Shown one piece after another: positions 1 through 64,000 of a stretch of 64,000 bases of DNA; position 1 is the first letter of the stretch, and every line of letters begins with the position of its first letter. Under the pieces are notes generated by a model. It worked only from the letters and a program-made list of their open reading frames with translations. It ran no database searches and had not been told where the DNA came from. This stretch comes from a virus: the IMG/VR virus record IMGVR_UViG_3300034031_000020, positions 1 through 64,000 of that record; one strand, written 5' to 3'. A program made the position numbers and the translations under genes.

Positions 1-296
1 ACGTCACCGTCGGGTACATCCACCAGCAGTACGGCTCGGCGCTCCTCGGCGCGATCGTGGTCGCCGGTGCCCTGTGGGCCGAGAACCACCTCCACAACCT
101 CCGCCCGGTCACCCCGCGCGGCCCCCGCCCCACCCCCGCTCCGGCCCCCGCCGCGAAGCCCGCGAAGGACCCGGTCAAGGTCGCCGCCGCCCGCAAGGCA
201 GCCGCCACCCGGGCCGCCCGCAAGGCAGCCGCCCCGACCGTCACCCACCCGGACACCGCAGCCGCCCTCGGCGAGGACGTTCGCGGATACCTCTGA
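1..296 (+). CDS. partial membrane protein (5' end outside window) with Ala/Lys/Pro-rich tail
   Basis: Frame is open from position 3 (VTVGYIHQQYGSALLGAIVVAGALW...) to TGA at 294-296, with a hydrophobic stretch and GC3-rich codons. Confidence 0.65.
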   Translation, partial: VTVGYIHQQYGSALLGAIVVAGALWAENHLHNLRPVTPRGPRPTPAPAPAAKPAKDPVKVAAARKAAATRAARKAAAPTVTHPDTAAALGEDVRGYL

Positions 297-301
297 GACA
301 A

Positions 302-344
302 TCACGCCCGGGGGGTTGCATTCTCACCCCCCGGGCGTTAGGCT
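302..344 (+). promoter_or_regulatory. early promoter P1 with twin 17-bp operator-like sites
   Basis: -35 TTGCAT 316-321, 17-bp spacer, -10 TAGGCT 339-344; sites TCAC-N9-GTTG 302-318 and TCAC-N9-GTTA 324-340. Confidence 0.85.
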
Positions 345-376
345 AGGTACATCACCACCGAGGAACGGAGAACGAC

Positions 377-1666
377 ATGACCGCCGCAGGGAAGACCAAC
401 GCCAGCCGGGTCCAGATCAACGACCGGATCATCGTCAAGGTGACCCAGCTCGCCGCCGACGCCAGTTGCACCGACGCCAGCCGCACCAAGACCGGCGAGG
501 GCGTCCAGATCGCCCGGGTGATCGGCAAGGAGAAGTGCGGCAACCGGCGCGGCTACATGGTCAAGACCTCCGCCGGGACGTTCTACGCCGAGCCGGTCCA
601 GACGATGTGGCTGGCACCCGAGGACGCTGCCGGGGTCAAGCGGGCCCGGGTCGAGGCCGAGGCCGAGGACATCGCCCGGGACGCCGTCAAGGCGACCGCT
701 GGCCGAGTCGAGCGGGACCACGCCGAGGCGGTCGCGATCAACGACGAGATCGACGCCGTCGCGGAGACTCCGGCGGCGACCGCCCCCCGCTACACCGTCC
801 AGATGATCGACCGCCGCAAGGGCCGCGAGTTCGCCTACATCAACGACGCCGTGACCGGCGACGTGGCCAAGACCGCCAGTGGCATGACCGAGGCCGAGGT
901 CCAGGCCATCGCCGACAAGCTGAACGTCGACGCGGAGACCGAGAACGCCGTCCGGACTGGCGCAACCCGGGGATGCTGGACGCCGCTCGACGAGCGGGAG
1001 ACCGAGGCCCAGGTCGCGGCCTGGGAGGGGCGCCACGCCAGGCTCGGCGCCGACACCAGCCGCCAGGCGTACCCGCCCATTGCGTACCGGATGGCCGATG
1101 AGGTCGAGGCCCACGAGGAGAACGCCCGCCGGGACGCGCTGGCCGCGTGGAAGACCAGCGCGACCCGCCTCGTTGCTGGGAAACGACTGTGGGAGGACGC
1201 ACAGGCCGAGGCCCGGCAGTACCAGGACACCGGGTTCGGCCTTCTGGTGGCCACTGAGTGGGCGGCGCGGGGTACCCGGGACGACCGGTACGACGAGGCC
1301 GTCACGGCGGCCAGGGACGCCGTGTGGGTGGCGTGGGAGAACCGGCTCACTACCGCGCTAGCCCAGCACATGCTCGGCGACCCGGCGCCGGTGGTGGATG
1401 AGGTCCTCGCGCGGGCCAGCAACTACCACACGATCAGTCGCGGGGACGTCCTCCTCGGGGCGACCCGGACCGAGGAGGAGCACGTAGCGATGGCGCACAC
1501 CTGGCGGACGAGCCAGGCACCCCTCGCCGCCCGCCCCGCCGACCCCCTCGCCGGGCGGACCGACTCGGAGATGTCCCTCGTGGAGATCCTGGCCCGGGGC
1601 CGGGCCGAGGCCGCCGAGGTCTGCCAGTCCTGCAAGACCGCCGGGTGCGTGGAGTGCACCTGCTAG
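377..1666 (+). CDS. hypothetical early protein, 429 aa, C-terminal CxxC...CxxC
   Basis: SD GGAG upstream, strong codon bias, downstream of P1. Confidence 0.8.
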   Translation: MTAAGKTNASRVQINDRIIVKVTQLAADASCTDASRTKTGEGVQIARVIGKEKCGNRRGYMVKTSAGTFYAEPVQTMWLAPEDAAGVKRARVEAEAEDIARDAVKATAGRVERDHAEAVAINDEIDAVAETPAATAPRYTVQMIDRRKGREFAYINDAVTGDVAKTASGMTEAEVQAIADKLNVDAETENAVRTGATRGCWTPLDERETEAQVAAWEGRHARLGADTSRQAYPPIAYRMADEVEAHEENARRDALAAWKTSATRLVAGKRLWEDAQAEARQYQDTGFGLLVATEWAARGTRDDRYDEAVTAARDAVWVAWENRLTTALAQHMLGDPAPVVDEVLARASNYHTISRGDVLLGATRTEEEHVAMAHTWRTSQAPLAARPADPLAGRTDSEMSLVEILARGRAEAAEVCQSCKTAGCVECTC

Positions 1667-1678
1667 GACCTGAGATTG

Positions 1679-1722
1679 TCACGCCCCGGGGGTTGACGTG
1701 GTCACTCCCGGGGCGTTAGGTT
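1679..1722 (+). promoter_or_regulatory. early promoter P2 with twin operator-like sites
   Basis: TTGACG 1693-1698, 18 bp, TAGGTT 1717-1722; sites 1679-1695 and 1702-1718. Confidence 0.85.
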
Positions 1723-1809
1723 TAGGGCACAACACCACAGCACGTCACCTCGGGGGACCGGCCCGCGACAGCGAGCCGCCGCCCCTGCCGACCGAGGGAG
1801 TCTGCCGAC

Positions 1810-2037
1810 ATGTCCCGTCGCCGTTCGCACAGCCGTACCAGCCGCCACACCGGCCTCGGTCTCGCCGGGTCGCTGTTCCTGCTCCTCCTGGCCGCCGTCG
1901 GCCTCGGGGCCATCGCGCAGACCACGCCGATCCCCGACGGGGTCATCGGGTTCGCGTTCGTCGTCGTGCTCGTCGTCGCCCTGGCGACCGGGTCCGGGTC
2001 CAGCTCCAGCAGCCGCTCCGGCCGACGCCGGTACTGA
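1810..2037 (+). CDS. small two-TM membrane protein
   Basis: SD GGGAG; two hydrophobic helices. Confidence 0.75.
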   Translation: MSRRRSHSRTSRHTGLGLAGSLFLLLLAAVGLGAIAQTTPIPDGVIGFAFVVVLVVALATGSGSSSSSRSGRRRY

Positions 2038-2050
2038 CCGAGGAGAACCG

Positions 2051-2317
2051 ATGCTTGACCAGGAATTCGCCCGGCACACGTGCACCCCCACCGGCAAGGC
2101 CCTGCCGTTCGGTCGCAAGGCCCCGGAGGGTGAGTGCCTGCGCTGTGACCAGCTCCGGGCCGGGGCCGCACCCCGGGAGGCCCCACACGGGATCCGGGAG
2201 CGCAAGGCCGCCGAGGCGGAAGACGCGCGGCGCGCCACCGAAATCTCCGAGCACTTCACGGGCGAGCGCCACCGCTCCGGCGGGTGCGGGCCGGTATGCA
2301 CGTTCGGGGACTGGTAA
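2051..2317 (+). CDS. hypothetical Cys/His-rich protein
   Basis: SD AGGAG; HTC, CLRC and C-terminal CGPVCTFGDW. Confidence 0.8.
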   Translation: MLDQEFARHTCTPTGKALPFGRKAPEGECLRCDQLRAGAAPREAPHGIRERKAAEAEDARRATEISEHFTGERHRSGGCGPVCTFGDW

Positions 2318-2330
2318 CCGCTCAAGATTC

Positions 2331-2373
2331 TAACGCCCCGGGGGTTGCAGGCTCACTCCCGGGGCGTTAGACT
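2331..2373 (+). promoter_or_regulatory. early promoter P3 (leaderless transcript) with twin operator-like sites
   Basis: TTGCAG 2345-2350, 17 bp, TAGACT 2368-2373; ATG 2380 follows after 6 nt. Confidence 0.85.
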
Positions 2374-2379
2374 TCAGGT

Positions 2380-2598
2380 ATGACGAAGACGAGCACCCCC
2401 GCCAAGTTCACCACCGAGTTCGCCGCCGACATGACCGTCCAGTACAAGACGGTCAGCAAGGTCCGGCTCGTCGAGCTGGTCGAGGACTTCGGGCGCTCGC
2501 AGAGCTGGAAGGTCATCCCGCTGACCGGCCCGGCGAAGTTCCGGGGTGTCGAGACGGTCGTCTACCTCCGCACCGACGGCTCCGTCCAGCTCTACTGA
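2380..2598 (+). CDS. hypothetical protein, leaderless
   Basis: ATG at the predicted +1 of P3; codon bias. Confidence 0.8.
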   Translation: MTKTSTPAKFTTEFAADMTVQYKTVSKVRLVELVEDFGRSQSWKVIPLTGPAKFRGVETVVYLRTDGSVQLY

Positions 2599-2609
2599 CC
2601 CACCCGCCC

Positions 2610-2633
2610 GCCGGGCCCCGACCGGGGCCCGGC
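2610..2633 (+). terminator. GC hairpin, possible terminator or processing site (second copy at 2972-2996)
   Basis: GCCGGGCCCCG-AC-CGGGGCCCGGC; no U tract. Confidence 0.5.
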
Positions 2634-2657
2634 CACACAACCCGACAGGGAGAGACC

Positions 2658-2963
2658 GTGAAGCGCAGTGCCAATGCCTCGAAGCGACAGATCGTCCTCG
2701 TAAAGATCAGAATCATCGCGGAGCGGGCCAACTGGATCAAGAGCACGTGGAAGGTTCCGACGACCGTCTACGTCGAGCCCGCCAACCGCCAGCCAGGCGA
2801 GAGCCTGCACCTCCGACCCCGCCAGGAGGACGAGTACCCGGAGAACCGGGCCGACGCCTGGTACGACCTCGCCAGGCAGGCCGCCGCGATGGCGCGGGAG
2901 GCTGAGCAGCTCCGGGCCTTCGCGATGAAGGAGTACGAGCGGATCAACTCCGCCGCCACCTAG
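2658..2963 (+). CDS. hypothetical protein
   Basis: SD GGGAG, GTG start. Confidence 0.7.
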   Translation: MKRSANASKRQIVLVKIRIIAERANWIKSTWKVPTTVYVEPANRQPGESLHLRPRQEDEYPENRADAWYDLARQAAAMAREAEQLRAFAMKEYERINSAAT

Positions 2964-2971
2964 ACCCGCCC

Positions 2972-2996
2972 GCCGGGCCCCGGTTCGGGGCCCGGC
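2972..2996 (+). terminator. GC hairpin, duplicate of 2610-2633
   Basis: GCCGGGCCCCG-GTT-CGGGGCCCGGC. Confidence 0.5.
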
Positions 2997-3033
2997 AGCC
3001 AAAATGATCATCGCAGCACTCTGGAGGCATTAA

Positions 3034-3525
3034 ATGATCACCACAGCTACCCGACACCTGACGGCTTCGATGGTCGTCTTCGATGCCGAGACCATCGACC
3101 ATGCTCCCCGCGTACTGCTGGTACACCACAACGCCACCGGCAAATGGGTGTTCCCCGGCGGACACGTGGACGAGAACGAAAGCCCCCATGAGGCTGCTAT
3201 CCGCGAAGTGCTGGAGGAGACGAAGGTCCAGGCGGCCATCGAGCCTGACCCCGCGCTGCCCGGCCTGAATCAGCATCCCGCGCCGTTCATGGTGGCCGAG
3301 TTCCCGGCACCCGCGAAGCCGGAACGGCCGGGCAAGCCTGCCGAAGTGGCCCACTCGCATATCGACATGCTGTACGTGGGGACAGCGAGGTGCGCGGCCC
3401 TTGAGGCCGCCCTTGACGAGGTATCCGACGTGCGATGGGTACATGCGGCCGACCTCAACGAGCTTGATGTGCGTGCCGAGGTACCAGGCGTGGCCCGTGC
3501 CGCCTGGTACTGGGTGACGCGATAA
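3034..3525 (+). CDS. NUDIX hydrolase
   Basis: Nudix box GGHVDENESPHEAAIREVLEET. Confidence 0.92.
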   Translation: MITTATRHLTASMVVFDAETIDHAPRVLLVHHNATGKWVFPGGHVDENESPHEAAIREVLEETKVQAAIEPDPALPGLNQHPAPFMVAEFPAPAKPERPGKPAEVAHSHIDMLYVGTARCAALEAALDEVSDVRWVHAADLNELDVRAEVPGVARAAWYWVTR

Positions 3526-3547
3526 TTTCGACCAGAGAAGGAGAGCC

Positions 3548-3976
3548 ATGGAACTCCAGGACATCGCCACCGCTCCCAAGTTCGTCCAGCATCAGGCCGC
3601 ACACGCCCTGGCGACGCAGCGCGCCATGAGCGCGCGACTCGGCAAGATCCGGGAGATCGTCATCGGACGGTGGCCTGGCCGGTACGTCGGCGAGGTCCTG
3701 CCGCTCGACGGATCCAATCCGACCGACGACACCATCCCCGCCGGGGACATCTCCAACGACGTGTATGTGGTGGAGGTCCTCGGCAAGGACCCCGACGACC
3801 CCATGTGGACGACGGTCGTTCACGGCGAGTCGGACCGGATGCTGTTCTCCGGCGACGCCGCCCGGTGGACCGCGATCCTCCACGCCATCGCACAGATCCA
3901 CAGCGGGTCGGACAGTCACGCGACCGCCGCGTTCTACGCGGGCCGGGTCCTCGGCCTGCCGGAGACGAAGGACTGA
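3548..3976 (+). CDS. hypothetical protein
   Basis: SD AAGGAG, codon bias. Confidence 0.8.
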   Translation: MELQDIATAPKFVQHQAAHALATQRAMSARLGKIREIVIGRWPGRYVGEVLPLDGSNPTDDTIPAGDISNDVYVVEVLGKDPDDPMWTTVVHGESDRMLFSGDAARWTAILHAIAQIHSGSDSHATAAFYAGRVLGLPETKD

Positions 3977-3980
3977 TTCA

Positions 3981-4023
3981 TCACGCCCCGGGGGTTGCGG
4001 TCTAACCCCCGGGGCGTTAAGCT
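3981..4023 (+). promoter_or_regulatory. early promoter P4 (leaderless) with twin operator-like sites
   Basis: TTGCGG 3995-4000, 17 bp, TAAGCT 4018-4023; ATG 4030. Confidence 0.85.
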
Positions 4024-4029
4024 TCAGGT

Positions 4030-4221
4030 ATGACGCAGACGATGAAGCCCCGGGGATTCTGGAACCTGGCCAACCGCGAGATCCAGATCGACGGCACCTG
4101 GCACCAGCTCGGAAGGTGCTCCCTGATCGGCTCCCGCAACTGGACGATCCGGGACGCCAGCGGCGAGATCCTCGCCCGCTGCTCCGGGAACGCCGAGTTC
4201 CAGATCCGCGAGATCGTCTGA
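4030..4221 (+). CDS. hypothetical protein, leaderless
   Basis: ATG 6 nt after the -10 of P4, same TCAGGT-ATG context as P3. Confidence 0.75.
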   Translation: MTQTMKPRGFWNLANREIQIDGTWHQLGRCSLIGSRNWTIRDASGEILARCSGNAEFQIREIV

Positions 4222-4264
4222 AACCCCCGCCCGCATCCACGACCACCAGGGAGCGACCACGGCC

Positions 4265-4597
4265 ATGTTCTTCGAGAAGCCCGGAAGCGTGAAGATCCTG
4301 TACACCGTCGCCGTGACTGGCGGCATGACGTCGGTCCGAGGGGCCGACATGACGCGGGACGTCGTCCCCGAGGTCGCACAGGTCGAGTTCTGGGCCGACG
4401 ACGACGGCATCTCCTGGACCGTCAGGGTCCAGGGCCACGTCCAGCGCAAGGACGGCACCGCAGGGGCCTCGATCCAGGAACACGAGTTCTCGTCGTTCTG
4501 GCACAGCCACGGCATTACCGCGCCGGAGGCTGTCCTGGCGTTCGTCGAGCGGTTCCAGCCGAGGGCGGTCGCGGCGATTGCCGCCGGGAGGGAGTAG
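4265..4597 (+). CDS. hypothetical protein
   Basis: SD GGGAG, codon bias. Confidence 0.75.
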   Translation: MFFEKPGSVKILYTVAVTGGMTSVRGADMTRDVVPEVAQVEFWADDDGISWTVRVQGHVQRKDGTAGASIQEHEFSSFWHSHGITAPEAVLAFVERFQPRAVAAIAAGRE

Positions 4598-4682
4598 CCC
4601 GGACCGGTAGATCACCCGCGAGAGCTCCGGCCACTGACCCACCTGCCGGGCCCACCCGGCACCCACGATCGAGAGGTACGAC

Positions 4683-5033
4683 ATGACCGCCACCGCAGCA
4701 CGCCGCATGTTCAAGCTCCAGTCCTCCACCACCACCGCGACGTACGCCGTCGACGGCGGGCCCACCACCGAACTACCCGACATGACGCTCGGGAATCTGG
4801 ACTGGGTGACCGGCTCGCTGTTCTTCACCCCGACCGAGGTCGCCGTCTGCGTGAACTGGACGACCGGGCTCACCGTCATCGAACTCACCGGCCCCCGCAC
4901 CCGCGACGAGAAGAGCAGCGGGTGGCACCGAATCACGCTCGGTCACTACGGCGAGGGCCACACCTCCGAGTATCAGATCGTCCGGGACGTCGTCAGCCAG
5001 GTCGTCACCGACCACGCTCCCCGCAAGGTCTGA
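4683..5033 (+). CDS. hypothetical protein
   Basis: SD GAGG, codon bias. Confidence 0.75.
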   Translation: MTATAARRMFKLQSSTTTATYAVDGGPTTELPDMTLGNLDWVTGSLFFTPTEVAVCVNWTTGLTVIELTGPRTRDEKSSGWHRITLGHYGEGHTSEYQIVRDVVSQVVTDHAPRKV

Positions 5034-5109
5034 CCCCCATGCGTCCGGCCGGGTGGGGGCCCGGCTGGGCCATGGACGCCAGAACCCGACGCACGAGAGG
5101 ACGAACACC

Positions 5110-5772
5110 ATGCCTGCCGACACCATCGCCCCACGCTGGCAGCTCACCACGAAGGACATGCTCGCCGCCATGGCCGTTGACCTCCCGGAGGCCGAGCTGG
5201 ACGGGTACCGCATCGAGCGCTTCATCGTCGGCACCGACGTGCGCTCACAGATCGAGCGCTCCAGGCTCGGCGCCAGGGCGCCGCTGCCGGGCACGTACAC
5301 CCGGCTCCGCAGGGGCAACCGGGTGTGGATGTCCGATGTCACCGCCGAGCGGACGGACCACCTGGAGCCGCTGGTTCAGATCGCGGACCGCCGGGCCCGC
5401 CGCGTCGTGATCAACGGCCTCGGCCTCGGGATGGTCGTCAAGGCGGCCCTGGCCTTCGACCACGTCGAACACATCGACGTGGTCGAGGTGAGCCCGATCG
5501 TCGCGAAGCTCGTCGGCCCGACGTACGAGGCCACCGGCCGGGTTCGGGTCCACGTCGCGGACGCGTTCGCACAGATGACCCGCTGGCGCAAGGGGACCCG
5601 GTGGGACGTCGGCTGGTCGGACATCTGGCCGGACCTATGCACGGACAACCTCCCGGCGATGGCCAGGCTGAACCGCTCCTACGGGCACCGCTGCGACTGG
5701 CACGCGTGCTGGAGCCAGCGGGATGTCCGTGCCCACGCCGTGCGGGAGCGGATGCGGAGCGGGTGCTGGTAG
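5110..5772 (+). CDS. class I SAM-dependent methyltransferase (spermidine-synthase-like fold)
   Basis: Motif I VINGLGLGM, acidic VVE at the end of beta2, ADAF, DIW; start taken at the ATG after SD GAGG. Confidence 0.8.
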   Translation: MPADTIAPRWQLTTKDMLAAMAVDLPEAELDGYRIERFIVGTDVRSQIERSRLGARAPLPGTYTRLRRGNRVWMSDVTAERTDHLEPLVQIADRRARRVVINGLGLGMVVKAALAFDHVEHIDVVEVSPIVAKLVGPTYEATGRVRVHVADAFAQMTRWRKGTRWDVGWSDIWPDLCTDNLPAMARLNRSYGHRCDWHACWSQRDVRAHAVRERMRSGCW

Positions 5773-5778
5773 AACTGA

Positions 5779-5821
5779 TCACGCCCCGGGGGTTGCAAGC
5801 TCACCCCCGGGGCGTTATGCT
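5779..5821 (+). promoter_or_regulatory. early promoter P5 with twin operator-like sites
   Basis: TTGCAA 5793-5798, 17 bp, TATGCT 5816-5821. Confidence 0.85.
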
Positions 5822-5855
5822 GTGTACGTAGCCGCCGCAACGGAAGGACACGAGG

Positions 5856-6470
5856 ATGAAGATCACGGACATCAAGACCGGAGTCCGGTACCTCTACGCG
5901 ACAAGCCCCGACTGGATCAAGTACCTCAACGCCTACAACCGGTTTGAGGTCCGGATCGACGACCTGACCCGCTACAGGAAGGCGGGCCTCTACAAGAACT
6001 CGTACCACGAGGACCCGAAAGGCTCGTACCTCAAGGCCCGCCGGATCATCACCCAGGCCGTGGGCGACGGTACCCAGATCGAGCAGGAGGAAATGGACGT
6101 CTTCGTGATGGCCCGGTTCCTTGTCGGCGAGTACGCCGAGTGCAAGCGCCGGGCCGACGAGCACCGTGCGGCGATGACCACCGCACGTAACGAACTGGAG
6201 ACCGCCGCTACCGCTGCTGCCGCCCGAGCCGCGAAGCTCGCCGCGCGAGTGAAGACCCTCGGTCTCGATGGGGCGATCGTCGTCACGGCGGATCGGGGAA
6301 GCGAGTACCTGGGGGAGCGCCCAAAGGTCAAGGTCCGCTTCGGCCGTGACGTCGAATCGGTCCTGGACGATCTCCTGTCCCGCCTGGAGCGGGCGTCAAC
6401 GCGCGACCGTCAGTGCCCGGCGGGTCCCGCGTGCTCCGGAGCCGCCTTCCCGGGTCACCCGGCGCATTGA
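5856..6470 (+). CDS. hypothetical protein
   Basis: SD AAGGA, downstream of P5. Confidence 0.75.
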   Translation: MKITDIKTGVRYLYATSPDWIKYLNAYNRFEVRIDDLTRYRKAGLYKNSYHEDPKGSYLKARRIITQAVGDGTQIEQEEMDVFVMARFLVGEYAECKRRADEHRAAMTTARNELETAATAAAARAAKLAARVKTLGLDGAIVVTADRGSEYLGERPKVKVRFGRDVESVLDDLLSRLERASTRDRQCPAGPACSGAAFPGHPAH

Positions 6471-6475
6471 GCAAG

Positions 6476-6518
6476 TCACCCCCGGGGGGTTGCAGGATCA
6501 CACCCCGGGGGTTATGCT
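6476..6518 (+). promoter_or_regulatory. early promoter P6 with twin operator-like sites
   Basis: TTGCAG 6490-6495, 17 bp, TATGCT 6513-6518. Confidence 0.85.
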
Positions 6519-6654
6519 GAGAGGGTAAGTCAGACAGAGCCCCTGGCGGGGGCACCCGTTCCGCCCCGACACCCCGCAACGGGGGTGAGCGGCTCCGGCG
6601 AGTAGCCCCCGCCAGGCAAACCCCATCACCACCAACCGAAAGGAGGGGGTCCCG

Positions 6655-7026
6655 ATGCCGGGACGTGACCCCGACGCCGCGCAGCGATCCGCTGCCGTCG
6701 CTGCGGAGATTCGCGCCGTTATGAAGCAGCAGGGCCTATCCGGCGCTGAACTGGCTGACCGCCTGCGGGACGCCGGGGTCCAGGTCTCGAACGCCATGTG
6801 GGTCACACGTCGGCTCACGGGCCAGGTCAACCTCGTCGAGCCGGAACGCGTCATCTACGGCCCCACGGACGACCTGGCCGCCATCGCCGAGGTACTCAAG
6901 GTCGACCCGAAGCGGTTCGTTCGGGTCGTCAACAGCAAGGCCAGTCACGCGGCGACGTCCGCCACCGGTGGACGTCGCCGCGCACACGCCGCCGCGTACG
7001 ACTCGCCCGACCAGGCCGCCGAGTAA
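6655..7026 (+). CDS. XRE/Cro-like helix-turn-helix DNA-binding protein, candidate repressor
   Basis: VAAEIRAVMKQQGLSGAELADRL...WVTRRLTG pattern typical of actinobacterial XRE HTH. Confidence 0.75.
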   Translation: MPGRDPDAAQRSAAVAAEIRAVMKQQGLSGAELADRLRDAGVQVSNAMWVTRRLTGQVNLVEPERVIYGPTDDLAAIAEVLKVDPKRFVRVVNSKASHAATSATGGRRRAHAAAYDSPDQAAE

Positions 7027-7080
7027 CACCCCGCCGATCGAACCCCAGTAGCACCACCGATCGAAAGAGAGCCGATCTCC

Positions 7081-8382
7081 GTGGAACTCACCGCCCGCAA
7101 CACCGACCTCCAGACCCTCGCCACCCTCCTGAAGACGCAGGAGGGGGCGAAGGCCGACGCGATCATCCCCGCGACGAAGCTCACCGCGACCAACACCGGA
7201 GAGATCCTCATCGACGGGACAGAGCCGCTGAAGGTGGCCGACGAGATCCTCACCGACGACGGCGTCACCCCCGCGAAGTACCTCGACATGAACGGGGCGT
7301 ACACCCTGTCCGAGACCGCCGTCCGGCACTTCGCGGAGCGGCTCGGCATCGACACCCGGTACGCCCGCAAGCTCGCCGACCGGCGCCCCGACATCCTCGC
7401 CGCGAACATCAACGGCTGGATCCACGGGCACAAGGACTCGACGCTGACCGACAGCGAGACGATCCCCGGCGGGCTGGAGCACAAGACCATCCACCCCACC
7501 GACCCCCGCTCGTTCACCGTGCGGGCGTTCCACACCCCCGAGGGCAAGTTCTTCCGGGGTCTGCTCTCCGACCGGTACTCCGTGATCGACAACCTTGACG
7601 TGCTCGACTCCGTGCTCCGGGGCATCCAGGCCGCCGGGCTCGACCGTGACAGCCTCGTCATCTCCGGGTGCGACCTGACGGAGAACCGGATGCGAGTCCG
7701 GGTCCTCGTCCCGGCGGCCGTCATCGCGGCACCGGCGCTGTTCGCCGGGTACCGGGACCCGTTCGAGGGCCGGGACGTCCGGGTCGGCGGGCGCGGCGGC
7801 TGGACCATCGAGCAGGCCCGCGAGGCTGCCGCCCGGGAGGGTCAGAGCTACGAGCCGGGCACCGAGCCGATCATGTGGGCGGGGTTCGAGTTCGGTAACG
7901 GGGAGCTTGGCGACGCCGCGACGTACGTCGTTCCCCGCGCTGAGGCGTTGATCTGCCGGAACGGTCTCGTCCTGCCGTTGGACGCCACCCGCAAGACCCA
8001 CGTCGGCGAACGGCTGGAGGAGGGCGTCATCAACTGGTCGGGGGAGACCCGGCGGCGTCAGCTCGAACTGATCACCTCGAAGGTCGCCGACGCGGTCCGC
8101 GAGTTCGCCTCCGTCGGGTTCTGGGAGGCGAAGGTCGCCGAGCTGAGCGAGCTCGCGGCGAAGCCCGTCACGGACGCTGACAAGACCATCAAGGCCGTGT
8201 CGAAGACGATGCGGTTCTCCGAGGTGGAGCAGACGTCGATCCTGGACATGTTCATCCACGGCGGGCAGATGACCGCCGCCGGGGTCATGAACGCGGTCAC
8301 GGCCGCAGCGCAGACGATCGCCGACCCGGACCGGGCCGCCGAGGTCGAGCGGACCGCCGTCAGGGTCCTCGCCGCCGTCTGA
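7081..8382 (+). CDS. DUF932-family protein
   Basis: RGLLSDRYSVIDN, GFEFGNGELG, LICRNGL and RKTHVG motifs. Confidence 0.75.
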   Translation: MELTARNTDLQTLATLLKTQEGAKADAIIPATKLTATNTGEILIDGTEPLKVADEILTDDGVTPAKYLDMNGAYTLSETAVRHFAERLGIDTRYARKLADRRPDILAANINGWIHGHKDSTLTDSETIPGGLEHKTIHPTDPRSFTVRAFHTPEGKFFRGLLSDRYSVIDNLDVLDSVLRGIQAAGLDRDSLVISGCDLTENRMRVRVLVPAAVIAAPALFAGYRDPFEGRDVRVGGRGGWTIEQAREAAAREGQSYEPGTEPIMWAGFEFGNGELGDAATYVVPRAEALICRNGLVLPLDATRKTHVGERLEEGVINWSGETRRRQLELITSKVADAVREFASVGFWEAKVAELSELAAKPVTDADKTIKAVSKTMRFSEVEQTSILDMFIHGGQMTAAGVMNAVTAAAQTIADPDRAAEVERTAVRVLAAV

Positions 8383-8432
8383 TCCACATGAAGCACGGCG
8401 CGCCCCGTCTAGTAGGTCCGGGGAAAGCGTCG

Positions 8433-8515
8433 GTCACGGAGCAGTCCAGCCGTTGCAGCGGCGGGGACGCCAGGCCCGGCCGGGGCCTGTGAGGGTTCGA
8501 GTCCCTCCCGTGACA
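8433..8515 (+). ncRNA. tRNA-like element 1 (acceptor stem + T-arm, non-canonical D/anticodon arms)
   Basis: GTCACGG/CCGTGAC 7-bp stem; GAGGG-TTCGAGT-CCCTC T-arm; two internal hairpins; no encoded CCA. Confidence 0.6.
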
Positions 8516-8591
8516 CGGGAGCAATCCACGGTGAGCAGACCACCATTCCCCGCGAGGGGTGCAATGGTTACCAGGTCAAAAACCCGTGGGG

Positions 8592-8672
8592 TTCGGTGAG
8601 TGGCCCTTGCCGGGGCTGGGCACGGCGGGCGCGGCAACGCCTACCGGGCGGGTTCGACCCCCGCCACCGACA
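8592..8672 (+). ncRNA. tRNA-like element 2
   Basis: TCGGTG/CACCGA stem; GCGGG-TTCGACC-CCCGC T-arm; two internal hairpins. Confidence 0.55.
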
Positions 8673-8706
8673 CGCACGCATCCACTGCCGACGAAAGGCC
8701 CTGCCC

Positions 8707-9054
8707 ATGCCGTACATCAGGATCCAGCCACAGCCACTCATCGACAAGTTCATGGAGGACGGTGTCGAGTGGCACCCGTTGCCCTACCCGTTCTACGTCG
8801 CCGAAGACGGGAGCGTCCAGCGCCAGGACGTCTGGAAGGGCAATCCCGCCTGGGTGATCGGATTCGTCGCCGACAAGGACCGGCACGAGGTCGACGTGAC
8901 CTGGGAGGAGGTCGACCCCACCGACCCCGCGCGGTTGGCGGAGGTCGTCGGGATGTTCCTGGTCGTGGCGGACACCGACTGGAGGTTCGCCACGTTCAGC
9001 GCGGCCATCGGCAAGGCCGAGATTGTCAGTGAGGCCGAGGTCGACGGCCTCTGA
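8707..9054 (+). CDS. hypothetical protein
   Basis: SD GAAAGG, ATG 8707, codon bias. Confidence 0.75.
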   Translation: MPYIRIQPQPLIDKFMEDGVEWHPLPYPFYVAEDGSVQRQDVWKGNPAWVIGFVADKDRHEVDVTWEEVDPTDPARLAEVVGMFLVVADTDWRFATFSAAIGKAEIVSEAEVDGL

Positions 9055-9093
9055 GTCAGCTCAGACCGCACACCTACTGCCGAAGGGAGCGCC

Positions 9094-9258
9094 ATGCACG
9101 GATCGGACATCGTCATGTGGTCCAGCATTTTCATGCTGGTCACGATCATCGTAAGCATCATCTTCCACGTCGGAAAGGAAGTGACCCGCCACATCGCCAC
9201 GGCTTGGATCCTGGGCCAAATCGCGATGATCGTCGTCTTCGCCGTCTTCTGGCGATGA
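9094..9258 (+). CDS. small two-TM membrane protein (54 aa, not in ORF track)
   Basis: SD AGGGAG; MHGSDIVMWSSIFMLVTIIVSIIF...IVVFAVFWR. Confidence 0.7.
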   Translation: MHGSDIVMWSSIFMLVTIIVSIIFHVGKEVTRHIATAWILGQIAMIVVFAVFWR

Positions 9259-9382
9259 CAGCCCGGAGCCCGTCACGCGGAGGGGGTGCGGCGGGCTCCG
9301 AGCGGCGGCACACTTCTAGCGGCGTGGCCCCGGCCGTACGCACACGGGGCACCCACACTGCCGACCAGCGAAAGGACTGATC

Positions 9383-10402
9383 ATGACAGCACGTCCGGGG
9401 AACTTCTGTTCCCCCGTAGGGAGCACCGGCACCACAGGGGCCGGGACGCCGATGGTGTGTGCCGTCGGCGACAAAGGGGGCCGCGCACGCTGGCGGGCCA
9501 GCGGGGACCAGGCCGAGCGCAAACGGCTCCGGCGGGCGCTCCTCGACGAGGCGAAGCGGGCCGGGGTCACGGTCCCGCGCGGCCTGCCGGACGACAAGGT
9601 CCGGGACCTCATCAACGCGGCTTCGTACGAACCGGTCGGCGAGTACCCGCTACCGGTCGCGCCGGTGCCGGTCGTCGTCGAGCCCGCACCCGCACCCGCT
9701 CGCGGGCCCGCACCGGCGCCACTGAGCCGGGGATGGCACGAGCAGCGGGAAGCTGAGTTCGAGCAGCAGCACCCGCTGAAGGAGGGCCCGCCCCGCCCGG
9801 GACGGCCGACCCTCGACGAGATCCGTCAGGCGCACGTCGATGCGGTCCGCGCGCAGGGCGGCGACGCCACCAAATGGGACGGCTCACCCGTGATGATCGC
9901 CGCGCTGCGGCGGCACCTGCCGCCCGGCTACGCGAAGGCTGAGGTCGACGCCGCGCTTGTCGACATGTCGTCCAGGGGTGGCAACGGGGTCGTTCTGTTC
10001 CCCGAGTCGAACCAGAAAGCCCTCCTGAACGTCCACCGGGACGGGGCCTTACGGATGGGAAACCAGGACAAGCACCTGATCTGGCTGACCCCGTACGACC
10101 TGCCCGGCAAGCCGAGGACGACGCTGCACGCAGTCTGGGCGACGTACAGCAAGTTGGCCGGGGAGCCGGGCCGTCCGGTACGCCTGTCCGCCCTGCGCAG
10201 TGCGCTGCCGGATGTGTCCCGCGACGACATGAACACCGTCTTGCGCTGGCTGACGTACAACGATCAGCGGGTCCGGCTGGAACCGGAGCCCTTCCGGCAC
10301 AGGATCTCCGCCGCCGACCGTGAGGCTGCGCTCCAGCTTGGCGGGGAACCTCGCCACACGATCCTCATCGGGGCCCGGCTCAACCAGACCGGCGGCGCCT
10401 GA
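9383..10402 (+). CDS. hypothetical protein with tandem duplicated winged-helix-like domain
   Basis: Two similar units (ALRRHLP..VDAAL..LFPESNQK..GNQDKHLI / ALRSALP..MNTVL..LEPEPFRH..GGEPRHTI). Confidence 0.7.
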   Translation: MTARPGNFCSPVGSTGTTGAGTPMVCAVGDKGGRARWRASGDQAERKRLRRALLDEAKRAGVTVPRGLPDDKVRDLINAASYEPVGEYPLPVAPVPVVVEPAPAPARGPAPAPLSRGWHEQREAEFEQQHPLKEGPPRPGRPTLDEIRQAHVDAVRAQGGDATKWDGSPVMIAALRRHLPPGYAKAEVDAALVDMSSRGGNGVVLFPESNQKALLNVHRDGALRMGNQDKHLIWLTPYDLPGKPRTTLHAVWATYSKLAGEPGRPVRLSALRSALPDVSRDDMNTVLRWLTYNDQRVRLEPEPFRHRISAADREAALQLGGEPRHTILIGARLNQTGGA

Positions 10403-10830
10403 TGGCCGTCGGGGGTGGCCGGGCACCGGTCGTGGTGGCGCTCCAGCTCGCGGTCCCGCTGTGGCTGGCGGAGTTGGAGGCGCTGCCGAAGGCGGAGGGT
10501 GACGCGCTCGCGCAGAAGTGGGCGGACGCGGGCGCGACCCTGGTCGTCGAGCACGGCGAGGATCCGCAGTACGACCGACCCGGACGCCGAGCGGTCGTCG
10601 TGAGGGGGCTCGCGCGGGGGCTCGCGGCCCTGGCACGATGCCCGGGTGGGGTCCGCTTCCTGGACCTCATGTGGTGCTCCCGGCACTCGACGGGCGGGCG
10701 CCCGGCGGAGTCGTGGGAGGCGTGCTGCCGGTACTGCGTCAGCGCACACGAAGGCGTACAGCACCTGCCGGACCGGCCGGAGCCGCTGCGCCGGTTGCAG
10801 GAGATCATCGTCAGGGAGGTGACGCTGTGA
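10402..10830 (+). CDS. hypothetical protein
   Basis: TGATG coupling to the upstream gene. Confidence 0.6.
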   Translation: MAVGGGRAPVVVALQLAVPLWLAELEALPKAEGDALAQKWADAGATLVVEHGEDPQYDRPGRRAVVVRGLARGLAALARCPGGVRFLDLMWCSRHSTGGRPAESWEACCRYCVSAHEGVQHLPDRPEPLRRLQEIIVREVTL

Positions 10831-11402
10831 GTGAATGCCAGTTCCTGATGGTCCCCGTCGACGGACCGGTCCGGGTGGTCGGGAGTCACCCGCACCCGCA
10901 CCGGGTGTCAGACGCCCTCGGCGGGGCTATCCCCGCGCCGGTGTACTTCGGCACAGGGCGGCACGCCGCGTGGGTGCGGGAGGACTGCCAGTCGGAGGGT
11001 CTGGAACGCAACATCCTGGCCACGATCATGGGTCTGATCCTGGGTGGTGTACCGGTGCCGATCCTCGGCCCGGCGGCGATCACCCAGATCGCTGGCGAAG
11101 CCAGCGGCGGATACGTCGTCGGGGTGGCCGAGGGCTTCGACGATGGCCAGTGCCAGGCGTTCCTCCGGATCGGCATGGACTGCCGGTGGGCGATCGACGG
11201 CCACGACGACGGGTTCAGCTACGACACCATGGACGCGGAGTGGGCGGCGAACGTCCGCAAGGCCGCCGAGTGGTGCCACGACCTGGACATCCCGCAGAAC
11301 TACCCGTACTGCATGGCCGCCGCGCCGGACGACGACGTCGCGACGATCCTGCGTCGCCTGGGCCTCGGCCAGCAGTTCGCCCCCGTACCGATCCGGGCGT
11401 AA
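10827..11402 (+). CDS. hypothetical protein (DUF3846-like)
   Basis: GTGA overlap, SD GGAGG; N.LAT...PILGPA motif. Confidence 0.65.
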   Translation: MSECQFLMVPVDGPVRVVGSHPHPHRVSDALGGAIPAPVYFGTGRHAAWVREDCQSEGLERNILATIMGLILGGVPVPILGPAAITQIAGEASGGYVVGVAEGFDDGQCQAFLRIGMDCRWAIDGHDDGFSYDTMDAEWAANVRKAAEWCHDLDIPQNYPYCMAAAPDDDVATILRRLGLGQQFAPVPIRA

Positions 11403-11425
11403 CCAGGGCCGAAGCCCTGGCGAAG

Positions 11426-11446
11426 TAACGGCCTCCCTGTTATTCT
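11426..11446 (+). promoter_or_regulatory. middle promoter with single TAAC-N9-GTTA site
   Basis: TAACGGCCTCCCTGTTA 11426-11442 overlaps -10 TATTCT 11441-11446; preceded by a hairpin at 11403-11420. Confidence 0.55.
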
Positions 11447-11485
11447 GTAGTGGTAATCACCACTGCCGACAGGGAGGCCGTTCCT

Positions 11486-11776
11486 ATGCCGACCGACACC
11501 CCCAAGGGCCGCAAGCTGGTCCCGCTGTACCCGACGAGGTCCCGCCTGTCCCTGCTCCGGCTCGTCCGGGACGGCGCCGTGTACGAGCCGACGTGGGAGC
11601 CGCGCACGTTCCGCGTGGCGAACGCCGGAGTCGTCACCAGCCTCATCCGGGGGATGCATCGGGCAGGGTGGGTCAAGCTCACCCCCGCCACCCGCGACGC
11701 CGAGACCCGCCTCCGCCAGGTCGTCCTCGACGACCTCGGTGCGCGGATCCTCGCCAAAGACGAGAGGAAATCATGA
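11486..11776 (+). CDS. small winged-helix-like protein
   Basis: SD GGGAGG; MHRAGWV...LDDLGARIL wing pattern. Confidence 0.65.
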   Translation: MPTDTPKGRKLVPLYPTRSRLSLLRLVRDGAVYEPTWEPRTFRVANAGVVTSLIRGMHRAGWVKLTPATRDAETRLRQVVLDDLGARILAKDERKS

Positions 11777-12630
11777 ACAGACTGACCGAGGTCCCCGAGC
11801 TGTGCACCCGGGCGACGTGCGACGGCCAACGACCGCACATCGTCCACCCCGCCGACGGCCGGGTGTTGCCGCCCGTGCCCGCACCGCCCACCCTGCGGAT
11901 CCCCCTCGACTTCGTCGACGACCTGCCGGAGGGCCCGGAGGTGACAGAACTTAGCGAGGCAAACCCACGCGGGCAGCAGATCCACCAGCTCGCGCAGGAC
12001 CTCCTCCGAGGTGAGACGGTGTCGGCGCCGGTGACGCTGCCGGTGCCGGTGCCGAAGGGCTCCGCCGGGCACGAGTTCGCGCTTGGGGCGTACGCGGGGA
12101 GCCCCGACTTGAGGGGAATCGGGGTTGCCGACAAGGTCGCTGACGCGGACGTCGGACTCTACGAGGCGGGATCGGATTGGTCCGGCCCTGACGGGATCCG
12201 GTTCCAGCGACTCGAAGACCTCCACCGGCTGGAGCGCGGGCGGGCCCGGCTCGCCGCCGCGCTGGCCGAGGCGTTCAGCCGGGAGGAGCTGGGCCGACTG
12301 TTCGACGACCTGCCGGACAGCGAGGCGAACCCCACGGAGCGGGCCCTGGTGACCGCCGTCGGGACCGCGTGGTCCGAGTATTCGACGCTGAGAAACCTGA
12401 CCCGGCACACGGAACAGGAGGCCGAGCAGGCGGGCATGGGGGCTCACCCGGAGCGGGGGGACGAGGTGGAGGCGTGGCTGAAGCGGCGCCGTGACAGTCA
12501 CGTCGACGCCGGTGGCTGGGGCTCGCCGGAGTGGCACGCCGTGGACTCGCTGCTGGACGACTACCGCGAGCACGCCGACACGGGGACCCCGCTGGACCTC
12601 GACGTCATCGGCCCCGGCGGGGTGGAGTGA
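11773..12630 (+). CDS. hypothetical protein
   Basis: ATGA overlap, SD GAGG. Confidence 0.7.
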   Translation: MNRLTEVPELCTRATCDGQRPHIVHPADGRVLPPVPAPPTLRIPLDFVDDLPEGPEVTELSEANPRGQQIHQLAQDLLRGETVSAPVTLPVPVPKGSAGHEFALGAYAGSPDLRGIGVADKVADADVGLYEAGSDWSGPDGIRFQRLEDLHRLERGRARLAAALAEAFSREELGRLFDDLPDSEANPTERALVTAVGTAWSEYSTLRNLTRHTEQEAEQAGMGAHPERGDEVEAWLKRRRDSHVDAGGWGSPEWHAVDSLLDDYREHADTGTPLDLDVIGPGGVE

Positions 12631-12631
12631 C

Positions 12632-12805
12632 GTGGCGCAGACAGCCGAAGCCGCCGCGCTCGTCGCCGTCCTGAACGAGGACACCGACGAGGCCCGCCGC
12701 GTGCTGGAGGACTTCTTTCCGACCGAGCTTCATGAGTTCGCCAAACAGGTCTCTGACCTGGCCGACCTGATCGACGAGACGCTCCGGGGGAAGGGCGCCC
12801 GATGA
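12632..12805 (+). CDS. hypothetical protein
   Basis: GTG after SD GGAG; coupled to the next gene. Confidence 0.6.
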   Translation: MAQTAEAAALVAVLNEDTDEARRVLEDFFPTELHEFAKQVSDLADLIDETLRGKGAR

Positions 12806-12990
12806 ACTTCCTGCAACGGATGGAGGCTGGGCAGCGGATCGCTGCCCGGCTCGGCGCCGGGCAGATCGACCGGGCGACCGCCGAGGTCGAGCTGTTCCTG
12901 GCGTGGGACGGAACCGTCGCCGCGACCGACGGCACCGTCCAGCGGTTCCTCGACAACCACCAGACCGCACCGGAGGGGAGTCGCCCGTGA
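12802..12990 (+). CDS. hypothetical protein
   Basis: ATGA/GTGA overlaps on both sides. Confidence 0.6.
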   Translation: MNFLQRMEAGQRIAARLGAGQIDRATAEVELFLAWDGTVAATDGTVQRFLDNHQTAPEGSRP

Positions 12991-13880
12991 GGCCGAAGCT
13001 GAAGCGCGCCGGGCGGAGCCGGTACTACGTCGACCTTGACGCGCCGGAGCCCGGCCAGCCCGCCGACCTGGACCCGAAAAAGGTCAAGTACCAGCGCATC
13101 CCGGGGGTGACCACGATCGTCCGGAACGGGATGCCGAAGGAGGCCCTCACCCGGTACGCGGGGACGTCGACGGCGGAGTACGCCGTGGACTACTGGGACG
13201 AGCTCGCCGCACTGCCCCCGGCGGAACGCCTCAAGCGGATCAACGCTGGCCGGTACGAGAACCGCGACAGCGCGGCGCAGCGCGGGCAGCAGATCCACCA
13301 GCTCGCGCAGAAACTCGTCCGAGGAGAGACGGTGCCCGTGCCGGAAGACCTCAACGGGTACGTCCGGGGCGCCGTCCGATTCATGGACGAGTTCGCGATC
13401 GAGCCGATCGTGGAAGAGCTGACAGTGTTCTCGCCGACGCACTACTACTGCGGGACGCTCGACCTGGGGGCGTACGCGGAGATCCCCGACCTCCCCGACT
13501 TCGACTGGATCCCGATCGACGACGACGGCCGGGCGCGGGGGCTGTTCGACTACAAGACCAGCCGGTCCGGGATCTGGGGGGACCTGGCGTACCAGTTGGC
13601 CCCGTACCGGTTCGCCGAGTTCGCCATGGTGCCCGACGGGGACGGCGGGTTCGAGATCGACACGGTCCCCGAGTTCGATTTCTGCGCCGGGGTGCACCTA
13701 CGGCCGGACGGCACGTACAGCGTGGTCCCCGTCGAGTGCGAGTGGGGCCAGTTCGAGGACTTCCTGGTCATCAAGGCGAACGCCGGGGTCGTCGAGCGCA
13801 GCAAGAACCTCGTCCTCTCCGAGCTGGTGCCGCCGCGTACGACCCGTTTCCGCCTGACTGAGATTGCCGAGGCCGTGTGA
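12987..13880 (+). CDS. PD-(D/E)XK (RecB/Cas4-like) exonuclease
   Basis: PGVTTI, RGQQIH, YCGTLDL, FDYKTS, QLAPY motifs; adjacent to the ERF gene. Confidence 0.85.
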   Translation: MRPKLKRAGRSRYYVDLDAPEPGQPADLDPKKVKYQRIPGVTTIVRNGMPKEALTRYAGTSTAEYAVDYWDELAALPPAERLKRINAGRYENRDSAAQRGQQIHQLAQKLVRGETVPVPEDLNGYVRGAVRFMDEFAIEPIVEELTVFSPTHYYCGTLDLGAYAEIPDLPDFDWIPIDDDGRARGLFDYKTSRSGIWGDLAYQLAPYRFAEFAMVPDGDGGFEIDTVPEFDFCAGVHLRPDGTYSVVPVECEWGQFEDFLVIKANAGVVERSKNLVLSELVPPRTTRFRLTEIAEAV

Positions 13881-14770
13881 TGACCGAACCGCCCCAGGGC
13901 TCGCCCCTGATGAACATCACGCCGGAGTTGTGCGCCGCACTGGCGAAGCTCCAGGCCGACCTCCCTGAGATCGCCCGGGACCGGAAGGTGGAGGTAGAGA
14001 CGAAGGGCGACAAGCCGAACTACTCGTACTCCTACGCCACCCTCGCCTACATCACCAAGCAGATCATGCCGAAGCTCGGCACCCTGGGCCTGTCGTACTC
14101 GGCGTACCCGGGGACGTCCGTCGACGGCAAGGGGATGTGCCTGCGGTACTTCCTGCTCCACCTCTCCGGCGGGTTCATCGGTGGGGAGTTCCCGCTGTCC
14201 GGGGAGGGAGGGATCCAGACCCTCGGCGGGCGGATCACGTACGCGAAGCGGTACGCGCTGCTGGCCGTGACTGGGCTCGCCGCCGAGGAAGACGACGACG
14301 CCGCCCGCGCGCAGGCCGAGGACGAAGCCGCCGGGGGCGGGCGGACCGCGACCCGCAAACCCCGTCCTGCCGCCGCCGCCGCCCGGGTGGAGCAGGCCGC
14401 GACGAACACAGCCCGGCGGCGGGCGGCCGTCACCGGCGAACCTCCCGCCGAGGCGAGCGCGCCCGCGCAGGCCGAGCCGGTGCACCCGCCGACGGTGCCC
14501 GACGACCCGGCGTCCGGGCCGCAACAGCAGACGCTCGCGATCCAGTTCAAGAAGCTGAACGTCCCGGAACGTGACAGGCGGCTCCAGATCGTGTCGGGAC
14601 TCATGGGCCGCGACGTCGGATCGATCAAGGACCTGTCCGCCGGGGAGGCCCACGAACTGATCGACTTGGTTGACATCGCCCTGCGATCGGAACAGCCTAT
14701 GGAGACCCTGCGCACGGCCGCCGAATCACGGTCGGCCGCCGCAACTGCCGAAGGGACACCGGAACAGTGA
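13880..14770 (+). CDS. ERF-family single-strand annealing protein
   Basis: ALAKLQADLP, YSYATL, GGRITYAKRYALLAVTGLAAEEDDDA. Confidence 0.9.
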   Translation: MTEPPQGSPLMNITPELCAALAKLQADLPEIARDRKVEVETKGDKPNYSYSYATLAYITKQIMPKLGTLGLSYSAYPGTSVDGKGMCLRYFLLHLSGGFIGGEFPLSGEGGIQTLGGRITYAKRYALLAVTGLAAEEDDDAARAQAEDEAAGGGRTATRKPRPAAAAARVEQAATNTARRRAAVTGEPPAEASAPAQAEPVHPPTVPDDPASGPQQQTLAIQFKKLNVPERDRRLQIVSGLMGRDVGSIKDLSAGEAHELIDLVDIALRSEQPMETLRTAAESRSAAATAEGTPEQ

Positions 14771-15054
14771 TCACGCACACCGGTCCGATCAGCCCCGTCC
14801 GGGCCATCCGGAACGGGCTCAACCTGGCCGCCGACACCCTCGACCCGCTGCGCAACGGCGGGGAGACCCACGAGGTCCGACTCCCGGGCTACCTCGTGGC
14901 GGAGCTGCTGCGCGACGCGGCGAACACGTACGCCGACCTGGAGGACCGGACCGGACCCGGCGACTCGCCGGAGGACATCCTCCAGGCGACCGCCCACGAC
15001 CCCGCCGTCCAGGTCGCGAACATCGTCCTAGACGGCGTGGTGATCCACTCATGA
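14767..15054 (+). CDS. hypothetical protein
   Basis: GTGA overlap chain. Confidence 0.6.
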   Translation: MITHTGPISPVRAIRNGLNLAADTLDPLRNGGETHEVRLPGYLVAELLRDAANTYADLEDRTGPGDSPEDILQATAHDPAVQVANIVLDGVVIHS

Positions 15055-15317
15055 CCGGCCAGGGCATCACCCGCGCCGAGGCACTCACCCACGCTGTGCG
15101 GCTGGCCCGGTTGAGCGAGGACCCCTGCACGGCCGCCGAGCGCGCGGACGTGGTTCGTCGGGCCACCATGTGGGCGAGTATCGCCTCGCTACTGGAATCG
15201 GAGCGGGAGGGATACCAGTTCGCACGGTGCCCTCATCAGAAAATCGTGTCATTCAACGACGGCACGTGGATGCACACCAATACGGACCGGTGCGACCGGA
15301 TGGGGGTCGGATCATGA
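15051..15317 (+). CDS. hypothetical protein
   Basis: ATGA overlap chain. Confidence 0.6.
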   Translation: MTGQGITRAEALTHAVRLARLSEDPCTAAERADVVRRATMWASIASLLESEREGYQFARCPHQKIVSFNDGTWMHTNTDRCDRMGVGS

Positions 15318-15586
15318 GGCGCCGACTCGCCGACCTGTTGCGCCGGTGGGCCGACCGGGTCGACGACACGTCCGGGCCTCGGATGATGGGGCCGCACTCC
15401 TTCACCATCGAGCCGAGGGAAGGAGTGAGGTTCCGCACCGATGGCCGGGGGACCCCGCTGTGCTACCTGATGGAGCACTACCACCTGGCGCACGACGAAG
15501 CCGACACGGAGCACACCGTCGTCCTGTGGCGCAACATCGTCGAGGGCAAGGTCCCGTTCACCCGCCGGGCGGGGGGCCTGTCGTGA
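15314..15586 (+). CDS. hypothetical protein
   Basis: ATGA overlap chain. Confidence 0.65.
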   Translation: MRRRLADLLRRWADRVDDTSGPRMMGPHSFTIEPREGVRFRTDGRGTPLCYLMEHYHLAHDEADTEHTVVLWRNIVEGKVPFTRRAGGLS

Positions 15587-16233
15587 ACGCGGTCATCGGC
15601 GGGGACCTGTCCCTGAAGCGGACCGGGATCTGCCTGCCGAACGGGCAGACGTTCCACATCGCGACCGGTGAAAAGGTGCGCGGCGACTACCGCCTCCACG
15701 ACCTGGGGCGGGCGTGGCGGCACTACCTGCGCGCGAACCCCTGCGACCTGGCCGTCCTCGAACACCCCGTCCGGTTCCAGTCGGCCGACGCCGCGATCGC
15801 CGTCGGCATGGCCCACGGGGTGTGCCGGGAGATCCTCGCCGAACTGCGGATCCCCGTCGCCCTGATCAACCCCAGCACCCTGAAGATGTTCGCCTGCGGG
15901 AAGGGGAGCGCAGACAAAGCCGAGATGATCGCCGCCGCGAACCGGCACCGGGAGGCCCGGCGGGCGTGGCCCGGCGCGCCGGAGATCCGGCCGATCGTCG
16001 ACGACAACGAGGCTGACGCGTGGTGGTTGCGGGCCATGGGCCTGTGGCACCTCGGGGAACGCGTCGTGAACGAGTCCGCTGACTCGTTCCTGCACGCCGA
16101 CACGGTCCGGGAGAAGGCGTGCCACGGGCCGTGGAAGGTCGAGGGGAAGTCGGGCGCGAAGTGGCCCGAGGTCGGAGCGCGGACCGCCGCTCGCGCTACC
16201 ACCCGACCTCGGGCCACTCGCGGCCGACTGTAG
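15583..16233 (+). CDS. ruvC: RuvC-like Holliday junction resolvase
   Basis: IGGDLSLKRTG, LAVLE, PSTLKMFACGKGSADKAEM, DDNEADA. Confidence 0.9.
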   Translation: MNAVIGGDLSLKRTGICLPNGQTFHIATGEKVRGDYRLHDLGRAWRHYLRANPCDLAVLEHPVRFQSADAAIAVGMAHGVCREILAELRIPVALINPSTLKMFACGKGSADKAEMIAAANRHREARRAWPGAPEIRPIVDDNEADAWWLRAMGLWHLGERVVNESADSFLHADTVREKACHGPWKVEGKSGAKWPEVGARTAARATTRPRATRGRL

Positions 16234-16302
16234 CCGTCGGCCTGACGCTCTCACCGCCCGCACACCTGACCAGAGACGCACTATCGAGAGAGACGATCGC
16301 AG

Positions 16303-16800
16303 ATGAGCATACTCACCCCCGGGCAGGATCTCAGATATCAGGCGCAACGCCGGGCGTACGCCCTGGGCGGACCGGTCCAGGTACGGGACTGGGAACTCCC
16401 GGCGGGCGACGGTGCGTGGACCCTCCTGGCCCGGTGCGGGCAGCAGCAGCCGGGCGCCCCTGACCCGGACATGTTCTTCCCACTGAAGAGTGACAGCGCC
16501 GAGACGTACCAGGCGCAGGCGTACTGCGCGCAGTGCCCCGTCCGGGACCTGTGCGACCAGGCGGCCACCAAGAACCGGTGGGTCGGCGTGTGGGGCGGCA
16601 TCCTGCGCGACGACCGGGGCAACCCGGTGCCGCTGTGCAAGGAACCCGGGTGCCTGCGGTACCGGGCCGTCGGCGCCGCCCGGTGCGGACCGTGCGGCAC
16701 CCGGTTCGGCCGCCCCCGCGCATCCCGGGCGGCATCACAGACCCCGGCGACCGAACTGGTCGCCGAGACCACCGAACGAGAGGTGGTGATGGTCGCGTGA
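16303..16800 (+). CDS. whiB: WhiB-family Fe-S transcription factor with extra C-terminal Cys4 motif
   Basis: ARC...PDMFFP...AQAYCAQCPVRDLC...GVWGG; additional CKEPGC...CGPC. Confidence 0.9.
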   Translation: MSILTPGQDLRYQAQRRAYALGGPVQVRDWELPAGDGAWTLLARCGQQQPGAPDPDMFFPLKSDSAETYQAQAYCAQCPVRDLCDQAATKNRWVGVWGGILRDDRGNPVPLCKEPGCLRYRAVGAARCGPCGTRFGRPRASRAASQTPATELVAETTEREVVMVA

Positions 16801-17033
16801 GCATCCTCCGCTGTCACTGGTGCGGCAACGAAGCACAGCACCGGGTCAAGGCCCGGGGCGGCGACGGCGGACGTATGGAGATCGTGTACTGCGACCCGGA
16901 GGCGCCCTGTTGGGACAAGACGTTCAAGGTCGCGAAGAACCATCCGTATCAGGACTGGACACCGATCGAGCAGGCCAAACGGGGCCACCCCGACCTGTTC
17001 GATCTCTTACCCGATGAGGGGAAAACCGCATGA
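16797..17033 (+). CDS. small zinc-finger protein
   Basis: CHWCG...YCDPEAPC; GTGA overlap. Confidence 0.65.
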   Translation: MSILRCHWCGNEAQHRVKARGGDGGRMEIVYCDPEAPCWDKTFKVAKNHPYQDWTPIEQAKRGHPDLFDLLPDEGKTA

Positions 17034-17815
17034 GTGGTGGATCGAAATTCAGCTCCGAAGTCCCGAAGGGCGACGCGTGGGGCGTGGAGAACGCCGTCGC
17101 TGAGGCCGCCGCCGAGTTCGAGGCGACCGGCCACAGCCCGATGATCCCGTGCATCGCGGTGATCGGAATCAAAGAGGTTCAGCTCCGGTCCGGCGACGAC
17201 GGCCCCACCCGGGTCGCGGTCGTGAACATCCGCCGGATCGAGGCACTCACCACCGACAGCGCCATCCGGACCGGGCAGAAGCTCGTCATGAAGGCGATGG
17301 AGAACCGGCGCGGCCCCGACACCATGCTCCCGTTCGACGAAGCCGAAATGATCACGCAGGCATTCGGCGGGGTCGACGTCGCGACCCTCGAACGAGAGGA
17401 GCAAGACGCCCGGGAACTGGCCGAGGACAAGGCGATGGACGACCCGCAACGTCTACGGCGACACCTCGTCGCCGTCCACAACCACACTGCCGACGAGATC
17501 GAAGGCATGGAGTGGGCCGACGTCCGGACCCTGCACGACTCCGACCACGAACGCGACCCCGCCGACGGCCTCGTCCCCCACGACAAGGACTGGTGGGAGT
17601 GGCGACGGGCCTCGCTCGAAGCGGCCGAAGCGGACGCGGACGCCGAGAACACTGCCGACCCTGACGACGGACCCGCCACGGAGATAGAGGACGGCGAGGA
17701 CGAGGAGGAGGACGACCTGCCGACGCACATGGTCGACAACCTGCCCGACGACGACGCTCCCGCAGTGCCGGGAGTCGAGTTCAGCGGCGACGACAAGAAC
17801 AGCACGGAGGACTAA
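17030..17815 (+). CDS. hypothetical acidic protein
   Basis: ATGA overlap, codon bias, D/E-rich tail. Confidence 0.75.
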   Translation: MSGGSKFSSEVPKGDAWGVENAVAEAAAEFEATGHSPMIPCIAVIGIKEVQLRSGDDGPTRVAVVNIRRIEALTTDSAIRTGQKLVMKAMENRRGPDTMLPFDEAEMITQAFGGVDVATLEREEQDARELAEDKAMDDPQRLRRHLVAVHNHTADEIEGMEWADVRTLHDSDHERDPADGLVPHDKDWWEWRRASLEAAEADADAENTADPDDGPATEIEDGEDEEEDDLPTHMVDNLPDDDAPAVPGVEFSGDDKNSTED

Positions 17816-18136
17816 ATGCGCTGGGCGGAACTGGTTGCGGACTGCCGCGACAAGGGTCTGACCCCCCCGACGTACCGGCAGATGGACGGCTGGTCGACGA
17901 AGGGTCTGATCAAGTTCGAGAACCGACTGGGACACCCCGGGGGCCAGTTCCGCTGGTGGCCGCCGGAGGAGATCGGCGTCGCTGTGGCCGTGGCGCGGCT
18001 CGTCCGCGTCGGCCTGGACGTCGACCTCGCGTTCCAGGTCGCCAGGACGAAGCCGGACAAGTTCGGGTGTCGGCGCCTCATCCTGGACGGAGGCTCGCGC
18101 CCGCGAATCGCGGTCGAGATCGACGGCTTCCAGTGA
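17816..18136 (+). CDS. MerR-like HTH DNA-binding protein
   Basis: TYRQMDGWSTKGLI...GQFRWW...VARLVRVG. Confidence 0.7.
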   Translation: MRWAELVADCRDKGLTPPTYRQMDGWSTKGLIKFENRLGHPGGQFRWWPPEEIGVAVAVARLVRVGLDVDLAFQVARTKPDKFGCRRLILDGGSRPRIAVEIDGFQ

Positions 18137-18582
18137 CCGCCGAGCAACTGCTGTTGCCGCTGCCGGGCCCACTCATGGGCCCGGCAGCGGCGCCGCCTAA
18201 GCCGGACGAGTCCCCGGACCGGCGGCGCACCCGGCGGCAGCGCGAAGCGGTCACGAACGGGGTCCACCCCCTCACCGTGTCCCTGTCCGGACCGCTCGGC
18301 CTGCACCGTCAGGCCGCCGAGCAGGGACGCACGTGCGGGAACTGCCGATTCCGGGACCTGATCCAGGGCCCCAGTGCCAGCGCCCACCCGAAGTGCCTCG
18401 TCGAGCGGGGGCCGCACAGCCGGACCACCGCCTACGACTGCCCGTACCCCCGGGTCTCGTTCGGCTCGGGCACGGACGTGCGGAAGTGGTGGCCCGCCTG
18501 CCCTGATCACGAGTGGGGAGACAACGGACTCAGCCCGGACGCCGCCCGGTCCGGGCCTGCCGACGTCAACGCAGACGAATAG
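18133..18582 (+). CDS. hypothetical Cys-containing protein
   Basis: GVHPL, TCGNC, PKC, TDVRKWWPAC; GTGA overlap. Confidence 0.7.
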   Translation: MTAEQLLLPLPGPLMGPAAAPPKPDESPDRRRTRRQREAVTNGVHPLTVSLSGPLGLHRQAAEQGRTCGNCRFRDLIQGPSASAHPKCLVERGPHSRTTAYDCPYPRVSFGSGTDVRKWWPACPDHEWGDNGLSPDAARSGPADVNADE

Positions 18583-18592
18583 AGATCACACC

Positions 18593-19993
18593 ATGACCAG
18601 AGACGCTGACGTCCTGTCCGTACCCGACGACCCATGGGAGGGGATGCTCGACGAGAACGGCGACGTCGTTGAGCCGCCGGACGATGACGCGACCTCGGTC
18701 ACCCGCGCCGAACGGGCGTCCGCCGACCCGGACGACTTCTGGCAGGCCCGGCCGATCCTGAAGCACATCCACGCCTTCGCCCGCAGCCAGCGGGTAGGCC
18801 CGTGGGCGGTCCTCGGGACGGCGCTGGCCCGGGTCATCGCGCAGACGCCCCCGGAGATCCAGCTCCCCCCCACCATCGGCTCGTACGCGAGCCTGAACCT
18901 GTTCGTCGGCCTGGTCGGGGAGTCCGGCGACGGTAAGGACGCCGCGCAGGAAGTCGCCGCCGATGCGCTCTACATCGAGAACCCCACGTTCCGGGTCGCC
19001 CCCCTCGGTTCCGGTGAGGGGCTCGCGCACATGTTCATGCGGCCCGGCAAGGCCACGAAGGACGACCCGTACCCGGAGGCCGAGCAGTACAACCGGTCCA
19101 GCCTCGTCACCATCGGGGAGATCGACTCGTTGGCCGCCCTCGTCCAGCGACAGTCGTCCACCGTGACGACGCAGCTCCGTCAGGCGGCCATGGGGCAGCA
19201 GCTCGGGTTCTTCTACGCCGACGCGGCGAAACGGATGATGGTCCCGCCGCACTCCTACCGGCTGTGTCTCGTCGCGGGCATCCAGCCGGAGCGGTCCGGC
19301 ATCCTGTTGAACGACGAGGCCGGTGGGACCCCGCAGCGGTTCATCTGGCTGCCGACCGGCGACCCCGGCGCGCAGCGCAGCGTCCCCCCGGCGCCGACCC
19401 CCATGATCTGGCAGCCGCCGGACTGGATGTATGCCGAGCGGGCGCACTCCAACGGGCAGATGAGACGACTCGTCACCCTCCCGGAGATCGTCCGGGACAT
19501 GATCATTGACGCGCGGGTGAGCAGGCTCCAGGGGACCGGCGAGAAGCTCAACTCCCACGCGTTGCTGACCCGGGCGAAGGTCGCCGCCGCGTTCATGATC
19601 CTGGACGGCCGGTACCGGCCGGAGGAAACCGACTGGGACCTGTCCGGCACCGTCATGACGGTCTCCGACACGCAGCGGGCCCGCTGCCAGCGCGCACTCC
19701 AAACCGAGGCGAAGAAGGCCAACCTCGGCAAGGCCCTGGCCGACGCGGACCGGACCCTCGTCGTGGAGGAGCACATCGACCGGGTAAAGGTCACGAAGTG
19801 TTCCGAATCGGTCAAGCGCATCTTAAGGATCAACGGCGCAGTGACCAGTGGGGTGCTCCGCCAGAAACTCCACGTCAGTAACCGAGAGTATATGGACGCG
19901 GCGGTTGACGTTCTCCACCTGGCGGGGGAGATTCAGGTCGAGGAGACTGAGTACCGGGGGCAGAAGGGGAAGCGGATATGGCTCCCCGAGTAA
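18593..19993 (+). CDS. replication helicase/initiator, DUF3987 (YfjI)-like P-loop protein
   Basis: SLNLFVGLVGESGDGK Walker A; GIQP; GGTPQRF; C-terminal winged helix; next to the iteron array. Confidence 0.75.
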   Translation: MTRDADVLSVPDDPWEGMLDENGDVVEPPDDDATSVTRAERASADPDDFWQARPILKHIHAFARSQRVGPWAVLGTALARVIAQTPPEIQLPPTIGSYASLNLFVGLVGESGDGKDAAQEVAADALYIENPTFRVAPLGSGEGLAHMFMRPGKATKDDPYPEAEQYNRSSLVTIGEIDSLAALVQRQSSTVTTQLRQAAMGQQLGFFYADAAKRMMVPPHSYRLCLVAGIQPERSGILLNDEAGGTPQRFIWLPTGDPGAQRSVPPAPTPMIWQPPDWMYAERAHSNGQMRRLVTLPEIVRDMIIDARVSRLQGTGEKLNSHALLTRAKVAAAFMILDGRYRPEETDWDLSGTVMTVSDTQRARCQRALQTEAKKANLGKALADADRTLVVEEHIDRVKVTKCSESVKRILRINGAVTSGVLRQKLHVSNREYMDAAVDVLHLAGEIQVEETEYRGQKGKRIWLPE

Positions 19994-20009
19994 CGCGAGT
20001 CAGTTTCGC

Positions 20010-20176
20010 TTTAAGGGGTGTAGGGGTGTACCAGGTACACCCCTTGGCTACAAATAAGCCTGAATCGACGATCATCGAAAAAGGCTCTGACCTGCATATA
20101 TATAAAAAAATGGTCTGATATATAGAGAGGGTTTGCGGCCAAGGGGTGTACCAGGTACACCCCTACACCCCTTAAA
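20010..20176. repeat. putative replication origin: 39-bp inverted repeats with AGGGGTGTA iterons around an AT-rich core
   Basis: 20010-20048 and 20138-20176 are reverse complements with one mismatch; spacer contains ATATATATAAAAAAA. Confidence 0.8.
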
Positions 20177-20213
20177 TCAAGATCACGGCACGTCGAGCGA
20201 AGGAGCCATCCAG

Positions 20214-20882
20214 GTGAGCGAGCGACCCGACAGCGACCACAGCGACAACGTCCCGGACGTGACCACCTCAGCCGGGGAAGACATCACCGAGAACACACAG
20301 CGAGTGACAGACGGCCGTCCGGCGGTTCCTGTCGATGCGGTCGAAGGCCGGACCCCGACGGGCGGCGAGGGCGGTTCGCGGCAGGGCCTGGGTACGGGTC
20401 GGGTGTCGGTGGTCCACGTGGACGCGGCCTCCGGTGCCTCGCTCCCCCCGTTCGACGTCTCGGCGGCGGTCGCGGCGTGCGTCGCGGCGACCGGGGCACC
20501 GGTGGCGCTCACGCCCCCGCAGTGCTGCCCGGTGTTCCCGGACGGCGCGCATCGGTGCGGCCTGCCCGCGACGCACCTCGCTGGCACCTCTGAGAGCGCC
20601 GTGGAGGGCCGTTCGGCGGCGGACCACGTCTGTGGGTGCGGCTTCGTGTGGTGTTCGACCTCGGGCGGCGTGAGCGGGCTGTGCGCGGACATGGAGCAGT
20701 CGTCCCGGTCGGGCGCTGAGCGGGTCGTGAGCCGGATCGTGGAGCGGCTGACGAAGGTGGGGTACGACCTGACCGACAAGGAGTGGCGGGTCGCGGCGGG
20801 TGCGGGCGGCGGCGGCCGTTCGGGGTTCTCCCCGGTGGAGGTGGTCCGGCAGGTGGCGCGCCGGGAGGGCGCCGATCTGTGA
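20214..20882 (+). CDS. hypothetical protein with Cys/His cluster
   Basis: SD AAGGAG before GTG; HRC...HVCGCG. Confidence 0.55.
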   Translation: MSERPDSDHSDNVPDVTTSAGEDITENTQRVTDGRPAVPVDAVEGRTPTGGEGGSRQGLGTGRVSVVHVDAASGASLPPFDVSAAVAACVAATGAPVALTPPQCCPVFPDGAHRCGLPATHLAGTSESAVEGRSAADHVCGCGFVWCSTSGGVSGLCADMEQSSRSGAERVVSRIVERLTKVGYDLTDKEWRVAAGAGGGGRSGFSPVEVVRQVARREGADL

Positions 20883-20930
20883 GACCCTTCTGGGCGGTAT
20901 GAACTGCCTGCCGACTTGGAGGACCTGAGG

Positions 20931-21638
20931 ATGATCACCAACACGGACGCCCCCGTGCACGGCCACACGGCCGACAGCACGGGGGCGCGCACCGACGAGG
21001 CCCCGACGGATGTCCTCGACGACCGCGCGGATTGTGAGCACTGCCGAGGGACGGGGAAAGCGTTGCGGACGTCGGACTGGCTGGCGGCGTCGTTGACGCT
21101 GTTCCCGACGGAGTCCCCGGAGAAAATGGACTCGATCATCGCGGAGTTCTACCGGCGGCTCGTGGCCGCCGACGAGGGCAAGGACCTGGGCGACCGGGTC
21201 GCCCCGCTGTTCCCGGCGGACCTGACGACGGGTCCGGCGTTGAACTCGAAAGGCAACCGGCAGCGGGACATGCTGCTGCACGCGATCGTGAGCTTGGTCG
21301 AGAACTTCGACCCGGATCATCTGAACTCGGCGAACATGCGCCAGTTGGTGGAGATCCTCCGGAAGGAGGGCCGTAACCACGCCGCATTCGAGCGCCCGGA
21401 CGGCACGGTGCGTGGGGTGACGCGGGCGGAGTACGAGGAAGTCGGCGCCGTCCTGATGACGATGCTGCGGGAAGTGTTCGCCGACCTGTGGCTACCCCAG
21501 TTCGACGCGGGGTGGGTCGAGGCGTACGAGTTCGCGATGATCGAGATGCTGCACGCGCAGCAGCACTATCGGATGCCGGACGGCCGCCGACCGCAGTTCG
21601 GGCGCCGGGTCCGGGCCTCCGTGGGGGGTGCCGAGTGA
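20931..21638 (+). CDS. globin-domain protein (3/3, flavohemoglobin/single-domain type) with N-terminal CxxCxGxG
   Basis: EFYRRL (B9-B10), PLFP (CD1), QRDML (E7), GRNH (F8 His), GV..AEYEEVG (G helix), W..AY (H helix). Confidence 0.85.
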   Translation: MITNTDAPVHGHTADSTGARTDEAPTDVLDDRADCEHCRGTGKALRTSDWLAASLTLFPTESPEKMDSIIAEFYRRLVAADEGKDLGDRVAPLFPADLTTGPALNSKGNRQRDMLLHAIVSLVENFDPDHLNSANMRQLVEILRKEGRNHAAFERPDGTVRGVTRAEYEEVGAVLMTMLREVFADLWLPQFDAGWVEAYEFAMIEMLHAQQHYRMPDGRRPQFGRRVRASVGGAE

Positions 21639-21877
21639 TCACCGGTCAGAAAGTGGTCACGCCGGGGGCTTTGGCCGCCGCGTTCACGGAGTGGGACCGC
21701 CGGTACCGGGAGGACCCGGAGGGTTTCGACCGGGAGTACCAGGCGACCTCGTCGGCGACGGAGTACGGGGCCCGCGCGGCGGAGTACCTGTTGAAGGTCC
21801 TCCGCAGCCAGGGCGGGGTCGCGACCCTGTCCGAGGGTGCGATCGTCCGTGACCCGGTCGTCGAGGGTGACGCGTGA
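21635..21877 (+). CDS. hypothetical protein
   Basis: GTGA overlap; AFTEWDRRYREDPEGF. Confidence 0.7.
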   Translation: MITGQKVVTPGALAAAFTEWDRRYREDPEGFDREYQATSSATEYGARAAEYLLKVLRSQGGVATLSEGAIVRDPVVEGDA

Positions 21878-22119
21878 CGCGCCGGTCCGGCCCCGGGGTC
21901 CGGGCGAAGCGGCAACAGGCCCGCGACGCGCGGCGCCGGGCGGCGAAACCGTTGACAGTGGCCGCGATCGCGCGGTCGGTGGCCACGAACTCGTTGTCCG
22001 GGGCCGTCCTCGGCGGCCAGCCGCGTACGGCCCGGGTCCCGGCGTACCGGGCTGACCCGGCGGTCCAGCGCCCGAACCTGATTCAGCAGTGGATGAGGGC
22101 GAGGGGCCGGACGCGGTGA
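21874..22119 (+). CDS. hypothetical basic protein
   Basis: GTGA overlap. Confidence 0.5.
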   Translation: MTRRSGPGVRAKRQQARDARRRAAKPLTVAAIARSVATNSLSGAVLGGQPRTARVPAYRADPAVQRPNLIQQWMRARGRTR

Positions 22120-22209
22120 GGTGGGTCGAGTGGTTGCATCAGCACGACTGGGAGTTCTTCCTGTGGTGCTGGCTGATGGTGATGATCTTCTGATGGGGTG
22201 GGTTCACGC

Positions 22210-22506
22210 ATGTTGATGACACCTGCCCCGCCGAGGGGCACCGATGAGGCCATCACGATCATCCGGGACGAGGACGGGCGCCTGCACCTGGAGGGCGACG
22301 CCGAGCCGCCCGCGTACACGGCGTTCTCGGCGGAGTTGCTGGCGATGCTGCGCCGCAGCGGCTCGCTGTGGGCGTCGCTGGACGGCGACACGGTCGTGAT
22401 GCGGTTGACGGGCCTGACCCTGCGGTACCAGCTCACCGGGGAGGTCGACCTGGGTGACGCCCACGTCGGCCAGCGGGTCACTGAGGACGGGGAGCCGTGG
22501 CCATGA
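22210..22506 (+). CDS. hypothetical protein
   Basis: Codon bias; ATGA coupling to the DUF1353 gene. Confidence 0.6.
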   Translation: MLMTPAPPRGTDEAITIIRDEDGRLHLEGDAEPPAYTAFSAELLAMLRRSGSLWASLDGDTVVMRLTGLTLRYQLTGEVDLGDAHVGQRVTEDGEPWP

Positions 22507-23042
22507 GGATGCGGCTGGCGACGTCCCGGTTCGACGACGAAACGCGTGTCCTCGTGGAGGCTCTCGACGCTGAGCACTGGAAGACGCTGCGCGACATCAC
22601 GTACGGCCCGTACACGGTCCCGGCGGGGTTCCGCACGGACTTCGCTTCGGTCCCCCGCGTCGCCGTGTGGTTGATCCCCCGGTTCGGCCGGTTCACCCTC
22701 GCCGCGATCCTGCACGACTATCTGTTGACCTTGGTTCGGGCGGGTTCGCTGGCTTCGGTGGAGGCGGACCGGGTGTTCCGGGAGGCCCTGGCCGGGTTGG
22801 ATACCCCACCGGTCCGGCAGTGGTTGATGTGGACGGGTGTCCGGTGGGGCGCGGCGGCGAGCCCGTACCGGCGGGCCGGTTGGTGGCGGACCGCGCCGCA
22901 GGTCCTGGGGATGACGGTGGCCGTGTTGTCGACGGTGGTCATCCCGGTCGCCGTGGTCGCGGTCGCGCTCGGGCTGGCGGTCTATTCGCTGTTCGAGGCC
23001 GCAGCGACCGGCGGGCGCCGCCGGGGCAACCTGACCACGTAG
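22503..23042 (+). CDS. DUF1353-family protein with C-terminal TM segment
   Basis: VPAGFRTDFASVPR, AAILHDYL, EADRVFREAL. Confidence 0.85.
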   Translation: MRMRLATSRFDDETRVLVEALDAEHWKTLRDITYGPYTVPAGFRTDFASVPRVAVWLIPRFGRFTLAAILHDYLLTLVRAGSLASVEADRVFREALAGLDTPPVRQWLMWTGVRWGAAASPYRRAGWWRTAPQVLGMTVAVLSTVVIPVAVVAVALGLAVYSLFEAAATGGRRRGNLTT

Positions 23043-23104
23043 GGTGCGATAGGATTACCCCTGATCGAAACTAGCGGTCCTGCTGCTCGATCAGCTTCGC
23101 GATA

Positions 23105-23133
23105 GCGCCGGTCACCCAGTGGGTGACCGGCGT
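23105..23133 (+). terminator. intrinsic terminator-like hairpin
   Basis: GCGCCGGTCACCC-AGT-GGGTGACCGGCGT then TTC. Confidence 0.55.
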
Positions 23134-23142
23134 TTCGTGTCT

Positions 23143-23209
23143 ACACGGCACGTGGGCCCTTGCCACCTGGCCGCCCGTGCCGTGTGATCGACGCACAGGG
23201 CGGCCAGGT
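23143..23209 (+). promoter_or_regulatory. predicted H-type pseudoknot in the leader of gene 23239
   Basis: 23143-23152 pairs with 23176-23185; 23165-23176 pairs with 23198-23209. Confidence 0.55.
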
Positions 23210-23238
23210 TCGGTCCCCCGCGACGAAAGGACCCCGAC

Positions 23239-23604
23239 ATGGCCGTGATCACCCCCACCGGACACAGCCCGCTCTCCGCGCAGTGGGGCCAGCCCACCGC
23301 CGGGCAGGTCGTCACCCCCGCCACCCCGAACATCGGCGGGGACACGGTCCCGCTTCAGGGCACGTACGTGCTGCTGCGATTCCAGACGACCGGTACCGCC
23401 ACGGTGATCACCCTGGACTCCGTCGAGTTGTCGAACTTCGGGACCGACGTCAACGTCACGATCACGATGACGGCGACGCAGATCCAGAACGTGGCGATCA
23501 AGACCGACAGCCGGTTCAAGCAGACGACGGGGAACGTCGGGAATCTGAACCTGTCGTACACCTCGGTCACGGGTTTGACCCTGGAAGCGTCGTACGTGGC
23601 GTAA
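23239..23604 (+). CDS. putative virion decoration protein (beta-rich)
   Basis: SD GAAAGGA; T/V/G-rich, low charge; own terminator. Confidence 0.7.
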   Translation: MAVITPTGHSPLSAQWGQPTAGQVVTPATPNIGGDTVPLQGTYVLLRFQTTGTATVITLDSVELSNFGTDVNVTITMTATQIQNVAIKTDSRFKQTTGNVGNLNLSYTSVTGLTLEASYVA

Positions 23605-23624
23605 TCTGGACTCCGACCCCCCTA

Positions 23625-23658
23625 CGAAGACCCGCCACCCCCCGTTGGCGGGTCTTCG
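23625..23658 (+). terminator. terminator hairpin
   Basis: CGAAGACCCGCCA / TGGCGGGTCTTCG 13-bp stem. Confidence 0.7.
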
Positions 23659-23804
23659 GCCGTCTGAGAGCGTTTCTAAGCCAAGATCCTCCCGACGGTG
23701 CCCAAGTCCCCGGCCGAGCCCTGTTCGGCACTGAGGCGCCCGGCGGGCCCGGTCGCCGGGCCGTTTCCTTGCCGACCGACTGATCCCCGGCGCATGATGT
23801 CCGC

Positions 23805-23993
23805 ATGGCGGTCGGGCGGCGTGACAACGGGGACACCCCGGACGACTCCGCCGCCCGCTTAGCCAGCCAGGAGGACCACCGCTGGCTGACCGACACCGAG
23901 GACGAGCCGGAACCGCGCCGCCCCGCGCTGAAAGTCGGCAGAGTCCGGCTCCGGAAGGTGCGGGCGGTCCGGGGCGCCACCCGCCGCCGGTGA
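23805..23993 (+). CDS. small hypothetical protein, probably leaderless
   Basis: TTGCCG-18-CATGAT promoter ends 6 nt before the ATG. Confidence 0.45.
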   Translation: MAVGRRDNGDTPDDSAARLASQEDHRWLTDTEDEPEPRRPALKVGRVRLRKVRAVRGATRRR

Positions 23994-24304
23994 CCCTGGT
24001 TCACCAGGGCCCACCGTGCGACGATCACCCCGTGAAGTCATGGGACTGCCGTCCCGGCCGGGGAACCCCCGTCGACCGGGACAAGCTACTCACCCTCGGG
24101 TACCTGGCGCGTGGCCGGACCCGGTCGAACGTGACGGAAGGCCGGGCCCACCCCGACACCGGGCGCCCGTTCAAGACGGTCGAGACCGAGGCCGGTTCGG
24201 TGACCGAGCACGCGACGCCCGACGACCGCGTTGACGCGGTCGCGAAGGTCGACACGGTGAAGGCCGTAGCCGACCCCGCCTCAGGAAAGGTCGAGAACCG
24301 ATGA
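23990..24304 (+). CDS. hypothetical protein
   Basis: GTGA/ATGA overlaps. Confidence 0.65.
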   Translation: MTLVHQGPPCDDHPVKSWDCRPGRGTPVDRDKLLTLGYLARGRTRSNVTEGRAHPDTGRPFKTVETEAGSVTEHATPDDRVDAVAKVDTVKAVADPASGKVENR

Positions 24305-24684
24305 CGCCGACGAAACCGAAGACCTACGGCGACGCGGTCGCCAAGGCCCGGGACATGGTGGCCGCCGCCCGTGTCGCCGACCCGGGCGAGCATTTCCCCT
24401 ACCACAGGGGTGCCGTCGAGGCGCTGCTGGACGCGAACGAGCCAATGCCCGTCGACGACGCCGGTGACGACGACCGGACCGTGCACGACTACACCTCGCA
24501 GGCCATCGTCGAGGCGTCGGAGCGGACCGTCGACGCGCAGGAGGCGTACCTGACCGACGCGACCGAGACCAACCGGACCGCGTACTACGACGCACAGGAC
24601 GCGCTCGTCGCGGCCCGCCGCGAGCACCGTGCGCACCGGACCGGTACCTACGTGGGTGCCCGCGCCCGCAGGGCGGGGGAGTAG
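24301..24684 (+). CDS. hypothetical protein
   Basis: ATGA overlap, codon bias. Confidence 0.7.
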   Translation: MTPTKPKTYGDAVAKARDMVAAARVADPGEHFPYHRGAVEALLDANEPMPVDDAGDDDRTVHDYTSQAIVEASERTVDAQEAYLTDATETNRTAYYDAQDALVAARREHRAHRTGTYVGARARRAGE

Positions 24685-24686
24685 CC

Positions 24687-25163
24687 ATGGCGATCACCGC
24701 GAGCGGCCTGTACGTCCAGAACATGATCGACGAGTTGGACGTCACGAACCTCGGGTTCGACTGGACGCTGACGACGCACCGCCTGTCGTTGATCTCGAAC
24801 GTCGCAACCCCGAACTTCGACACCGACACCGTCTGGAGCGCCACGAACGAGGTCAGCGGGACCGGTTGGGCGGCGGGCGGGGTGCTGCTGTCCGCCGCCG
24901 CCGCCGGGGGCACGTCCACGGTCCCCACCCTGACGGTCAGCCCGGCCGGGACGATGATGTACGACATGAACGACGTCGCCGTGTCCGGCACGACGGTGAC
25001 CAGCGCCAGGGCGGTCCGGCTGTACGCCGACGCGTTGACCACGCCGACGGCGGACGCCCTGATCGTCCTCATCAACTTCGGCGCGGACTTCAGCACGAAC
25101 AACGGCACCTTCGGGATCCAGTTCCCCGGCACCGGTGTGATCGCCCTGGACCTGACGCCGTGA
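24687..25163 (+). CDS. putative virion fibre/filament subunit
   Basis: NEVSGTGWAAGG and LINFGADFS..NGTFGIQF motifs recognised from small phage structural proteins. Confidence 0.7.
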   Translation: MAITASGLYVQNMIDELDVTNLGFDWTLTTHRLSLISNVATPNFDTDTVWSATNEVSGTGWAAGGVLLSAAAAGGTSTVPTLTVSPAGTMMYDMNDVAVSGTTVTSARAVRLYADALTTPTADALIVLINFGADFSTNNGTFGIQFPGTGVIALDLTP

Positions 25164-25188
25164 CCTCGCCGAACGCGAGGGGGTAGCG

Positions 25189-25581
25189 GTGGGTACCGAC
25201 AGTTCCGTAGCGATCACCGCAGGATCAGGGACCTCGATCGACACGTTCGCGAAAACCGACGGTCAGCACCAGCAGATCGTCCGGCTCGCGCAGGGCGACA
25301 CGGTCACCACGAACGCGTGGGCCGCGAGTACGACCGCCGCGACGAGCGTGGTCGCCGCCGACATCAACCGGCTGATGGTCTTGATCCTGAACAACTCGAC
25401 CGGCCGGGTGTATCTGCGGTTCGACGCGACCGCGCCGACCACCGCCACGAACGGTCACCACCTGTGGTTGGACCCCGGCGACATGTACGAGTGCCCCGTG
25501 GAACTGGCGACGCTGGCGGTGTCGATGCTCGCGGCCACCGTCAGCGGGCACGTCGTCTCGACACTCGTCACGGAGGCGTGA
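25189..25581 (+). CDS. putative virion protein (beta-sandwich)
   Basis: ILNNSTGRVYLRF...LDPGDMYE pattern. Confidence 0.65.
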   Translation: MGTDSSVAITAGSGTSIDTFAKTDGQHQQIVRLAQGDTVTTNAWAASTTAATSVVAADINRLMVLILNNSTGRVYLRFDATAPTTATNGHHLWLDPGDMYECPVELATLAVSMLAATVSGHVVSTLVTEA

Positions 25582-27342
25582 ATGCCCGTCACCCGGCTCC
25601 AGTCCTCGCAGAAACCCGACTTCTGGTGGGCGTTCGGCCACTCCTGGCTGGAGAACCAGCTCGGTAGCCGCAACCAGACGGGCCGCCCCGACGGGATGTT
25701 CCGCGCGGCGAACGACATCGAGTTCAACAACTGGCGCAACTTCGCCGTCACCGGCTCCCGGATCATTCAGCAGGGCGTCGCGCAGGGCGGGTACTCCCGG
25801 CTGTTCCAGTCCGTCCCGAAGGTCTCCTTCGGTGCGCCGTACGTCTCCCAGGACGGCGGCCTGATCCTCTGCTGGGGGATCAACGACATGGGCAAGTCGG
25901 GTCCGGGTGTGACGTACATGAACGCGTTCATCGACGCCCTACGGTCGTGCGTGGTGCGGTGGCGGGCCGGTTCGTTGCGGGAGAACACCGATGCCTCGAT
26001 CGCGTGGGGCGCCGGGTTCGGCCTGTCGTCCGGCAGCGACGAGTGGACCTCCGGCAGCTCGTACCGGACGGCGACCACGACGACGAGCGCCACCTTTACG
26101 ATCACGATCCCCGCCGACTACACCGGGACCCCTATCTCGATCGTCTACAACGGCATCGTCAACGGGGGCACGGTCACGTACTCGGGGACGGCGGGCGTGA
26201 CGGGAACGTTCTCCACGTCGGCGATCATCCCGGCGGGTGAGGTGTCGCACTGCCCCCGCACCCACCGGATCAAAACGTTGACGGCGGCGAACGCCGGTCA
26301 GACGATCATCGGAACCGTCACGCAGATGGACGCGTCCGGCTCCGTCGACTTCGACTGCTACATCATCGAGGCGGAGAACTCACCACCGGTCATCCTCTGC
26401 GACATCGCCCGTTTCAACACCCTGGGGTACAGCGGGTTCCCGCAGCTCTCCGGGAACACCGTCGCGGTGAACGACGCGTCCGTCCAGACGTGGAACACGG
26501 CGATCTACAACCTCGCGGCCGAGTTCGACCCCATGGTCCAGGTCGCCTACTTCGACGCGGCGATCAACAAGGACGCGTCGAAGCTGTGGTCCGTGGACGG
26601 GGTGCACCCGAACGAGAAAGGCTCGGCGGTGCTCGCCGATGCCCTGTTGGACGCGCAGCGCCGGTTCCGCCCGTCGGCGACGACGGTCACGTCCCCGCCG
26701 ACGGGAATCACCGCGTCCATCAACCCGCCGTCACCCCGGGAGGGCGCCCTCGTCCGGCACCACGTCACCGGCCTGAACCGCTGGTACACGGCGGAGTTCT
26801 TCGGCGGGTACGGCACGGCGTACACGCCGGTGGCGGGGGACATGTGGGCGATCCCCGTACAGGTCACCGTCTCCAACGCCCGGGTGAGCATGTTCGGCGT
26901 CGATCAGGTGGCCGCCGGGACCGCGACCGGCACGATCCGTTGGGGCCTGTACGACGACCCCGGCGGCACCGGGTACCCGTTCTCGTTGATGCATGAACTG
27001 ACGGCGTCGTCGGGTGCGTTCACGCTGACGCTGGCCACGGGCATCAAAACCAGTCCCGCGCCGACCGCGTCGGGGAGCATCGACAAGCCTCTCGATCCGG
27101 GGCTGTTCTGGCTGTGCCTGAAAATCATCACCGCCGGTACGGGGATCACCCTGCGGACCCTGCTCGGCCCGAACCTGATCGTCTCCCCCGTCAACCACTC
27201 CACCGGCGCCGCGCTCTCGGCGACCACGTACGGCATGGGGTACAAGCTGACCGGGCAGGGAACCACTGTCCTCCCGGGCCGGTACCCGACCACGGCGACG
27301 CAGTCCGATGCGTGCCCGATGGTCTCGTTCCGGCTGACGTAG
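25582..27342 (+). CDS. SGNH/GDSL hydrolase-domain virion protein
   Basis: Blocks FGHSW, NFAVTGS, WGIND, DGVHPN. Confidence 0.85.
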   Translation: MPVTRLQSSQKPDFWWAFGHSWLENQLGSRNQTGRPDGMFRAANDIEFNNWRNFAVTGSRIIQQGVAQGGYSRLFQSVPKVSFGAPYVSQDGGLILCWGINDMGKSGPGVTYMNAFIDALRSCVVRWRAGSLRENTDASIAWGAGFGLSSGSDEWTSGSSYRTATTTTSATFTITIPADYTGTPISIVYNGIVNGGTVTYSGTAGVTGTFSTSAIIPAGEVSHCPRTHRIKTLTAANAGQTIIGTVTQMDASGSVDFDCYIIEAENSPPVILCDIARFNTLGYSGFPQLSGNTVAVNDASVQTWNTAIYNLAAEFDPMVQVAYFDAAINKDASKLWSVDGVHPNEKGSAVLADALLDAQRRFRPSATTVTSPPTGITASINPPSPREGALVRHHVTGLNRWYTAEFFGGYGTAYTPVAGDMWAIPVQVTVSNARVSMFGVDQVAAGTATGTIRWGLYDDPGGTGYPFSLMHELTASSGAFTLTLATGIKTSPAPTASGSIDKPLDPGLFWLCLKIITAGTGITLRTLLGPNLIVSPVNHSTGAALSATTYGMGYKLTGQGTTVLPGRYPTTATQSDACPMVSFRLT

Positions 27343-27352
27343 GGGGAACCCG

Positions 27353-29044
27353 GTGACGCTCCTGTTGGTGCTGCCCGGCGGCGCCACCTCCACCCCCGCC
27401 ACGGCCACCCCCGCCACCATCGCCCGGACCGTGGCCGTGGCGGGGGCGCCCGCGACCGGCTCGACGGCGGCCCCGGTGACCATCGCGCGCACCGTCGCCG
27501 TCGCCGGTACCGCAGCGACCTCGTCGGCGGCCACGGCCACCCCCGCCACCATCCCCGCGACGACGACCGTCGCCGGGTCCGCGTCCACCTCGGCGGCGGC
27601 CACCGCCAACCCGCCCACCGTGGCGGGCACGACGACCGTCGCGGGCGAGCCGGGCGCCGGTTCCACCGCGTCACCGGCCACCGTCACGCGAACCGTCGTG
27701 ATCGCGGGCACGGCGATGGCGGGCGCCACCGCGACCCCGACGACGGTCGCTCGGACGGTGGCCGTCGCGGGGGTGGCCACAGCGGGATCCACACCGGCCC
27801 CGGCCACGATCACCTCGACGGGAGCCGTCGCCGGGGCAGCGCAGGGCGGGGTCACCGCTGTACCCGCGACCGTCACCGCCGTCACCGCCGTGGCCGGTAC
27901 CGCCGCCACCGCGACGGGCTCGTCCGCGACCCCGCCCACCGTCACCGGGTCGGCGGCGGTGAGCGGCGCGCCCGCGACCGGCGCCACACCCGCTCCCGCG
28001 ACGACGATCACCAACGCGGCCGTGGCCGGTGCCGCCACAGCGGGCACCGCACCCACACCCGCGACCGTCGCCCGCGCCGCCGTGCTCGCGGGCGCGGCGT
28101 CCGCGAGCCGGACCGCCACCCCGGCCACGGTCCCGGGCGTCACCGCCGTCACCGCCACGGCCACGCTGCCCGCCGTCGCCACCCCGGCCACGGTCGCGCG
28201 GGCCGTGGTCGTGGCCGGTGACGCGTCGACGGGCCTCGCGCCGCTCCCACCGACGATCGCGCCCCCGGTCGTCGCGGTGGCCGGGCAGCCCGCCGTGGGT
28301 CACACGGCAACCCCCGTGACCGTCGCCCCGCCAGCGACCGCCGTCGCTGGTACCGCCGTCGCCGCGTCGGGTTCCACGGCCACCCCGGCGACGGTCAGTC
28401 CCGCGACCACGGCGGTCGCGGGATCCCCCGCCGCCGGTTCCGCTCCAGCTCCCGCGACGACCGCCCCGCCCAAGGTGACCGTCGCGGGTGTCGTCGCACT
28501 GTCGCGGACCGCCACCCCCGCCACGGTCGCGCGGACCGTGGCCATCGCGGGTGTCGCGGGCGCTTCACGGACGGCCACCCCCGCCACGGTCGCGGGTTCC
28601 GTCACGGTGGGCGGCATCCAGGCGGCGGGAGTGGCCCCCGCCCCCGTCACCGTCGTCGGCGCGGTGCTCATGGCGGGTGTCGTCCAGGTCGGGTCGACGG
28701 TCACGGCGACCACCGTCACGGCCGTCGCCGTGATCACCGGGCCGACGGTCACCAGCCCGACGACGGTGGTCGTTGCGACGCTGCACGGCGCGGCCGTCAC
28801 GGCGGGTTCGGCGTCCGCGAGCCGTAGCGCCACGGTTCCCGTGCTGACCGTGGCGGGGTTCGCGTGGGTGTCGGCGACCGTGTTCAGCGACGTGATCCCC
28901 CACGTGGATGTGGAGTCCGCGACCCGGTTCGTCGCGGCACTGGACGGCGTGGCCCGCATGACGTCCACCCCCGGCTCGTCGACCAGGTTGACCGCGTCGA
29001 CGGAGAACGTAGGGTCGGCGACCGTCACGGGGGTCGTCGGGTGA
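27353..29044 (+). CDS. Thr/Ala/Val/Pro-rich repeat protein (~21-23 aa period)
   Basis: About 20+ copies of ATPATVARTVAVAG-like units; almost no charged or aromatic residues. Confidence 0.8.
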   Translation: MTLLLVLPGGATSTPATATPATIARTVAVAGAPATGSTAAPVTIARTVAVAGTAATSSAATATPATIPATTTVAGSASTSAAATANPPTVAGTTTVAGEPGAGSTASPATVTRTVVIAGTAMAGATATPTTVARTVAVAGVATAGSTPAPATITSTGAVAGAAQGGVTAVPATVTAVTAVAGTAATATGSSATPPTVTGSAAVSGAPATGATPAPATTITNAAVAGAATAGTAPTPATVARAAVLAGAASASRTATPATVPGVTAVTATATLPAVATPATVARAVVVAGDASTGLAPLPPTIAPPVVAVAGQPAVGHTATPVTVAPPATAVAGTAVAASGSTATPATVSPATTAVAGSPAAGSAPAPATTAPPKVTVAGVVALSRTATPATVARTVAIAGVAGASRTATPATVAGSVTVGGIQAAGVAPAPVTVVGAVLMAGVVQVGSTVTATTVTAVAVITGPTVTSPTTVVVATLHGAAVTAGSASASRSATVPVLTVAGFAWVSATVFSDVIPHVDVESATRFVAALDGVARMTSTPGSSTRLTASTENVGSATVTGVVG

Positions 29045-29376
29045 GCCGCTCCGGCCGGTCGGGGACCGGGAACTCGGCGTACCGCACGAACCGCGCGCAG
29101 TTGCTCGCGCAGACGGACCGATGCGCGCTGTGCGGGCACGGCGGCGCGAAGACGGCCGACCACAAGGTGCCTCACGCGTTGTGGCCGCGCGACGCCCGGG
29201 GCGCGCTGCACCCTGGCTTCGATGACCTGGCGAACCTGCAACCGGCGCACGGCAGCATGGGCGGCCGTCAGCCGCACAACCCGTGCCTGGTGTGCGGGGA
29301 GATGTGCAACCAGAAGCGGGGGGCCCGGGTCCGGCACCGGCCACAGACCCGGGACTGGTTCCCGAACCGCACCTGA
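29041..29376 (+). CDS. HNH endonuclease
   Basis: CALCG..ADHKVP..NLQPAH..CNQKRG. Confidence 0.9.
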   Translation: MSRSGRSGTGNSAYRTNRAQLLAQTDRCALCGHGGAKTADHKVPHALWPRDARGALHPGFDDLANLQPAHGSMGGRQPHNPCLVCGEMCNQKRGARVRHRPQTRDWFPNRT

Positions 29377-29438
29377 CCAGCGGTTACGCAGGCGGGGTTC
29401 CACTTTTGCCACCGACAATGAGGCGTTATCGGACACGA

Positions 29439-29481
29439 TCACGTCCGGGGGGTTGCACAATCACGTCCCGGGGGTTAGGCT
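29439..29481 (+). promoter_or_regulatory. promoter P7 of the early family, twin operator-like sites
   Basis: TTGCAC 29453-29458, 17 bp, TAGGCT 29476-29481. Confidence 0.85.
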
Positions 29482-29525
29482 TTGGGTATAAGGCACGACG
29501 ACAACTCCAAAGAGTGGAACCCAAG

Positions 29526-29801
29526 ATGATCGACATCGTTGAGACCGTCCTGATCAACAACGACCAGACTGTCAAGACTCCCGCCGGTGAGTTCGCGGTC
29601 AGTCAGCGAAACGAGGGGTTCGCCGTCAACGACGGGACGTGGAACGTCACGCAGCTCCCGGAGCTGTACTGGTCCGGGGCTGGCGTTCTCCGCCAGCGTC
29701 GTTCGGAGCGATTCCTCGGAGCCTTCGCCGACACGGCCGCCGCCGCCGCCGCGATTGAGTCCGCCGACCTGATGCCCCTCACGGATCGGATGGTTCGCTG
29801 A
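29526..29801 (+). CDS. hypothetical protein (moron-like cassette)
   Basis: Between P7 and the terminator at 29808. Confidence 0.7.
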   Translation: MIDIVETVLINNDQTVKTPAGEFAVSQRNEGFAVNDGTWNVTQLPELYWSGAGVLRQRRSERFLGAFADTAAAAAAIESADLMPLTDRMVR

Positions 29802-29807
29802 CAGACC

Positions 29808-29837
29808 CTCGACCCCCGGCCGACACCGGGGGTCGAG
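29808..29837 (+). terminator. terminator hairpin
   Basis: CTCGACCCCCGG / CCGGGGGTCGAG. Confidence 0.7.
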
Positions 29838-29857
29838 TCATGTCCCGAGAGAAAGAA

Positions 29858-29900
29858 TCACATCCGGGACGTTGACCCCTCACTCATGGGTCGTTATGCT
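29858..29900 (+). promoter_or_regulatory. promoter P8, degenerate twin operator-like sites
   Basis: TTGACC 29872-29877, 17 bp, TATGCT 29895-29900; TCAC-N9-GTTG and TCAC-N9-GTTA 22 bp apart. Confidence 0.75.
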
Positions 29901-29930
29901 CCCGGCGTAACCACAACTGCCGGAGGCTCC

Positions 29931-30329
29931 ATGACCGCCACGACCCCCGCCGCCGCTCGCCACCGCACCGCGACCCGGGCACCCGCCGTGACCCGCCGAC
30001 CCGCCGCCCCACCGCTGACCACCTTCGCCACCGTGCCCGGCGGTACCAGGGCCCGCCGCCGGGGTAAGCCTGGACATGTGCTCATCACCCGCGACGACCG
30101 ATCCCCGGGGGAGCGGTACCACGTCGTCCGCAACGGTGACGGCGTCGTCGGCGCCATCGAGGAAGACGGCGGGAGCTGGATCCTCGACGTCGGGACCTTC
30201 CGGGGCTGGTCGTACCTGTGGACGAGCCACGGCCCGTTCCGGCTCCACCCGGACGCGTGCGTCCACACCGAATGGCTACGATCGAAGGACGAAGCGATGG
30301 CCCGCGCGGCGAAGTGGTTCTGTTCCTGA
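29931..30329 (+). CDS. hypothetical protein (moron-like cassette)
   Basis: SD GGAGG; between P8 and the terminator at 30338. Confidence 0.7.
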   Translation: MTATTPAAARHRTATRAPAVTRRPAAPPLTTFATVPGGTRARRRGKPGHVLITRDDRSPGERYHVVRNGDGVVGAIEEDGGSWILDVGTFRGWSYLWTSHGPFRLHPDACVHTEWLRSKDEAMARAAKWFCS

Positions 30330-30337
30330 GTCACCCA

Positions 30338-30376
30338 GGCGAAGACCCCCACCTGAACAGGTCGGGGGTCTTCGCC
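30338..30376 (+). terminator. terminator hairpin
   Basis: GGCGAAGACCCCC...GGGGGTCTTCGCC. Confidence 0.7.
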
Positions 30377-30381
30377 GTCCA

Positions 30382-30539
30382 GGCGGAGCCGTATCAGGGG
30401 AAACACCGGGGGCGGGTCACTCCGGGCCTGAGAGGACCCCGGGCGACCCGCCCCACCGGCGGACCGGACCGGGTGAAACAGCCCCTGCGGGAGGTGGGGC
30501 CCGCGCGAGCCGACCACGTCCCGGGGCGCATCCTCCGCC
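30382..30539. ncRNA. candidate multi-branched structured RNA upstream of the endolysin
   Basis: Nested stems GGCGGAG/CTCCGCC, CAGGGG/CCCCTG, GGGGCGGGTC/GACCCGCCCC and further hairpins. Confidence 0.4.
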
Positions 30540-30600
30540 GTCCGATCTGTGCTTGACCATACCCGCCGACCTGCCATGATCGGAGGAACAGGGAGGGGAG

Positions 30601-32496
30601 GTGACGGGGGTGACCCTCAACCTCGTCGACGTGTCCCGCTATCAGGTCGAAGTCGACAACCCGCTCGACCTGGTCAAGGCGAAGACCGCCGGGTACCAGA
30701 TCATCAACGTGGCGCTGACCGGCGGCAAGGGCTACGTCTCCGGTGCGTGGGCCCGGACCTACCTGGAGCAGGCCGCGACCCTCGGGTACGGCCGCATGGT
30801 CTACCACTGGCTCGACGGGCGCAGCACCGGCGCCGCGCAGGCCGCCGCGCAGATCAAACGGATGAAGGACCTCTTCGGGTCCGCGCTGACCGGGTTCGCG
30901 CATCAGGTCGACGTCGAGGAGACCGGCAAGGACGGGATCCCGCCGCCGACATGGGCGCACGTCCGCGAGTACGTCGACGCCGTCCAGCAAGCCCTCGGCC
31001 GACACATGGTCATCTACTCCGGGGACTGGTGGTGGAAACCGAAGGCGTGGCCCGGGGCTACGGTGACCCCGTACCTGATGGCGCAACCCAACACGGGGAA
31101 GCTGACGGCGTACCCCGGCGACACGGCCGCACAGTGGACCGCCGGGTACGGGGGGTGGGACACCCTGGCCATCATGCAGTGGGGTGTCCACGCACTACCC
31201 GGCACCGTCGGCTGTTCCCTCGCCGCGCTCCGTGACCACGGGGTGTGGGCGGACCTGACTGGAGGCGATGCACTGATGCCGCAAGCTGACCCCGGCAACG
31301 CACAGCCGGACGCGTGGATAGGACCTGCCGCGCCCTCGGCGCTGGTCGCCGAGCTCGCCGACGTGGGCCGCGACCTGATGCGCCAGGCCGCCGAAGCCGA
31401 CGAACCCCGGCACCTCGACGACGCAGGGGACCTGGCCCGGTGGGCGGCCACCATCGGTGGCGACGTCGAGCGTGACCCGCTCCGGCTCGACCTGATGCCG
31501 ATGGGCGCCGGTGAGGTGTGCTCCTCCACGATCGTCGCGGAGATGGACGACTGGATCGCCGCCGGGGGGACGAACCTCGGCTGCGTCGGCGACAAGGACC
31601 ACGGCACCGGGTTCCACCGAGGCGCGAACTACATCCCCGCCACCGACTACAGCAGACGGCGGGACCCGAACGGCGCCGACGGCCCGTTCATCAACTGGAA
31701 CGCGTCCTGCGCGGGAGACTTCCGCCACGGCGGGAAAGCCGCCCTGCGGGAAGCGGGCCGCAAGCTGCTCGCCGTGCTCATGGCCGGTGGCTACCCGATG
31801 ATCTGTGAGTTCATCGGCCAGCCGTGGCCCGACCGACCCGTCATGTACTGGGCCAGGTGGGAGGGTGTCAGCAATCTCCGGGAGTACACCGGCTCCGGTC
31901 ACGACGTCTGGTACCACATCTCGTGGTACCGGTCCCGCTCCGATCAACGCCCGTACATGTGGAGGAACAGCATGGCACTCGAAGCCACCGACAAGACCTG
32001 GCTCACCTCGGCCGCGTTCACCAACGCCGTCGCGGCGGCCACCGTTGAGGCGCTGCTCACCCGGAAGATCGACCCGACGAACGACCTCAACCCGAACCGG
32101 ACCTTCCACACGTTCATCCTGGACGTTCAGAACATGCGCGACGCGTGGCGCCACGCCCTCACCGACCCGAAGGTGAAGGGGCGCCCGCTGCCCGGCTCCG
32201 GCTTCGACAAGCTCATGAAGTCGGCGGACACCCTCGCCGCCGGGCTCGCCGCCCTGCGCACCGAGAACAGCGCGGCGGAAGCGGCCACGGCCGCGTTGGT
32301 GCGGGAACTGATCCAGCTCGTCCAGGCCGGAGGCGGTGACGTCGACTCGGCGGCGATCCTCAGCAAGCTTGACACCGTCCAGGCCGAGGTCCGCGCCGCC
32401 GCCACCGAGGCCGGTGACCGGGCCCGGGAGGATGTCCTCGACGCGCTGCGGAGGGGGGCCGAGGCCGAGGCCGCCGCACTTCGCAGCACGGAGTGA
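30601..32496 (+). CDS. endolysin: GH25-like muramidase + Zn-peptidase-like domain + helical C-terminus
   Basis: VDVSRYQ, VYHW, QVDVE, IYSG, MQW (GH25); GDKDH..GFH..AGDF..GHDVWYHIS (M15-like H/D/H). Confidence 0.85.
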   Translation: MTGVTLNLVDVSRYQVEVDNPLDLVKAKTAGYQIINVALTGGKGYVSGAWARTYLEQAATLGYGRMVYHWLDGRSTGAAQAAAQIKRMKDLFGSALTGFAHQVDVEETGKDGIPPPTWAHVREYVDAVQQALGRHMVIYSGDWWWKPKAWPGATVTPYLMAQPNTGKLTAYPGDTAAQWTAGYGGWDTLAIMQWGVHALPGTVGCSLAALRDHGVWADLTGGDALMPQADPGNAQPDAWIGPAAPSALVAELADVGRDLMRQAAEADEPRHLDDAGDLARWAATIGGDVERDPLRLDLMPMGAGEVCSSTIVAEMDDWIAAGGTNLGCVGDKDHGTGFHRGANYIPATDYSRRRDPNGADGPFINWNASCAGDFRHGGKAALREAGRKLLAVLMAGGYPMICEFIGQPWPDRPVMYWARWEGVSNLREYTGSGHDVWYHISWYRSRSDQRPYMWRNSMALEATDKTWLTSAAFTNAVAAATVEALLTRKIDPTNDLNPNRTFHTFILDVQNMRDAWRHALTDPKVKGRPLPGSGFDKLMKSADTLAAGLAALRTENSAAEAATAALVRELIQLVQAGGGDVDSAAILSKLDTVQAEVRAAATEAGDRAREDVLDALRRGAEAEAAALRSTE

Positions 32497-33569
32497 CCGA
32501 CCTGTCGTACGGCTTCGCGGCGCAGGTCTACGTCCTGGCGAACCTGGCCATCGCACTGGGGTACCTGTGCGTCCCCTGGCTCGTCCTGCCGTATATCCAC
32601 CTGCGGCGCCGGACGATAGCCGCCGGGGCCCTGTTCTTCCTCGGGTGCACCGGGTCGCACATCGACATGGTTTACGACGTCCTTGTTGGTCACGACCAAC
32701 ACCCACCCGTGGGGTGGGTGGCCGTGTGGTGGCATGCCCTTCAGGCCGTCGGGACGTGGGCGTTCATCATGCTGTTCCGGGGCGAGTTGAACACGGCGGA
32801 CAGGGTCCTCGACGAGATCCGGGCGAAGACCCCGAAGGTGGAGCAGGACATAGCCGCCCTGCCGCCCGGAGACGTCCGGGACGAACTGGTCGAGACCCTC
32901 GCCGCGCTGCGGGTCACTCACCATCCCGTCGAGCCCCCGGCGGTCGAGGTGCCCGACCCGGCGCTCCAGAAGCTCCCCGGGAAGGGCGAATGGGTCAAGG
33001 CCGCCCCCGGTGTGTTCATGATCTGCGGAACCCTCGTCGTGATCGCGATCCTCGGCGTCTACGCGACCCTCGTCGTGACCGGCTCGCCGACCGATGCGTT
33101 CTTCCGCCTGATCAACCTGTTCCTCAACGCGCTGGGCACGCTGGTGACGATGGCGACCCTGTCCGTCGGCCTTGTGCACGCCCGGCGGACCCTGGAGAAC
33201 CGGCGGATCGCGCTCAAAGGACAGGAGGAGGCTCACCGGGCGGCTGACGCCGCCGAGGCCGCCGCGAGGGGCGTCAACGGGGAGCTTACCGCCCGGATCG
33301 TCAAGGCCGCCGCCGCTGCGGCGAAGGACGCGGCGGCGCAACTCCAGCGCGAACGCGACCAGGCAGCCACCGCCCTGCAACGGTCCAGGGACGAGTCCGC
33401 CGCCGCCGTCACCGCAGCGACGAAACTCCAGACGGAACGGGAGGTCGGTGTCCGCAAGGACTACGAGAAGGATCGGCGCGTGTACGAGACCGACCGGCAG
33501 GGCTACGAAGCGGACCGGCAGACCTACGAGCAGCGGAGACAACCCGGCGAGGACGACACCGGGGGGTGA
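32493..33569 (+). CDS. membrane protein: ETR1-like 3-TM sensor domain fused to a 2-TM lysis/holin-like module and coiled coil
   Basis: ANLAIALGYLCVP / LFFLGCTGSH / HALQAV align with ETR1 SDFFIAIAYFSIP / AFIVLCGATH / KVLTAV; GTGA overlap with the endolysin. Confidence 0.75.
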   Translation: MTDLSYGFAAQVYVLANLAIALGYLCVPWLVLPYIHLRRRTIAAGALFFLGCTGSHIDMVYDVLVGHDQHPPVGWVAVWWHALQAVGTWAFIMLFRGELNTADRVLDEIRAKTPKVEQDIAALPPGDVRDELVETLAALRVTHHPVEPPAVEVPDPALQKLPGKGEWVKAAPGVFMICGTLVVIAILGVYATLVVTGSPTDAFFRLINLFLNALGTLVTMATLSVGLVHARRTLENRRIALKGQEEAHRAADAAEAAARGVNGELTARIVKAAAAAAKDAAAQLQRERDQAATALQRSRDESAAAVTAATKLQTEREVGVRKDYEKDRRVYETDRQGYEADRQTYEQRRQPGEDDTGG

Positions 33570-33701
33570 ACGCGACGGAGGGCGGAGACCTCACCCAGAC
33601 GACGCGCTGCCGACGCCGCGTCCGGGGGTCTTCCGCCCTCCGCCATGTTTCCCCGGGTGTCGTAACCGGGGAGCCCTACGAACGGAGATCGTAGCGCATC
33701 G

Positions 33702-34115
33702 TCACCCGAAGCCGAGCCACCGCGTCACCGTCGGCAGGATCCACGACGCCAACAGGTAGACCATGGTGACGCAGACCAGGACGTCCCGCCCGATGCCCCA
33801 CCGCAGGGACCGGCGGCGCAGCTCGTCCATCCCGTCCGACTCCACGTACACCCGGGGCACGATCAGGTCCTGGTATCGCGGCTCACCCGCCCGTTCCACC
33901 GTGATCCGCCGCGTGGTCTCCCCCACCGGCTTGGCCGGGGCCTCGTTCAGCGGGACCCGCATCGTCGGGTCCGTCGGATAGTCCGTCGAGGCCGGGTACT
34001 CCGGCGGGTCGCCGACGGCGCGGTACCCGGGCGCGTAGCTGGGGCCACCCGGAGATTCGTTCCGTCGGTGCCGACTGCTGCGACCGCTTCCGCGAGGTGG
34101 CGTCTCGAACGTCAT
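33702..34115 (-). CDS. membrane-anchored hypothetical protein, probably leaderless
   Basis: C-terminal TM; -10 TACGCT 6 nt before the ATG at 34115. Confidence 0.6.
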   Translation of the reverse strand: MTFETPPRGSGRSSRHRRNESPGGPSYAPGYRAVGDPPEYPASTDYPTDPTMRVPLNEAPAKPVGETTRRITVERAGEPRYQDLIVPRVYVESDGMDELRRRSLRWGIGRDVLVCVTMVYLLASWILPTVTRWLGFG

Positions 34116-34176
34116 GATCGCAGCGTACGGCGGTCGCTCGCTCGCGCCGATCGGCCGAGTTGCTACGATGCGGCGT

Positions 34177-34321
34177 GGCTCGGATGCCCGGAGTGGCCTA
34201 TCGGGTGACCGGCGGCGGCGGCGTACGAGACGGTAGCTGCGACCGCAGGGAAGACGGCTGGAGGCTGGAGTGTCTGCCCACCTCACTGGCCCACCGGGGG
34301 TTCGAATCCCCCTCTGAGCCA
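34177..34321 (+). ncRNA. tRNA-like RNA (~145 nt) with a ~90-nt domain replacing the anticodon/variable arms
   Basis: GGCTCGGA/TCTGAGCC acceptor; CCCG-GAGTGGCCTAT-CGGG D-arm; GGGGG-TTCGAAT-CCCCC T-arm; TGnTACGAT -10 at 34161-34169. Confidence 0.7.
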
Positions 34322-34574
34322 CCCTCACACCCCGTGACCTGGGAAGACTCTCCCGAACATCACTCCCCGTGAGATATCACAACGGGTGACGGTAAGGGCA
34401 AACGATGATCCAACTGGGGTCACGCAGGGTGAAGTCCGGTCCAGAGCGTGACGACTCAGACGGATTGCCGGGTGTCAAGGGGCTGAGCGCAGTAATTCTG
34501 AGTGACGGGGAGTGAACCGCAACGCTCTGACCAGGGAAAACGTGGCCTCCCCGCATTTTATGCAGTCACCCGGA

Positions 34575-34670
34575 GTGAAAATTACGGAGAGAGAGAATAT
34601 CGCGCGGCGCGGCGCGCCGCGACCTCTAGATCCACTAAAAAATTGGCCCCCCACAGGGCTCTGACCAGGC
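34575..34670 (-). other. probable cos/packaging initiation region
   Basis: Minus strand reads GGGGGG..TTTTTT..GC-rich CGCGGCGCGCCGCGCC..TTCTCTCTCTCC, a layout I recognise from cos ends of HNH/HK97-type siphoviruses; lies in a long non-coding gap. Confidence 0.45.
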
Positions 34671-34846
34671 ATTACTACACTGAGTTACGATTACTCTGCG
34701 TGAGACATAGAGGGATGTAACTCTGGGGGCGTTACGCTCACACACGGTATTTCCTGGTCATGCATGGTAACGCATAGGGATGCATGGGGGATGCGGGGTG
34801 GATGGGGAGGGTCGCCTCTACCCATCACACCATCACGCAACGTGGA

Positions 34847-36445
34847 TCAGTCGACCAACACCGTAGCTCGCTCGCTGCCCTGAGCGGCAGGGTTCACCTG
34901 TGCGCGCAAGACCCGATACGACAGCTCATGTGATGAGTAGATCTCCCTGTCAAGGATGAACCTGTGTGAATCGCATAGGCCCATGTGCAGGGGCTCCCCA
35001 TCATGTGGTGCCCACACGTACTCCCCCCACACCATGGCCGCACCCAGCAGTACCCACCACTGGGCCCTACCCTCACACCCTGGGTACGCACACCCCCACG
35101 GGGTGCACTCCTGGGAGAGCCTGTCGTACAGGTCCGCCCACGCGTGCTCCAGTAGCCGCCCCCCGTCACGCCCCCCACTCACCTCCTCCTCCATGAGCTG
35201 GACCCCCTGGAACCATCCCCCTCCCCGTGGGTGCACGAGGGCGAGCGCGTATCCGGGGGGCTGGACAAGGCCCCCGCCGGAGGCCCTCACCATGGGCACC
35301 ACGGGCGGGCCAGGGTAGGGCAGCCAGCACGACGCACAACACAGCTTCGTCATGCGTACGGCCTCGAACTGCACGAACCCCGGCAGACGGGGCGACGGGA
35401 CGGGGAACATCGCCGTCACGGGGACGGCGGTCGCGGTCACCCCGCAACGGGGGCAGACCCGGGCGTGCCGGAGCCGGGCGACGTCGCCCTGCGTGAACTG
35501 CTCCCACTGCGCGGGGGTGGACCCGGTCGGGATCGCGAGCCGGTACCCCTGCCGTTCCAGGGTCTGGACCGCGCGTACCGGCCACTCCTGCGGCGTCTCC
35601 GCCGGGGGCTGCGCGGTGGACAGGGCGGGCCACTCCGGGTGGCACGCGCGGCCGAGCCGGAAACCCTGGCGGTGGGCGCGCTGCGGGGTGCTCTGCGTGA
35701 TGACGATGCCGGGCGGCGGGTCGACCTCCACGATCGAGTACGTAGGTTCCCGGCGGGCGTAGGCCAGCGCGAGTCCGGCGGCGTCGAGCGCGTAGTCGAA
35801 GCCTGGCGGCAGGTCGGGTCCAGGGTAGATCCGCAGCGACTGGGACTCGGAAAGCGGCGGAGGTCGGAGGGGTTCGACCGCGTTCGGGTTGAGGACGAAG
35901 CGGTCGAGGGCGGCCTCGTACCGGCGCGCCAGTTCGCGGAACATCATCCCGATCTCGTCGCTCGCCGGGTCGGCTGTTCCGCCGCTCCGCCCGGTCGGTT
36001 GCACCTCAAGCCGCAGCGGTGCGACCTCCGTCCGGTCCGGCTCCGGGATGGCGTCAAGCTCGGCCTGTGTGACCTCGATCGGCCGGTCACTGGGGCGGAT
36101 GATGTTGTCACCGAGCCAGGACGGCGGAGGCTGTGTCCGGTCGGGTTCGAGCCCCCCGTACTCGTTGCGGTCCAGGGGGACGCCGCCGGACTGATAGTCG
36201 GCGACGACGCTCTGCCTCCACCGGTTGTCGCAACCCTCACCGCAGAACGTGTCGGCAGGCGACAGCCGGTCGGGGATCGGCTGGCCGCACCATACGCACA
36301 GATGTTCGCCGAGGCGCCGGTCAATCTCCGATTGTGGAAGCTCCCTCCCGGAAGCGGTTGTCCAGTCCCGGTCCAGTAGCCATGTCTGACGGGCCGTCGT
36401 GCGACGGGGCAGGCCCCCGTCGCGGAGCTGGTCGTCTGTGGTCAT
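34847..36445 (-). CDS. hypothetical protein with several Cys-pair (zinc) motifs
   Basis: CVWCG..FCGEGC, CPRCG..CCASC, CAYPGC..LCDSH; SD GAGG. Confidence 0.75.
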   Translation of the reverse strand: MTTDDQLRDGGLPRRTTARQTWLLDRDWTTASGRELPQSEIDRRLGEHLCVWCGQPIPDRLSPADTFCGEGCDNRWRQSVVADYQSGGVPLDRNEYGGLEPDRTQPPPSWLGDNIIRPSDRPIEVTQAELDAIPEPDRTEVAPLRLEVQPTGRSGGTADPASDEIGMMFRELARRYEAALDRFVLNPNAVEPLRPPPLSESQSLRIYPGPDLPPGFDYALDAAGLALAYARREPTYSIVEVDPPPGIVITQSTPQRAHRQGFRLGRACHPEWPALSTAQPPAETPQEWPVRAVQTLERQGYRLAIPTGSTPAQWEQFTQGDVARLRHARVCPRCGVTATAVPVTAMFPVPSPRLPGFVQFEAVRMTKLCCASCWLPYPGPPVVPMVRASGGGLVQPPGYALALVHPRGGGWFQGVQLMEEEVSGGRDGGRLLEHAWADLYDRLSQECTPWGCAYPGCEGRAQWWVLLGAAMVWGEYVWAPHDGEPLHMGLCDSHRFILDREIYSSHELSYRVLRAQVNPAAQGSERATVLVD

Positions 36446-36541
36446 CGTGGGGTCCTCTGGTCGCGGCGGCAGTGATCGAAGTGTATAGATCGGCGGCCAC
36501 GGCCCTGAGGTCGTGGCCGCCGGGTGCTGCGGGTGCTGTGG

Positions 36542-36907
36542 TCAGGCCGTGCTGTAGGGGTGGCGCCGACGCTGGCGGGGCGTCTCGACCCGGTTGATGG
36601 CGTGCTGGCGGATCTTCGCGGCGTCGTCGGGCGCCGGTTGGGCGTGGGTGTGGGTCACGTGGTGGTCGGACAGTTTTACGAGCGGTAGCCGGTTGAGGTA
36701 CGGGGCCAGCCAGGCGCGCTTCCCGCCCTTGCGGGCGTCGAGGACGTCACCGCCGTGACGCAGGCACAGCACCATTTTCTGACCGGGCTGGTACTCGCGC
36801 CCGGCGAACTCCCCGCCGAGGGCGTACAGCACGACCCGGCCGGGTTCGGTGCACCGGTGTTTGAGGGTGACGACGCAGGGTGTGACGTCGTCGGAGGGGA
36901 TGACCAT
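36542..36907 (-). CDS. hypothetical protein
   Basis: TGATG coupling, SD AAGGA. Confidence 0.6.
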   Translation of the reverse strand: MVIPSDDVTPCVVTLKHRCTEPGRVVLYALGGEFAGREYQPGQKMVLCLRHGGDVLDARKGGKRAWLAPYLNRLPLVKLSDHHVTHTHAQPAPDDAAKIRQHAINRVETPRQRRRHPYSTA

Positions 36908-37116
36908 CAGTGGTCCTTCCGGGGGTCGACCGTGACGGACTGCCCGTCGTAGGTCATGTGGATCGGGGTGTGTGACCGGAACGCGTCGGCGACCTCGGAG
37001 GTGAGCTCACCGACGAACTCGCCGGTCGACGAGTCGAAGACGTAGATCTTCGACGTCCGGTTAGCGACCTCGATGGGTTCCGTGTAGCGGGTGAGGGTGT
37101 GCGCGGCGTCAGGCAC
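36907..37116 (-). CDS. hypothetical protein
   Basis: GTG after SD GGAGG, coupled chain. Confidence 0.55.
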   Translation of the reverse strand: MPDAAHTLTRYTEPIEVANRTSKIYVFDSSTGEFVGELTSEVADAFRSHTPIHMTYDGQSVTVDPRKDH

Positions 37117-37630
37117 TGGGACCGCCTCCGACTCGCCCTGCGTAGTCGATGTGCGGCTGACCGGCGACGCACATCGCGCCGCAGTACGTGCAGTGGTATT
37201 GGCCGAGCGGCGCGCCGACGAGCTGTTGCGGGTCCCACGGCCACGGGCACCGTTCGCCCTCCTCGTTGAGGGGGGCGATAATGTCGGTCCGGTCGGCCAG
37301 GTTGAGACCAACCGCGCTGGACGGCCGGATGTCCTGCCAGTGGCTCCGGTCGGTGTTGGCCCATCTCCAGAGGGAGGTCCGGACGCGCTCGCCGGGGGCC
37401 TCCATGATGATGGTGGGGTCGGTGTTGGTCCTGAACGGTGCGTCCTGGCCGTACAGGTTCACGGAGTAGGTCTCGGTGGGGGTCAGGCGGTCGAGGACCT
37501 GCCGGACCGCGTATCGGATCAGGTCGCGGTCGCCTTCGAGCCGGGCGTAGACCACGTCTCGGACACCGGCGGCCCGGTCCTCGTCGTTGCGGATGTGGCG
37601 CTCGACGATGACGAGGAAGAACGTCTTCAT
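37109..37630 (-). CDS. hypothetical protein with C-terminal YHCTYCG zinc motif
   Basis: SD GAAAGG, ATG 37630. Confidence 0.7.
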   Translation of the reverse strand: MKTFFLVIVERHIRNDEDRAAGVRDVVYARLEGDRDLIRYAVRQVLDRLTPTETYSVNLYGQDAPFRTNTDPTIIMEAPGERVRTSLWRWANTDRSHWQDIRPSSAVGLNLADRTDIIAPLNEEGERCPWPWDPQQLVGAPLGQYHCTYCGAMCVAGQPHIDYAGRVGGGPSA

Positions 37631-37632
37631 GG

Positions 37633-37920
37633 TCAGCCTTTCCCGGGGGTACACAGGGATGGGAGGACGATCTGGATCTCGTCGAGCCCGCGCTGGATCA
37701 GGTCGACGGGCTGACCGAGCAGGGTTTGCGTGCTCGGGTGCCCCCCGAATCCGCCCCCCTCGTGCCAGTCGCCCGCGAAGTCGGGGGACCGCTTGATCCG
37801 CTCCCACAGGCGGGTGGGGATGCGCCACCGGCTACGGTGCCGGTGCTGTGTCGCGATGGTGGACAGGTCGTCGAACAGGTGTCGTCGGCAGGGGGTCCAG
37901 GTGGTGTCGTCGGCAGTCAT
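37633..37920 (-). CDS. hypothetical protein
   Basis: SD AAAGGA. Confidence 0.6.
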   Translation of the reverse strand: MTADDTTWTPCRRHLFDDLSTIATQHRHRSRWRIPTRLWERIKRSPDFAGDWHEGGGFGGHPSTQTLLGQPVDLIQRGLDEIQIVLPSLCTPGKG

Positions 37921-37934
37921 GGTCCTTTTCCCGG

Positions 37935-38342
37935 TCATATCTGGCCCTGGCCGGACTCCGGCAGGGTCGAACGGCGGCGGCCCCGGGCTTTGTTGAAGTC
38001 CTCGGCGCACACCCTGTGACATGGCACTCCTTTCGGTGACAGCATCATGGCGGGTTTCGTGCACATCACGCACGGTTGCGGTTTCCACGCCCTGGCCTGG
38101 CTCCACCCGTCGTCCTGGGTGAGGATGAACTCGTAGTCCACCCCCACCGGGTCCGGCGCGGTCAGCCCGTGGGCGTCGGGGTCCGGCGGCGGCGGTGGGT
38201 CGCTGAGCCTCCAGTACGTGAGGCTGTTCGGGCAGAGTTGGCAGGACGGCAGGTTCCCGGCGCCCTCGCATACCCGCTGGTCGTAGGCGACGACCGCCCC
38301 GCCGAACCCTCGGCTCGGTTCCATGTGGCACCGGGCGCTCAT
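37935..38342 (-). CDS. hypothetical Cys-rich protein
   Basis: CQLCP, CVMC, CHRVC; ATGA overlap. Confidence 0.6.
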   Translation of the reverse strand: MSARCHMEPSRGFGGAVVAYDQRVCEGAGNLPSCQLCPNSLTYWRLSDPPPPPDPDAHGLTAPDPVGVDYEFILTQDDGWSQARAWKPQPCVMCTKPAMMLSPKGVPCHRVCAEDFNKARGRRRSTLPESGQGQI

Positions 38343-38590
38343 GACCACGCCGGAGGACTGTGGCGCCAGGTGTTCGGCGGGTCGGCGGCGTCGGGCCGTA
38401 GCCAGGCCGCGACGCCCGCCGGGTCGGTGACTCCCTGCGTGGCGTAGATGTCGTTCGCGTGCGGCCAGCACACGGCGAAGGTGTCGCCGGGACTCCAGTC
38501 CTGTCCGGCGAGTCGGCCCGTCTCTGCGGCGGTGAACACAGCCTCTCCGGCCCGCTCGCATCCGGGGGCGATGCATCCGGTGGTTGTCAT
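38339..38590 (-). CDS. hypothetical protein
   Basis: ATGA overlap, SD GGAGG. Confidence 0.6.
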   Translation of the reverse strand: MTTTGCIAPGCERAGEAVFTAAETGRLAGQDWSPGDTFAVCWPHANDIYATQGVTDPAGVAAWLRPDAADPPNTWRHSPPAWS

Positions 38591-38829
38591 GCCCTCCCGC
38601 GCTTCCTGTGCTCGATGTTCTGGTGGGCGTCGCGGGCCTCGGGGGTCGGGGCCCACCACAGGCACTCCGGGCATTGCAGGTCGACGGCGGTCGCCGGTGA
38701 TGACGCCCGCAGGGTTTTCCCCCACTGCCAAGGCCATTGGTTCGTGGCGAGCAGCGCGGACACCCCGGCGAGGATGATGACGCCCGCGACGAGTCCCAGG
38801 ATCGTGGACACCCAGTCAGCCGCGCTCAC
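38587..38829 (-). CDS. small membrane protein with CPEC motif
   Basis: N-terminal TM, SD GGAGG. Confidence 0.6.
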   Translation of the reverse strand: MSAADWVSTILGLVAGVIILAGVSALLATNQWPWQWGKTLRASSPATAVDLQCPECLWWAPTPEARDAHQNIEHRKRGRA

Positions 38830-39106
38830 GGCGGGCCTCCCGCTGCCGGGCGGCGAGCTCTTCCGCGTCAAGCTCAGCCATGTACGCGTCCCGGTCGAAC
38901 GGCCCGCACTCGACGGGTTCGATGGTGACGCAGCGGCGCAGGACCGGGTCGTGCAGGTACGGGACGAGTTCCTCGGCGGCGGCGTACAGGGCACCGGCGT
39001 GGGTCCAGAACCGGCGCGGGGAGATGTAGGGGCCCTCGGAGGTGCCGTCGGGCAGGGTGAAGGTGAAGGCGGTCCCCCACCGGCGGCGCGGCCAACGGAT
39101 CCTCAT
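38816..39106 (-). CDS. hypothetical protein
   Basis: SD GAGG, ATGA overlap. Confidence 0.6.
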   Translation of the reverse strand: MRIRWPRRRWGTAFTFTLPDGTSEGPYISPRRFWTHAGALYAAAEELVPYLHDPVLRRCVTIEPVECGPFDRDAYMAELDAEELAARQREARRERG

Positions 39107-39360
39107 GGCCTCTCCTCGTATCCGGCGGGGAACGGCGGGATCGGACTGTCCGTGACGACGACCCCGGTGGGGTGGGCGCGCAGGGCGGGCGGGATGTCCT
39201 CGCTGGCCCCGACCTCCGGCCACCCCGAGATGTCGATCCCCGACGGGTCCGGGTGATCGTCGGCGGGCGGGCGCGGTGCGCAGAAGTAGGCCCACGACCC
39301 GTCGGCGAGCTGCGACCACCACTCGTCGAGGGCCGGACGGTCGTTGTCCGGCCGAGTCAC
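39103..39360 (-). CDS. hypothetical protein
   Basis: GTGA overlap chain. Confidence 0.55.
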   Translation of the reverse strand: MTRPDNDRPALDEWWSQLADGSWAYFCAPRPPADDHPDPSGIDISGWPEVGASEDIPPALRAHPTGVVVTDSPIPPFPAGYEERP

Positions 39361-39626
39361 CGAGCACCCCCCAGGGGTGCCGAGGTGAGGGCGACGGGGG
39401 TTTCGGCCGGGCGCCGGGCGACGGAGGTCCCCCGGTGCTGGCAGGGGCACCGGTCGCCGCACTCGGCGTGGAGCTTGACGACGGCGGCGGCGACGGCGAG
39501 TGCGAACACCCCCTCCTCACCGTCGAGCCCCTCACGGCCATACCAGGGGTCGTCGTAGTCGCGGGTGAACAGGTCGGTCGCCGCTACCGTGAGATCGGCG
39601 GCGGTCTTACAGTTCAGGCACAGCAT
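39357..39626 (-). CDS. hypothetical protein (CxxC...CxxxCxCxH)
   Basis: First gene of the leftward operon, SD AAGGA. Confidence 0.65.
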   Translation of the reverse strand: MLCLNCKTAADLTVAATDLFTRDYDDPWYGREGLDGEEGVFALAVAAAVVKLHAECGDRCPCQHRGTSVARRPAETPVALTSAPLGGAR

Positions 39627-39691
39627 GGCGTGTCCTTGGCGTGTCGGCAGGGATGGTGCTTACCACCAGAGTATGACGGGAGCTGGGTTTT

Positions 39692-40591
39692 GTGGAGAGG
39701 GTAATCGTCAGGGAACATTTACCGTCGCATCCTCGTCTAGGTCGGAACGTGAACCACGACTCGGCGAGCCGTACCTACAGAGTGGCCCCCCTGCGGTCCC
39801 TCGCCGACCTCGGTCCCGTCCGGCACGCCGCGCAGATCCCCGTCCTCGATCAGGGCGCCCTCGGGTCGTGCACGGGGAACAGTGGCGTCGCGGCCATCTA
39901 CCGGGCCCCGTTCGTCGCCGGTGTCGTGAAGCCGTGGAGCTACCCGGCCACCCAGGACGGCGCGGTGAGCCTCTACAGCGACGCGACCGCGCTGGACCCG
40001 TTCCAGGGCACCTACCCGCCTGACGACACCGGCTCCGACGGCCTGTCCATCGCCAAGGCGCTCAAGGCGAAAGGGATCATCTCCGGCTACCTGTGGGCGT
40101 TCAGCATCGAGGAAGCGCTGGGTCAGCTCATGAAGACGCCCCTGATCACGGGGGTGCCCTGGTACCACAGCATGTTCGAGACCACCTCGCAGGGCCGCGC
40201 CGGACATGTCCGCATCGACAAGGCGTCAGGGATGGCCGGTGGTCATGAGATCTGCGTCGACGAACTGATCCCGGTGGGTGCCGACTTCATGCAGTGGTAC
40301 GTGGGTGGCCCGAACTCGTGGGGGACGTCATGGGGTGACGGTGGCCGCTGGTACTGGACGGTCGCGGAGTGGAAGTGGTTGCTCGACCAGCGCGGTGACG
40401 TGACCGCGTTCGTCGCGAAGACGCAACCCACCCCCGACCCGACCCCGGCGCCTGACGGTGACGCCGTCACGGTGGCGGGTGACAAGCTGTGGGCGGCCAC
40501 GCGGGTGTGGGCGGGCGCCCCGCACACCGGGTCGAACGCGAAGGCGGCCACCTCGGTTCGCCGGTGGGCCCGGGAGACGGGTCGCGCGTGA
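39692..40591 (+). CDS. papain-like (C1) cysteine peptidase
   Basis: LDQGALGSCTGN (Gln, Cys), GGHEI (His), NSWGTSWG (Asn). Confidence 0.88.
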   Translation: MERVIVREHLPSHPRLGRNVNHDSASRTYRVAPLRSLADLGPVRHAAQIPVLDQGALGSCTGNSGVAAIYRAPFVAGVVKPWSYPATQDGAVSLYSDATALDPFQGTYPPDDTGSDGLSIAKALKAKGIISGYLWAFSIEEALGQLMKTPLITGVPWYHSMFETTSQGRAGHVRIDKASGMAGGHEICVDELIPVGADFMQWYVGGPNSWGTSWGDGGRWYWTVAEWKWLLDQRGDVTAFVAKTQPTPDPTPAPDGDAVTVAGDKLWAATRVWAGAPHTGSNAKAATSVRRWARETGRA

Positions 40592-41061
40592 ACGTCGTCG
40601 TGCCGGGTCCGGCGGCGGTGCGGGTGACGCCGTGGCGCGGATACCGGGCGTACCTGTCCAGGCCGCACGACGGTGACTCGTTCTGGGTCGTGTACGACGC
40701 CGGGTGTGATGTGCGGGTCGAGCCGGAGCTTCGGCTGGCTGACGTCAGCGCGCCGGAGCTGCTCATCCGGATCCCCCGGGGCGCGCAGCCCGGCGCGGTG
40801 GAGGCGACGAGCTTCGTCAACGACTGGATGACGGTCGCGGCGTCGGCGGCAGGTGGGCGCCGGTGGCCGCTGTGGATCGAGACGGCGATGACGTCGACGC
40901 TGGAACCGAACGAGCGGTGGACGTTCCGCCGGGTCGTCGCGAAGGTGTGGCGGGTCGTGGACTGCCCGTCGTGGGGCCTGCCCCCGGCGGACACGTTGTC
41001 ACTGAACGCGGCCGTCCAGACGTACCTCTCCGGTCACCCCGAATGGCCACCGGGCCAGTGA
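40588..41061 (+). CDS. thermonuclease (SNase)-like protein
   Basis: HDGDSF...LRLADVSAPEL; GTGA overlap. Confidence 0.75.
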   Translation: MNVVVPGPAAVRVTPWRGYRAYLSRPHDGDSFWVVYDAGCDVRVEPELRLADVSAPELLIRIPRGAQPGAVEATSFVNDWMTVAASAAGGRRWPLWIETAMTSTLEPNERWTFRRVVAKVWRVVDCPSWGLPPADTLSLNAAVQTYLSGHPEWPPGQ

Positions 41062-41163
41062 TCTACTTACCGGGTGAGCTGACCGAGGTCCTGTTCACGG
41101 TTGCGCTGGTGTCTGCCAGCGCGGCCGTGCCCGCGCTGGTCGACTGGATCTGGGGAGGCGACC

Positions 41164-41544
41164 ATGACGGCTGAACCGCGCGAGCCCGGCGAGGTGGAGA
41201 AGGCCGTGGAGACCGACCTGGCCGGGATCGACCGGCTCGGTACCGGCAAGGTCTTCCTCGCGGCGAGCGCGAGGAAGTTGGCCAGGGCGATCGACGCCCG
41301 GGGTGACGACGAGGCGCCGTCGGCGCTGGCGAAGGCGGTCGACTCCCTATTCAAGGTCATGGCGGCCCTGATGGCGAAGGATGGGACAGGCCATGACGAC
41401 CTCAAACAGCTCCAAGGGCTCTTCGGCAGTCCTGACGCAGGAAGCTCTTCGGTGTCCCCCGCGCTTCGGTACCCGCCGGAGCCTGGACCGGCCAACGGTC
41501 GGACCCGCAATCGCCAAGGTCGCAAGGGCGCTCGACCCGAGTAA
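41164..41544 (+). CDS. terS: terminase small subunit
   Basis: Small helical protein (ARKLARAID) directly upstream of and overlapping terL. Confidence 0.7.
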   Translation: MTAEPREPGEVEKAVETDLAGIDRLGTGKVFLAASARKLARAIDARGDDEAPSALAKAVDSLFKVMAALMAKDGTGHDDLKQLQGLFGSPDAGSSSVSPALRYPPEPGPANGRTRNRQGRKGARPE

Positions 41545-43042
41545 GGAATCCCTACCCCACCAGCGGTACATGTACGACGTGATCGGCGAACTGGACCCGG
41601 AGACCGGGCTGTTCGCGTACGACGACGTCACCCTAGTCGGGCCCCGGCAGGTCACCGGGAAGACCGAGTTCCTGTTGCCCCTGATGGCGTGGAGGTGCAC
41701 CGGCCTCGGACATGAGGTCGTCGAGTTCGCGCGGCGGGAGTTCGGCATCGACGTCCCCGAGCCGGGACCACAGAAAGTCATGTACACGGCGCAGCGGGCG
41801 GAGGACGCCCGGCAGAAGTGGCGGGACGTCCACGTCGAGCGGATCAAAGAGTCCCCGATGCGGGCGCTGTGGTCGAAGCCGCCCCGGCTCCGGCTCGCCG
41901 CTGAGGCCATGTTCTGGCGCAACGGGTCCGTGTGGGTGCCGGGTTCGACGACGGGGAAGTCCGCCGGTACCGGTGACCAGCTCGACCTCGGCGTCATCGA
42001 TGAGATGTGGGCGCAGACGGACGGCGGGACGGAGATCGGGATGCGCCCGACGATGCTGACCCGGCCGTGGCGGCAGTTGGTCCGGGCCAGCATGGTCCCG
42101 GGCCTGTCGCGGGTGGCGCCGGAGAAGTGGGCGTACATGCGGCAGAAGATGTCCGCCGGGCGCGCGAAGGTCGAAGCGGACCTGCGGCACGGTTCGGCGT
42201 ACTTCGAGTGGTCGGCGCCGCCGGACGCGGCGCCGTCGGACCCGGACACGTGGTGGAACTGTATGCCCGCCCTGGGGTACACGGTGCCGTTGAAGAACGT
42301 CCAGTCGGACTTCGACGACCTCGACCTGATCGACTTCTGCGCGGAGTATCTGGGCTGGCCACCGACCGGCGCGCTACCCATGTGGAGCGTCATCTCGGAG
42401 CAGACGTGGGCGGACCTGTGGCACCCGGGCCGGTATCAGGAACCCATCGCGATCGGGGTCGACTCGAACCCGGAACTGACCGTTGCGTCGCTGGGGATGG
42501 CCGCGCAGTGCACCGACGGCGGGGACATCCACCTGGAGCTAATTGATCGCAGGGCTGGCGTCAACTGGCTCGTAGAGGCGATCCTGTCCATATGCAGGTC
42601 ACAACCCGTGTGCGCGGTCGGCATCGACCGCAACGGTCCGTTAGCGGGCATTGTGCGACCGTTGCAGCGTGCGGCGGAGGAGCAGCGGCTGGACATCACC
42701 ATCGCCGGGAACCACGAACAGGGCCTGAACTCGGCCGAGGTCGCGGCGGCGTGCGCGCAGCTCTACAACGAGACAGGGGAGCACGATGACGATGATCCCG
42801 AGGCCGAGGCGGCGACCCTTCGCCGTGTGCGTCACATCGGCCAGGAGGAGCTCACAGCGGCCGTCGGCGGCGCGGTCCGGCACTACCAGGGGGACCGGTG
42901 GCGGTGGCACCGGGCGGGGTCCGCTATCGACGTCTCCCCTCTGTACTCGGTCACTCTGGCGCGAGCTGCGGGTGAGGCTGAGGAGTGGATGGGCGGCGCC
43001 TATGACATCACTACCTCCCTCGGTGGGGCTGTTCGCCAGTGA
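41393..43042 (+). CDS. terL: terminase large subunit
   Basis: PHQ, GPRQVTGKT Walker A, VIDE Walker B, WWNCMPALG, nuclease GVD. Confidence 0.93.
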   Translation: MTTSNSSKGSSAVLTQEALRCPPRFGTRRSLDRPTVGPAIAKVARALDPSKESLPHQRYMYDVIGELDPETGLFAYDDVTLVGPRQVTGKTEFLLPLMAWRCTGLGHEVVEFARREFGIDVPEPGPQKVMYTAQRAEDARQKWRDVHVERIKESPMRALWSKPPRLRLAAEAMFWRNGSVWVPGSTTGKSAGTGDQLDLGVIDEMWAQTDGGTEIGMRPTMLTRPWRQLVRASMVPGLSRVAPEKWAYMRQKMSAGRAKVEADLRHGSAYFEWSAPPDAAPSDPDTWWNCMPALGYTVPLKNVQSDFDDLDLIDFCAEYLGWPPTGALPMWSVISEQTWADLWHPGRYQEPIAIGVDSNPELTVASLGMAAQCTDGGDIHLELIDRRAGVNWLVEAILSICRSQPVCAVGIDRNGPLAGIVRPLQRAAEEQRLDITIAGNHEQGLNSAEVAAACAQLYNETGEHDDDDPEAEAATLRRVRHIGQEELTAAVGGAVRHYQGDRWRWHRAGSAIDVSPLYSVTLARAAGEAEEWMGGAYDITTSLGGAVRQ

Positions 43043-43126
43043 CGCGGCCCGGGTCCGGGTCGGATATGGCCTCGCCCCGATCTATCTCCCCCCGCCGCCG
43101 GTGTCGATCCTCTCCATGTTGACGAC

Positions 43127-43471
43127 ATGACGTCACCGACGGTCGGCCGTATCCCCGCCGAGATGACGCCCGCTACCGAGCTGGTCGAGGTCGAACCCGC
43201 CGAGACGGTGAAAGAGCACGTGTCGACGCTGCTCTCCAACGTCGCGATCCTGGCGATGGTCGTCGGCCTGACCTGGGGCCTGTGGTCGCACCTCGGCCCG
43301 TGGGCGCTGTGCGCCGGGGGTTTCGCGCTGGCCGTCCTGGTGAGCGTCACCGACTTCGCCCGTCGGCCCCAGCTACTCCCCGAGGCCGAGCCCGCCCCAC
43401 CGCCGAAGGGCCCTCCGGGGCCGACGTCGGCGGGCAACCTCCACACGAAGGGACCGGGTGCTGAGTCATGA
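43127..43471 (+). CDS. small membrane protein upstream of portal
   Basis: Two TM segments; CATGTT -10 6 nt upstream. Confidence 0.7.
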   Translation: MTSPTVGRIPAEMTPATELVEVEPAETVKEHVSTLLSNVAILAMVVGLTWGLWSHLGPWALCAGGFALAVLVSVTDFARRPQLLPEAEPAPPPKGPPGPTSAGNLHTKGPGAES

Positions 43472-44838
43472 GCCAGTGGTCGAGGGCGTACACCCGCCCC
43501 CGCGCGACGCGGGCGTTCACCGGCATCTCCGGGGCCTCCGAGACCCTGGCCGGAGTCACCATCCCCGGCCGTGGGGGCGCGGGACGGCACGGGACAGTCC
43601 AGGTGACCGAGTCGAAAGCCATGACCCACTCGGCGTACTGGGCGTGTCTGCGCCTGCGGGCGGACCTGTTGTCGACGTTCCCCGCCGACGTGTACCGCGA
43701 CTTCGAGGGCATCGCCATCGAGATGCCGAAACCGCCCGTCATGGTCGACCCGGGTGGGGTGGAGTGGGACTTCGTCGACTGGATGTGGGCCAGCCAGCGG
43801 GACCTCGACTCCACCGGCAACGCGATCGGGATCATCCGGGAACGCAACGCGATCTCCACCCGCTACTACCCCGACGGCCTCCCCTCGATGATCGAACTGG
43901 CGGACACCCGGGGCTGCTCCATCGTGGTGCACAAGGGGAAGAAGCAATACCGCATCGACGGGAAGTTCTACAACCCGAACGAGGTCTACCACGAACGGCA
44001 GTACCGGATGTCGGGCTCCCCGGTGGGCCTGTCCCCGCTCATCATGGCGGCGGCGTCCGTCGGCGAGTACCTGTCCCTCCAGCAGTACGGCTTGGACTGG
44101 TTCCAGGGCGGCGGCATCCCGAAGGCGTGGATGCAGAACACCCGCAAGTCGCTCCAGGATGAGGAGCGGACGGCGGCGAAACAGTGGTATCAGGACACCG
44201 TCGGTAACGGCGACCTGATGGTCACGGGCCGTGACTGGGAATACAACATGATCCAGGCGGAGACGGCGGGCATGGAGTGGCTGGAGGGCCGCCGGTACGG
44301 CATCGCCGAGGTGTGCCGGTTCCTGTCGACGCCGCCGGAGATGGTCCACGGCGCGGTGTCAGGCCAGTCGGTGACGTACGCGAACGTCACCCAGGCGAAC
44401 CTCCAGTTCCTGATCATGCACCTTGCCCCGGCTGTGATCCGGCGGGAGAAGAACCTGTCGAAGTTCCTCCCGATGCCGCGTTACGTGAAGTTCAACACCG
44501 ACGCGCTGTTGCGCATGGACCCGAAGACCCGCCAGGACGTCCTCCGCTCACGGTTGGAGACGTGGCAGGTCACGAACGCTGAGGCGCGCAAGCTCGACAA
44601 CTTCGAACCCCTCAGCGCTGCCGACAAGGCCGAGATGGTGGAGATCTACGGTGCGCCGCAGATCGGTAAGGGCCCGAAGCCCGAACCGGCTCCAGCTCCC
44701 GGCCAAAGCTCGCCCGGACAGGGCGACGAGACGAACACACCGGCGATCCCCGCCGAGGCGACGTGGTCGCCGGAGCTACGGGAGATCTCCGAGTTCGCTC
44801 ACCGCGTCGAGAAGATGGCGGAGCTGACGGCGGCATGA
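43468..44838 (+). CDS. HK97-family portal protein
   Basis: WACLRL, GNA, GLSP, EVCRFLSTPP, TYANV, ALLRMD, NAEAR. Confidence 0.93.
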   Translation: MSQWSRAYTRPRATRAFTGISGASETLAGVTIPGRGGAGRHGTVQVTESKAMTHSAYWACLRLRADLLSTFPADVYRDFEGIAIEMPKPPVMVDPGGVEWDFVDWMWASQRDLDSTGNAIGIIRERNAISTRYYPDGLPSMIELADTRGCSIVVHKGKKQYRIDGKFYNPNEVYHERQYRMSGSPVGLSPLIMAAASVGEYLSLQQYGLDWFQGGGIPKAWMQNTRKSLQDEERTAAKQWYQDTVGNGDLMVTGRDWEYNMIQAETAGMEWLEGRRYGIAEVCRFLSTPPEMVHGAVSGQSVTYANVTQANLQFLIMHLAPAVIRREKNLSKFLPMPRYVKFNTDALLRMDPKTRQDVLRSRLETWQVTNAEARKLDNFEPLSAADKAEMVEIYGAPQIGKGPKPEPAPAPGQSSPGQGDETNTPAIPAEATWSPELREISEFAHRVEKMAELTAA

Positions 44839-44851
44839 GAGAGGCGAAGGC

Positions 44852-46678
44852 ATGGCGGATTCACTTCACCGGCGTCGGCTGGCGGATCTAGTCGATTCGA
44901 CGGCGAACCGGGTCATCGAGCAGGCGGTTACGGACGACGTCCCGATCACGGAGCTGCGCGCGATGCGGCTGCGCTGGTACGAGATGCGCGCGGCCACCCC
45001 GGACCGGGTGCCGGGCGGCGGCACGGCGGCGAACGTCTACATCTACGACAAGATCGGCGGGAGTCTCGGGGTGAACGCGAAGACGTTCGCCGCCGACCTC
45101 GCGGACCTCGACGTCGACACGATCCACCTGCGGATCAACTCGCCGGGCGGGTCGGTGTTCGACGCGCTCGCCATCATGAACACGCTGCGGCAGCACCCGT
45201 CACGGGTCGTCGCGCACATCGACGGGATCGCGGCGAGCGCGGCCTCCGTGGTGATGCTGGGTGCGGACGAGATCGTCGTGGAGCCCGGCGGCGAGGTGAT
45301 GACACACAACGCGTCGACGACCGCCGACGGCCAGCCGACGATGCTGCGCCAGGTCGCGACGTGGCTGGAGCGGCAGTCCGACAACATCGCCGACCTGTAC
45401 GCGCAGCGGTCCGGGGCGACCCGGGAGCAGTGGCAGCAGCTCATGGACGAGGAGACCTGGTTTTACGGCGACGAGGCCGTTCAGATCGGCCTCGCGGACC
45501 GGGCGGAGACCCTGCGCGGCCCGGCGCCGGTCCCGGACGCTGACATGGCGGAGCGGATGCGCAAACGACACAGCCTCCAGGCGTTCCGCTACCAGGGCCG
45601 TGCGGCGCAACCGACCACCCCGGTCCTTCCCGAACCGATGATCAGGAAGGCGGCACCTGTGACGACGACCAGGACCGCTCGGGGTGGGGTGCCGTCCGAG
45701 GTCCGTGACGCGGCGCAGCTCCGCCGCCGCGCGTTCGACCGGCGGATGATGACCCGTTCGGCTCCCGCCGGGATCACCGTGCAGTCCCGCCGGTCCCCGG
45801 CCGGTGGGGACATCGTCCACGACATGGTCGAGCTGCGCGGCAGGCAGATGCACCGGACGAAGGGGTACTTCACGGTCTACAACCGTGGCTATGAGATGTG
45901 GGACGCGTTCGGCCCGTATCAGGAGGCCGTCGTGGACGGCTCCGGCACGGAGACGATCGGCCAGGGCCCGGACTGTATCTTCCTGGTGAATCACACCGGC
46001 TTGGCGCTGGCCCGGACCGGCGGCACGTGGAATCAGCACCGGGGGACCCTGGAGTTGTCGGAGGACACGAACGGCGGTCACCACGTCGGCTACCTCAACC
46101 CGGCGAACTCGTACGTCCAGGACCTGGTCCCGCTCATGGACGACGGTGTGATCACGGAGATGTCTTACGCCTTCATGATCACGGACGGTTGGTGGAACGA
46201 CGACTTCACCCGCTTCGAGATCCGCCGCTACGACATGGAGCGCGGTGACGTGTCCGCCGTCAACTACGGGGCCAACCCGTACACGGACATCTCCGCCCGC
46301 GCCGCTGAGGTCCTCGACGAGTTGGAGAGCCTGCCGCCGGGCGCGATCCGGGAGGCCCACCTCCGGCTCGGCCGCCGGATCGAGTCGTACGAGCAGCTCC
46401 TCCGGGACGTCGACCCGGGTCGCGCGGCGCGCATCGCGGACGTCGCCCTGGAGTCCCGCGCCGTCGGCGGGGAGTCCACCGACGACGAGATCTCAGCGGC
46501 GGAGAAGTGGGTCGCGGAGGCCCTCGGCCGGGGCGGAGCGGGCCCCGGCGTCGGGTCCGGTACTCCTGACCTGCCGCAAGACGCAACCAAGGTCATTGAC
46601 AACACGGCCCCTGAAGGGCCTACCGTGGCATCGTACGAGGCACTAGCGGCGTCGATCGGGATCAAGCTCCCTCAGTAA
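44852..46678 (+). CDS. capsid maturation protease: ClpP-like domain fused to an HK97-type prohead protease domain
   Basis: RINSPGG, DGIAASAAS, MTHN, EETW (ClpP); FLVNH..LART..LELSED..EMSYAF..DVSAVNYGANPYT (HK97/S78). Confidence 0.88.
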   Translation: MADSLHRRRLADLVDSTANRVIEQAVTDDVPITELRAMRLRWYEMRAATPDRVPGGGTAANVYIYDKIGGSLGVNAKTFAADLADLDVDTIHLRINSPGGSVFDALAIMNTLRQHPSRVVAHIDGIAASAASVVMLGADEIVVEPGGEVMTHNASTTADGQPTMLRQVATWLERQSDNIADLYAQRSGATREQWQQLMDEETWFYGDEAVQIGLADRAETLRGPAPVPDADMAERMRKRHSLQAFRYQGRAAQPTTPVLPEPMIRKAAPVTTTRTARGGVPSEVRDAAQLRRRAFDRRMMTRSAPAGITVQSRRSPAGGDIVHDMVELRGRQMHRTKGYFTVYNRGYEMWDAFGPYQEAVVDGSGTETIGQGPDCIFLVNHTGLALARTGGTWNQHRGTLELSEDTNGGHHVGYLNPANSYVQDLVPLMDDGVITEMSYAFMITDGWWNDDFTRFEIRRYDMERGDVSAVNYGANPYTDISARAAEVLDELESLPPGAIREAHLRLGRRIESYEQLLRDVDPGRAARIADVALESRAVGGESTDDEISAAEKWVAEALGRGGAGPGVGSGTPDLPQDATKVIDNTAPEGPTVASYEALAASIGIKLPQ

Positions 46679-46691
46679 GCGGGATCCCACC

Positions 46692-46800
46692 CGGCGTCGC
46701 CAGCACCCGGCCAGCCCCTCCATAGCTGCCGGACGCCGAGACGCACCCACCCGTACCTGAGCACCAACGGGCACCGTGCGCGGCCGTCCATACCGGCAGC
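46692..46800 (+). promoter_or_regulatory. predicted pseudoknot in the major capsid leader
   Basis: CGGCGTC 46692-46698 / GACGCCG 46732-46738 and GCTGCCGG 46725-46732 / CCGGCAGC 46793-46800. Confidence 0.5.
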
Positions 46801-46840
46801 GGACCCGATCAGGTCACCATTCCTGACTCGGAGATCAATC

Positions 46841-48295
46841 ATGGGCCAAAGCCTGGAAAGTCTGGTCACCTCGATCGAGGTGGAACTGGAGAACGCCAAC
46901 CGGCGCAAAGAGCGCGCAGCGCAGCGGGTCGTCGAGATCCTGTCGTCGGCCCGCCGTGAGGGCAACGCCACCCTCTCCCCTGCGGAGCAGGAGGAGATCA
47001 ACCGCGAGTTCCAGAACCGTCAGGTCGCTGAGAGCGACATCGACGGGATCAAGGTCAAGCTGGAGTCCGCGAAGCGGATCCAGACCCTCGAACTTCAGAA
47101 CGACGTCGGTCTCAGGGAACGCACTCCCGTCGACGCGAGCACCAGCGGCGGGGATGTCGCCCGCACCCAGTACGGGGCCCGCGCGTACGACGAGGTCGCC
47201 CGCATCGGGCAGGAGAAGCGGACCTACAGCCCCGACAACTGCCGCAAGGGCACCGAGTTCCTCGCCGACGTCATCGCGTCGTACGCCCACAACGAGGAGG
47301 CGTCGTTCCGGCTCCGGGCGCACATGCGTGAGGAGCGCGTCGAGCGCGGCGCGTACCTGGAGAAGCGGGCCAACGTCGGCACGTCGAACTTCGCGGGCCT
47401 CGTCGTCCCGCAGTACCTGACGGACCTGTACGCCCCGGCGGTCGCGGCCCTGCGGCCGTTCGCGGACATCTGCAACCAGCACGACCTCCCCGAGAACGGG
47501 ATGACCGTCAACATCTCCCGCATCACGACCACCACGGCGGCGGGGATCCAGACGGAAGGCAACGCGGCACCCACGGCGGACATCGACGACACCCTCCTGT
47601 CGGAGAATGTCCAGACCGCCGCCGGGTACGCCGACCTGACCCGCCAGGCCATCGAGCGTGGGTCCGGTGTCGAGGAAGTCACCATGGACGACCTGATGCG
47701 CCGGTTCGCGACGTCGCTGGACGGGACGCTGCTCACCCAGGCGACGACGGGCCTCACGAACGTGTCGGCGGCGACCACGTTCGACGACACGACACCGACG
47801 GTGCCGGAGCTGTGGCCCAAGTTCCTCGGCGCCATGGCGAACGCTGAAGGCGCCCTGTTGGGTATGGCGTTCCCCGACTACATCATCATGCACTCCCGGC
47901 GCTGGTACTGGCTTCAGAGCTACCTCGGCTCGCAGTACCCGTTCATCGGCCAGCCCGGCATCCCCCCGACTCAGGGCGGTGTCGCCAACGGCAACGGCTA
48001 CAACCAGGGCGTACGCGGCACCCTCCCGAACGGGATGCGGGTCATCGTCGACAACAACATCGCGACGAACGGCGGCGTCGGCACCAACCAGGACGAGATT
48101 TACGTGGTCGCGTCGTCGGAGTGTCACCTGTGGGAGGACCCGAACGCCCCGGTCTTCATCCGCGCGGAGCAGCCCCTGGCGCACCAGCTCGCGGTCCGGC
48201 TCGTCATGTACGGGTACTTCGCGTACAGCTTCCGCCGGTACACGAACGCGCAGCAGAAGATCGCCGGTACCGGCCTCGTCAGTCCGTCGTTCTGA
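46841..48295 (+). CDS. major capsid protein (HK97 fold, N-terminal delta/scaffold domain)
   Basis: Coiled-coil N-terminus, GLVVPQY, IIMHSRRW, position after the protease. Confidence 0.92.
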   Translation: MGQSLESLVTSIEVELENANRRKERAAQRVVEILSSARREGNATLSPAEQEEINREFQNRQVAESDIDGIKVKLESAKRIQTLELQNDVGLRERTPVDASTSGGDVARTQYGARAYDEVARIGQEKRTYSPDNCRKGTEFLADVIASYAHNEEASFRLRAHMREERVERGAYLEKRANVGTSNFAGLVVPQYLTDLYAPAVAALRPFADICNQHDLPENGMTVNISRITTTTAAGIQTEGNAAPTADIDDTLLSENVQTAAGYADLTRQAIERGSGVEEVTMDDLMRRFATSLDGTLLTQATTGLTNVSAATTFDDTTPTVPELWPKFLGAMANAEGALLGMAFPDYIIMHSRRWYWLQSYLGSQYPFIGQPGIPPTQGGVANGNGYNQGVRGTLPNGMRVIVDNNIATNGGVGTNQDEIYVVASSECHLWEDPNAPVFIRAEQPLAHQLAVRLVMYGYFAYSFRRYTNAQQKIAGTGLVSPSF

Positions 48296-48307
48296 TAGGC
48301 GGCTGAC

Positions 48308-48691
48308 ATGGCGAAGCTCCAGGCCATCGGCGCGGGTGGGATGCCGGACTCCGTCCTGCTCTCCACCGCGCAGACGGGCAACGGCAACTCGACGGACACG
48401 CTGGATCGCCTCGGTGGCCTGGAGGCGTGCCTACTGGAGATCACCACGACGGTCGGGGCGACCCCGACGGTGACGGTCGACGTTCAAGGCACAGCGGACG
48501 ACGTCGGCTGGTGGAACGTCCCCTACGCGGACATAGCCACACCCAGTACGTGGGCGGTCGCGGCGCTCGTCATCACCACGGCGGGGACGCGGCGGCTCAT
48601 CCTGCCCGCGAACATCCCGTGGCGGGGTCTGCGGCTCGTCTACTCGGCGAACACGAACGTCACGACCACGGCGAAGGTGACTGTCTTCTGA
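48308..48691 (+). CDS. capsid decoration protein (putative)
   Basis: Small beta-rich protein right after the capsid gene. Confidence 0.65.
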   Translation: MAKLQAIGAGGMPDSVLLSTAQTGNGNSTDTLDRLGGLEACLLEITTTVGATPTVTVDVQGTADDVGWWNVPYADIATPSTWAVAALVITTAGTRRLILPANIPWRGLRLVYSANTNVTTTAKVTVF

Positions 48692-49233
48692 TGCGACTGA
48701 TCCGATCGTTTCCGGACCCGACCCCTGAGGGGCGGAACTACATCGTCGACGACGCCGAGCGGGTGCTGAACACCGGCTACTCGTATAGGGGTCTCGTCGC
48801 GGTGGGCGACGATCTGATCCACCTGGACTGGGACATGGCGGTCAGCCGGGAGGACCTGGAGCGGTTCGCGACCCGGGCCCGGCAGGCGCCGGACCGTGTG
48901 CTCGTCGGTCCGCAGCGCGTCGACGTCGGTGACGGCCGTCGGCACCTGCGGGAGCCGGTGTGGAACATGCGCCGTTACGTGGGCCCTGCGATGGAGCACG
49001 TCCCGACGGGCGCACCGACCTGTGACCTGTACGGGTTCGGGATGGTGTACCTGCCGGGGAAGCTGCTGCGCGCGTTCGAGGACCGGTGGCGGGCCGAACT
49101 GGACGATGGGTCGGTGCGCTTCGACGACACCGGGTTCGCGGGGTGGACCACGAAGGAGCAGGGGCCCGCCGAGATCGACTGGTCGGTCCGGCCGGTCCAC
49201 CTTCACTACGCGATCTCGGAGGTGATCCGGTGA
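48691..49233 (+). CDS. GT-A fold glycosyltransferase-like protein
   Basis: IHLDWDM (DxD), GFGMVYL, FDDTGF, VHL; TGATG coupling. Confidence 0.65.
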   Translation: MRLIRSFPDPTPEGRNYIVDDAERVLNTGYSYRGLVAVGDDLIHLDWDMAVSREDLERFATRARQAPDRVLVGPQRVDVGDGRRHLREPVWNMRRYVGPAMEHVPTGAPTCDLYGFGMVYLPGKLLRAFEDRWRAELDDGSVRFDDTGFAGWTTKEQGPAEIDWSVRPVHLHYAISEVIR

Positions 49234-49820
49234 AGCTCTACACCGTCGAGGAGCAGCTCCGGGCGGACATGTGGAACGTCGCCTACACGGCCCACCACGA
49301 CTACCGGGCGTGGCAGAACGTCGCCGAACTGGCCGAGGTCCTGTACCGGGTCGCGCACGAAGACGTCCGCGTCGTCGTGGAGATCGGGTCGGCGTGGGGC
49401 GGCACCCTCTACGCGTGGAGTCAGCTCCCCACGGAGCCGTTGGTGTTCGGCGTGACAATGGATCACTTCGGGTTGCCGGAGTACGACCACGGCGCGGTGG
49501 TCCTGGAGGGCGACAGTCACGACCGGATCACGTTGCAGCGGCTGAAGGACCAGCTCGGCGGCAGGCCCGTGGATGTGCTGTTCATCGACGGGGACCACAC
49601 CTACGACGGGGCCCGGCAGGACTGGTTGATGTATGCCCCCCTCGTCCGGGACGGCGGCCTCGTGCTGCTCCACGACATCGTGTGTGCGGGCGAGCCGGAT
49701 GTGGCCCGGGTGTGGGCTGAGATCCGCGCGGGTGGCCCGGAATGGACCGACGAGGTCATAGCGAAGGCCGGGAAACCGCTCGGCTTCGGGATCGTGCGAA
49801 TGGCAGGAGTGAAGCAATGA
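49230..49820 (+). CDS. class I SAM methyltransferase (Methyltransf_24-like)
   Basis: VVEIGSAWGGT, EGDSH, LFIDGDHTY, GGLVLLHD. Confidence 0.9.
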   Translation: MKLYTVEEQLRADMWNVAYTAHHDYRAWQNVAELAEVLYRVAHEDVRVVVEIGSAWGGTLYAWSQLPTEPLVFGVTMDHFGLPEYDHGAVVLEGDSHDRITLQRLKDQLGGRPVDVLFIDGDHTYDGARQDWLMYAPLVRDGGLVLLHDIVCAGEPDVARVWAEIRAGGPEWTDEVIAKAGKPLGFGIVRMAGVKQ

Positions 49821-50491
49821 CGCAGGACGCCGCCGACAAGGCGCATGAGGACAAGGTCGAAGCGACCGCCGACGGGGAGCGCCTCGTCGCGCACAGCACC
49901 TTCACCGAGGGGGACCGGGAGCTGCGGACCCTGATGGACGAGGCCGAAGCGGAGCGGGTCGCCGGGTACCAGGAGGCCGGGTATGTGGGTTCGCCACTGT
50001 CCGGTGACTATCACGCCGCCCGCCGGGCGGCGAAGCAGGGCGGCGCGATCGTCGCGGGGGTCGGCGGCGGCACCGTCGATGACCCGTCAGCGGCCGTCGT
50101 CGACCAGATCAGGGAGGCCATGGTGCAGGAGAACCAGGCGGCGGGCGCGGCCCGTCGGGCGGCGGGCCAGCGGCGCGGTAGCGGCCCGCAGAGCCGCCGG
50201 AGCCGGGCCGACGTCGTCCAGGAGGGCGCCTCGTCCACCGGGCAGACCGGTGGTCTACGGCCGGGCGCAGCCGAGGGTGTCGGCAAGTCCGCGAGCTCGA
50301 CGGGCACCGACACCACCGACCGGGGTATGGACGCGTCCGTCGGGTCGGCCCCGGCGAACCCGGACCCGGGTACGAAGAACACCCCGCAGGACCGGCCGGA
50401 CAGCCAGGCCGCCAGCACCGGCGGGAACGTCACCGGCGGCAAGGGCGGCAGCGCGAAGCCCCCGACGAAGACCGGGACGAAGGCGAACTGA
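49817..50491 (+). CDS. hypothetical protein, low-complexity C-terminus
   Basis: ATGA overlap, SD AGGAG. Confidence 0.65.
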   Translation: MTQDAADKAHEDKVEATADGERLVAHSTFTEGDRELRTLMDEAEAERVAGYQEAGYVGSPLSGDYHAARRAAKQGGAIVAGVGGGTVDDPSAAVVDQIREAMVQENQAAGAARRAAGQRRGSGPQSRRSRADVVQEGASSTGQTGGLRPGAAEGVGKSASSTGTDTTDRGMDASVGSAPANPDPGTKNTPQDRPDSQAASTGGNVTGGKGGSAKPPTKTGTKAN

Positions 50492-50494
50492 CCC

Positions 50495-51349
50495 ATGCTG
50501 TTCCGGGTGCTGCGCACAGCGAAGGCGACCCTCACGCGGACGCTCTACCTCGACGAGGTAGCGACCGACGCGACGGGGGCCGTCGGCGTGGCCGTGGCGA
50601 AGCCGGACGGCACCGTCGTGCAGACGGCCAGCATCCCGGCGCCGGACGCCGACCACGGGTACACGTTCACGTGGCAGGGGTCCGACGACCTCGCGGAACT
50701 GGATCTGGCGTGGAGCGCCACGGTCGGGGGCGACGCGATCGTCCTCGACCGTGACGTCATTCAGGTCGTCGGGGGTTTCTATTTCGGCCTGTCGGAGGCC
50801 CGGGGGATCGACCCGAAGTTCAAGGACACCGCCCGCTTCACCACGCAGGACCTGGTGGACCGCCGCATTGAGGTCGAAGACGAGTTCGAGGCGATCTGTG
50901 AGCAGGCTTTCGTCCCCCGGTACTGCCGGGAGGTCCTGTCCGGGACCGGCACGAACGTCATCAAACTGAGGTGGCCGCGCCTGCGCCGGGTCCTGTCGGT
51001 GACCGTCGCCGGGGTCGGCTACGCACCGGCGACGGTGGCCGGGTTCGGCCCGGACATGCTGGGGCTGCTGCGCCATGACGGGATCTGGCCGCGCGGTGTC
51101 GGCAACGTCGTCGTGGAGTACGAGCACGGCATGGACCGCCCACCGACGGACATCGCCCGGGTGTCGAAGCTGAGGATGAAGTCGATGCTGCTGACGTCCC
51201 AGTCACCGCTCCCGGACCGGGCGGAGCGGATCGCGACGACGGAGATGGGTCTCGTGACCCTGGCCGTCGCGACCGCGCGGACCACCGGCATCCCCGAGGT
51301 GGACGCCGCCCTGGACCGGCACCCGTCGCCGCGCCCCGGGTTCGGGTGA
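50495..51349 (+). CDS. head-to-tail adaptor
   Basis: Position; VVVEYEHG..PPTDI motif. Confidence 0.75.
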   Translation: MLFRVLRTAKATLTRTLYLDEVATDATGAVGVAVAKPDGTVVQTASIPAPDADHGYTFTWQGSDDLAELDLAWSATVGGDAIVLDRDVIQVVGGFYFGLSEARGIDPKFKDTARFTTQDLVDRRIEVEDEFEAICEQAFVPRYCREVLSGTGTNVIKLRWPRLRRVLSVTVAGVGYAPATVAGFGPDMLGLLRHDGIWPRGVGNVVVEYEHGMDRPPTDIARVSKLRMKSMLLTSQSPLPDRAERIATTEMGLVTLAVATARTTGIPEVDAALDRHPSPRPGFG

Positions 51350-51353
51350 TCAC

Positions 51354-51863
51354 ATGACGATCATCATGGCGTGGCCCCTGAAGCGGTCGGCGATCGCCCG
51401 GATCAAGTCCATCGCCGCCGGTACGCAGTCCCCGCCGATGGGGGCCGAGCTGCTGGTGTCGACGCCGGACCGGCCGATCCAGGTGGAGCATTACCTCCCC
51501 GCCGAACCGGACCCGATCTGTGTGTTCGGCACCCCGTTGTCGTTCTCCCGCCGGGAGATCACCGGGGAGTCCGGGCGTGGGGCGTGGTCGAACATCGTGT
51601 CGACGGGGCAGATCGAGACGATCCCGTTCGAGATCCGGGTCCGGGTGTACGAACCCGGTGAGGACGTCGAAGTGGTGGACCGGACCCTCGGCGACACCCT
51701 GTCCGCCGTCGCGACGGCGATCCTCGCGACACCGCTGTTCGAGCAGGGCCGGATCTACCTGTCGGGCGGCAGGCAGGACCCAACCGCGCTGGCCCCGTCG
51801 CCGGAGCCGTCGGTGACGGCGAATGCGGTCCTCATCTTCACGGCTGAGGTGATCACGTTCTGA
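51354..51863 (+). CDS. tail completion/terminator protein (putative)
   Basis: Position in the neck module. Confidence 0.55.
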   Translation: MTIIMAWPLKRSAIARIKSIAAGTQSPPMGAELLVSTPDRPIQVEHYLPAEPDPICVFGTPLSFSRREITGESGRGAWSNIVSTGQIETIPFEIRVRVYEPGEDVEVVDRTLGDTLSAVATAILATPLFEQGRIYLSGGRQDPTALAPSPEPSVTANAVLIFTAEVITF

Positions 51864-52162
51864 TGGCCACCAGAGTCGACGTCGACGTCACCGTCTTCGA
51901 GGGGTCGATCCGGGAGATAGCCCGGGGCCCCGAACTGCACAGCTACCTGCGACGCGCCGTCGACGAGGTGGCGGAGGGGATGCGTTCCGGCGCCCCCGTC
52001 CGGTCCGGCGCGGGCAGGGCATCGATCCGGGGTCAGGTCCACATGGGCCCGGACGGCTGGTACGGCACGGCGAGTTGGGACACCCGGCACTACTACATGG
52101 GCATTCTCAACAGCCGTCGCCAGTTCGCGGAGCCCGCAATCATGCGGGTCCGTTACGTCTGA
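51863..52162 (+). CDS. HK97 gp10-like neck protein
   Basis: APVRSG..RASI motif. Confidence 0.7.
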   Translation: MATRVDVDVTVFEGSIREIARGPELHSYLRRAVDEVAEGMRSGAPVRSGAGRASIRGQVHMGPDGWYGTASWDTRHYYMGILNSRRQFAEPAIMRVRYV

Positions 52163-52178
52163 GAAGGAGGGATCGACG

Positions 52179-52835
52179 GTGGCACTGAGCGACGCCGATC
52201 GAGAACTGATGGAGCTTCAGCGCTCCCTGAGTGCCAGCGGCGCGGGCCCGGCCGGTCTCCCGAGCGGGGCGGCGGTCGCGGCGGACCCGTCCGTGATCCG
52301 AACCTGGGAGCTGCGGCAGGCCGCGCAGCGCGAGGCGTACGGCCAGTACGTGGCCGACGGGGACATCTACATCGGGAACGCGCACACGTTCTCCAGCGGG
52401 CAACAGGTGCCATTGGAGCATGTGATCCGGTTCCAGCTCGTCGAGCGGGAACAGGTCAACCGGGTCGCTACCCCCGACATGGCGCGCCTCGGGAAGGTCT
52501 TCGAGGACGACGAGTCGTTCCTGGCGGCGAACCCGCACCTGAGCGGCCGTCGGCGGCTCGCCTCGGCGGGGGAGTTGCACCCGTCAGCCCTGGACCCCCG
52601 GGGCGGGGCGGCGGCGATCGACGACGCCCGTAAGCGCGGCGAGGCCGGGGACGAGACCCGGCCCGGTGACGGCAGCGACGAACGGCAGCGCGCCGTCGAC
52701 ATGCAGGCCGAGAAGATCGGCGACGTCGACGTGTCCAACCGGGACGCCGACGACGACAAGACGAGCGGTGGTAAGGCATCCACCGCGAAGAGCTCCACCA
52801 AGGGCAGCCGGACCTCCGGCACGAAGGAGGACTGA
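52179..52835 (+). CDS. hypothetical protein
   Basis: SD GGAGG, codon bias. Confidence 0.7.
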   Translation: MALSDADRELMELQRSLSASGAGPAGLPSGAAVAADPSVIRTWELRQAAQREAYGQYVADGDIYIGNAHTFSSGQQVPLEHVIRFQLVEREQVNRVATPDMARLGKVFEDDESFLAANPHLSGRRRLASAGELHPSALDPRGGAAAIDDARKRGEAGDETRPGDGSDERQRAVDMQAEKIGDVDVSNRDADDDKTSGGKASTAKSSTKGSRTSGTKED

Positions 52836-52838
52836 CCG

Positions 52839-53429
52839 GTGCCTACCGTCGCAACCCCGTATCTGATGCTCGACCCCGGGTTCATGTGGCACGCCCCCGC
52901 GAACACGTTGTTCCCCGTGGGCGGCGGCACGGCCGCTGGTTCCATGTTCACCGACGCGCCGTCGGTGACGTGGTACGAGATCGGCGCGACCGAGGCCGGG
53001 CACACGTTCTCGTACAGCCAGTCGATCGAGGCCATCAACGTGGCCGAGTTCGCGGACCCGGTGAAGTGGCGCACCACGGCCCGGCAGGGGTCCATGTCGT
53101 TCAACCTGGCCGACTACACCCTGAAGAACCTTCAGCGGGCCCTGAACGGTGGCTCGTTGACCGCAGTGTCCGGCACGGGCGCGACCCTGATCAGTAAGTG
53201 GGTGCCCCCGGTCGTCGGTTCGGAGACCCGGGCCGCGCTGCTGTGGCAGTCCCTCGACGGGACGATGCGGATCTTCATGTACCAGACGGTCCAGGTCAAC
53301 GAGATGGAATCGGCGTTCAAGAAAGCCCCCGACTACGCCGTCATCCCCTGTGACTTCCGCTTCGAGATCGACGCGTCGGGCAACATCTTCGAGGTCTTCG
53401 CCGCCGGTCCGACCCGGCTCGGTAGCTGA
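52839..53429 (+). CDS. major tail (tube) protein
   Basis: WYEIGATEAG..FSYS; position before the chaperone and tape measure. Confidence 0.85.
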   Translation: MPTVATPYLMLDPGFMWHAPANTLFPVGGGTAAGSMFTDAPSVTWYEIGATEAGHTFSYSQSIEAINVAEFADPVKWRTTARQGSMSFNLADYTLKNLQRALNGGSLTAVSGTGATLISKWVPPVVGSETRAALLWQSLDGTMRIFMYQTVQVNEMESAFKKAPDYAVIPCDFRFEIDASGNIFEVFAAGPTRLGS

Positions 53430-53451
53430 CCCACCTCCGGAAGGGGCACAC

Positions 53452-54141
53452 GTGAGCAGGAAACGCAGGAACGGCGGTGGCGGTGGCGGCCGTCCCGCCG
53501 CCCACCTCGGCGACACCAGCAGCGTCAACGGTCGGGGCGGCCCGGACCTCCGGATCGTCCGGGGCGGCGAGAACATCACCATCGGGGAGATCGGCGGGGA
53601 GAGTCACGGGAAGGTCACGGCGACGTTCGGGTTCTTCGGCCGGACGCTGCGGGTCAACCCCGACCTCACTGAACTGGAGGTCATCGACCTGTTGGAGGAA
53701 GCCGACAACGTCAAGATGACGGACATCCGGTCCATGACGATGACGAAGAAATACGCGCGGGCGCATGTCCACCCGGACGACTTCGACGAGTTCTGGCGGC
53801 TCATCAAAGCCAACAACCAGGGGACCGCCGACATCATGGTGACGTGCTGGAAGATCCTCGACGGGATCACCGCAAACCCTACTGGCGGGCCGTCCGACTC
53901 CTCGGGTGGGCAGCCCGCAACCAGTCCGTCCTCGCCGCCCGCCTCATCGACTCCGGCCGGACCCCCGTCCGACCGGCGGGCAGCGTTCCTCCAACACATC
54001 GAACGGATCCAGAACCGGACCGACGAGGACGGCAACCCGCTGCCGGTCAACGCGGCGATAGCGGCACAGCTCGCCGTGGCGGCGAAGGCGCAGGGGATCG
54101 ACCTCGACGCCGGACGTCCGTTGGAGCCCGCTACGGCCTGA
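53452..54141 (+). CDS. tail assembly chaperone (G)
   Basis: Between major tail and tape measure; NPT at the slippery site. Confidence 0.8.
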   Translation: MSRKRRNGGGGGGRPAAHLGDTSSVNGRGGPDLRIVRGGENITIGEIGGESHGKVTATFGFFGRTLRVNPDLTELEVIDLLEEADNVKMTDIRSMTMTKKYARAHVHPDDFDEFWRLIKANNQGTADIMVTCWKILDGITANPTGGPSDSSGGQPATSPSSPPASSTPAGPPSDRRAAFLQHIERIQNRTDEDGNPLPVNAAIAAQLAVAAKAQGIDLDAGRPLEPATA

Positions 54142-54368
54142 CCCTCGCCGAGGTGTGTGACCTGTCGTACGCCATCCAGCGGGAAGAGATCGTGGCGCGG
54201 GCCTTGGCGGAGATGCAACTGGCGCCGCACGTGGAGGACTCGACGAAGATCGCGCCACCACACGTGGCGGTCGACGAGTTCGACCAGTGGCTGAACGACC
54301 CTCCACCGGAGGTGAACAGATCCGGGGACCCGGGCCTGGAGGAACTGATCGCGGGAGGGAGGCGGTAG
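53877..54368 (+). CDS. tail assembly chaperone frameshift extension (GT), -1 frame
   Basis: A-AAC-CCT at 53874-53880; -1 frame reads PYWRAVRLLGWA...LTLAEVCDLSY to 54368. Confidence 0.7.
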   Translation, partial: PYWRAVRLLGWAARNQSVLAARLIDSGRTPVRPAGSVPPTHRTDPEPDRRGRQPAAGQRGDSGTARRGGEGAGDRPRRRTSVGARYGLTLAEVCDLSYAIQREEIVARALAEMQLAPHVEDSTKIAPPHVAVDEFDQWLNDPPPEVNRSGDPGLEELIAGGRR

Positions 54369-54371
54369 AGG

Positions 54372-57300
54372 GTGGCCGTTCAGACCGTCGCTGAGGCCGC
54401 CCTCATCGTCCGCCCCGACTTCTCTGGGACGTCCGCCGGTGTCCGGGCCGGTGCCCGCAAGGCCGGGGAGCAGGCCGGGGACGAGACCGGGCGGGGGTTC
54501 TCGTCCCGGCTCCAAGTCGCGATGGACAAGGCCGGGCGCGGCGGGGCGACCGCGTTCGCGAAGGGCTTCGACGGCGGCGGCGGGACCTTCGCCCGGGTTG
54601 TCGCGACGATGGCCGCGAAGATGACCCTTGCGGGTGCCGCCGTCGCGACGGTCACCCCTGGGATCGTCCAGCTCACCGCCGCGCTCATCCCGGCGGCGGG
54701 TGCCGCCGTGGCCCTCCCGGCGGCCCTGATCGGGATCCAGGCGGCGGCGGCGGTCGTGAAGGTCGCCACCGCCGGTGTCGGCGACGCGATCACGAAGGAC
54801 TTCACCGGTACCGCGAAGCAGGCCAAAAAGGCGATGGATGCGCTGCCGCCGTCTGCGCAGCGTTTCGCCCGGTCCATCATCGCGTTGAAACCCCGGATCG
54901 CTGAGCTGCGGGCGTCGGTGGCTCAACGGTTCTTCGCCCCGCTCCAGGACGAGATCCGTCCCCTCGCCGAACGGTACTTCCCGATGCTTCGCCGGGAGAT
55001 GGCGAACACGGCAGGCCCGCTCGGTGGGCTCGGCGAGCAGGTCGCGCAAACCGCCCGCAAATCCGTCGTCTTCAACGCGGTCCGGGACGTCTTCAGGAAC
55101 ACCCGGCTCGCGGCGGTCGAGCTGCGCGGCGGGATCGACCCACTCGTGGTCGGGTTCTCGAACCTGATCCGGGCGACGGTGCCGGAGCTGCCGAAGATGG
55201 CGTCCGGGTTCACCGGCGTCGCGACGTCCGTCGGGAAGTGGCTGACGCAGGCGTCGAAGTCCGGCCAGATCATGCAGATCTACCGCAACGCCATCGACAC
55301 GATCAAAGAGCTGGGCGCCATCTTCGGTGACCTCGGCGCGATCGTCGGCGTCGTCTACACCCAGTCGAACATCAGCGGCGGCAACCTGTTGCGGACCATC
55401 AAGGGTCTGACGGCGGAGGCCCGCGAGTTCGTCACCTCAGCCAGCGGGGTCAAGACCTTGCAGTCCGGGTTCGGTGTCCTCGCCAGCATGGGTGAGGGGC
55501 TACGGACCGGCCTCGGTGGGGCGCTCGTCGCGATCGGTGAGTCCATCCGCATCGCGGCGCCGCTGCTGTCGCAACTCGCCGTCATCGCGGGCCGCCTCGT
55601 CGCCGCGCTCGCGCCGCTGCTGCCCGCGATGACGATGCTCGCGGTCCAGGTCCTGACGGCGTTGCTGCCGTCTATCATTTCCCTGACGGGGTGGCTGGAA
55701 CGCAACCAGGACACCGTCCGGTCGCTCGCCCCGTACGTCCTCGGCGCGGTCGTCGCGTTCCAGGCGTACCGCCTCGCCGTGATCGTCGCGTCCGTCGCCA
55801 CCCGGACGTGGGCCATCGCGATGGGGGTCGCGAAAGTCGCGCAGGCCGGTTGGACGGCCGTCGTGTGGCTGGCCACCCTGCCGGTGAAGGCGCACACGGC
55901 GGCGATGCTGCTGTCCCGTTCCACGATCGGTACCTGGATCGGCGTGAAAGCGATCGAGGCCGGTGCGTGGGCGCGCAGCACGGCGGCGGCGGTCGCCGCT
56001 CGCGTCGCGACCCTCGGATCCACGGCGGCGACCCTGGGCCACCGCGCCGCGACCCTGGCGTCAACGGCCGTCACGAAGGCGTCAGCGGCGGCCACGGCGA
56101 CGTGGGCAGCAGTGACGGCCGGTGCCACGGCGGTGATGAAGGGCGTCCGGATCGCGGTCCTCGCCGTGAACGCGGCCATGCGCGCGAACCCCATCGGCGT
56201 CGTCATCACGATCATCATGCTGTTGGTCGGCGTCCTCGTCATCCTGTACCAGCGCAACCAGACGGTACGGCGGGTCGTCGACGCCGCGTGGAAGGGCATC
56301 AAGACAGCAATCTCCGCCGTCGGCTCGTGGTTCCAGAACACCCTTTGGCCGCTGTTCCGCAAGTATCTCGACTTCCTGATGACGCACTTCCGGCTGTTCC
56401 TGCGGATCGCGCAGTCCGTGTGGACGACCGCCCGATCGGTCATCAGTGGTCAGGTCGCCCTCGTCATCAAGGTGTTCCAGGGCCTGCGGAACTTCGTCAC
56501 GAAGACCCTCCCGGACGGCTTCAAGTCGGGTGTGTCAGCGATCCAGCGGTACTGGAAAGGCGTCCAGGAGGCCGCCCGCGTTCCGGTGGCCTTCGTCGTC
56601 AACCGGGTCGTCAACCCGTTCATCACCGGATTTAACAAGATCTCCAGCGTGTTCGGTGTGAAGGCCGTCCCCACGGTCGGCGGGTTCGCCGAGGGCGGCC
56701 AGATCCCAGGGCCCCCGTCGTCGAAGGACAACCGGGTCGCGTGGCTGAAAGACGCCGCCGGGCGCGCCGTGTCGAGTATCAGCGTCGCGACGGGTGAGTT
56801 CATCGTCAACGCCCGCGACACCGCGAAGGCGCTCCCCCTGCTCCGCTGGATCAACGACGGGATGAAGGGCGGACCGGCGGCGATCACCCGGCGTCTCGGC
56901 CGTCGGCCGGTGGACCGGGCGGGGGACGGCTCCGAGGGCTACGCGTTCGCGAAGGGTGGCCTCGTCGGGTTCCTGTCCGACGTGTGGGGCGCCATCAGTG
57001 ACCCGGCGAAACTCATCAAGGCACCCGTCGAGGCGATGATCCGGCAGATCCCCGGCGGTGGACTCGTCCGTGACGTGCTCGTCGGCATGGGCCACAAACT
57101 CATCAGTGGCCTTACCGGGTTCCTGTCCGGCGGCGGCGGGTTCGGCGGCGGGACCGCGACCGGCAACGTCGGTAAGGCGCAGTCGTTCGTCCGCGCGCAG
57201 GCCGGGAAGCCGTACGGGTGGGCGAACGCGGGCCCCGGGTCGTACGACTGCTCCGGCATCGTGTCGGCGGCGTACAACGTCATGAAGGGCAAGAACCCGT

Positions 57301-57830
57301 ACTCGCACACGTTCTCCACGGGTAGCCTCCCCGGGCCGTGGTTCGCGCAGGGCCGCCGGGTGGGTCCCCTCGTCGCCGGGTGGGCGCACCCCGGGCAGCG
57401 CGGCGCGTCCGCGAACGTCGGCCACATGGCAGGTTCCATCGGCGGGATGCCGTTCTCCAGCACCGGTTCCCGAGGTGTCCGGGTGGGCCCGGCGGCCGAC
57501 AAGGTGACCGACTTCGCGTACATCGGCGCGGCCCGCGCGGCTGGTGGCCTCGTCGAACTCCAGAAGATCGCGAAGGTCGCGCAGGCCGACTTCGGCAACG
57601 TCACCCTCGCCCCCGGGCAGAACCTGATCTATAACGGCCTCGGCCGCCCCGAGCCGCTGGTCACCCCGAAGCCCCCCACCGGTGGGCCCGGCGGCGGCGC
57701 GCGGATGCACCCCGACGACATAGCGGCACTGGCCGACGCGATCGGCGGGGTCCTCGGCCGCGCGCTGCTCGGCACCGTCCCCGCGACCCGGGCGGCGGCG
57801 CGGCAGGCAGGGCGGAGGCCCGGACGATGA
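54372..57830 (+). CDS. tape measure protein with C-terminal NlpC/P60 domain
   Basis: 1152 aa, Ala-rich helical, ANPIG; GKPYGW..YDCSG..GHM. Confidence 0.92.
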   Translation: MAVQTVAEAALIVRPDFSGTSAGVRAGARKAGEQAGDETGRGFSSRLQVAMDKAGRGGATAFAKGFDGGGGTFARVVATMAAKMTLAGAAVATVTPGIVQLTAALIPAAGAAVALPAALIGIQAAAAVVKVATAGVGDAITKDFTGTAKQAKKAMDALPPSAQRFARSIIALKPRIAELRASVAQRFFAPLQDEIRPLAERYFPMLRREMANTAGPLGGLGEQVAQTARKSVVFNAVRDVFRNTRLAAVELRGGIDPLVVGFSNLIRATVPELPKMASGFTGVATSVGKWLTQASKSGQIMQIYRNAIDTIKELGAIFGDLGAIVGVVYTQSNISGGNLLRTIKGLTAEAREFVTSASGVKTLQSGFGVLASMGEGLRTGLGGALVAIGESIRIAAPLLSQLAVIAGRLVAALAPLLPAMTMLAVQVLTALLPSIISLTGWLERNQDTVRSLAPYVLGAVVAFQAYRLAVIVASVATRTWAIAMGVAKVAQAGWTAVVWLATLPVKAHTAAMLLSRSTIGTWIGVKAIEAGAWARSTAAAVAARVATLGSTAATLGHRAATLASTAVTKASAAATATWAAVTAGATAVMKGVRIAVLAVNAAMRANPIGVVITIIMLLVGVLVILYQRNQTVRRVVDAAWKGIKTAISAVGSWFQNTLWPLFRKYLDFLMTHFRLFLRIAQSVWTTARSVISGQVALVIKVFQGLRNFVTKTLPDGFKSGVSAIQRYWKGVQEAARVPVAFVVNRVVNPFITGFNKISSVFGVKAVPTVGGFAEGGQIPGPPSSKDNRVAWLKDAAGRAVSSISVATGEFIVNARDTAKALPLLRWINDGMKGGPAAITRRLGRRPVDRAGDGSEGYAFAKGGLVGFLSDVWGAISDPAKLIKAPVEAMIRQIPGGGLVRDVLVGMGHKLISGLTGFLSGGGGFGGGTATGNVGKAQSFVRAQAGKPYGWANAGPGSYDCSGIVSAAYNVMKGKNPYSHTFSTGSLPGPWFAQGRRVGPLVAGWAHPGQRGASANVGHMAGSIGGMPFSSTGSRGVRVGPAADKVTDFAYIGAARAAGGLVELQKIAKVAQADFGNVTLAPGQNLIYNGLGRPEPLVTPKPPTGGPGGGARMHPDDIAALADAIGGVLGRALLGTVPATRAAARQAGRRPGR

Positions 57831-57870
57831 TGATTCGTCAGCCGAGTAGGGTCCTCGTCATGATCCGGAG

Positions 57871-58269
57871 GTGGTCCACATCCAGCTCCAATTGACCAAA
57901 CTCTGGCTCACGAACGTCGTGACCACGGAGATGCTTGGCGCGCAGTCGTCGCCGGACCGGCCGCAGGACTACGCGGTGAAAGGTGAGATCCGCACCTACG
58001 CCGGTGGGCGGCAACGAGCCGTCGGCAGCCTCGGCGCGTCCGGGCAGTGGAAGTTCCAGCTCATGGAACTCACCGCCACCCAGGTCGAAACCCTGAAAAC
58101 GTGGATGGAAGCCGGGGTCACCGTCCTCGCCCGCGACCACCGGGGCCAATCCATGTACGGCACGTTCTTCGGCGTCACCGTCGGCGAGAACATGGCGCAG
58201 CTCTGGCAGAACGCCACCTACACGGCGGAGATCACCCTCCAGGCCGTGGACGTCGTCGAGGGGGTCTGA
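57871..58269 (+). CDS. minor tail protein (distal tail-like)
   Basis: Position after the tape measure; RDHRG motif. Confidence 0.7.
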   Translation: MVHIQLQLTKLWLTNVVTTEMLGAQSSPDRPQDYAVKGEIRTYAGGRQRAVGSLGASGQWKFQLMELTATQVETLKTWMEAGVTVLARDHRGQSMYGTFFGVTVGENMAQLWQNATYTAEITLQAVDVVEGV

Positions 58270-59424
58270 GTGCAGCCACCCACCGACGGCCCCCGCGCCG
58301 GGTACTCGGAGGCCGAAGTCGCGTACCTGATCGAGAACTCGTCCAGCTTCGACACCGACATGGGCCTCGAACTGCTCGGCGGCCTCGACACCATGACCGT
58401 CGAAGATGACCTGTCCCAGTGGATGTCCGCCGCGACCGTGACCCGCTCCAACTACGCGAACCTCCACGCGTCCGCGAGCCTGACCCTGTCGTCGCCGCTG
58501 TCCTGGGGCAACAGCATCGTCCGGCCGTACATGACGATGACCGGCCCGACGAGCCCCACATCCGGACTGACGACGATGCGGTTCTACCAGGGCGCCTACT
58601 TCGTCGACTCCCCCGAGGAAGACCTGTCGGAGATCCCACCGCAGTACGACGTCACCGGGTACGACGTACTGTCCATCCTCGACGACGCGATCGGCGACGA
58701 CTACTCCATCGCGAAGGGGACGCTGTACCTGGACCGGGTGGAGCAGATCCTCCAGGAGCGGGGCATCGCCCGGTACCACATCGACCCGGACCGGTTGTCG
58801 TCGACGGTCGCGTCGACGAAGGTCTACAACCTGGACGAGAACCCGACCTGGCTCCAGGTCGTGAACGACTGTCTCGCCGCCGTCGGGTACCAGGGGATCT
58901 GGACGGACTGGAACGGGACGTTTCAGTGCCGCTCGTACGACACCCCCGGCGACCGCTCCCCCGAATGGTTCCTGTCCGCCGAGGTCGCCAACACCTTGCT
59001 GACGCAGCGGCGCAAACGGTCCCGCGACTTCTACGACGCCCCCAACCGGTGGGTGTTCTACCAGTCGAACGTGACGGAGACGCAACCCGTCGACGGGAAC
59101 GGCCGGTACGAGTACACCAACGAGTCGAAGGGGGACACCTCCGTCGAGGCCCGGGGCGGGCGGGTCATCACGAAACCGCCGGAGGGTGTCGACGTCGCCG
59201 ACCATGCCGCCCTGATCGCGTACGCGAAACGGGTCATCGACGGCGACATGTCGATCCCGACGACCATCTCGATCGAGACCGCACCGCTGCCGCTCATCTG
59301 GCACATGGACCGGTACTCGGTGTCGGACCCCATCCTCGGGACGTCCCTGGAGGTCATGGGGACGTCGTGGACGATGAACCTCGACGGGTCCGACGTGCAA
59401 CACGAATGGACGGTCGTCGAGTAA
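58270..59424 (+). CDS. minor tail protein (baseplate hub-like)
   Basis: YD.LSILDD, IWTDWNG, APNRWV. Confidence 0.75.
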   Translation: MQPPTDGPRAGYSEAEVAYLIENSSSFDTDMGLELLGGLDTMTVEDDLSQWMSAATVTRSNYANLHASASLTLSSPLSWGNSIVRPYMTMTGPTSPTSGLTTMRFYQGAYFVDSPEEDLSEIPPQYDVTGYDVLSILDDAIGDDYSIAKGTLYLDRVEQILQERGIARYHIDPDRLSSTVASTKVYNLDENPTWLQVVNDCLAAVGYQGIWTDWNGTFQCRSYDTPGDRSPEWFLSAEVANTLLTQRRKRSRDFYDAPNRWVFYQSNVTETQPVDGNGRYEYTNESKGDTSVEARGGRVITKPPEGVDVADHAALIAYAKRVIDGDMSIPTTISIETAPLPLIWHMDRYSVSDPILGTSLEVMGTSWTMNLDGSDVQHEWTVVE

Positions 59425-60110
59425 TGGCCGGGTACTCGGAGGGTCTGCTGGGCCTCATCGACTCCCGGACCGCCCGGGACGCGCCCGCGAAGATGGGGAC
59501 CGTGCAATGGCGGTCCACGGGGGCGCTGGCCGGTGACCCCGGCATGTACGCGGTGACCGTCATCTTCGACGGCAGCGGCGGTACCGCGCAGGAGGTCAAA
59601 TGCTTCGAGTCCGTCATCGTCGACGAGGGCGACCGGGTCGGGGTGATCCGGTACGAGGGTGAATGGATCGTCACCGGCAACTACCGGCTCCGGACCCTGG
59701 CGGACGCGTCGCTGCGACTCCAGTACGGCACGTCCTCGGGGACCACCTCGGCGACGTTCGTCGACATGCCCTCATCACCGACGGCGTCACCGATCAAGGT
59801 CCGGGATTACACCCTGTTCCGGATCTCCATCGACCTGTCCCTCACATCCACGGTCACGGGCACGGTCGTGGAGCTGGGGGCGTACGTCGCGAGCGTCGAC
59901 GGGACCGTGGCGTACGACGAGGTGATCTGCAAACGGGCCATCAACGCGGCGGGCGACCACCGGGAAATCGGTGGCTGGACGACCACGGCCGCGCTCGTCG
60001 GCGGCGGGTACGCGGTCACCGGCCGGTGGCGCCGGGTGTCGGGGACGGGCACGCTCAACATGGACGCCAACGACGGGGTTCACCTGCGGGTCCAGGAAGT
60101 GGTGACGTAA
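59424..60110 (+). CDS. minor tail protein
   Basis: TAATG coupling; GDRV OB-like N-terminus. Confidence 0.75.
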   Translation: MAGYSEGLLGLIDSRTARDAPAKMGTVQWRSTGALAGDPGMYAVTVIFDGSGGTAQEVKCFESVIVDEGDRVGVIRYEGEWIVTGNYRLRTLADASLRLQYGTSSGTTSATFVDMPSSPTASPIKVRDYTLFRISIDLSLTSTVTGTVVELGAYVASVDGTVAYDEVICKRAINAAGDHREIGGWTTTAALVGGGYAVTGRWRRVSGTGTLNMDANDGVHLRVQEVVT

Positions 60111-63100
60111 TGCCAACGGTGACGACGTCGACGAGTGCTGGCGCGTTCGGGTTCCCACCCATGTCGTTCCTGGAGCGGGCCCCCGACACCGGGCACCTGT
60201 GGGTCCTGTTCCGTAGCACCGACACCCAGGTTTCCGTGTACCGGTCGACGGACAACGGCGCGACGTGGGGTTCACAGGGGTCGTTCACCCGGACCGGGTT
60301 GTATGACGTGGGTGAGGCCCGCATCGACCAGGCCGGTGACCACATCCACCTGACGTACCTGACGAACGAGTCCAGCCAGGACCGGATCTACTACAAGCGG
60401 ATCGACATCCGGTCCGGCAGCGCCTCGCTCGCGACCGGTGAGGTCCAGGTCGCGGCGACGGCGAACGGTGGCGTCGCCCGGGGCTACTGGCACTCGTGTT
60501 CGATCTACCCGTACAAGAACCCGGACGGGTCGTTCGCGGTGGTGATCCCGTCGGCGTTCCGGTCGTCGGGCGGGTCCGGGGTCTACGTGCACGGCCTGTC
60601 GATCAGGAACGACGCGGTCCTCACGACCCGCAAGAACGACGGCCTGATCCGGTCGACCCGCTCGTACCGGGTCAGCGGCGACGACACAGGCGGCCTGACG
60701 GTGTGCTGCGACGTGGAGCACAACGGCGACGGGTACACCACGAAGACCCCGAACGTATGGATCGCGTACCAGGTCCACGGGGTGGCGTACGCCCTGAAGC
60801 TGACGTGGCAGGGGTACAAGACGGGGTGGGCGTCGCCGACGACCGCGCCGACCGTCGCCGTGTCACGGACCAGTTCCCGGGACCTCCCCGCCCGGTGGGA
60901 CGGGAAACGGTTCGTCATCATGTCGACGAACCCCACCGACACCACGAAGATGGACGTCTTCGAGCGGGACGCGGGGAACACGAAGAACGTCGCGAAGCGC
61001 ACCAGCCCCACCCACCCGAACCTCACCACCACGATCAACGCGAACATGATGTCGTACAACCACGTCACCCAGGACCTGCGGATCTTCGGGGTGGGTGTCG
61101 GCGGCGGGACCGTCTACTACGTCGACTTCATCCGGGCCACCGCGACGTGGGGGACGTGGACGCAGGCGAACGCGGTCGCGCCGGTCACCTCCGAGTGGGG
61201 GATCCGTCGGTCCACGCACGGTACCAACCAGTACGACGTGTACCAGCAGTCCGGCGCCAGCAGCCCCTACACGATCTCCACGTACGCGCTGGCCGTGAAC
61301 TACGCGCCGTCGGCGCCGACGTGGGTGACGGGGAAGGCGGGCACCCCCGACACGAACGGGGCCGCGTTCGACGTCGCGTCGACGTTGCTGCTGGACTGGA
61401 ACTTCATCGACGCGAACAAGGCCGACACGCAGCAGACGTACGCCCTGCAACGGCAGATCGGGGTCGCGGCCGTCCAGTGGTGGCGGACGTCGGACTCGAC
61501 GTGGCAACTCGCCGAGACGTTCAACACGTCCAGCACGTCCGCGCTGACGTTGACCGCCGCGCAGTGGGTCGGCGGCGGCGGCGCGGCGGACGTCGCGCAC
61601 GTCTACAAAGTCAAGGTCACCGACTCGGGGGGTCTGGTGTCCGCGTACTCCGCCGGGCTGGCCGTGGTCCCGTCCACCCGCGTCGACCCGACGCTCACCG
61701 CGCCGGTCGCCGACGCGATCCTCGCGTCGGGGGTCGTCGCCGCGACGTGGACGGTGTCGGAGCAGTCCGCGTACCGGGTGCGGGTCATGCCGTCCGTGGC
61801 GAACGATGCGTTCAGCCGGACCACCTCCAACGGGTGGGGGTCAGCGGACTACGGCGGCCCGTGGACGGTCGTGTCCGGTGGGGTCCTGTCCGACTACGCA
61901 GTCTCCGGTGGCCTCGCCCGGCAGACCCACACCGTCCGCAACACGCAGCACGAGATCCGGCTCATGGACGTCATCGCGGCCGACGTCAACGTCCTCATCA
62001 ACTCGATCACCGTCCCCGGGGTGTCGACGGGCAACGCGAACGAGGTCAACGTCCGCGCCCGGTGGGTGGACACGGTCACGTACGTCGACGTGAGGGTGTT
62101 CTTCCGCCTCGCGGGGGAGATCTCCATCGTCGTCCGGTCCCTGATCGGTGGGGTGGAGTCGTTCTCCCCGTTCGTGGTCCGCACCGACCTGCCCGGGGCG
62201 GGCCCGGTGTCGGTCCGGTTCGTCGCCGAAGGCGAGACCCTGAAAGCGCGGGTGTGGTCGTCGGTGTCGAACGAACCGAACCGGTGGGACGTCGAATGCC
62301 CGGCGGGGCACGTCGCCGCCGGGGCCCTCACCGTCGGGACTGTCGTGACGAGCACTAACACGAACGCGCTGCCCTACACGTTCACGATCGACGGCATCGT
62401 GGTGTCAGACGCGTCGCTGGCGTACCACGACAGTGGGTGGGTCACCGAGTCCACCCCCGGTACCCCGCAAGTCCTCAGCTACGACGTACCCACCCTGCTC
62501 CCCGACGGGTACGCCGGGCTGCTGACCTTCCAGACCCGCAACATGGAAGGGCTGGCGTCGGTGCTGCGGACGGTGCCGTTCACCGTCGACTTCGTCGAAC
62601 CCGCCGCCCCCGTCGTCACCGCGCTGACCGCGACACCCGCGACCGGCGGTATCACGCTGACGCTGACGCAGGTCGCACCCGTCGCCGGGCAGCCCGGCAC
62701 GACCCGGATGGAGCTGTACCGGCGGAAGGTCGTCTACAGCTCACCCGCGAACAGCAACCCGTACTTCGAGGTCGACGCCGCCGACTGGGGGAACGTGTCG
62801 TACACGTCGGCGGCCCGGTCCACGACCGTCGCACACCAGGGCGTCGCCAGCCTGTTCCTGACGCCGTCGGGGGCGGCGGCCAGCCCGTACGTCCAGACGG
62901 TCACGATCACGCCCATGGGGGCCGTTCAGCGGTGGGAGGCGCGTGCCTGGTTCCGGTCCACGACCGCGCTCCGACCGGTCCGGCTCAAGCTCCAGTGGTA
63001 CAACGTCTCCAACGTCCTGATCTCCGAGTCGGTGCGGGACTTCACCGTCGTCGCCGGGGTATGGGTGTGGGCCCGGCACGTCGCCACCGCCCCGCCCACC

Positions 63101-63340
63101 GCCGTGGGGGTGCGGTGGGCCATCGGGCAGATCAACACACCGGCGGCGACGGACACCCTATACGTCGACGAGGCGGTCCTCATCCAGGCGAACGACGACC
63201 GGGGGATCCGGCTCGACGCGGGCGTAGAGTCCGGGGAAACGGTCCTCGACTGGCGGGCCGTCACCGGCGTCGACTACGAGTACGCCGGATACGCCGTCGG
63301 CGACAACGGGACCGACGTCCTCGGCCCCTGGCAGATGTGA
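60110..63340 (+). CDS. large minor tail/receptor-binding protein (BNR-like motif, FN3-like and CBM-like regions)
   Basis: YRSTDNGATW; YKVKVTDS; NPYFEVDAADW. Confidence 0.8.
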   Translation: MPTVTTSTSAGAFGFPPMSFLERAPDTGHLWVLFRSTDTQVSVYRSTDNGATWGSQGSFTRTGLYDVGEARIDQAGDHIHLTYLTNESSQDRIYYKRIDIRSGSASLATGEVQVAATANGGVARGYWHSCSIYPYKNPDGSFAVVIPSAFRSSGGSGVYVHGLSIRNDAVLTTRKNDGLIRSTRSYRVSGDDTGGLTVCCDVEHNGDGYTTKTPNVWIAYQVHGVAYALKLTWQGYKTGWASPTTAPTVAVSRTSSRDLPARWDGKRFVIMSTNPTDTTKMDVFERDAGNTKNVAKRTSPTHPNLTTTINANMMSYNHVTQDLRIFGVGVGGGTVYYVDFIRATATWGTWTQANAVAPVTSEWGIRRSTHGTNQYDVYQQSGASSPYTISTYALAVNYAPSAPTWVTGKAGTPDTNGAAFDVASTLLLDWNFIDANKADTQQTYALQRQIGVAAVQWWRTSDSTWQLAETFNTSSTSALTLTAAQWVGGGGAADVAHVYKVKVTDSGGLVSAYSAGLAVVPSTRVDPTLTAPVADAILASGVVAATWTVSEQSAYRVRVMPSVANDAFSRTTSNGWGSADYGGPWTVVSGGVLSDYAVSGGLARQTHTVRNTQHEIRLMDVIAADVNVLINSITVPGVSTGNANEVNVRARWVDTVTYVDVRVFFRLAGEISIVVRSLIGGVESFSPFVVRTDLPGAGPVSVRFVAEGETLKARVWSSVSNEPNRWDVECPAGHVAAGALTVGTVVTSTNTNALPYTFTIDGIVVSDASLAYHDSGWVTESTPGTPQVLSYDVPTLLPDGYAGLLTFQTRNMEGLASVLRTVPFTVDFVEPAAPVVTALTATPATGGITLTLTQVAPVAGQPGTTRMELYRRKVVYSSPANSNPYFEVDAADWGNVSYTSAARSTTVAHQGVASLFLTPSGAAASPYVQTVTITPMGAVQRWEARAWFRSTTALRPVRLKLQWYNVSNVLISESVRDFTVVAGVWVWARHVATAPPTAVGVRWAIGQINTPAATDTLYVDEAVLIQANDDRGIRLDAGVESGETVLDWRAVTGVDYEYAGYAVGDNGTDVLGPWQM

Positions 63341-63350
63341 GGGGGCACCG

Positions 63351-63863
63351 GTGGCGAAGCCCGGCGACAGCACCGAAGCCGACCTGAACACGAACTCGGC
63401 CACCACGGAGGACACCGTCGCGGACCTGGTGTCGGTGACGTTCATCTACGATCCGGCCCTCGGCTCCCCGGTGGAGACGCAACCCCTCGGTGGTCGGACG
63501 GTCGCGGTCCCGAAGTCGGCGATCCCCCTCCCGAAGCGGGGGAGTCTGCTGGGTCAGCAAGGGTTCGGGCGGCAAGCCGTCGTCGCGGACCCGACGTCAC
63601 CGGAGACTCCCCCGGCGACGATGATCCGGTGGGAGTGGGTCCTCCAGGGCGGAACGGACCCGGTGGACCTGTTCGTCGACAACCTGACCGGCCGTCCCGG
63701 GTGGCTCATTCCGGCATCGCGGGCGACGATCAAAACCCTTGTTCAGCGGTTATTCTCAGCGGGTATCCCCCGGTCGACGATCGTCAATCAGGTGCCGCTC
63801 ATGTATCAGGCGGTAGCTGCGGAGGTGAGGGCCGAAGACTCGGCCTCGCCTAAGGCTCCATAG
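63351..63863 (+). CDS. hypothetical protein
   Basis: GTG after SD GAGG. Confidence 0.6.
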   Translation: MAKPGDSTEADLNTNSATTEDTVADLVSVTFIYDPALGSPVETQPLGGRTVAVPKSAIPLPKRGSLLGQQGFGRQAVVADPTSPETPPATMIRWEWVLQGGTDPVDLFVDNLTGRPGWLIPASRATIKTLVQRLFSAGIPRSTIVNQVPLMYQAVAAEVRAEDSASPKAP

Positions 63864-63872
63864 GAGGAAATC

Positions 63873-64000
63873 ATGGGACGGTTCCCGGTAGGGCGAGACA
63901 TCGCGGAACGGGTGCTGGCAACGTTCGTCATGACCGTTCTGGGCTTGGCCACGGCCGACGGTATCAACTGGACCGACTGGGGCAGCCTCGACAACTGGCA
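63873..64000 (+). CDS. holin (r1t-like), partial
   Basis: SD AGGAGG; DIAERVLATFV followed by TM; runs off the window. Confidence 0.7.
   Translation, partial: MGRFPVGRDIAERVLATFVMTVLGLATADGINWTDWGSLDNW

What the first reader, a model, noticed from the sequence alone, without database searches (positions are those of the whole stretch)
20931..21638. Phage-encoded globin with a half DnaJ-type zinc motif
Seen: the landmarks of a 3/3 bacterial globin are present in order: Phe-Tyr B9/B10 (EFYRRL), CD1 Phe (PLFP), Gln E7 (QRDML), proximal His F8 (GRNH), G-helix Tyr (AEYEEVG) and W..AY in helix H. There is no FAD/NAD reductase domain. A single CEHCRGTG motif precedes it. It sits two genes downstream of the origin, with its own SD and the CTGCCGA leader motif. 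Established: TyrB10/GlnE7 globins are NO dioxygenases or O2/NO sensors. Inference: it may protect Fe-S proteins or respiration during infection, or act as a sensor, and the lone CxxCxGxG could dimerise through a shared metal. I do not know globins as a usual phage gene.
Basis: partly seen in the sequence, partly recalled or inferred. Interest (0 to 1): 0.85.

Follow-up and report, generated by a model that had tools for sequence, protein, structure and literature searches.

The report
Phage haem globin with cysteine knuckle
An uncultured, probably virulent phage of a high-GC actinobacterium carries a genuine haemoglobin-type gene with the full O2/NO-binding pocket of bacterial flavohaemoglobins plus a two-cysteine metal knuckle; it belongs to a sizeable, apparently undescribed globin family that I found only on phage DNA.

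Summary
The ORF at 20931-21638 (+), 235 aa, is a real 3-on-3 globin. Its AlphaFold model superposes on Hell's Gate globin I (Z 15.1, rmsd 2.0 A, 130 of 131 residues). The protein alone misses Pfam Globin; 60 of 105 relatives hit it.

The record is a complete 79-kb siphovirus-type genome with no integrase or FNR-type reductase module detected.

The family has 133 clusters at 50% identity. It adds three features:
- one CxxCxGxG knuckle directly before helix A, whose two Cys are the only cysteines in 74 of 105 members;
- an 8-residue insertion after His-F8;
- a basic RxxR tail.

One DNA pattern gave 11 of 11 true members in IMG/VR contigs and 0 of 5 in 185,579 species genomes. GenBank phages, plasmids and PHROGs gave nothing, and I found no paper.

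Most likely it is a haem NO/O2-reactive protein, a reductase-less NO dioxygenase or scavenger that host reductases recycle during lytic infection. That function is inferred, not shown.

This scan reported the same family on at least four other genomes.

The parts
20908..20914 (+). CTGCCGA motif just upstream of the ribosome-binding site
   Evidence: The motif occurs 30 times against 13 expected, and about 9 copies sit directly 5' of the SD of early + strand genes.
20917..20922 (+). Shine-Dalgarno-like GGAGGA, 8 nt before the ATG
   Evidence: Read from the sequence.
20931..21638 (+). Globin gene, 235 aa plus TGA stop
20931..21032 (+). N-terminal acidic/Thr-rich extension (res 1-34), predicted disordered
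   Evidence: pLDDT is 40-51 over residues 1-30. In relatives this extension is 14-267 aa long and rich in P/A/D/R/T.
21033..21056 (+). Single CxxCxGxG knuckle (C35, C38, G40, G42)
   Evidence: Present in 104 of 105 relatives as CxxC and in 96 as exactly one full motif. Predicted as a short beta-hairpin.
21060..21563 (+). Globin domain, helices A-H (res 44-211)
   Evidence: VIA-align model range 44-208 against 3s1i, Z 15.1; Foldseek top hits are all globins; hhalign vs Hmp.
21147..21152 (+). Phe73-Tyr74 = B9/B10
   Evidence: Aligned to FHP F28/Y29 and to Hmp FY. Tyr is invariant in 105 of 105.
21210..21212 (+). Phe94 = CD1
   Evidence: Invariant in 105 of 105. Aligned to the FHP/Hmp CD1 Phe.
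21261..21275 (+). Gln111-Arg112-Asp113-Met114-Leu115 = E7, E8, E9, E10, E11
   Evidence: Aligned to the Hmp stretch that starts QREAL. Frequencies: Q 104/105, R 105/105, L 103/105.
21378..21380 (+). His150 = proximal F8
   Evidence: Invariant in 105 of 105. Aligned to FHP and Hmp His85.
21387..21416 (+). FG-corner insertion (F153-G162, family consensus FxRPDGTVRG), predicted beta-hairpin
   Evidence: An 8-residue gap in HGbI, FHP and Hmp relative to the family. Highly conserved. DSSP strands at about residues 152-160.
21432..21443 (+). Tyr168 (G5) to Val171 (G8)
   Evidence: Aligned to Hmp Y95 to V98. Frequencies: Y 101/105, V 102/105.
21603..21614 (+). C-terminal basic RxxR tail (R225-R228)
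   Evidence: R225 and R228 are each present in 103 of 105. RxxR lies in the last 25 residues of 101 of 105 members. Low pLDDT.
21635..21877 (+). Downstream 80-aa ORF whose GTG start overlaps the globin stop (GTGA), probably translationally coupled; no known family

Best explanation
The gene encodes a haem-binding, single-domain globin of the flavohaemoglobin type, made from the early/replication region of a probably virulent actinobacteriophage. The haem iron would hang from His150 (F8). The distal pocket would be formed by Tyr74 (B10), Gln111 (E7), Leu115 (E11), Phe94 (CD1) and Val171 (G8), the residue set that governs O2/NO chemistry in Hmp. I think it most likely binds O2 and turns host-made NO into nitrate, or simply scavenges NO/O2. 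That would keep respiration and NO-sensitive Fe-S proteins working while the phage replicates. The protein has no reductase domain and no FNR-type (FAD_binding_6/NAD_binding_1) reductase module was detected in the phage genome, so ferric haem must be re-reduced by host reductases. The single CxxCxGxG knuckle cannot make a four-ligand metal site alone. It probably completes one in trans, either in a homodimer or with a partner. Together with the conserved FG hairpin and the basic tail, it may form the docking or assembly surface. Shown: the globin fold, conservation of the pocket, the phage context and the family architecture. Inferred: haem binding, NO/O2 chemistry, use of a host reductase and metal-bridged assembly.
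For: Fold: Z 15.1, rmsd 2.0 A over 130 of 131 residues of HGbI, with hundreds of globins at Z above 8; the Foldseek top 50 are all globins. Homology: the A3 profile hits HGbRL at 2e-12, HGbI at 7e-10 and the full FHP globin domain at 4e-8; hhalign vs E. coli Hmp gives 96%, E 2.7e-9; 60 of 105 members hit Pfam Globin. Pocket: Y74, F94, R112 and H150 are invariant, and Q111, L115, Y168 and V171 are at least 96% conserved. These are the positions (B10, E7, E11, G8) named as controlling NO dioxygenation in Hmp (PMC7948479 abstract). No reductase. Phage and probably lytic. Actinobacterial host: 69.5% GC, WhiB, nearest cultured relatives are actinophages. Actinobacteria make NO endogenously, and their Wbl Fe-S regulators bind it avidly (PMC5133688). 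Knuckle: 104 of 105 have CxxC, and the two Cys are the only Cys in 74 of 105. A few members carry 2-3 tandem motifs as in DnaJ.
Against: There is no biochemical evidence of haem, of the metal or of any activity. The Glu at H23 of the flavohaemoglobin proximal triad is Gln or Ala here. P0001 alone is below the Pfam Globin threshold (12.6 vs 22 bits). No conserved redox partner gene lies next to the globin across loci, although my gene calling there was crude. A phage WhiB is present in only 4 of 9 complete globin-bearing genomes. The same pocket also occurs in O2-delivering VHb-type globins, so NO versus O2 cannot be decided from sequence.
Confidence: 0.45

Rival explanations
1. Haem-based gas or redox sensor. 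Ligand binding (O2, NO, CO) at the haem changes the conformation or assembly of the knuckle, tail and N-terminal extension. This would regulate a phage or host partner and tune the timing of replication or lysis.
For: The family keeps three non-globin add-ons under strong conservation: the knuckle, the FG hairpin and the RxxR tail. It also has a long, variable, disordered N-terminal extension typical of interaction regions. The gene lies among regulatory and replication genes. About 63% of members carry a DxGxH motif before the knuckle.
Against: No recognisable output domain is present. The sequence and profile matches are to flavohaemoglobin-type and single-domain globins; I did not compare it with the sensor-globin lineage (globin-coupled sensors, protoglobins). 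The pocket is the catalytic Hmp set.
Confidence: 0.2
2. Oxygen-buffering or oxygen-delivery globin of the Vitreoscilla VHb type. As an auxiliary metabolic gene it would sustain aerobic respiration and ATP supply in the O2-limited interior of mycelium or soil aggregates during infection.
For: It has the same TyrB10/GlnE7 pocket and single-domain format as VHb and Cgb, which are among the fold matches. The hosts are high-GC actinobacteria, which are mostly aerobic (my own knowledge).
Against: The VHb role in O2 delivery is itself debated (my own knowledge). Nothing in the locus links the gene to oxidases. The QR[DE]xL E-helix matches Hmp more closely than I recall for VHb (the VHb part is memory, not tested).
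Confidence: 0.15
3. Haem sink or non-haem ligand binder. The protein would sequester host haem or another hydrophobic small molecule rather than perform gas chemistry.
For: Globin-like folds can bind other ligands (PMC7475203). No reductase is encoded.
Against: Invariant His F8, Phe CD1 and Tyr B10 and near-invariant Gln E7 and Leu E11 would not all be needed for simple sequestration.
Confidence: 0.08
4. Host-derived passenger gene or assembly contamination with no role in the phage.
For: GenBank 'phage' records that carry hmp look like host DNA: a 1.5-kb record with a 100% identical fragment, an unverified scaffold with a full 429-aa flavohaemoprotein, and three further hits in unannotated records.
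Against: The gene sits inside a complete phage genome between phage genes on the same strand, with the phage's own leader motif. Relatives lie on 11 other IMG/VR contigs covering at least two capsid lineages. None was found in 185,579 species genomes.
Confidence: 0.02

Closest known systems
Globin domain of flavohaemoglobins (E. coli Hmp, PDB 1GVH; Cupriavidus FHP, 1CQX)
   Same: It shares the 3/3 fold (Z 13.9 to 1gvh). It also shares the pocket: Phe-B9/Tyr-B10, Phe-CD1, Gln-E7, Arg-E8, acidic E9, Leu-E11, His-F8, Tyr-G5 and Val-G8.
   Different: It has no FAD/NAD reductase domain. Glu-H23 is replaced by Gln or Ala. It has an 8-residue FG insertion, an N-terminal CxxCxGxG knuckle and a basic RxxR tail. 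It is phage-encoded.
Single-domain bacterial globins: Hell's Gate globin I (3S1I), HGbRL globin domain (3WFW), Campylobacter Cgb (2WY4), Vitreoscilla VHb (1VHB)
   Same: These are stand-alone globins of the flavohaemoglobin lineage without a reductase. They give the best structural match (3s1i, Z 15.1, 24% identity) and the best sequence match (3wfw, E 2e-12).
   Different: They are cellular proteins of about 130-146 aa without the knuckle, the FG hairpin or the tail. The phage family forms its own cluster, and its own members fill the hit list down to about E 1e-8.
DnaJ cysteine-rich (CR) zinc-finger domain, CxxCxGxG x4 (Pfam PF00684) and Anti-TRAP
   Same: The motif is spelled identically. 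Rare family members have 2-3 tandem copies at about 11-residue spacing, as in DnaJ. One member has a weak Anti-TRAP hit (E 0.044).
   Different: There is only one motif per chain, so no intramolecular Cys4 site is possible. No Pfam DnaJ_CXXCXGXG match was found.
Other phage-borne haem or tetrapyrrole genes (cyanophage and freshwater-phage haem oxygenase and PcyA, Shemin-pathway genes; a cytochrome P450 reported in a mycobacteriophage, from memory)
   Same: All are auxiliary genes that bring tetrapyrrole chemistry into infection (PMC11480375).
   Different: Those make or break tetrapyrroles, or are P450s. None is a globin. The paper searches found no phage globin.

Membership tests
Globin superfamily (3-on-3 myoglobin fold, Pfam PF00042) | 3-on-3 alpha-helical sandwich with helices A-H | tested here: met
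   AF2 model pLDDT 80.5. VIA-align Z 15.1, rmsd 2.0 A, 130 of 131 residues of 3s1i. Foldseek TM(target) 0.65-0.82. The ESM Atlas structure rows are globins.
Globin superfamily (3-on-3 myoglobin fold, Pfam PF00042) | Proximal His F8 and Phe CD1 in register | tested here: met
   H150 and F94 are invariant in 105 of 105 and aligned to His85 and Phe43 of FHP/Hmp.
Globin superfamily (3-on-3 myoglobin fold, Pfam PF00042) | Score above the Pfam gathering threshold | tested here: inconclusive
   P0001 alone has no hit in hmmscan and scores 12.6 bits against a cut-off of 22. By contrast, 60 of 105 family members hit at E <= 0.01, best 8e-9.
Globin superfamily (3-on-3 myoglobin fold, Pfam PF00042) | Binds haem b | not testable with these tools
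   This needs a UV-visible spectrum of the purified protein.
Flavohaemoglobin-lineage single-domain globins (VHb/Cgb/HGbI type) | Distal pocket Tyr-B10, Gln-E7, Leu-E11, Val-G8 | tested here: met
   Y74, Q111, L115 and V171 are aligned to Hmp Y29, Q53, L57 and V98 and are conserved in at least 97% of the family.
Flavohaemoglobin-lineage single-domain globins (VHb/Cgb/HGbI type) | Proximal His-F8 / Tyr-G5 / Glu-H23 hydrogen-bond triad | tested here: not met
   Tyr-G5 is present (Y168, 101 of 105). The position aligned to FHP Glu137 is Gln (64) or Ala (31). The H-helix alignment is less certain.
Flavohaemoglobin-lineage single-domain globins (VHb/Cgb/HGbI type) | Stand-alone, with no fused reductase | tested here: met
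   The protein is 235 aa with no further Pfam domain. Family lengths are 188-441 aa, and the extra length is an N-terminal region without any Pfam domain.
Flavohaemoglobin (Hmp, NCBIfam NF009805) | C-terminal FAD_binding_6 plus NAD_binding_1 reductase module | tested here: not met
   NF009805 scores 15.4 bits against a cut-off of 432. There is no PF00970 or PF00175 match anywhere in the 79-kb genome.
Flavohaemoglobin (Hmp, NCBIfam NF009805) | NO dioxygenase activity | not testable with these tools
   This needs an enzyme assay.
DnaJ CR-type zinc finger (PF00684) | CxxCxGxG motif | tested here: met
   C35-E-H-C-R-G-T-G42. It is at least 95% conserved across the family.
DnaJ CR-type zinc finger (PF00684) | Four motifs pairing into two intramolecular Zn(Cys)4 centres | tested here: not met
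   There is one motif per chain in 96 of 105 members, and the two Cys are the only Cys in 74 of 105. No PF00684 hit was found.
Globin-coupled sensors | Globin fused to a transmitter domain (MCP, GGDEF, kinase, STAS) | tested here: not met
   No such domain is present in P0001 or in 105 relatives.

The most novel reading that the evidence does not exclude
Nitric oxide, or a related haem ligand, made by actinobacteria acts as a brake on phage replication. Under this reading the phage-only globin family is a counter-measure. It would be a self-assembling enzyme in which two knuckles from a dimer build a Cys4 metal centre (Zn, or a rubredoxin-like Fe), so that the globin works without the fused flavin reductase that cellular NO dioxygenases need.
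Probability: 0.1. Interest if true: 0.9.

Novelty: new variant of a known kind. Interest (0 to 1): 0.68.

Why it matters
Globins are among the best-studied protein families, yet I found no report of a virus-specific lineage in the searchable literature. Here there is a diverse family of 133 clusters at 50% identity, with its own architecture: knuckle, globin with an FG hairpin, and basic tail. It is carried by at least two capsid lineages of probably virulent actinophages and was not found in 185,579 species genomes.

If it detoxifies or senses NO or O2, it would show that gas and redox chemistry is a battleground or resource in phage infection of actinobacteria, where endogenous NO controls Wbl regulators. 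It would also add a new class of auxiliary metabolic gene. A reductase-less globin with a built-in metal knuckle is a compact scaffold of interest for haem-protein engineering.

Tried and rejected
- **c-type haem attachment through CxxCH:** rejected. His follows the second Cys in only 10 of 105 members.
- **Fused or split forms:** the length-unrestricted HMMER search found family members of 108-441 aa only. The extra length is an N-terminal region with no Pfam domain. The outliers P0107, P0129, P0130 and P0134 are unrelated multi-globin, repeat or TPR proteins.
- **Conserved neighbour or redox partner:** none was seen across 8 loci, but my GC3-based gene calls were crude.
- **A second CxxCxGxG protein as a hetero-partner:** none in a coding frame in the 64-kb window. 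The last 15 kb were fetched but not scanned for the motif.
- **Coupling to a phage WhiB:** not general.
- **Cellular or prophage origin:** two scans of genome contigs found no relative. The plasmid search found none.
- **Cultured phages:** none with P0001 or P0013. PHROGs gave no family. BFVD gave no globin-like viral structure.

Full report
**What is there.** The window is bases 1-64000 of an IMG/VR virus record of 79,451 bp that CheckV rates 100% complete. It has 69.5% G+C. It carries a siphovirus-type late module:
- large terminase, 41381-43042;
- portal, 43468-44838;
- head protease, 44852-46678;
- major head protein, 46841-48295;
- tape measure, 54372-57830.

The early region holds a methyltransferase, an exonuclease with an ERF recombinase, a RuvC-like protein, a WhiB (16303-16800, Pfam E 2e-12) and a primase/polymerase-type protein at 18593-19993. 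No tyrosine integrase or serine recombinase was detected. The nearest cultured phages are actinophages, and only distantly: major head protein 28% identity to Mycobacterium phages, terminase at most 27%.

The ORF at 20931-21638 (+) encodes 235 aa with GC3 of 0.92. A GGAGGA lies 8 nt upstream, preceded by CTGCCGA. The stop overlaps the GTG start of an 80-aa ORF (GTGA).

**Is it a globin?** On its own the protein misses Pfam Globin (12.6 bits against a cut-off of 22). It gives only weak hits to Hmp (NCBIfam E 0.007) and to PDB globins. It does, however, have many relatives: 13 by word search and 133 clusters at 50% identity by exhaustive HMMER.
- A profile of 105 relatives (A3) hits the HGbRL globin domain at E 2e-12, Hell's Gate globin I at 7e-10 and the whole globin domain of FHP at 4e-8.
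- hhalign of A3 against the E. coli Hmp globin domain gives 96% probability, E 2.7e-9.
- 60 of the 105 relatives hit Pfam Globin individually.
- The AlphaFold model (pLDDT 80.5) matches only globins in Foldseek. It superposes on 3s1i with Z 15.1, rmsd 2.0 A, over 130 of 131 residues, using model residues 44-208.
- The ESM Atlas agrees.

**Landmarks.** The alignments to FHP and Hmp put the residues as follows:

| Residue(s) | Globin position |
|---|---|
| F73-Y74 | B9/B10 |
| F94 | CD1 |
| Q111-R112-D113 | E7, E8, E9 |
| L115 | E11 |
| H150 | F8 |
| Y168 | G5 |
| V171 | G8 |

The E-helix stretch matches the one that starts QREAL in Hmp. Y74, F94, R112 and H150 are invariant across the 105 relatives, and Q111, L115, Y168 and V171 are at least 96% conserved. 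B10, E7, E11 and G8 are among the positions reported to control NO dioxygenation in Hmp (PMC7948479 abstract). One departure stands out: the residue aligned to the proximal-triad Glu-H23 is Gln or Ala.

**What the family adds.**
1. One CxxCxGxG directly before helix A. CxxC is present in 104 of 105 members, exactly one full motif in 96, and the two Cys are the only cysteines in 74. A few members have two or three tandem motifs spaced as in the DnaJ cysteine-rich domain. The Pfam DnaJ model does not match.
2. An 8-residue, highly conserved insertion just after His-F8 (consensus FxRPDGTVRG). It is absent from HGbI, FHP and Hmp and is predicted as a beta-hairpin.
3. A C-terminal RxxR tail in 101 of 105 members.
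4. A disordered N-terminal extension of 14-267 aa that matches no Pfam family.

No FNR-type (FAD_binding_6/NAD_binding_1) reductase module is encoded anywhere in the phage genome.

**Where the family lives.** Every homologue whose source I looked up comes from metagenome assemblies (JGI, ENA, Logan). One comes from an NCBI assembly on a 4.8-kb contig, and none comes from UniRef. JGI's automatic label for some is 'hemoglobin-like flavoprotein'.

I built a DNA pattern for FPxDL..QR[DE]xL..GxxHxxF, which catches 79 of 105 members at the protein level.
- In IMG/VR contigs it found 11 stretches, all true members (E 1e-66 to 8e-95) with 60-74% G+C.
- In one genome for each of 185,579 prokaryote species it found 5 stretches, all chance matches.

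An earlier peptide-pattern scan of those genomes was also negative. tblastn found nothing in 50,697 GenBank phage records or in 72,556 plasmids. PHROGs has no family for it, and BFVD holds no globin-like viral structure.

Of ten other globin-bearing viral records, five share this phage's major head protein (53-79% identity). Four complete genomes do not, so at least two capsid lineages carry the gene. In the closest relative the gene is syntenic, with the primase-type protein at 62% identity. None of the nine complete genomes has a tyrosine integrase. This fits virulent phages and would explain why the gene is absent from bacterial genomes.

Canonical hmp does appear in six GenBank 'phage' records. 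Those I looked at seem to be host DNA: a 1.5-kb record holds a 100% identical fragment, and an unverified scaffold holds a full 429-aa flavohaemoprotein.

**How it probably works.** Shown so far: the globin fold, the conserved Hmp-type pocket, the absence of an FNR-type reductase module, the phage context and the family-specific add-ons.

Inferred: it binds haem through His150 and reacts with O2 and NO. The complete B10/E7/E11/G8/CD1 set makes NO dioxygenation or scavenging the single most likely chemistry, with host reductases recycling the haem. That is how reductase-less bacterial globins are thought to work (my own knowledge). Actinobacteria make NO endogenously, and their Wbl Fe-S regulators bind it tightly (PMC5133688). 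Controlling NO during infection is therefore a plausible benefit. It cannot be tied to the phage's own WhiB, which only 4 of 9 complete genomes have.

A single two-Cys knuckle needs two more ligands. A metal site shared between two chains, or with a partner, is the simplest reading. A semi-conserved DxGxH motif upstream (His in 63% of members, Arg in this protein) might add a ligand in some members.

The rivals are a haem sensor, VHb-like O2 supply and haem sequestration. Sequence alone cannot separate them.

**Literature and earlier notes.** Seven of my eight full-text searches looked for phage or viral globins or NO in phage infection; none found a phage globin. A recent globin review mentions phages only for a fold analogy. 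The eighth search, for the phage P450 report that I recall, did not find it.

The scan's own index shows the same family reported on at least four other genomes, with the same reading. I reached it independently here. Those notes are not independent evidence.

**Verdict.** This is a new, phage-restricted architectural variant of a known superfamily.

Noticed in passing
window 20010-20176: A 45-nt inverted repeat (93% complementary; each arm holds the palindrome GGGGTGTACCAGGTACACCCC) flanks a 77-nt AT-rich spacer in an otherwise 69.5% GC genome. It lies between the primase-type gene and the gene before the globin.
   Followed up: partly
window, e.g. 1785, 1802, 8685, 9077, 9358, 11463, 14745, 18557, 20908: CTGCCGA occurs 30 times against 13 expected. 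On the + strand it often sits a few bases 5' of the Shine-Dalgarno sequence of early genes. It looks like a start-associated leader motif, reminiscent of those described in some mycobacteriophages (from memory).
   Followed up: partly
window 16303-16800: A phage-encoded WhiB-family Fe-S regulator (Pfam PF02467, E 2e-12). WhiB is also present in 3 of 8 other complete globin-bearing phages.
   Followed up: partly
window 20214-20882: A Cys-rich 222-aa protein of unknown family lies directly upstream of the globin. It has no Pfam or PHROG hit.
   Followed up: partly
alignment A3 (family), about 13-24 residues before the knuckle: A semi-conserved DxGxH motif sits in the otherwise disordered N-terminal extension. 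His is present in 63% of members, but this phage's protein has Arg there. Its role is unknown; it may be an extra metal ligand or a short linear motif.
   Followed up: no
window 22497-23042: A DUF1353 protein (Pfam E 5e-25; PHROG label 'tail assembly chaperone') lies in the early region, far from the tail genes.
   Followed up: no
window 54372-57830 and 59663-63340: The tape-measure protein carries an internal region that matches endolysin-type PHROGs. A 1225-aa downstream protein has a phosphodiesterase-like region (phrog_24476).
   Followed up: no
GenBank phage records OR851668.1, CAKLQH020000003.1, OR849863.1, MT835497.1 (L024): Records labelled as phage carry flavohaemoprotein (hmp) sequence. 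One is a 1.5-kb record 100% identical to part of E. coli Hmp, and one is an 'UNVERIFIED' high-GC scaffold with a 429-aa ORF. They look like host DNA rather than phage globins.
   Followed up: partly
   Followed up: partly

Follow-up and report, generated by a model that had tools for sequence, protein, structure and literature searches.

An ETR1_N-like membrane domain fused to a holin-like module beside the endolysin gene of an uncultured phage

Judged from sequence, the P0001 gene of a complete, uncultured, actinobacterial-type phage (genome 79 kb) encodes a natural fusion whose two parts are made as separate proteins in related phages, and its N-terminal three-transmembrane (3-TM) domain is a remote, diverged but real relative of ETR1_N (PF25487), the input domain of ethylene receptors. 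The gene adjoins an endolysin gene in the window, i.e., the 64,000-nucleotide stretch of DNA analyzed here (Table 1). P0001 is probably a membrane component of the lysis cassette, for which a sensor-to-holin mechanism is proposed. The physical fusion of an ethylene-receptor input domain to a holin-like module would offer a specific example in which lysis under chemical control could be tested.

Gene Organization and the Endolysin

The endolysin matches PF01183 in Pfam (45.9 bits) and phrog_291 (“endolysin”) in PHROGs. The GTG start codon of P0001 occupies positions 32493–32495 and the TGA of the endolysin ORF positions 32494–32496, which bears out the GTGA coupling of the two genes claimed in the preliminary description of this DNA. 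A TM segment, hydrophobic stretch or signal-like N-terminus was looked for in the endolysin and none was found, and the enzyme would therefore need a holin to reach the wall. Besides P0001, no membrane protein adjoins the endolysin in this phage, and there is no other holin candidate nearby. P0001 has several holin-type traits (a gene adjoining that of the endolysin, a charged tail and a total of five TM helices), but is 358 residues long; the stand-alone forms of its halves fit the holin size range. Neither half matches a holin family in Pfam or PHROGs. A role of P0001 in lysis appears likely.

Table 1. Coordinates of P0001, its parts and the endolysin gene in the window
Feature	Position	Strand	Description
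Endolysin	30601..32496	+	631 residues, of which aa 9–148 form a GH25 muramidase domain
GTGA	32493..32496	+	P0001 start codon overlapping endolysin stop; coupling of termination-reinitiation type
Fusion gene P0001	32493..33569	+	358 aa; ETR1_N-like 3-TM domain, cytoplasmic linker, 2-TM hairpin, long coiled-coil tail
ETR1_N-like domain, aa 1–112	32493..32828	+	TM helices 8–30, 39–65 and 75–~97; predicted N-out/C-in
C52-T-G-S-H56 codons	32646..32660	+	Align with Cys65 and His69, the ligands of Cu(I) in ETR1, and with Thr68
Cytoplasmic linker, aa 98–163	32784..32981	+	TM3 helix extends to aa ~122 (AlphaFold2)
TM hairpin, helices aa 164–196 and 200–228	32982..33176	+	Short external GSPTD turn (hydropathy, AlphaFold2)
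Cytoplasmic tail, aa 229–348	33177..33536	+	One continuous predicted helix of coiled-coil type

A Natural Fusion of Two Proteins

The fused architecture of P0001 is shared by four further proteins from other samples (60–66% identity; five including P0001), and both halves are also found as separate proteins in relatives. In the related phage L003, the endolysin, 3-TM and 2-TM coiled-coil genes are chained by 4-nt overlaps, with GTGA at 5001–5004 and ATGA between the 3-TM and 2-TM genes at 5342–5345. In the alignment, the first part of the P0001 linker corresponds to the C-terminal tail of the stand-alone 3-TM protein and the rest to the region at the N-terminus of its stand-alone 2-TM counterpart. 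The fusion is not an artefact of sequencing or of a frameshift, since all five proteins keep frame across this variable linker. Inspection by eye around aa 110–125 for an internal start of the C-terminal module turned up none that was convincing and had a ribosome-binding site. The suggestion that a holin-like or lysis-accessory module of the membrane, found elsewhere as a separate gene, has been joined to the N-terminal domain is supported. When the separate 3-TM protein of L003 and the 2-TM module were modeled as a complex, the score was 0.01, which speaks neither for nor against their interaction.

The linker, two further TM helices, AARGVNGEL segment (aa 257–265) and coiled coil that had been described for the C-terminal part are all present according to hydropathy and AlphaFold2. 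In the full-length AlphaFold2 model (pLDDT 80.6), helices span residues 164–196 and 200–348, the second TM helix of the module continuing as a helix of about 120 residues. The hairpin block P-T-D-x-F-F-R-L-x-N-L-F-L-N is invariant or nearly so in the alignment, the V-N-G-E-L motif (aa 261–265) is conserved, and N262 and G263 are invariant among 12 relatives. No GAF, His-kinase, GGDEF or other signaling output was found in P0001 with Pfam.

Scans of viral and metagenome sequences added five loci. In one relative (P0055), a domain of the same subfamily is joined to GGDEF, i.e., is used as a sensor; a search among longer homologs revealed no relative of the phage subfamily with a fused kinase. 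Scans of genome contigs detected no prophage copy, the scan with P0055 giving GGDEF matches only, and tblastn with P0001, the L004 3-TM protein, P0028 and the endolysin gave no match among 50,697 GenBank phages. No paper on phage 3-TM ETR1_N-like proteins was found.

Relationship of the N-Terminal Domain to ETR1_N

In a six-frame search, the N-terminal domain of P0001 matches PF25487 at 32520–32768 with 13.2 bits, below the Pfam gathering threshold of 27 bits, and this is the sole PF25487 match anywhere in the 79-kb phage. When nine stand-alone relatives were scanned, ETR1_N ranked first or second in Pfam for every one, with nearly the full profile covered and scores of 14–20 bits (all under the cut-off); the GGDEF-fused P0055 reaches only 8 bits. 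A direct profile comparison by hhalign of 37 relatives with 25 cyanobacterial ETR1_N domains, which themselves score 124–157 bits, gave a probability of 91%, a P value of about 1.1e-6 and a score of 40.2, as against a maximum of 22.1 for 30 column-shuffled controls and 15.9 for the reversed control. The same comparison reproduced the residue mapping onto ETR1 that had been proposed from the sequence, and the residues named in that mapping (N17, Y24, P28, F48, F49, C52-T-G-S-H56 and H81-A-L-Q84-A-V) are all present.

AlphaFold2 places helices of the N-terminal domain at residues 8–30, 39–65 and 75–112 (pLDDT 93.4). The N-out/C-in topology is predicted from the positive-inside charge pattern across 40 relatives, in which loop 1 carries a net charge of +72 and the C-terminal tail one of +81, the N-terminal tail and loop 2 being negative (−25 and −43, respectively). 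In the same 40 relatives, His makes up 9–10% of the two predicted external segments versus 1.5–2.4% of the internal ones, and at least two external His residues occur in 37 members, including MHHH-type N-termini and the GHDQHP of P0001. In bona fide cyanobacterial ETR1_N domains, TM1 is preceded by P-H-G-H-C-Y.

Conservation of the Putative Metal Site and the Question of Ligand

The C-x3-H motif is nearly invariant among homologs. Among the 40 relatives, the positions equivalent to the ETR1 metal ligands are occupied by C52 in 38 (Ser and Gly replacing it in one relative each) and H56 in 39, and that equivalent to Thr68 by T/S55 in 39. Other columns of the site are similarly constant (Y24 and F48, 40/40; H81, 39/40; Q84, 38/40; N17, 37/40), and P28 is found in 25 relatives. 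In helix 1, Y24 and P28 match Tyr32 and Pro36 of ETR1, and V27 is a conservative replacement of Ile35. Tyr32, Ile35, Pro36 and Ile62 are given as positions required for ethylene binding in the part of PMC6944256 that cites Wang et al. (2006).

P0001 has no Asp at the Asp25 position (Asn17) and no Lys at that of Lys91 (His81), and Phe49 takes the place of Ile62. The earlier caveat about the Asn and Phe substitutions is stronger than was stated, in that they are traits of the whole phage subfamily: Asp25 is replaced by Asn in 37/40 relatives, Ile62 by Phe in 38/40 and Lys91 by His in 39/40. The I62F change (etr1-4) is said to abolish ethylene binding, a finding of 1999 attributed to Hall and colleagues. 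In ETR1, both the binding of Cu and that of ethylene at high affinity require Asp25; it is present in 93.55% of ethylene-binding domains, Asn being a natural minority variant (3.67%) (PMC10266040). ETR1 D25N binds Cu(I) in vitro to no more than a residual extent (PMC10266040), and metal binding with Asn17 is consequently not assured. The D25N change lowers ethylene affinity about 100-fold, with binding undetectable in yeast (PMC10266040, PMC11971883), although the ethylene response is retained in planta (PMC10266040). Given the family-wide substitutions and these effects of D25N, it is unlikely that the P0001 N-terminal domain binds ethylene with high affinity.

Synteny with Endolysin Genes

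The gene before the 3-TM gene encodes a recognizable endolysin in the window and in L003, L133 and L134. The expected synteny of homologs with endolysins is seen in four of the five cassettes, the slot in L004 being occupied by an unassigned ORF. In four other cassettes, different membrane proteins follow the 3-TM gene (4-TM; 1-TM coiled-coil). In the cultured Maribacter phage Molly, gp065 matches ETR1_N with 60.9 bits, above the Pfam threshold, and its gene lies directly before that of an Amidase_3 endolysin and after that of a 1-TM coiled-coil protein. The soil or plant-associated host that had been surmised has nothing in its favor apart from a terminase distantly resembling those of actinophages.

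Proposed Mechanism

In the explanation that we consider probable, P0001 combines two parts. The first is a 3-TM protein of about 110 aa belonging to the ETR1_N superfamily, whose size, N-out/C-in topology and charged C-terminal tail resemble, by analogy, those of a class-I-type holin. The second is an N-in/C-in hairpin with a cytoplasmic coiled coil (about 200 aa in all), whose architecture appears similar to that of mycobacteriophage D29 gp11. In the following scheme, binding of a metal by P0001, the formation of holes and gating of any kind are inferred. P0001 would be made late alongside the endolysin and build up in the cytoplasmic membrane, where the hairpin and coiled coil would oligomerize and depolarize or perforate the membrane; this opening would give the signal-less GH25 endolysin access to the wall. 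The ETR1_N-like bundle would serve as a built-in timing or regulatory domain, with an intramembrane site (Cys52, His56 and probably His81; Asn17, Gln84 and Ser55) that may bind a thiophilic metal, most plausibly Cu(I). The state of this site could be relayed to the holin-like module via TM3, whose helix extends beyond the membrane into the cytoplasm, in parallel with the passage of signals through TM3 in ETR1. Counted against this explanation are the sub-threshold PF25487 scores, the lack of a holin-family match in Pfam and PHROGs and a length well above that of typical holins; also, as the membrane proteins encoded downstream vary, synteny does not fix which protein forms the hole.

A more specific proposition, which we regard as doubtful, is that the N-terminal domain is a working intramembrane Cu center of 2His-1Cys type (Cys52/His56/His81) and that holin firing is set by a chemical input. 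If so, candidate inputs would be the supply of copper, the redox or oxygen state, or a small gas molecule acting as ligand; P0001 would be the first holin fired by a chemical input, and the sensor fold of ethylene receptors would have been taken up as a lysis clock by phages across phyla. The presumed determinants of holin timing are the concentration of the holin and the energization of the membrane, and we know of no holin with a cofactor-binding sensor domain.

Alternative Explanations

It is possible, if unlikely, that the 3-TM domain is itself a class-I-type hole-forming holin whose ETR1_N ancestry is incidental, the 2-TM part being an accessory or antiholin-like protein. In five cassettes its gene invariably follows that of the endolysin (or the unassigned slot gene), whereas downstream partners vary; stand-alone forms are 100–135 aa long with basic C-terminal tails, and one relative weakly matches Phage_holin_2 in Pfam. 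Cation conduction that does not depend on Cys65 has moreover been reported for rice ERS1/2 (PMC13261662). However, the intramembrane Cys, His, His, Asn and Gln are near-invariant at 25–60% identity, which is rare among holin families, the external His enrichment points to metal or proton binding, and a significant match to a holin family is lacking. In a holin of this kind, the conserved polar residues would line or pack the pore, without a ligand.

A working receptor for ethylene or another gas, with the ligand gating lysis timing, is improbable. It would agree with the conserved Cys/His positions for Cu ligands and the helix-1 Tyr and Pro, with the location of the domain N-terminal to an output-like module to which the predicted TM3 helix runs continuously, with the use of the same subfamily ahead of GGDEF in P0055, and with the natural occurrence and in planta responsiveness of Asn at the Asp25 position. 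Against it stand the substitutions at Asp25, Ile62 and Lys91, shared by almost the whole set of 40 relatives, the loss of affinity or binding caused by D25N and reportedly by I62F, the third His, which may occupy the metal coordination site, and the want of any sign of a host near plants.

That the resemblance to ETR1_N arose by convergence or chance among three-helix membrane proteins, P0001 being an unclassified lysis membrane protein, is very improbable. In its favor, Pfam scores are sub-threshold, a PDB profile search and Foldseek searches against PDB and BFVD gave nothing significant (Foldseek returning non-specific helical bundles), and no solved ETR1_N structure was found for comparison; the ethylene-receptor domain has resisted structure determination (PMC12643061). 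This reading is opposed by the hhalign P value with its clean shuffled and reversed controls, by the Pfam ranking of ETR1_N in all nine stand-alone relatives scanned, and by the coincidence of the conserved columns with functionally essential ETR1 positions. In addition, with an HMM built from the cyanobacterial domains alone, 31 of the 40 phage-type members outrank all of about 3,700 decoy ORFs, and ESM features agree, PF25487 being present in 37–64% of the members of the nearest ESM Atlas clusters.

A role unrelated to lysis (superinfection exclusion, copper handling or host takeover) for a gene merely at the end of the late operon, which might suit the large size of P0001 and the soluble C-terminal domain without assigned function in the Molly homolog, is barely credible in view of the 4-nt overlap with the endolysin gene in both the P0001 phage and L003, the recurrence of endolysin adjacency in unrelated phages, and an endolysin that lacks an export signal and has no further holin candidate in its vicinity.

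Comparison with Known Systems

Like ETR1 and ERS1 of Arabidopsis and SynEtr1 of Synechocystis, the N-terminal domain of P0001 has three TM helices in a predicted N-out/C-in arrangement. It shares with ETR1_N the Tyr-x3-Pro of helix 1, the Phe-x3-Cys-x2-Thr/Ser-His of helix 2, a helix-3 polar residue three positions ahead of a conserved Ala, and a TM3 helix that runs into the cytoplasm; both groups include external N-terminal segments rich in His/Cys. The phage subfamily differs family-wide in having Asn for Asp25, His for Lys91, Gln for Thr94 and Phe for Ile62, and P0001, unlike ethylene receptors, joins the domain to a TM hairpin and coiled coil within a phage lysis cassette. A sizeable ETR1_N subfamily thus sits just under the Pfam threshold, where it is currently annotated as “hypothetical”, and its output-less phage versions of 100–135 aa could serve as tractable models of the receptor metal site.

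The stand-alone 3-TM relatives resemble class I holins such as lambda S105 in size, N-out/C-in topology, basic C-terminal tails and endolysin adjacency. They differ from these in their conserved intramembrane Cys, His, His, Asn and Gln and in matching no holin family, and no dual-start motif was seen in them.

D29 gp11 has two TM helices in an N-in/C-in arrangement and a coiled-coil tail needed for oligomerization and lysis timing (PMC9671378). The C-terminal module of P0001 likewise consists of a hairpin and a cytoplasmic coiled-coil tail encoded beside the endolysin gene of an actinobacterial-type phage; hhalign detected no sequence homology between the two (probability 0.2%). The P0001 tail is longer (about 120 versus 81 aa), and the hairpin is preceded by a cytoplasmic N-terminal region of about 45 aa and a sensor-type domain.

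The closest parallel in a cultured phage is Molly gp065 (YP_010357114.1, “hypothetical protein”), in which a phage ETR1_N domain without a signaling domain is again encoded next to an endolysin. It shares with P0001 the Asn at the Asp25 position and a neighboring TM coiled-coil protein, but keeps Ile at the Ile62 position, has a soluble C-terminal region of about 165 aa and no TM hairpin, lies upstream rather than downstream of its Amidase_3 endolysin gene, and comes from a phage of Bacteroidota. ETR1_N-like domains therefore recur beside endolysins in unrelated phages, namely an actinophage group and Maribacter phage Molly.

The lysis cassette and its phage

The phage record, of which the window covers the first 64 kb, has a total length of 79,451 bp and an IMG/VR completeness rating of 100%. 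Its large terminase shares only ~25% identity with the terminases of phages of Arthrobacter, Gordonia and Rhodococcus, which makes this an uncultured, distant, actinophage-like virus. The preliminary description had the fusion protein P0001 translationally coupled to the endolysin, and this holds: the GTG start of P0001 overlaps the TGA stop of the upstream ORF in a GTGA junction, and that ORF encodes a GH25 endolysin, in which no hydrophobic N-terminus was seen. A GC3-based gene map places no second membrane protein near the window endolysin. Since the genes next downstream of P0001 lie on the opposite strand, the endolysin and P0001 close a rightward operon.

An HNH-endonuclease-like ORF with C-x2-C...H-x3-H motifs lies between an Ala/Thr-rich fibre-like gene and the endolysin, and a similar ORF occurs in the same gene order in L003, a related phage locus (IMG/VR contig UViG_3300018954_000002). 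Two long ORFs with extreme Ala/Thr/Pro/Val richness and T-A-T-P-A-T-V-like repeats probably encode fibre-like proteins; in this region the opposite strand and several other frames are likewise open, a high-GC artefact. Two small predicted membrane proteins with two hydrophobic segments each are encoded at a distance from the cassette.

Coordinates of features in the window and in related phage loci
Locus	Feature	Position	Strand	Remarks
Window	Small predicted membrane protein	9094-9258	+	54 aa
Window	Two repeat-rich ORFs	25582-29044	+	586 and 563 aa
Window	HNH-endonuclease-like ORF	28864-29376	+	
Window	Endolysin ORF	30601-32496	+	631 aa; GH25 domain PF01183, 45.9 bits; phrog_291 'endolysin'
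Window	P0001 gene	32493-33569	+	358 aa
Window	PF25487 (ETR1_N) match	32520-32768		13.2 bits; profile positions 3-84 of 97
Window	Small predicted membrane protein	43127-43471	+	114 aa
L003	HNH-endonuclease-like ORF	~2496-2967		
L003	GH25 endolysin	3439-5004		
L003	3-TM gene	start 5001		114 aa; GTGA overlap with endolysin
L003	2-TM gene (P0009)	start 5342		211 aa; ATGA overlap with 3-TM gene
L004	Alternative-partner genes	5267-6276		
L132	Alternative-partner genes	324-1255		
L133	Alternative-partner genes	1338-2464		
L134	Alternative-partner genes	3860-4923		
Molly_1 (L136), NC_062751.1	Molly cassette	36547-38459		gp064, 1-TM coiled coil; gp065, ETR1_N; gp066, Amidase_3 endolysin

P0001 as a fusion of two chained genes

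An AlphaFold2 model of residues 1–115, built with 37 aligned relatives, consists of three long helices (8–30, 39–65, 75–112; mean pLDDT 93.4). In the full-length model (pLDDT 80.6, pTM 0.43) there follow a helix at 127–143, disorder at ~144–163, and helices at 164–196 and 200–348, which form a TM hairpin whose second helix extends ~120 residues further. HMMER was run exhaustively against 1.84 billion representatives; this and a word-indexed search yielded three classes of relatives: four more full-length proteins with 60–66% identity (from JGI, Logan and NCBI), proteins of ~185–227 aa matching only residues ~125–300, and proteins of ~100–135 aa matching only residues ~5–110. The proposed fusion to a holin-like or lysis-accessory module is supported by the separate occurrence of both halves as proteins. 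In L003 they are separate genes chained by overlaps, so P0001 represents the in-frame joining of two genes whose translation is chained there. In the N-domain tree, all fused forms fall in one small subclade, which also contains stand-alone forms, and by this phylogeny the fusion may have arisen once.

No Pfam or PHROG family was found for the C-module, the hairpin and coiled-coil half, and its ESM Atlas neighbours are weak only. Its N-region is cytoplasmic and precedes a TM hairpin in which the block P-T-D-x-F-F-R-L-x-N-L-F-L-N is invariant or almost so; the tail that follows is long and of coiled-coil type.

Probable homology of the N-terminal domain to ETR1_N

P0001 has no reportable Pfam match, and a six-frame PF25487 search of the whole phage gave only the match listed in the table, which falls on the N-terminal domain. 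Pfam scans of nine stand-alone relatives each placed ETR1_N in the first or second rank, with scores of 14–20 bits along almost the full profile, in every case under the 27-bit cut-off; a tenth scan, of the GGDEF-fused P0055, gave 8.4 bits only. E values below 0.01 were obtained for 9 of 41 relatives. By ESM Atlas features, the clusters nearest to residues 1–112 (score 0.90–0.92) are 107–138-aa proteins, mostly from phages, 37–64% of them with PF25487.

The profile comparison used 25 aligned bona fide ETR1_N domains (124–157 bits) from cyanobacterial genomes. Against these, hhalign matched the 37-sequence phage-type alignment with a probability of 91% (P 1.1e-6, score 40.2), compared with a maximum of 22.1 for 30 column-shuffled versions and 15.9 for a reversed one, and with an HMM built only from cyanobacterial domains, 31 of 40 phage-type proteins outranked all ~3,700 decoy ORFs. 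The residues first named in P0001 are all present, and their mapping onto ETR1 was reproduced by hhalign: N17, Y24, V27 and P28 pair with Asp25, Tyr32, Ile35 and Pro36 in helix 1, and F48/F49, C52, S55, H56 and H81 with Phe61/Ile62, Cys65, Thr68, His69 and Lys91 in helices 2–3. No solved ETR1_N structure exists, and Foldseek returned non-specific bundles only. On these sequence comparisons, the homology is very probably real.

An actinobacterial chromosomal group (L092-L098, L101) scores 20–32 bits on PF25487 in ORFs of 185–610 aa, with helix-1 motif A-Y-L-[AS]-I-S and, mostly, helix-2 motif F-x-[ST]-C-x2-[GH]-H; it sits between the phage subfamily and canonical ETR1_N.

The putative metal site and external histidines

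Over 40 relatives, Y24 and F48 are invariant (40/40 each), followed by H56, H81 and T/S55 (39/40 each), C52, F49 and Q84 (38/40 each), N17 (37/40) and P28 (25/40). The ETR1 copper-ligand pair is retained as a conserved CxxxH, and the original caveat about Phe for Ile62 and Asn for Asp25 applies family-wide: the phage subfamily jointly swaps the Asp25–Lys91 pair for Asn–His, and Ile62 for Phe. Among 1,221 ethylene-binding domains, the residue at the Asp25 position is Asp in 93.55% and Asn in 3.67% (PMC10266040). ETR1 D25N retains no more than residual Cu(I) binding in vitro and shows undetectable ethylene binding in yeast; in planta it still works, though its affinity is reduced ~100-fold (PMC10266040, PMC11971883).

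Counted along the helices, the distance to the outer face of the membrane is ~nine residues for N17, H56 and Q84, six for H81 and thirteen for C52; the five residues could therefore jointly make one putative site, in which Cys52, His56 and His81 would constitute a 2His-1Cys set.

The positive-inside charge pattern over 40 sequences indicates an N-out/C-in topology, as in ETR1. His accounts for 8.9% and 10.3% of the two segments predicted to be external, versus 1.5% and 2.4% of the internal ones (a ~five-fold enrichment), at least two external His occur in 37 of 40 members, many N-termini read M-H-H-H or M-H-D-H, and loop 2 of P0001 reads G-H-D-Q-H-P. The cyanobacterial ETR1_N domains used here carry P-H-G-H-C-Y ahead of helix 1. 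This pattern is consistent with metal being captured on the outer side of the membrane, although it could also reflect proton sensing.

Gene neighbourhoods in other phages

The anticipated synteny with endolysins is recognisable directly upstream of the 3-TM domain or gene in the window and L003 (GH25) and in L134 (phrog_3084 endolysin, E 1e-29), and extends to an ORF in L133 that shares 58% identity with the L003 endolysin's second domain; in L004, a 320-aa ORF without assignment holds the same position, and L132 is truncated at its 5' end. The downstream partner is a 2-TM coiled-coil protein in the window and L003. In L004 and L132-L134 this module is replaced by a ~175-aa 4-TM protein (weakly phrog_2272), then a 1-TM coiled-coil protein (weakly phrog_1397).

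Maribacter phage Molly was found by tblastn with a Nostoc ethylene-binding domain. Its gp065 (289 aa, labelled 'hypothetical protein') reaches 60.9 bits against PF25487, has the helix-1 motif Ala-Asn of the phage family, and carries a ~165-aa soluble region besides the ETR1_N domain. It lies downstream of gp064 and directly upstream of the gp066 endolysin. An endolysin and an ETR1_N domain without output are thus paired again in a cultured phage of another bacterial phylum. The top BFVD match, A0A8E4UZR7, has the same length and may be gp065. The subfamily also acts as a cellular sensor input: in P0055, a 404-aa metagenomic bacterial protein that retains F-F-x2-C-x2-T-H and H-x2-Q, the N-type domain is fused to a GGDEF diguanylate cyclase domain (148 bits).

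Function and comparison with known systems

Within the cassette, P0001 most likely fills the holin-type role and has, built into it, a regulatory or timing domain of sensor origin. Ethylene gating is unlikely from the sequence because of Asn17, Phe49 and His81. Copper, redox state or some other small ligand could have a gating effect. The hole-former could be either the hairpin or the 3-TM domain. Rice ERS1/2 are reported to conduct cations without need of Cys65 (PMC13261662), so it is conceivable, by analogy, that the ETR1_N-type fold itself permeabilises the membrane.

Databases label phage ETR1_N proteins 'hypothetical' or, automatically, domain-containing, and full-text literature searches found no paper describing them. 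New here are the in-frame fusion of the 3-TM domain to a downstream lysis partner, the sub-threshold actinophage subfamily with its Asn / His / Gln / Phe-Phe signature, and its external-histidine pattern. The C-module has no sequence homology to gp11, the holin of D29, and matches it in architecture (as described in PMC9671378).
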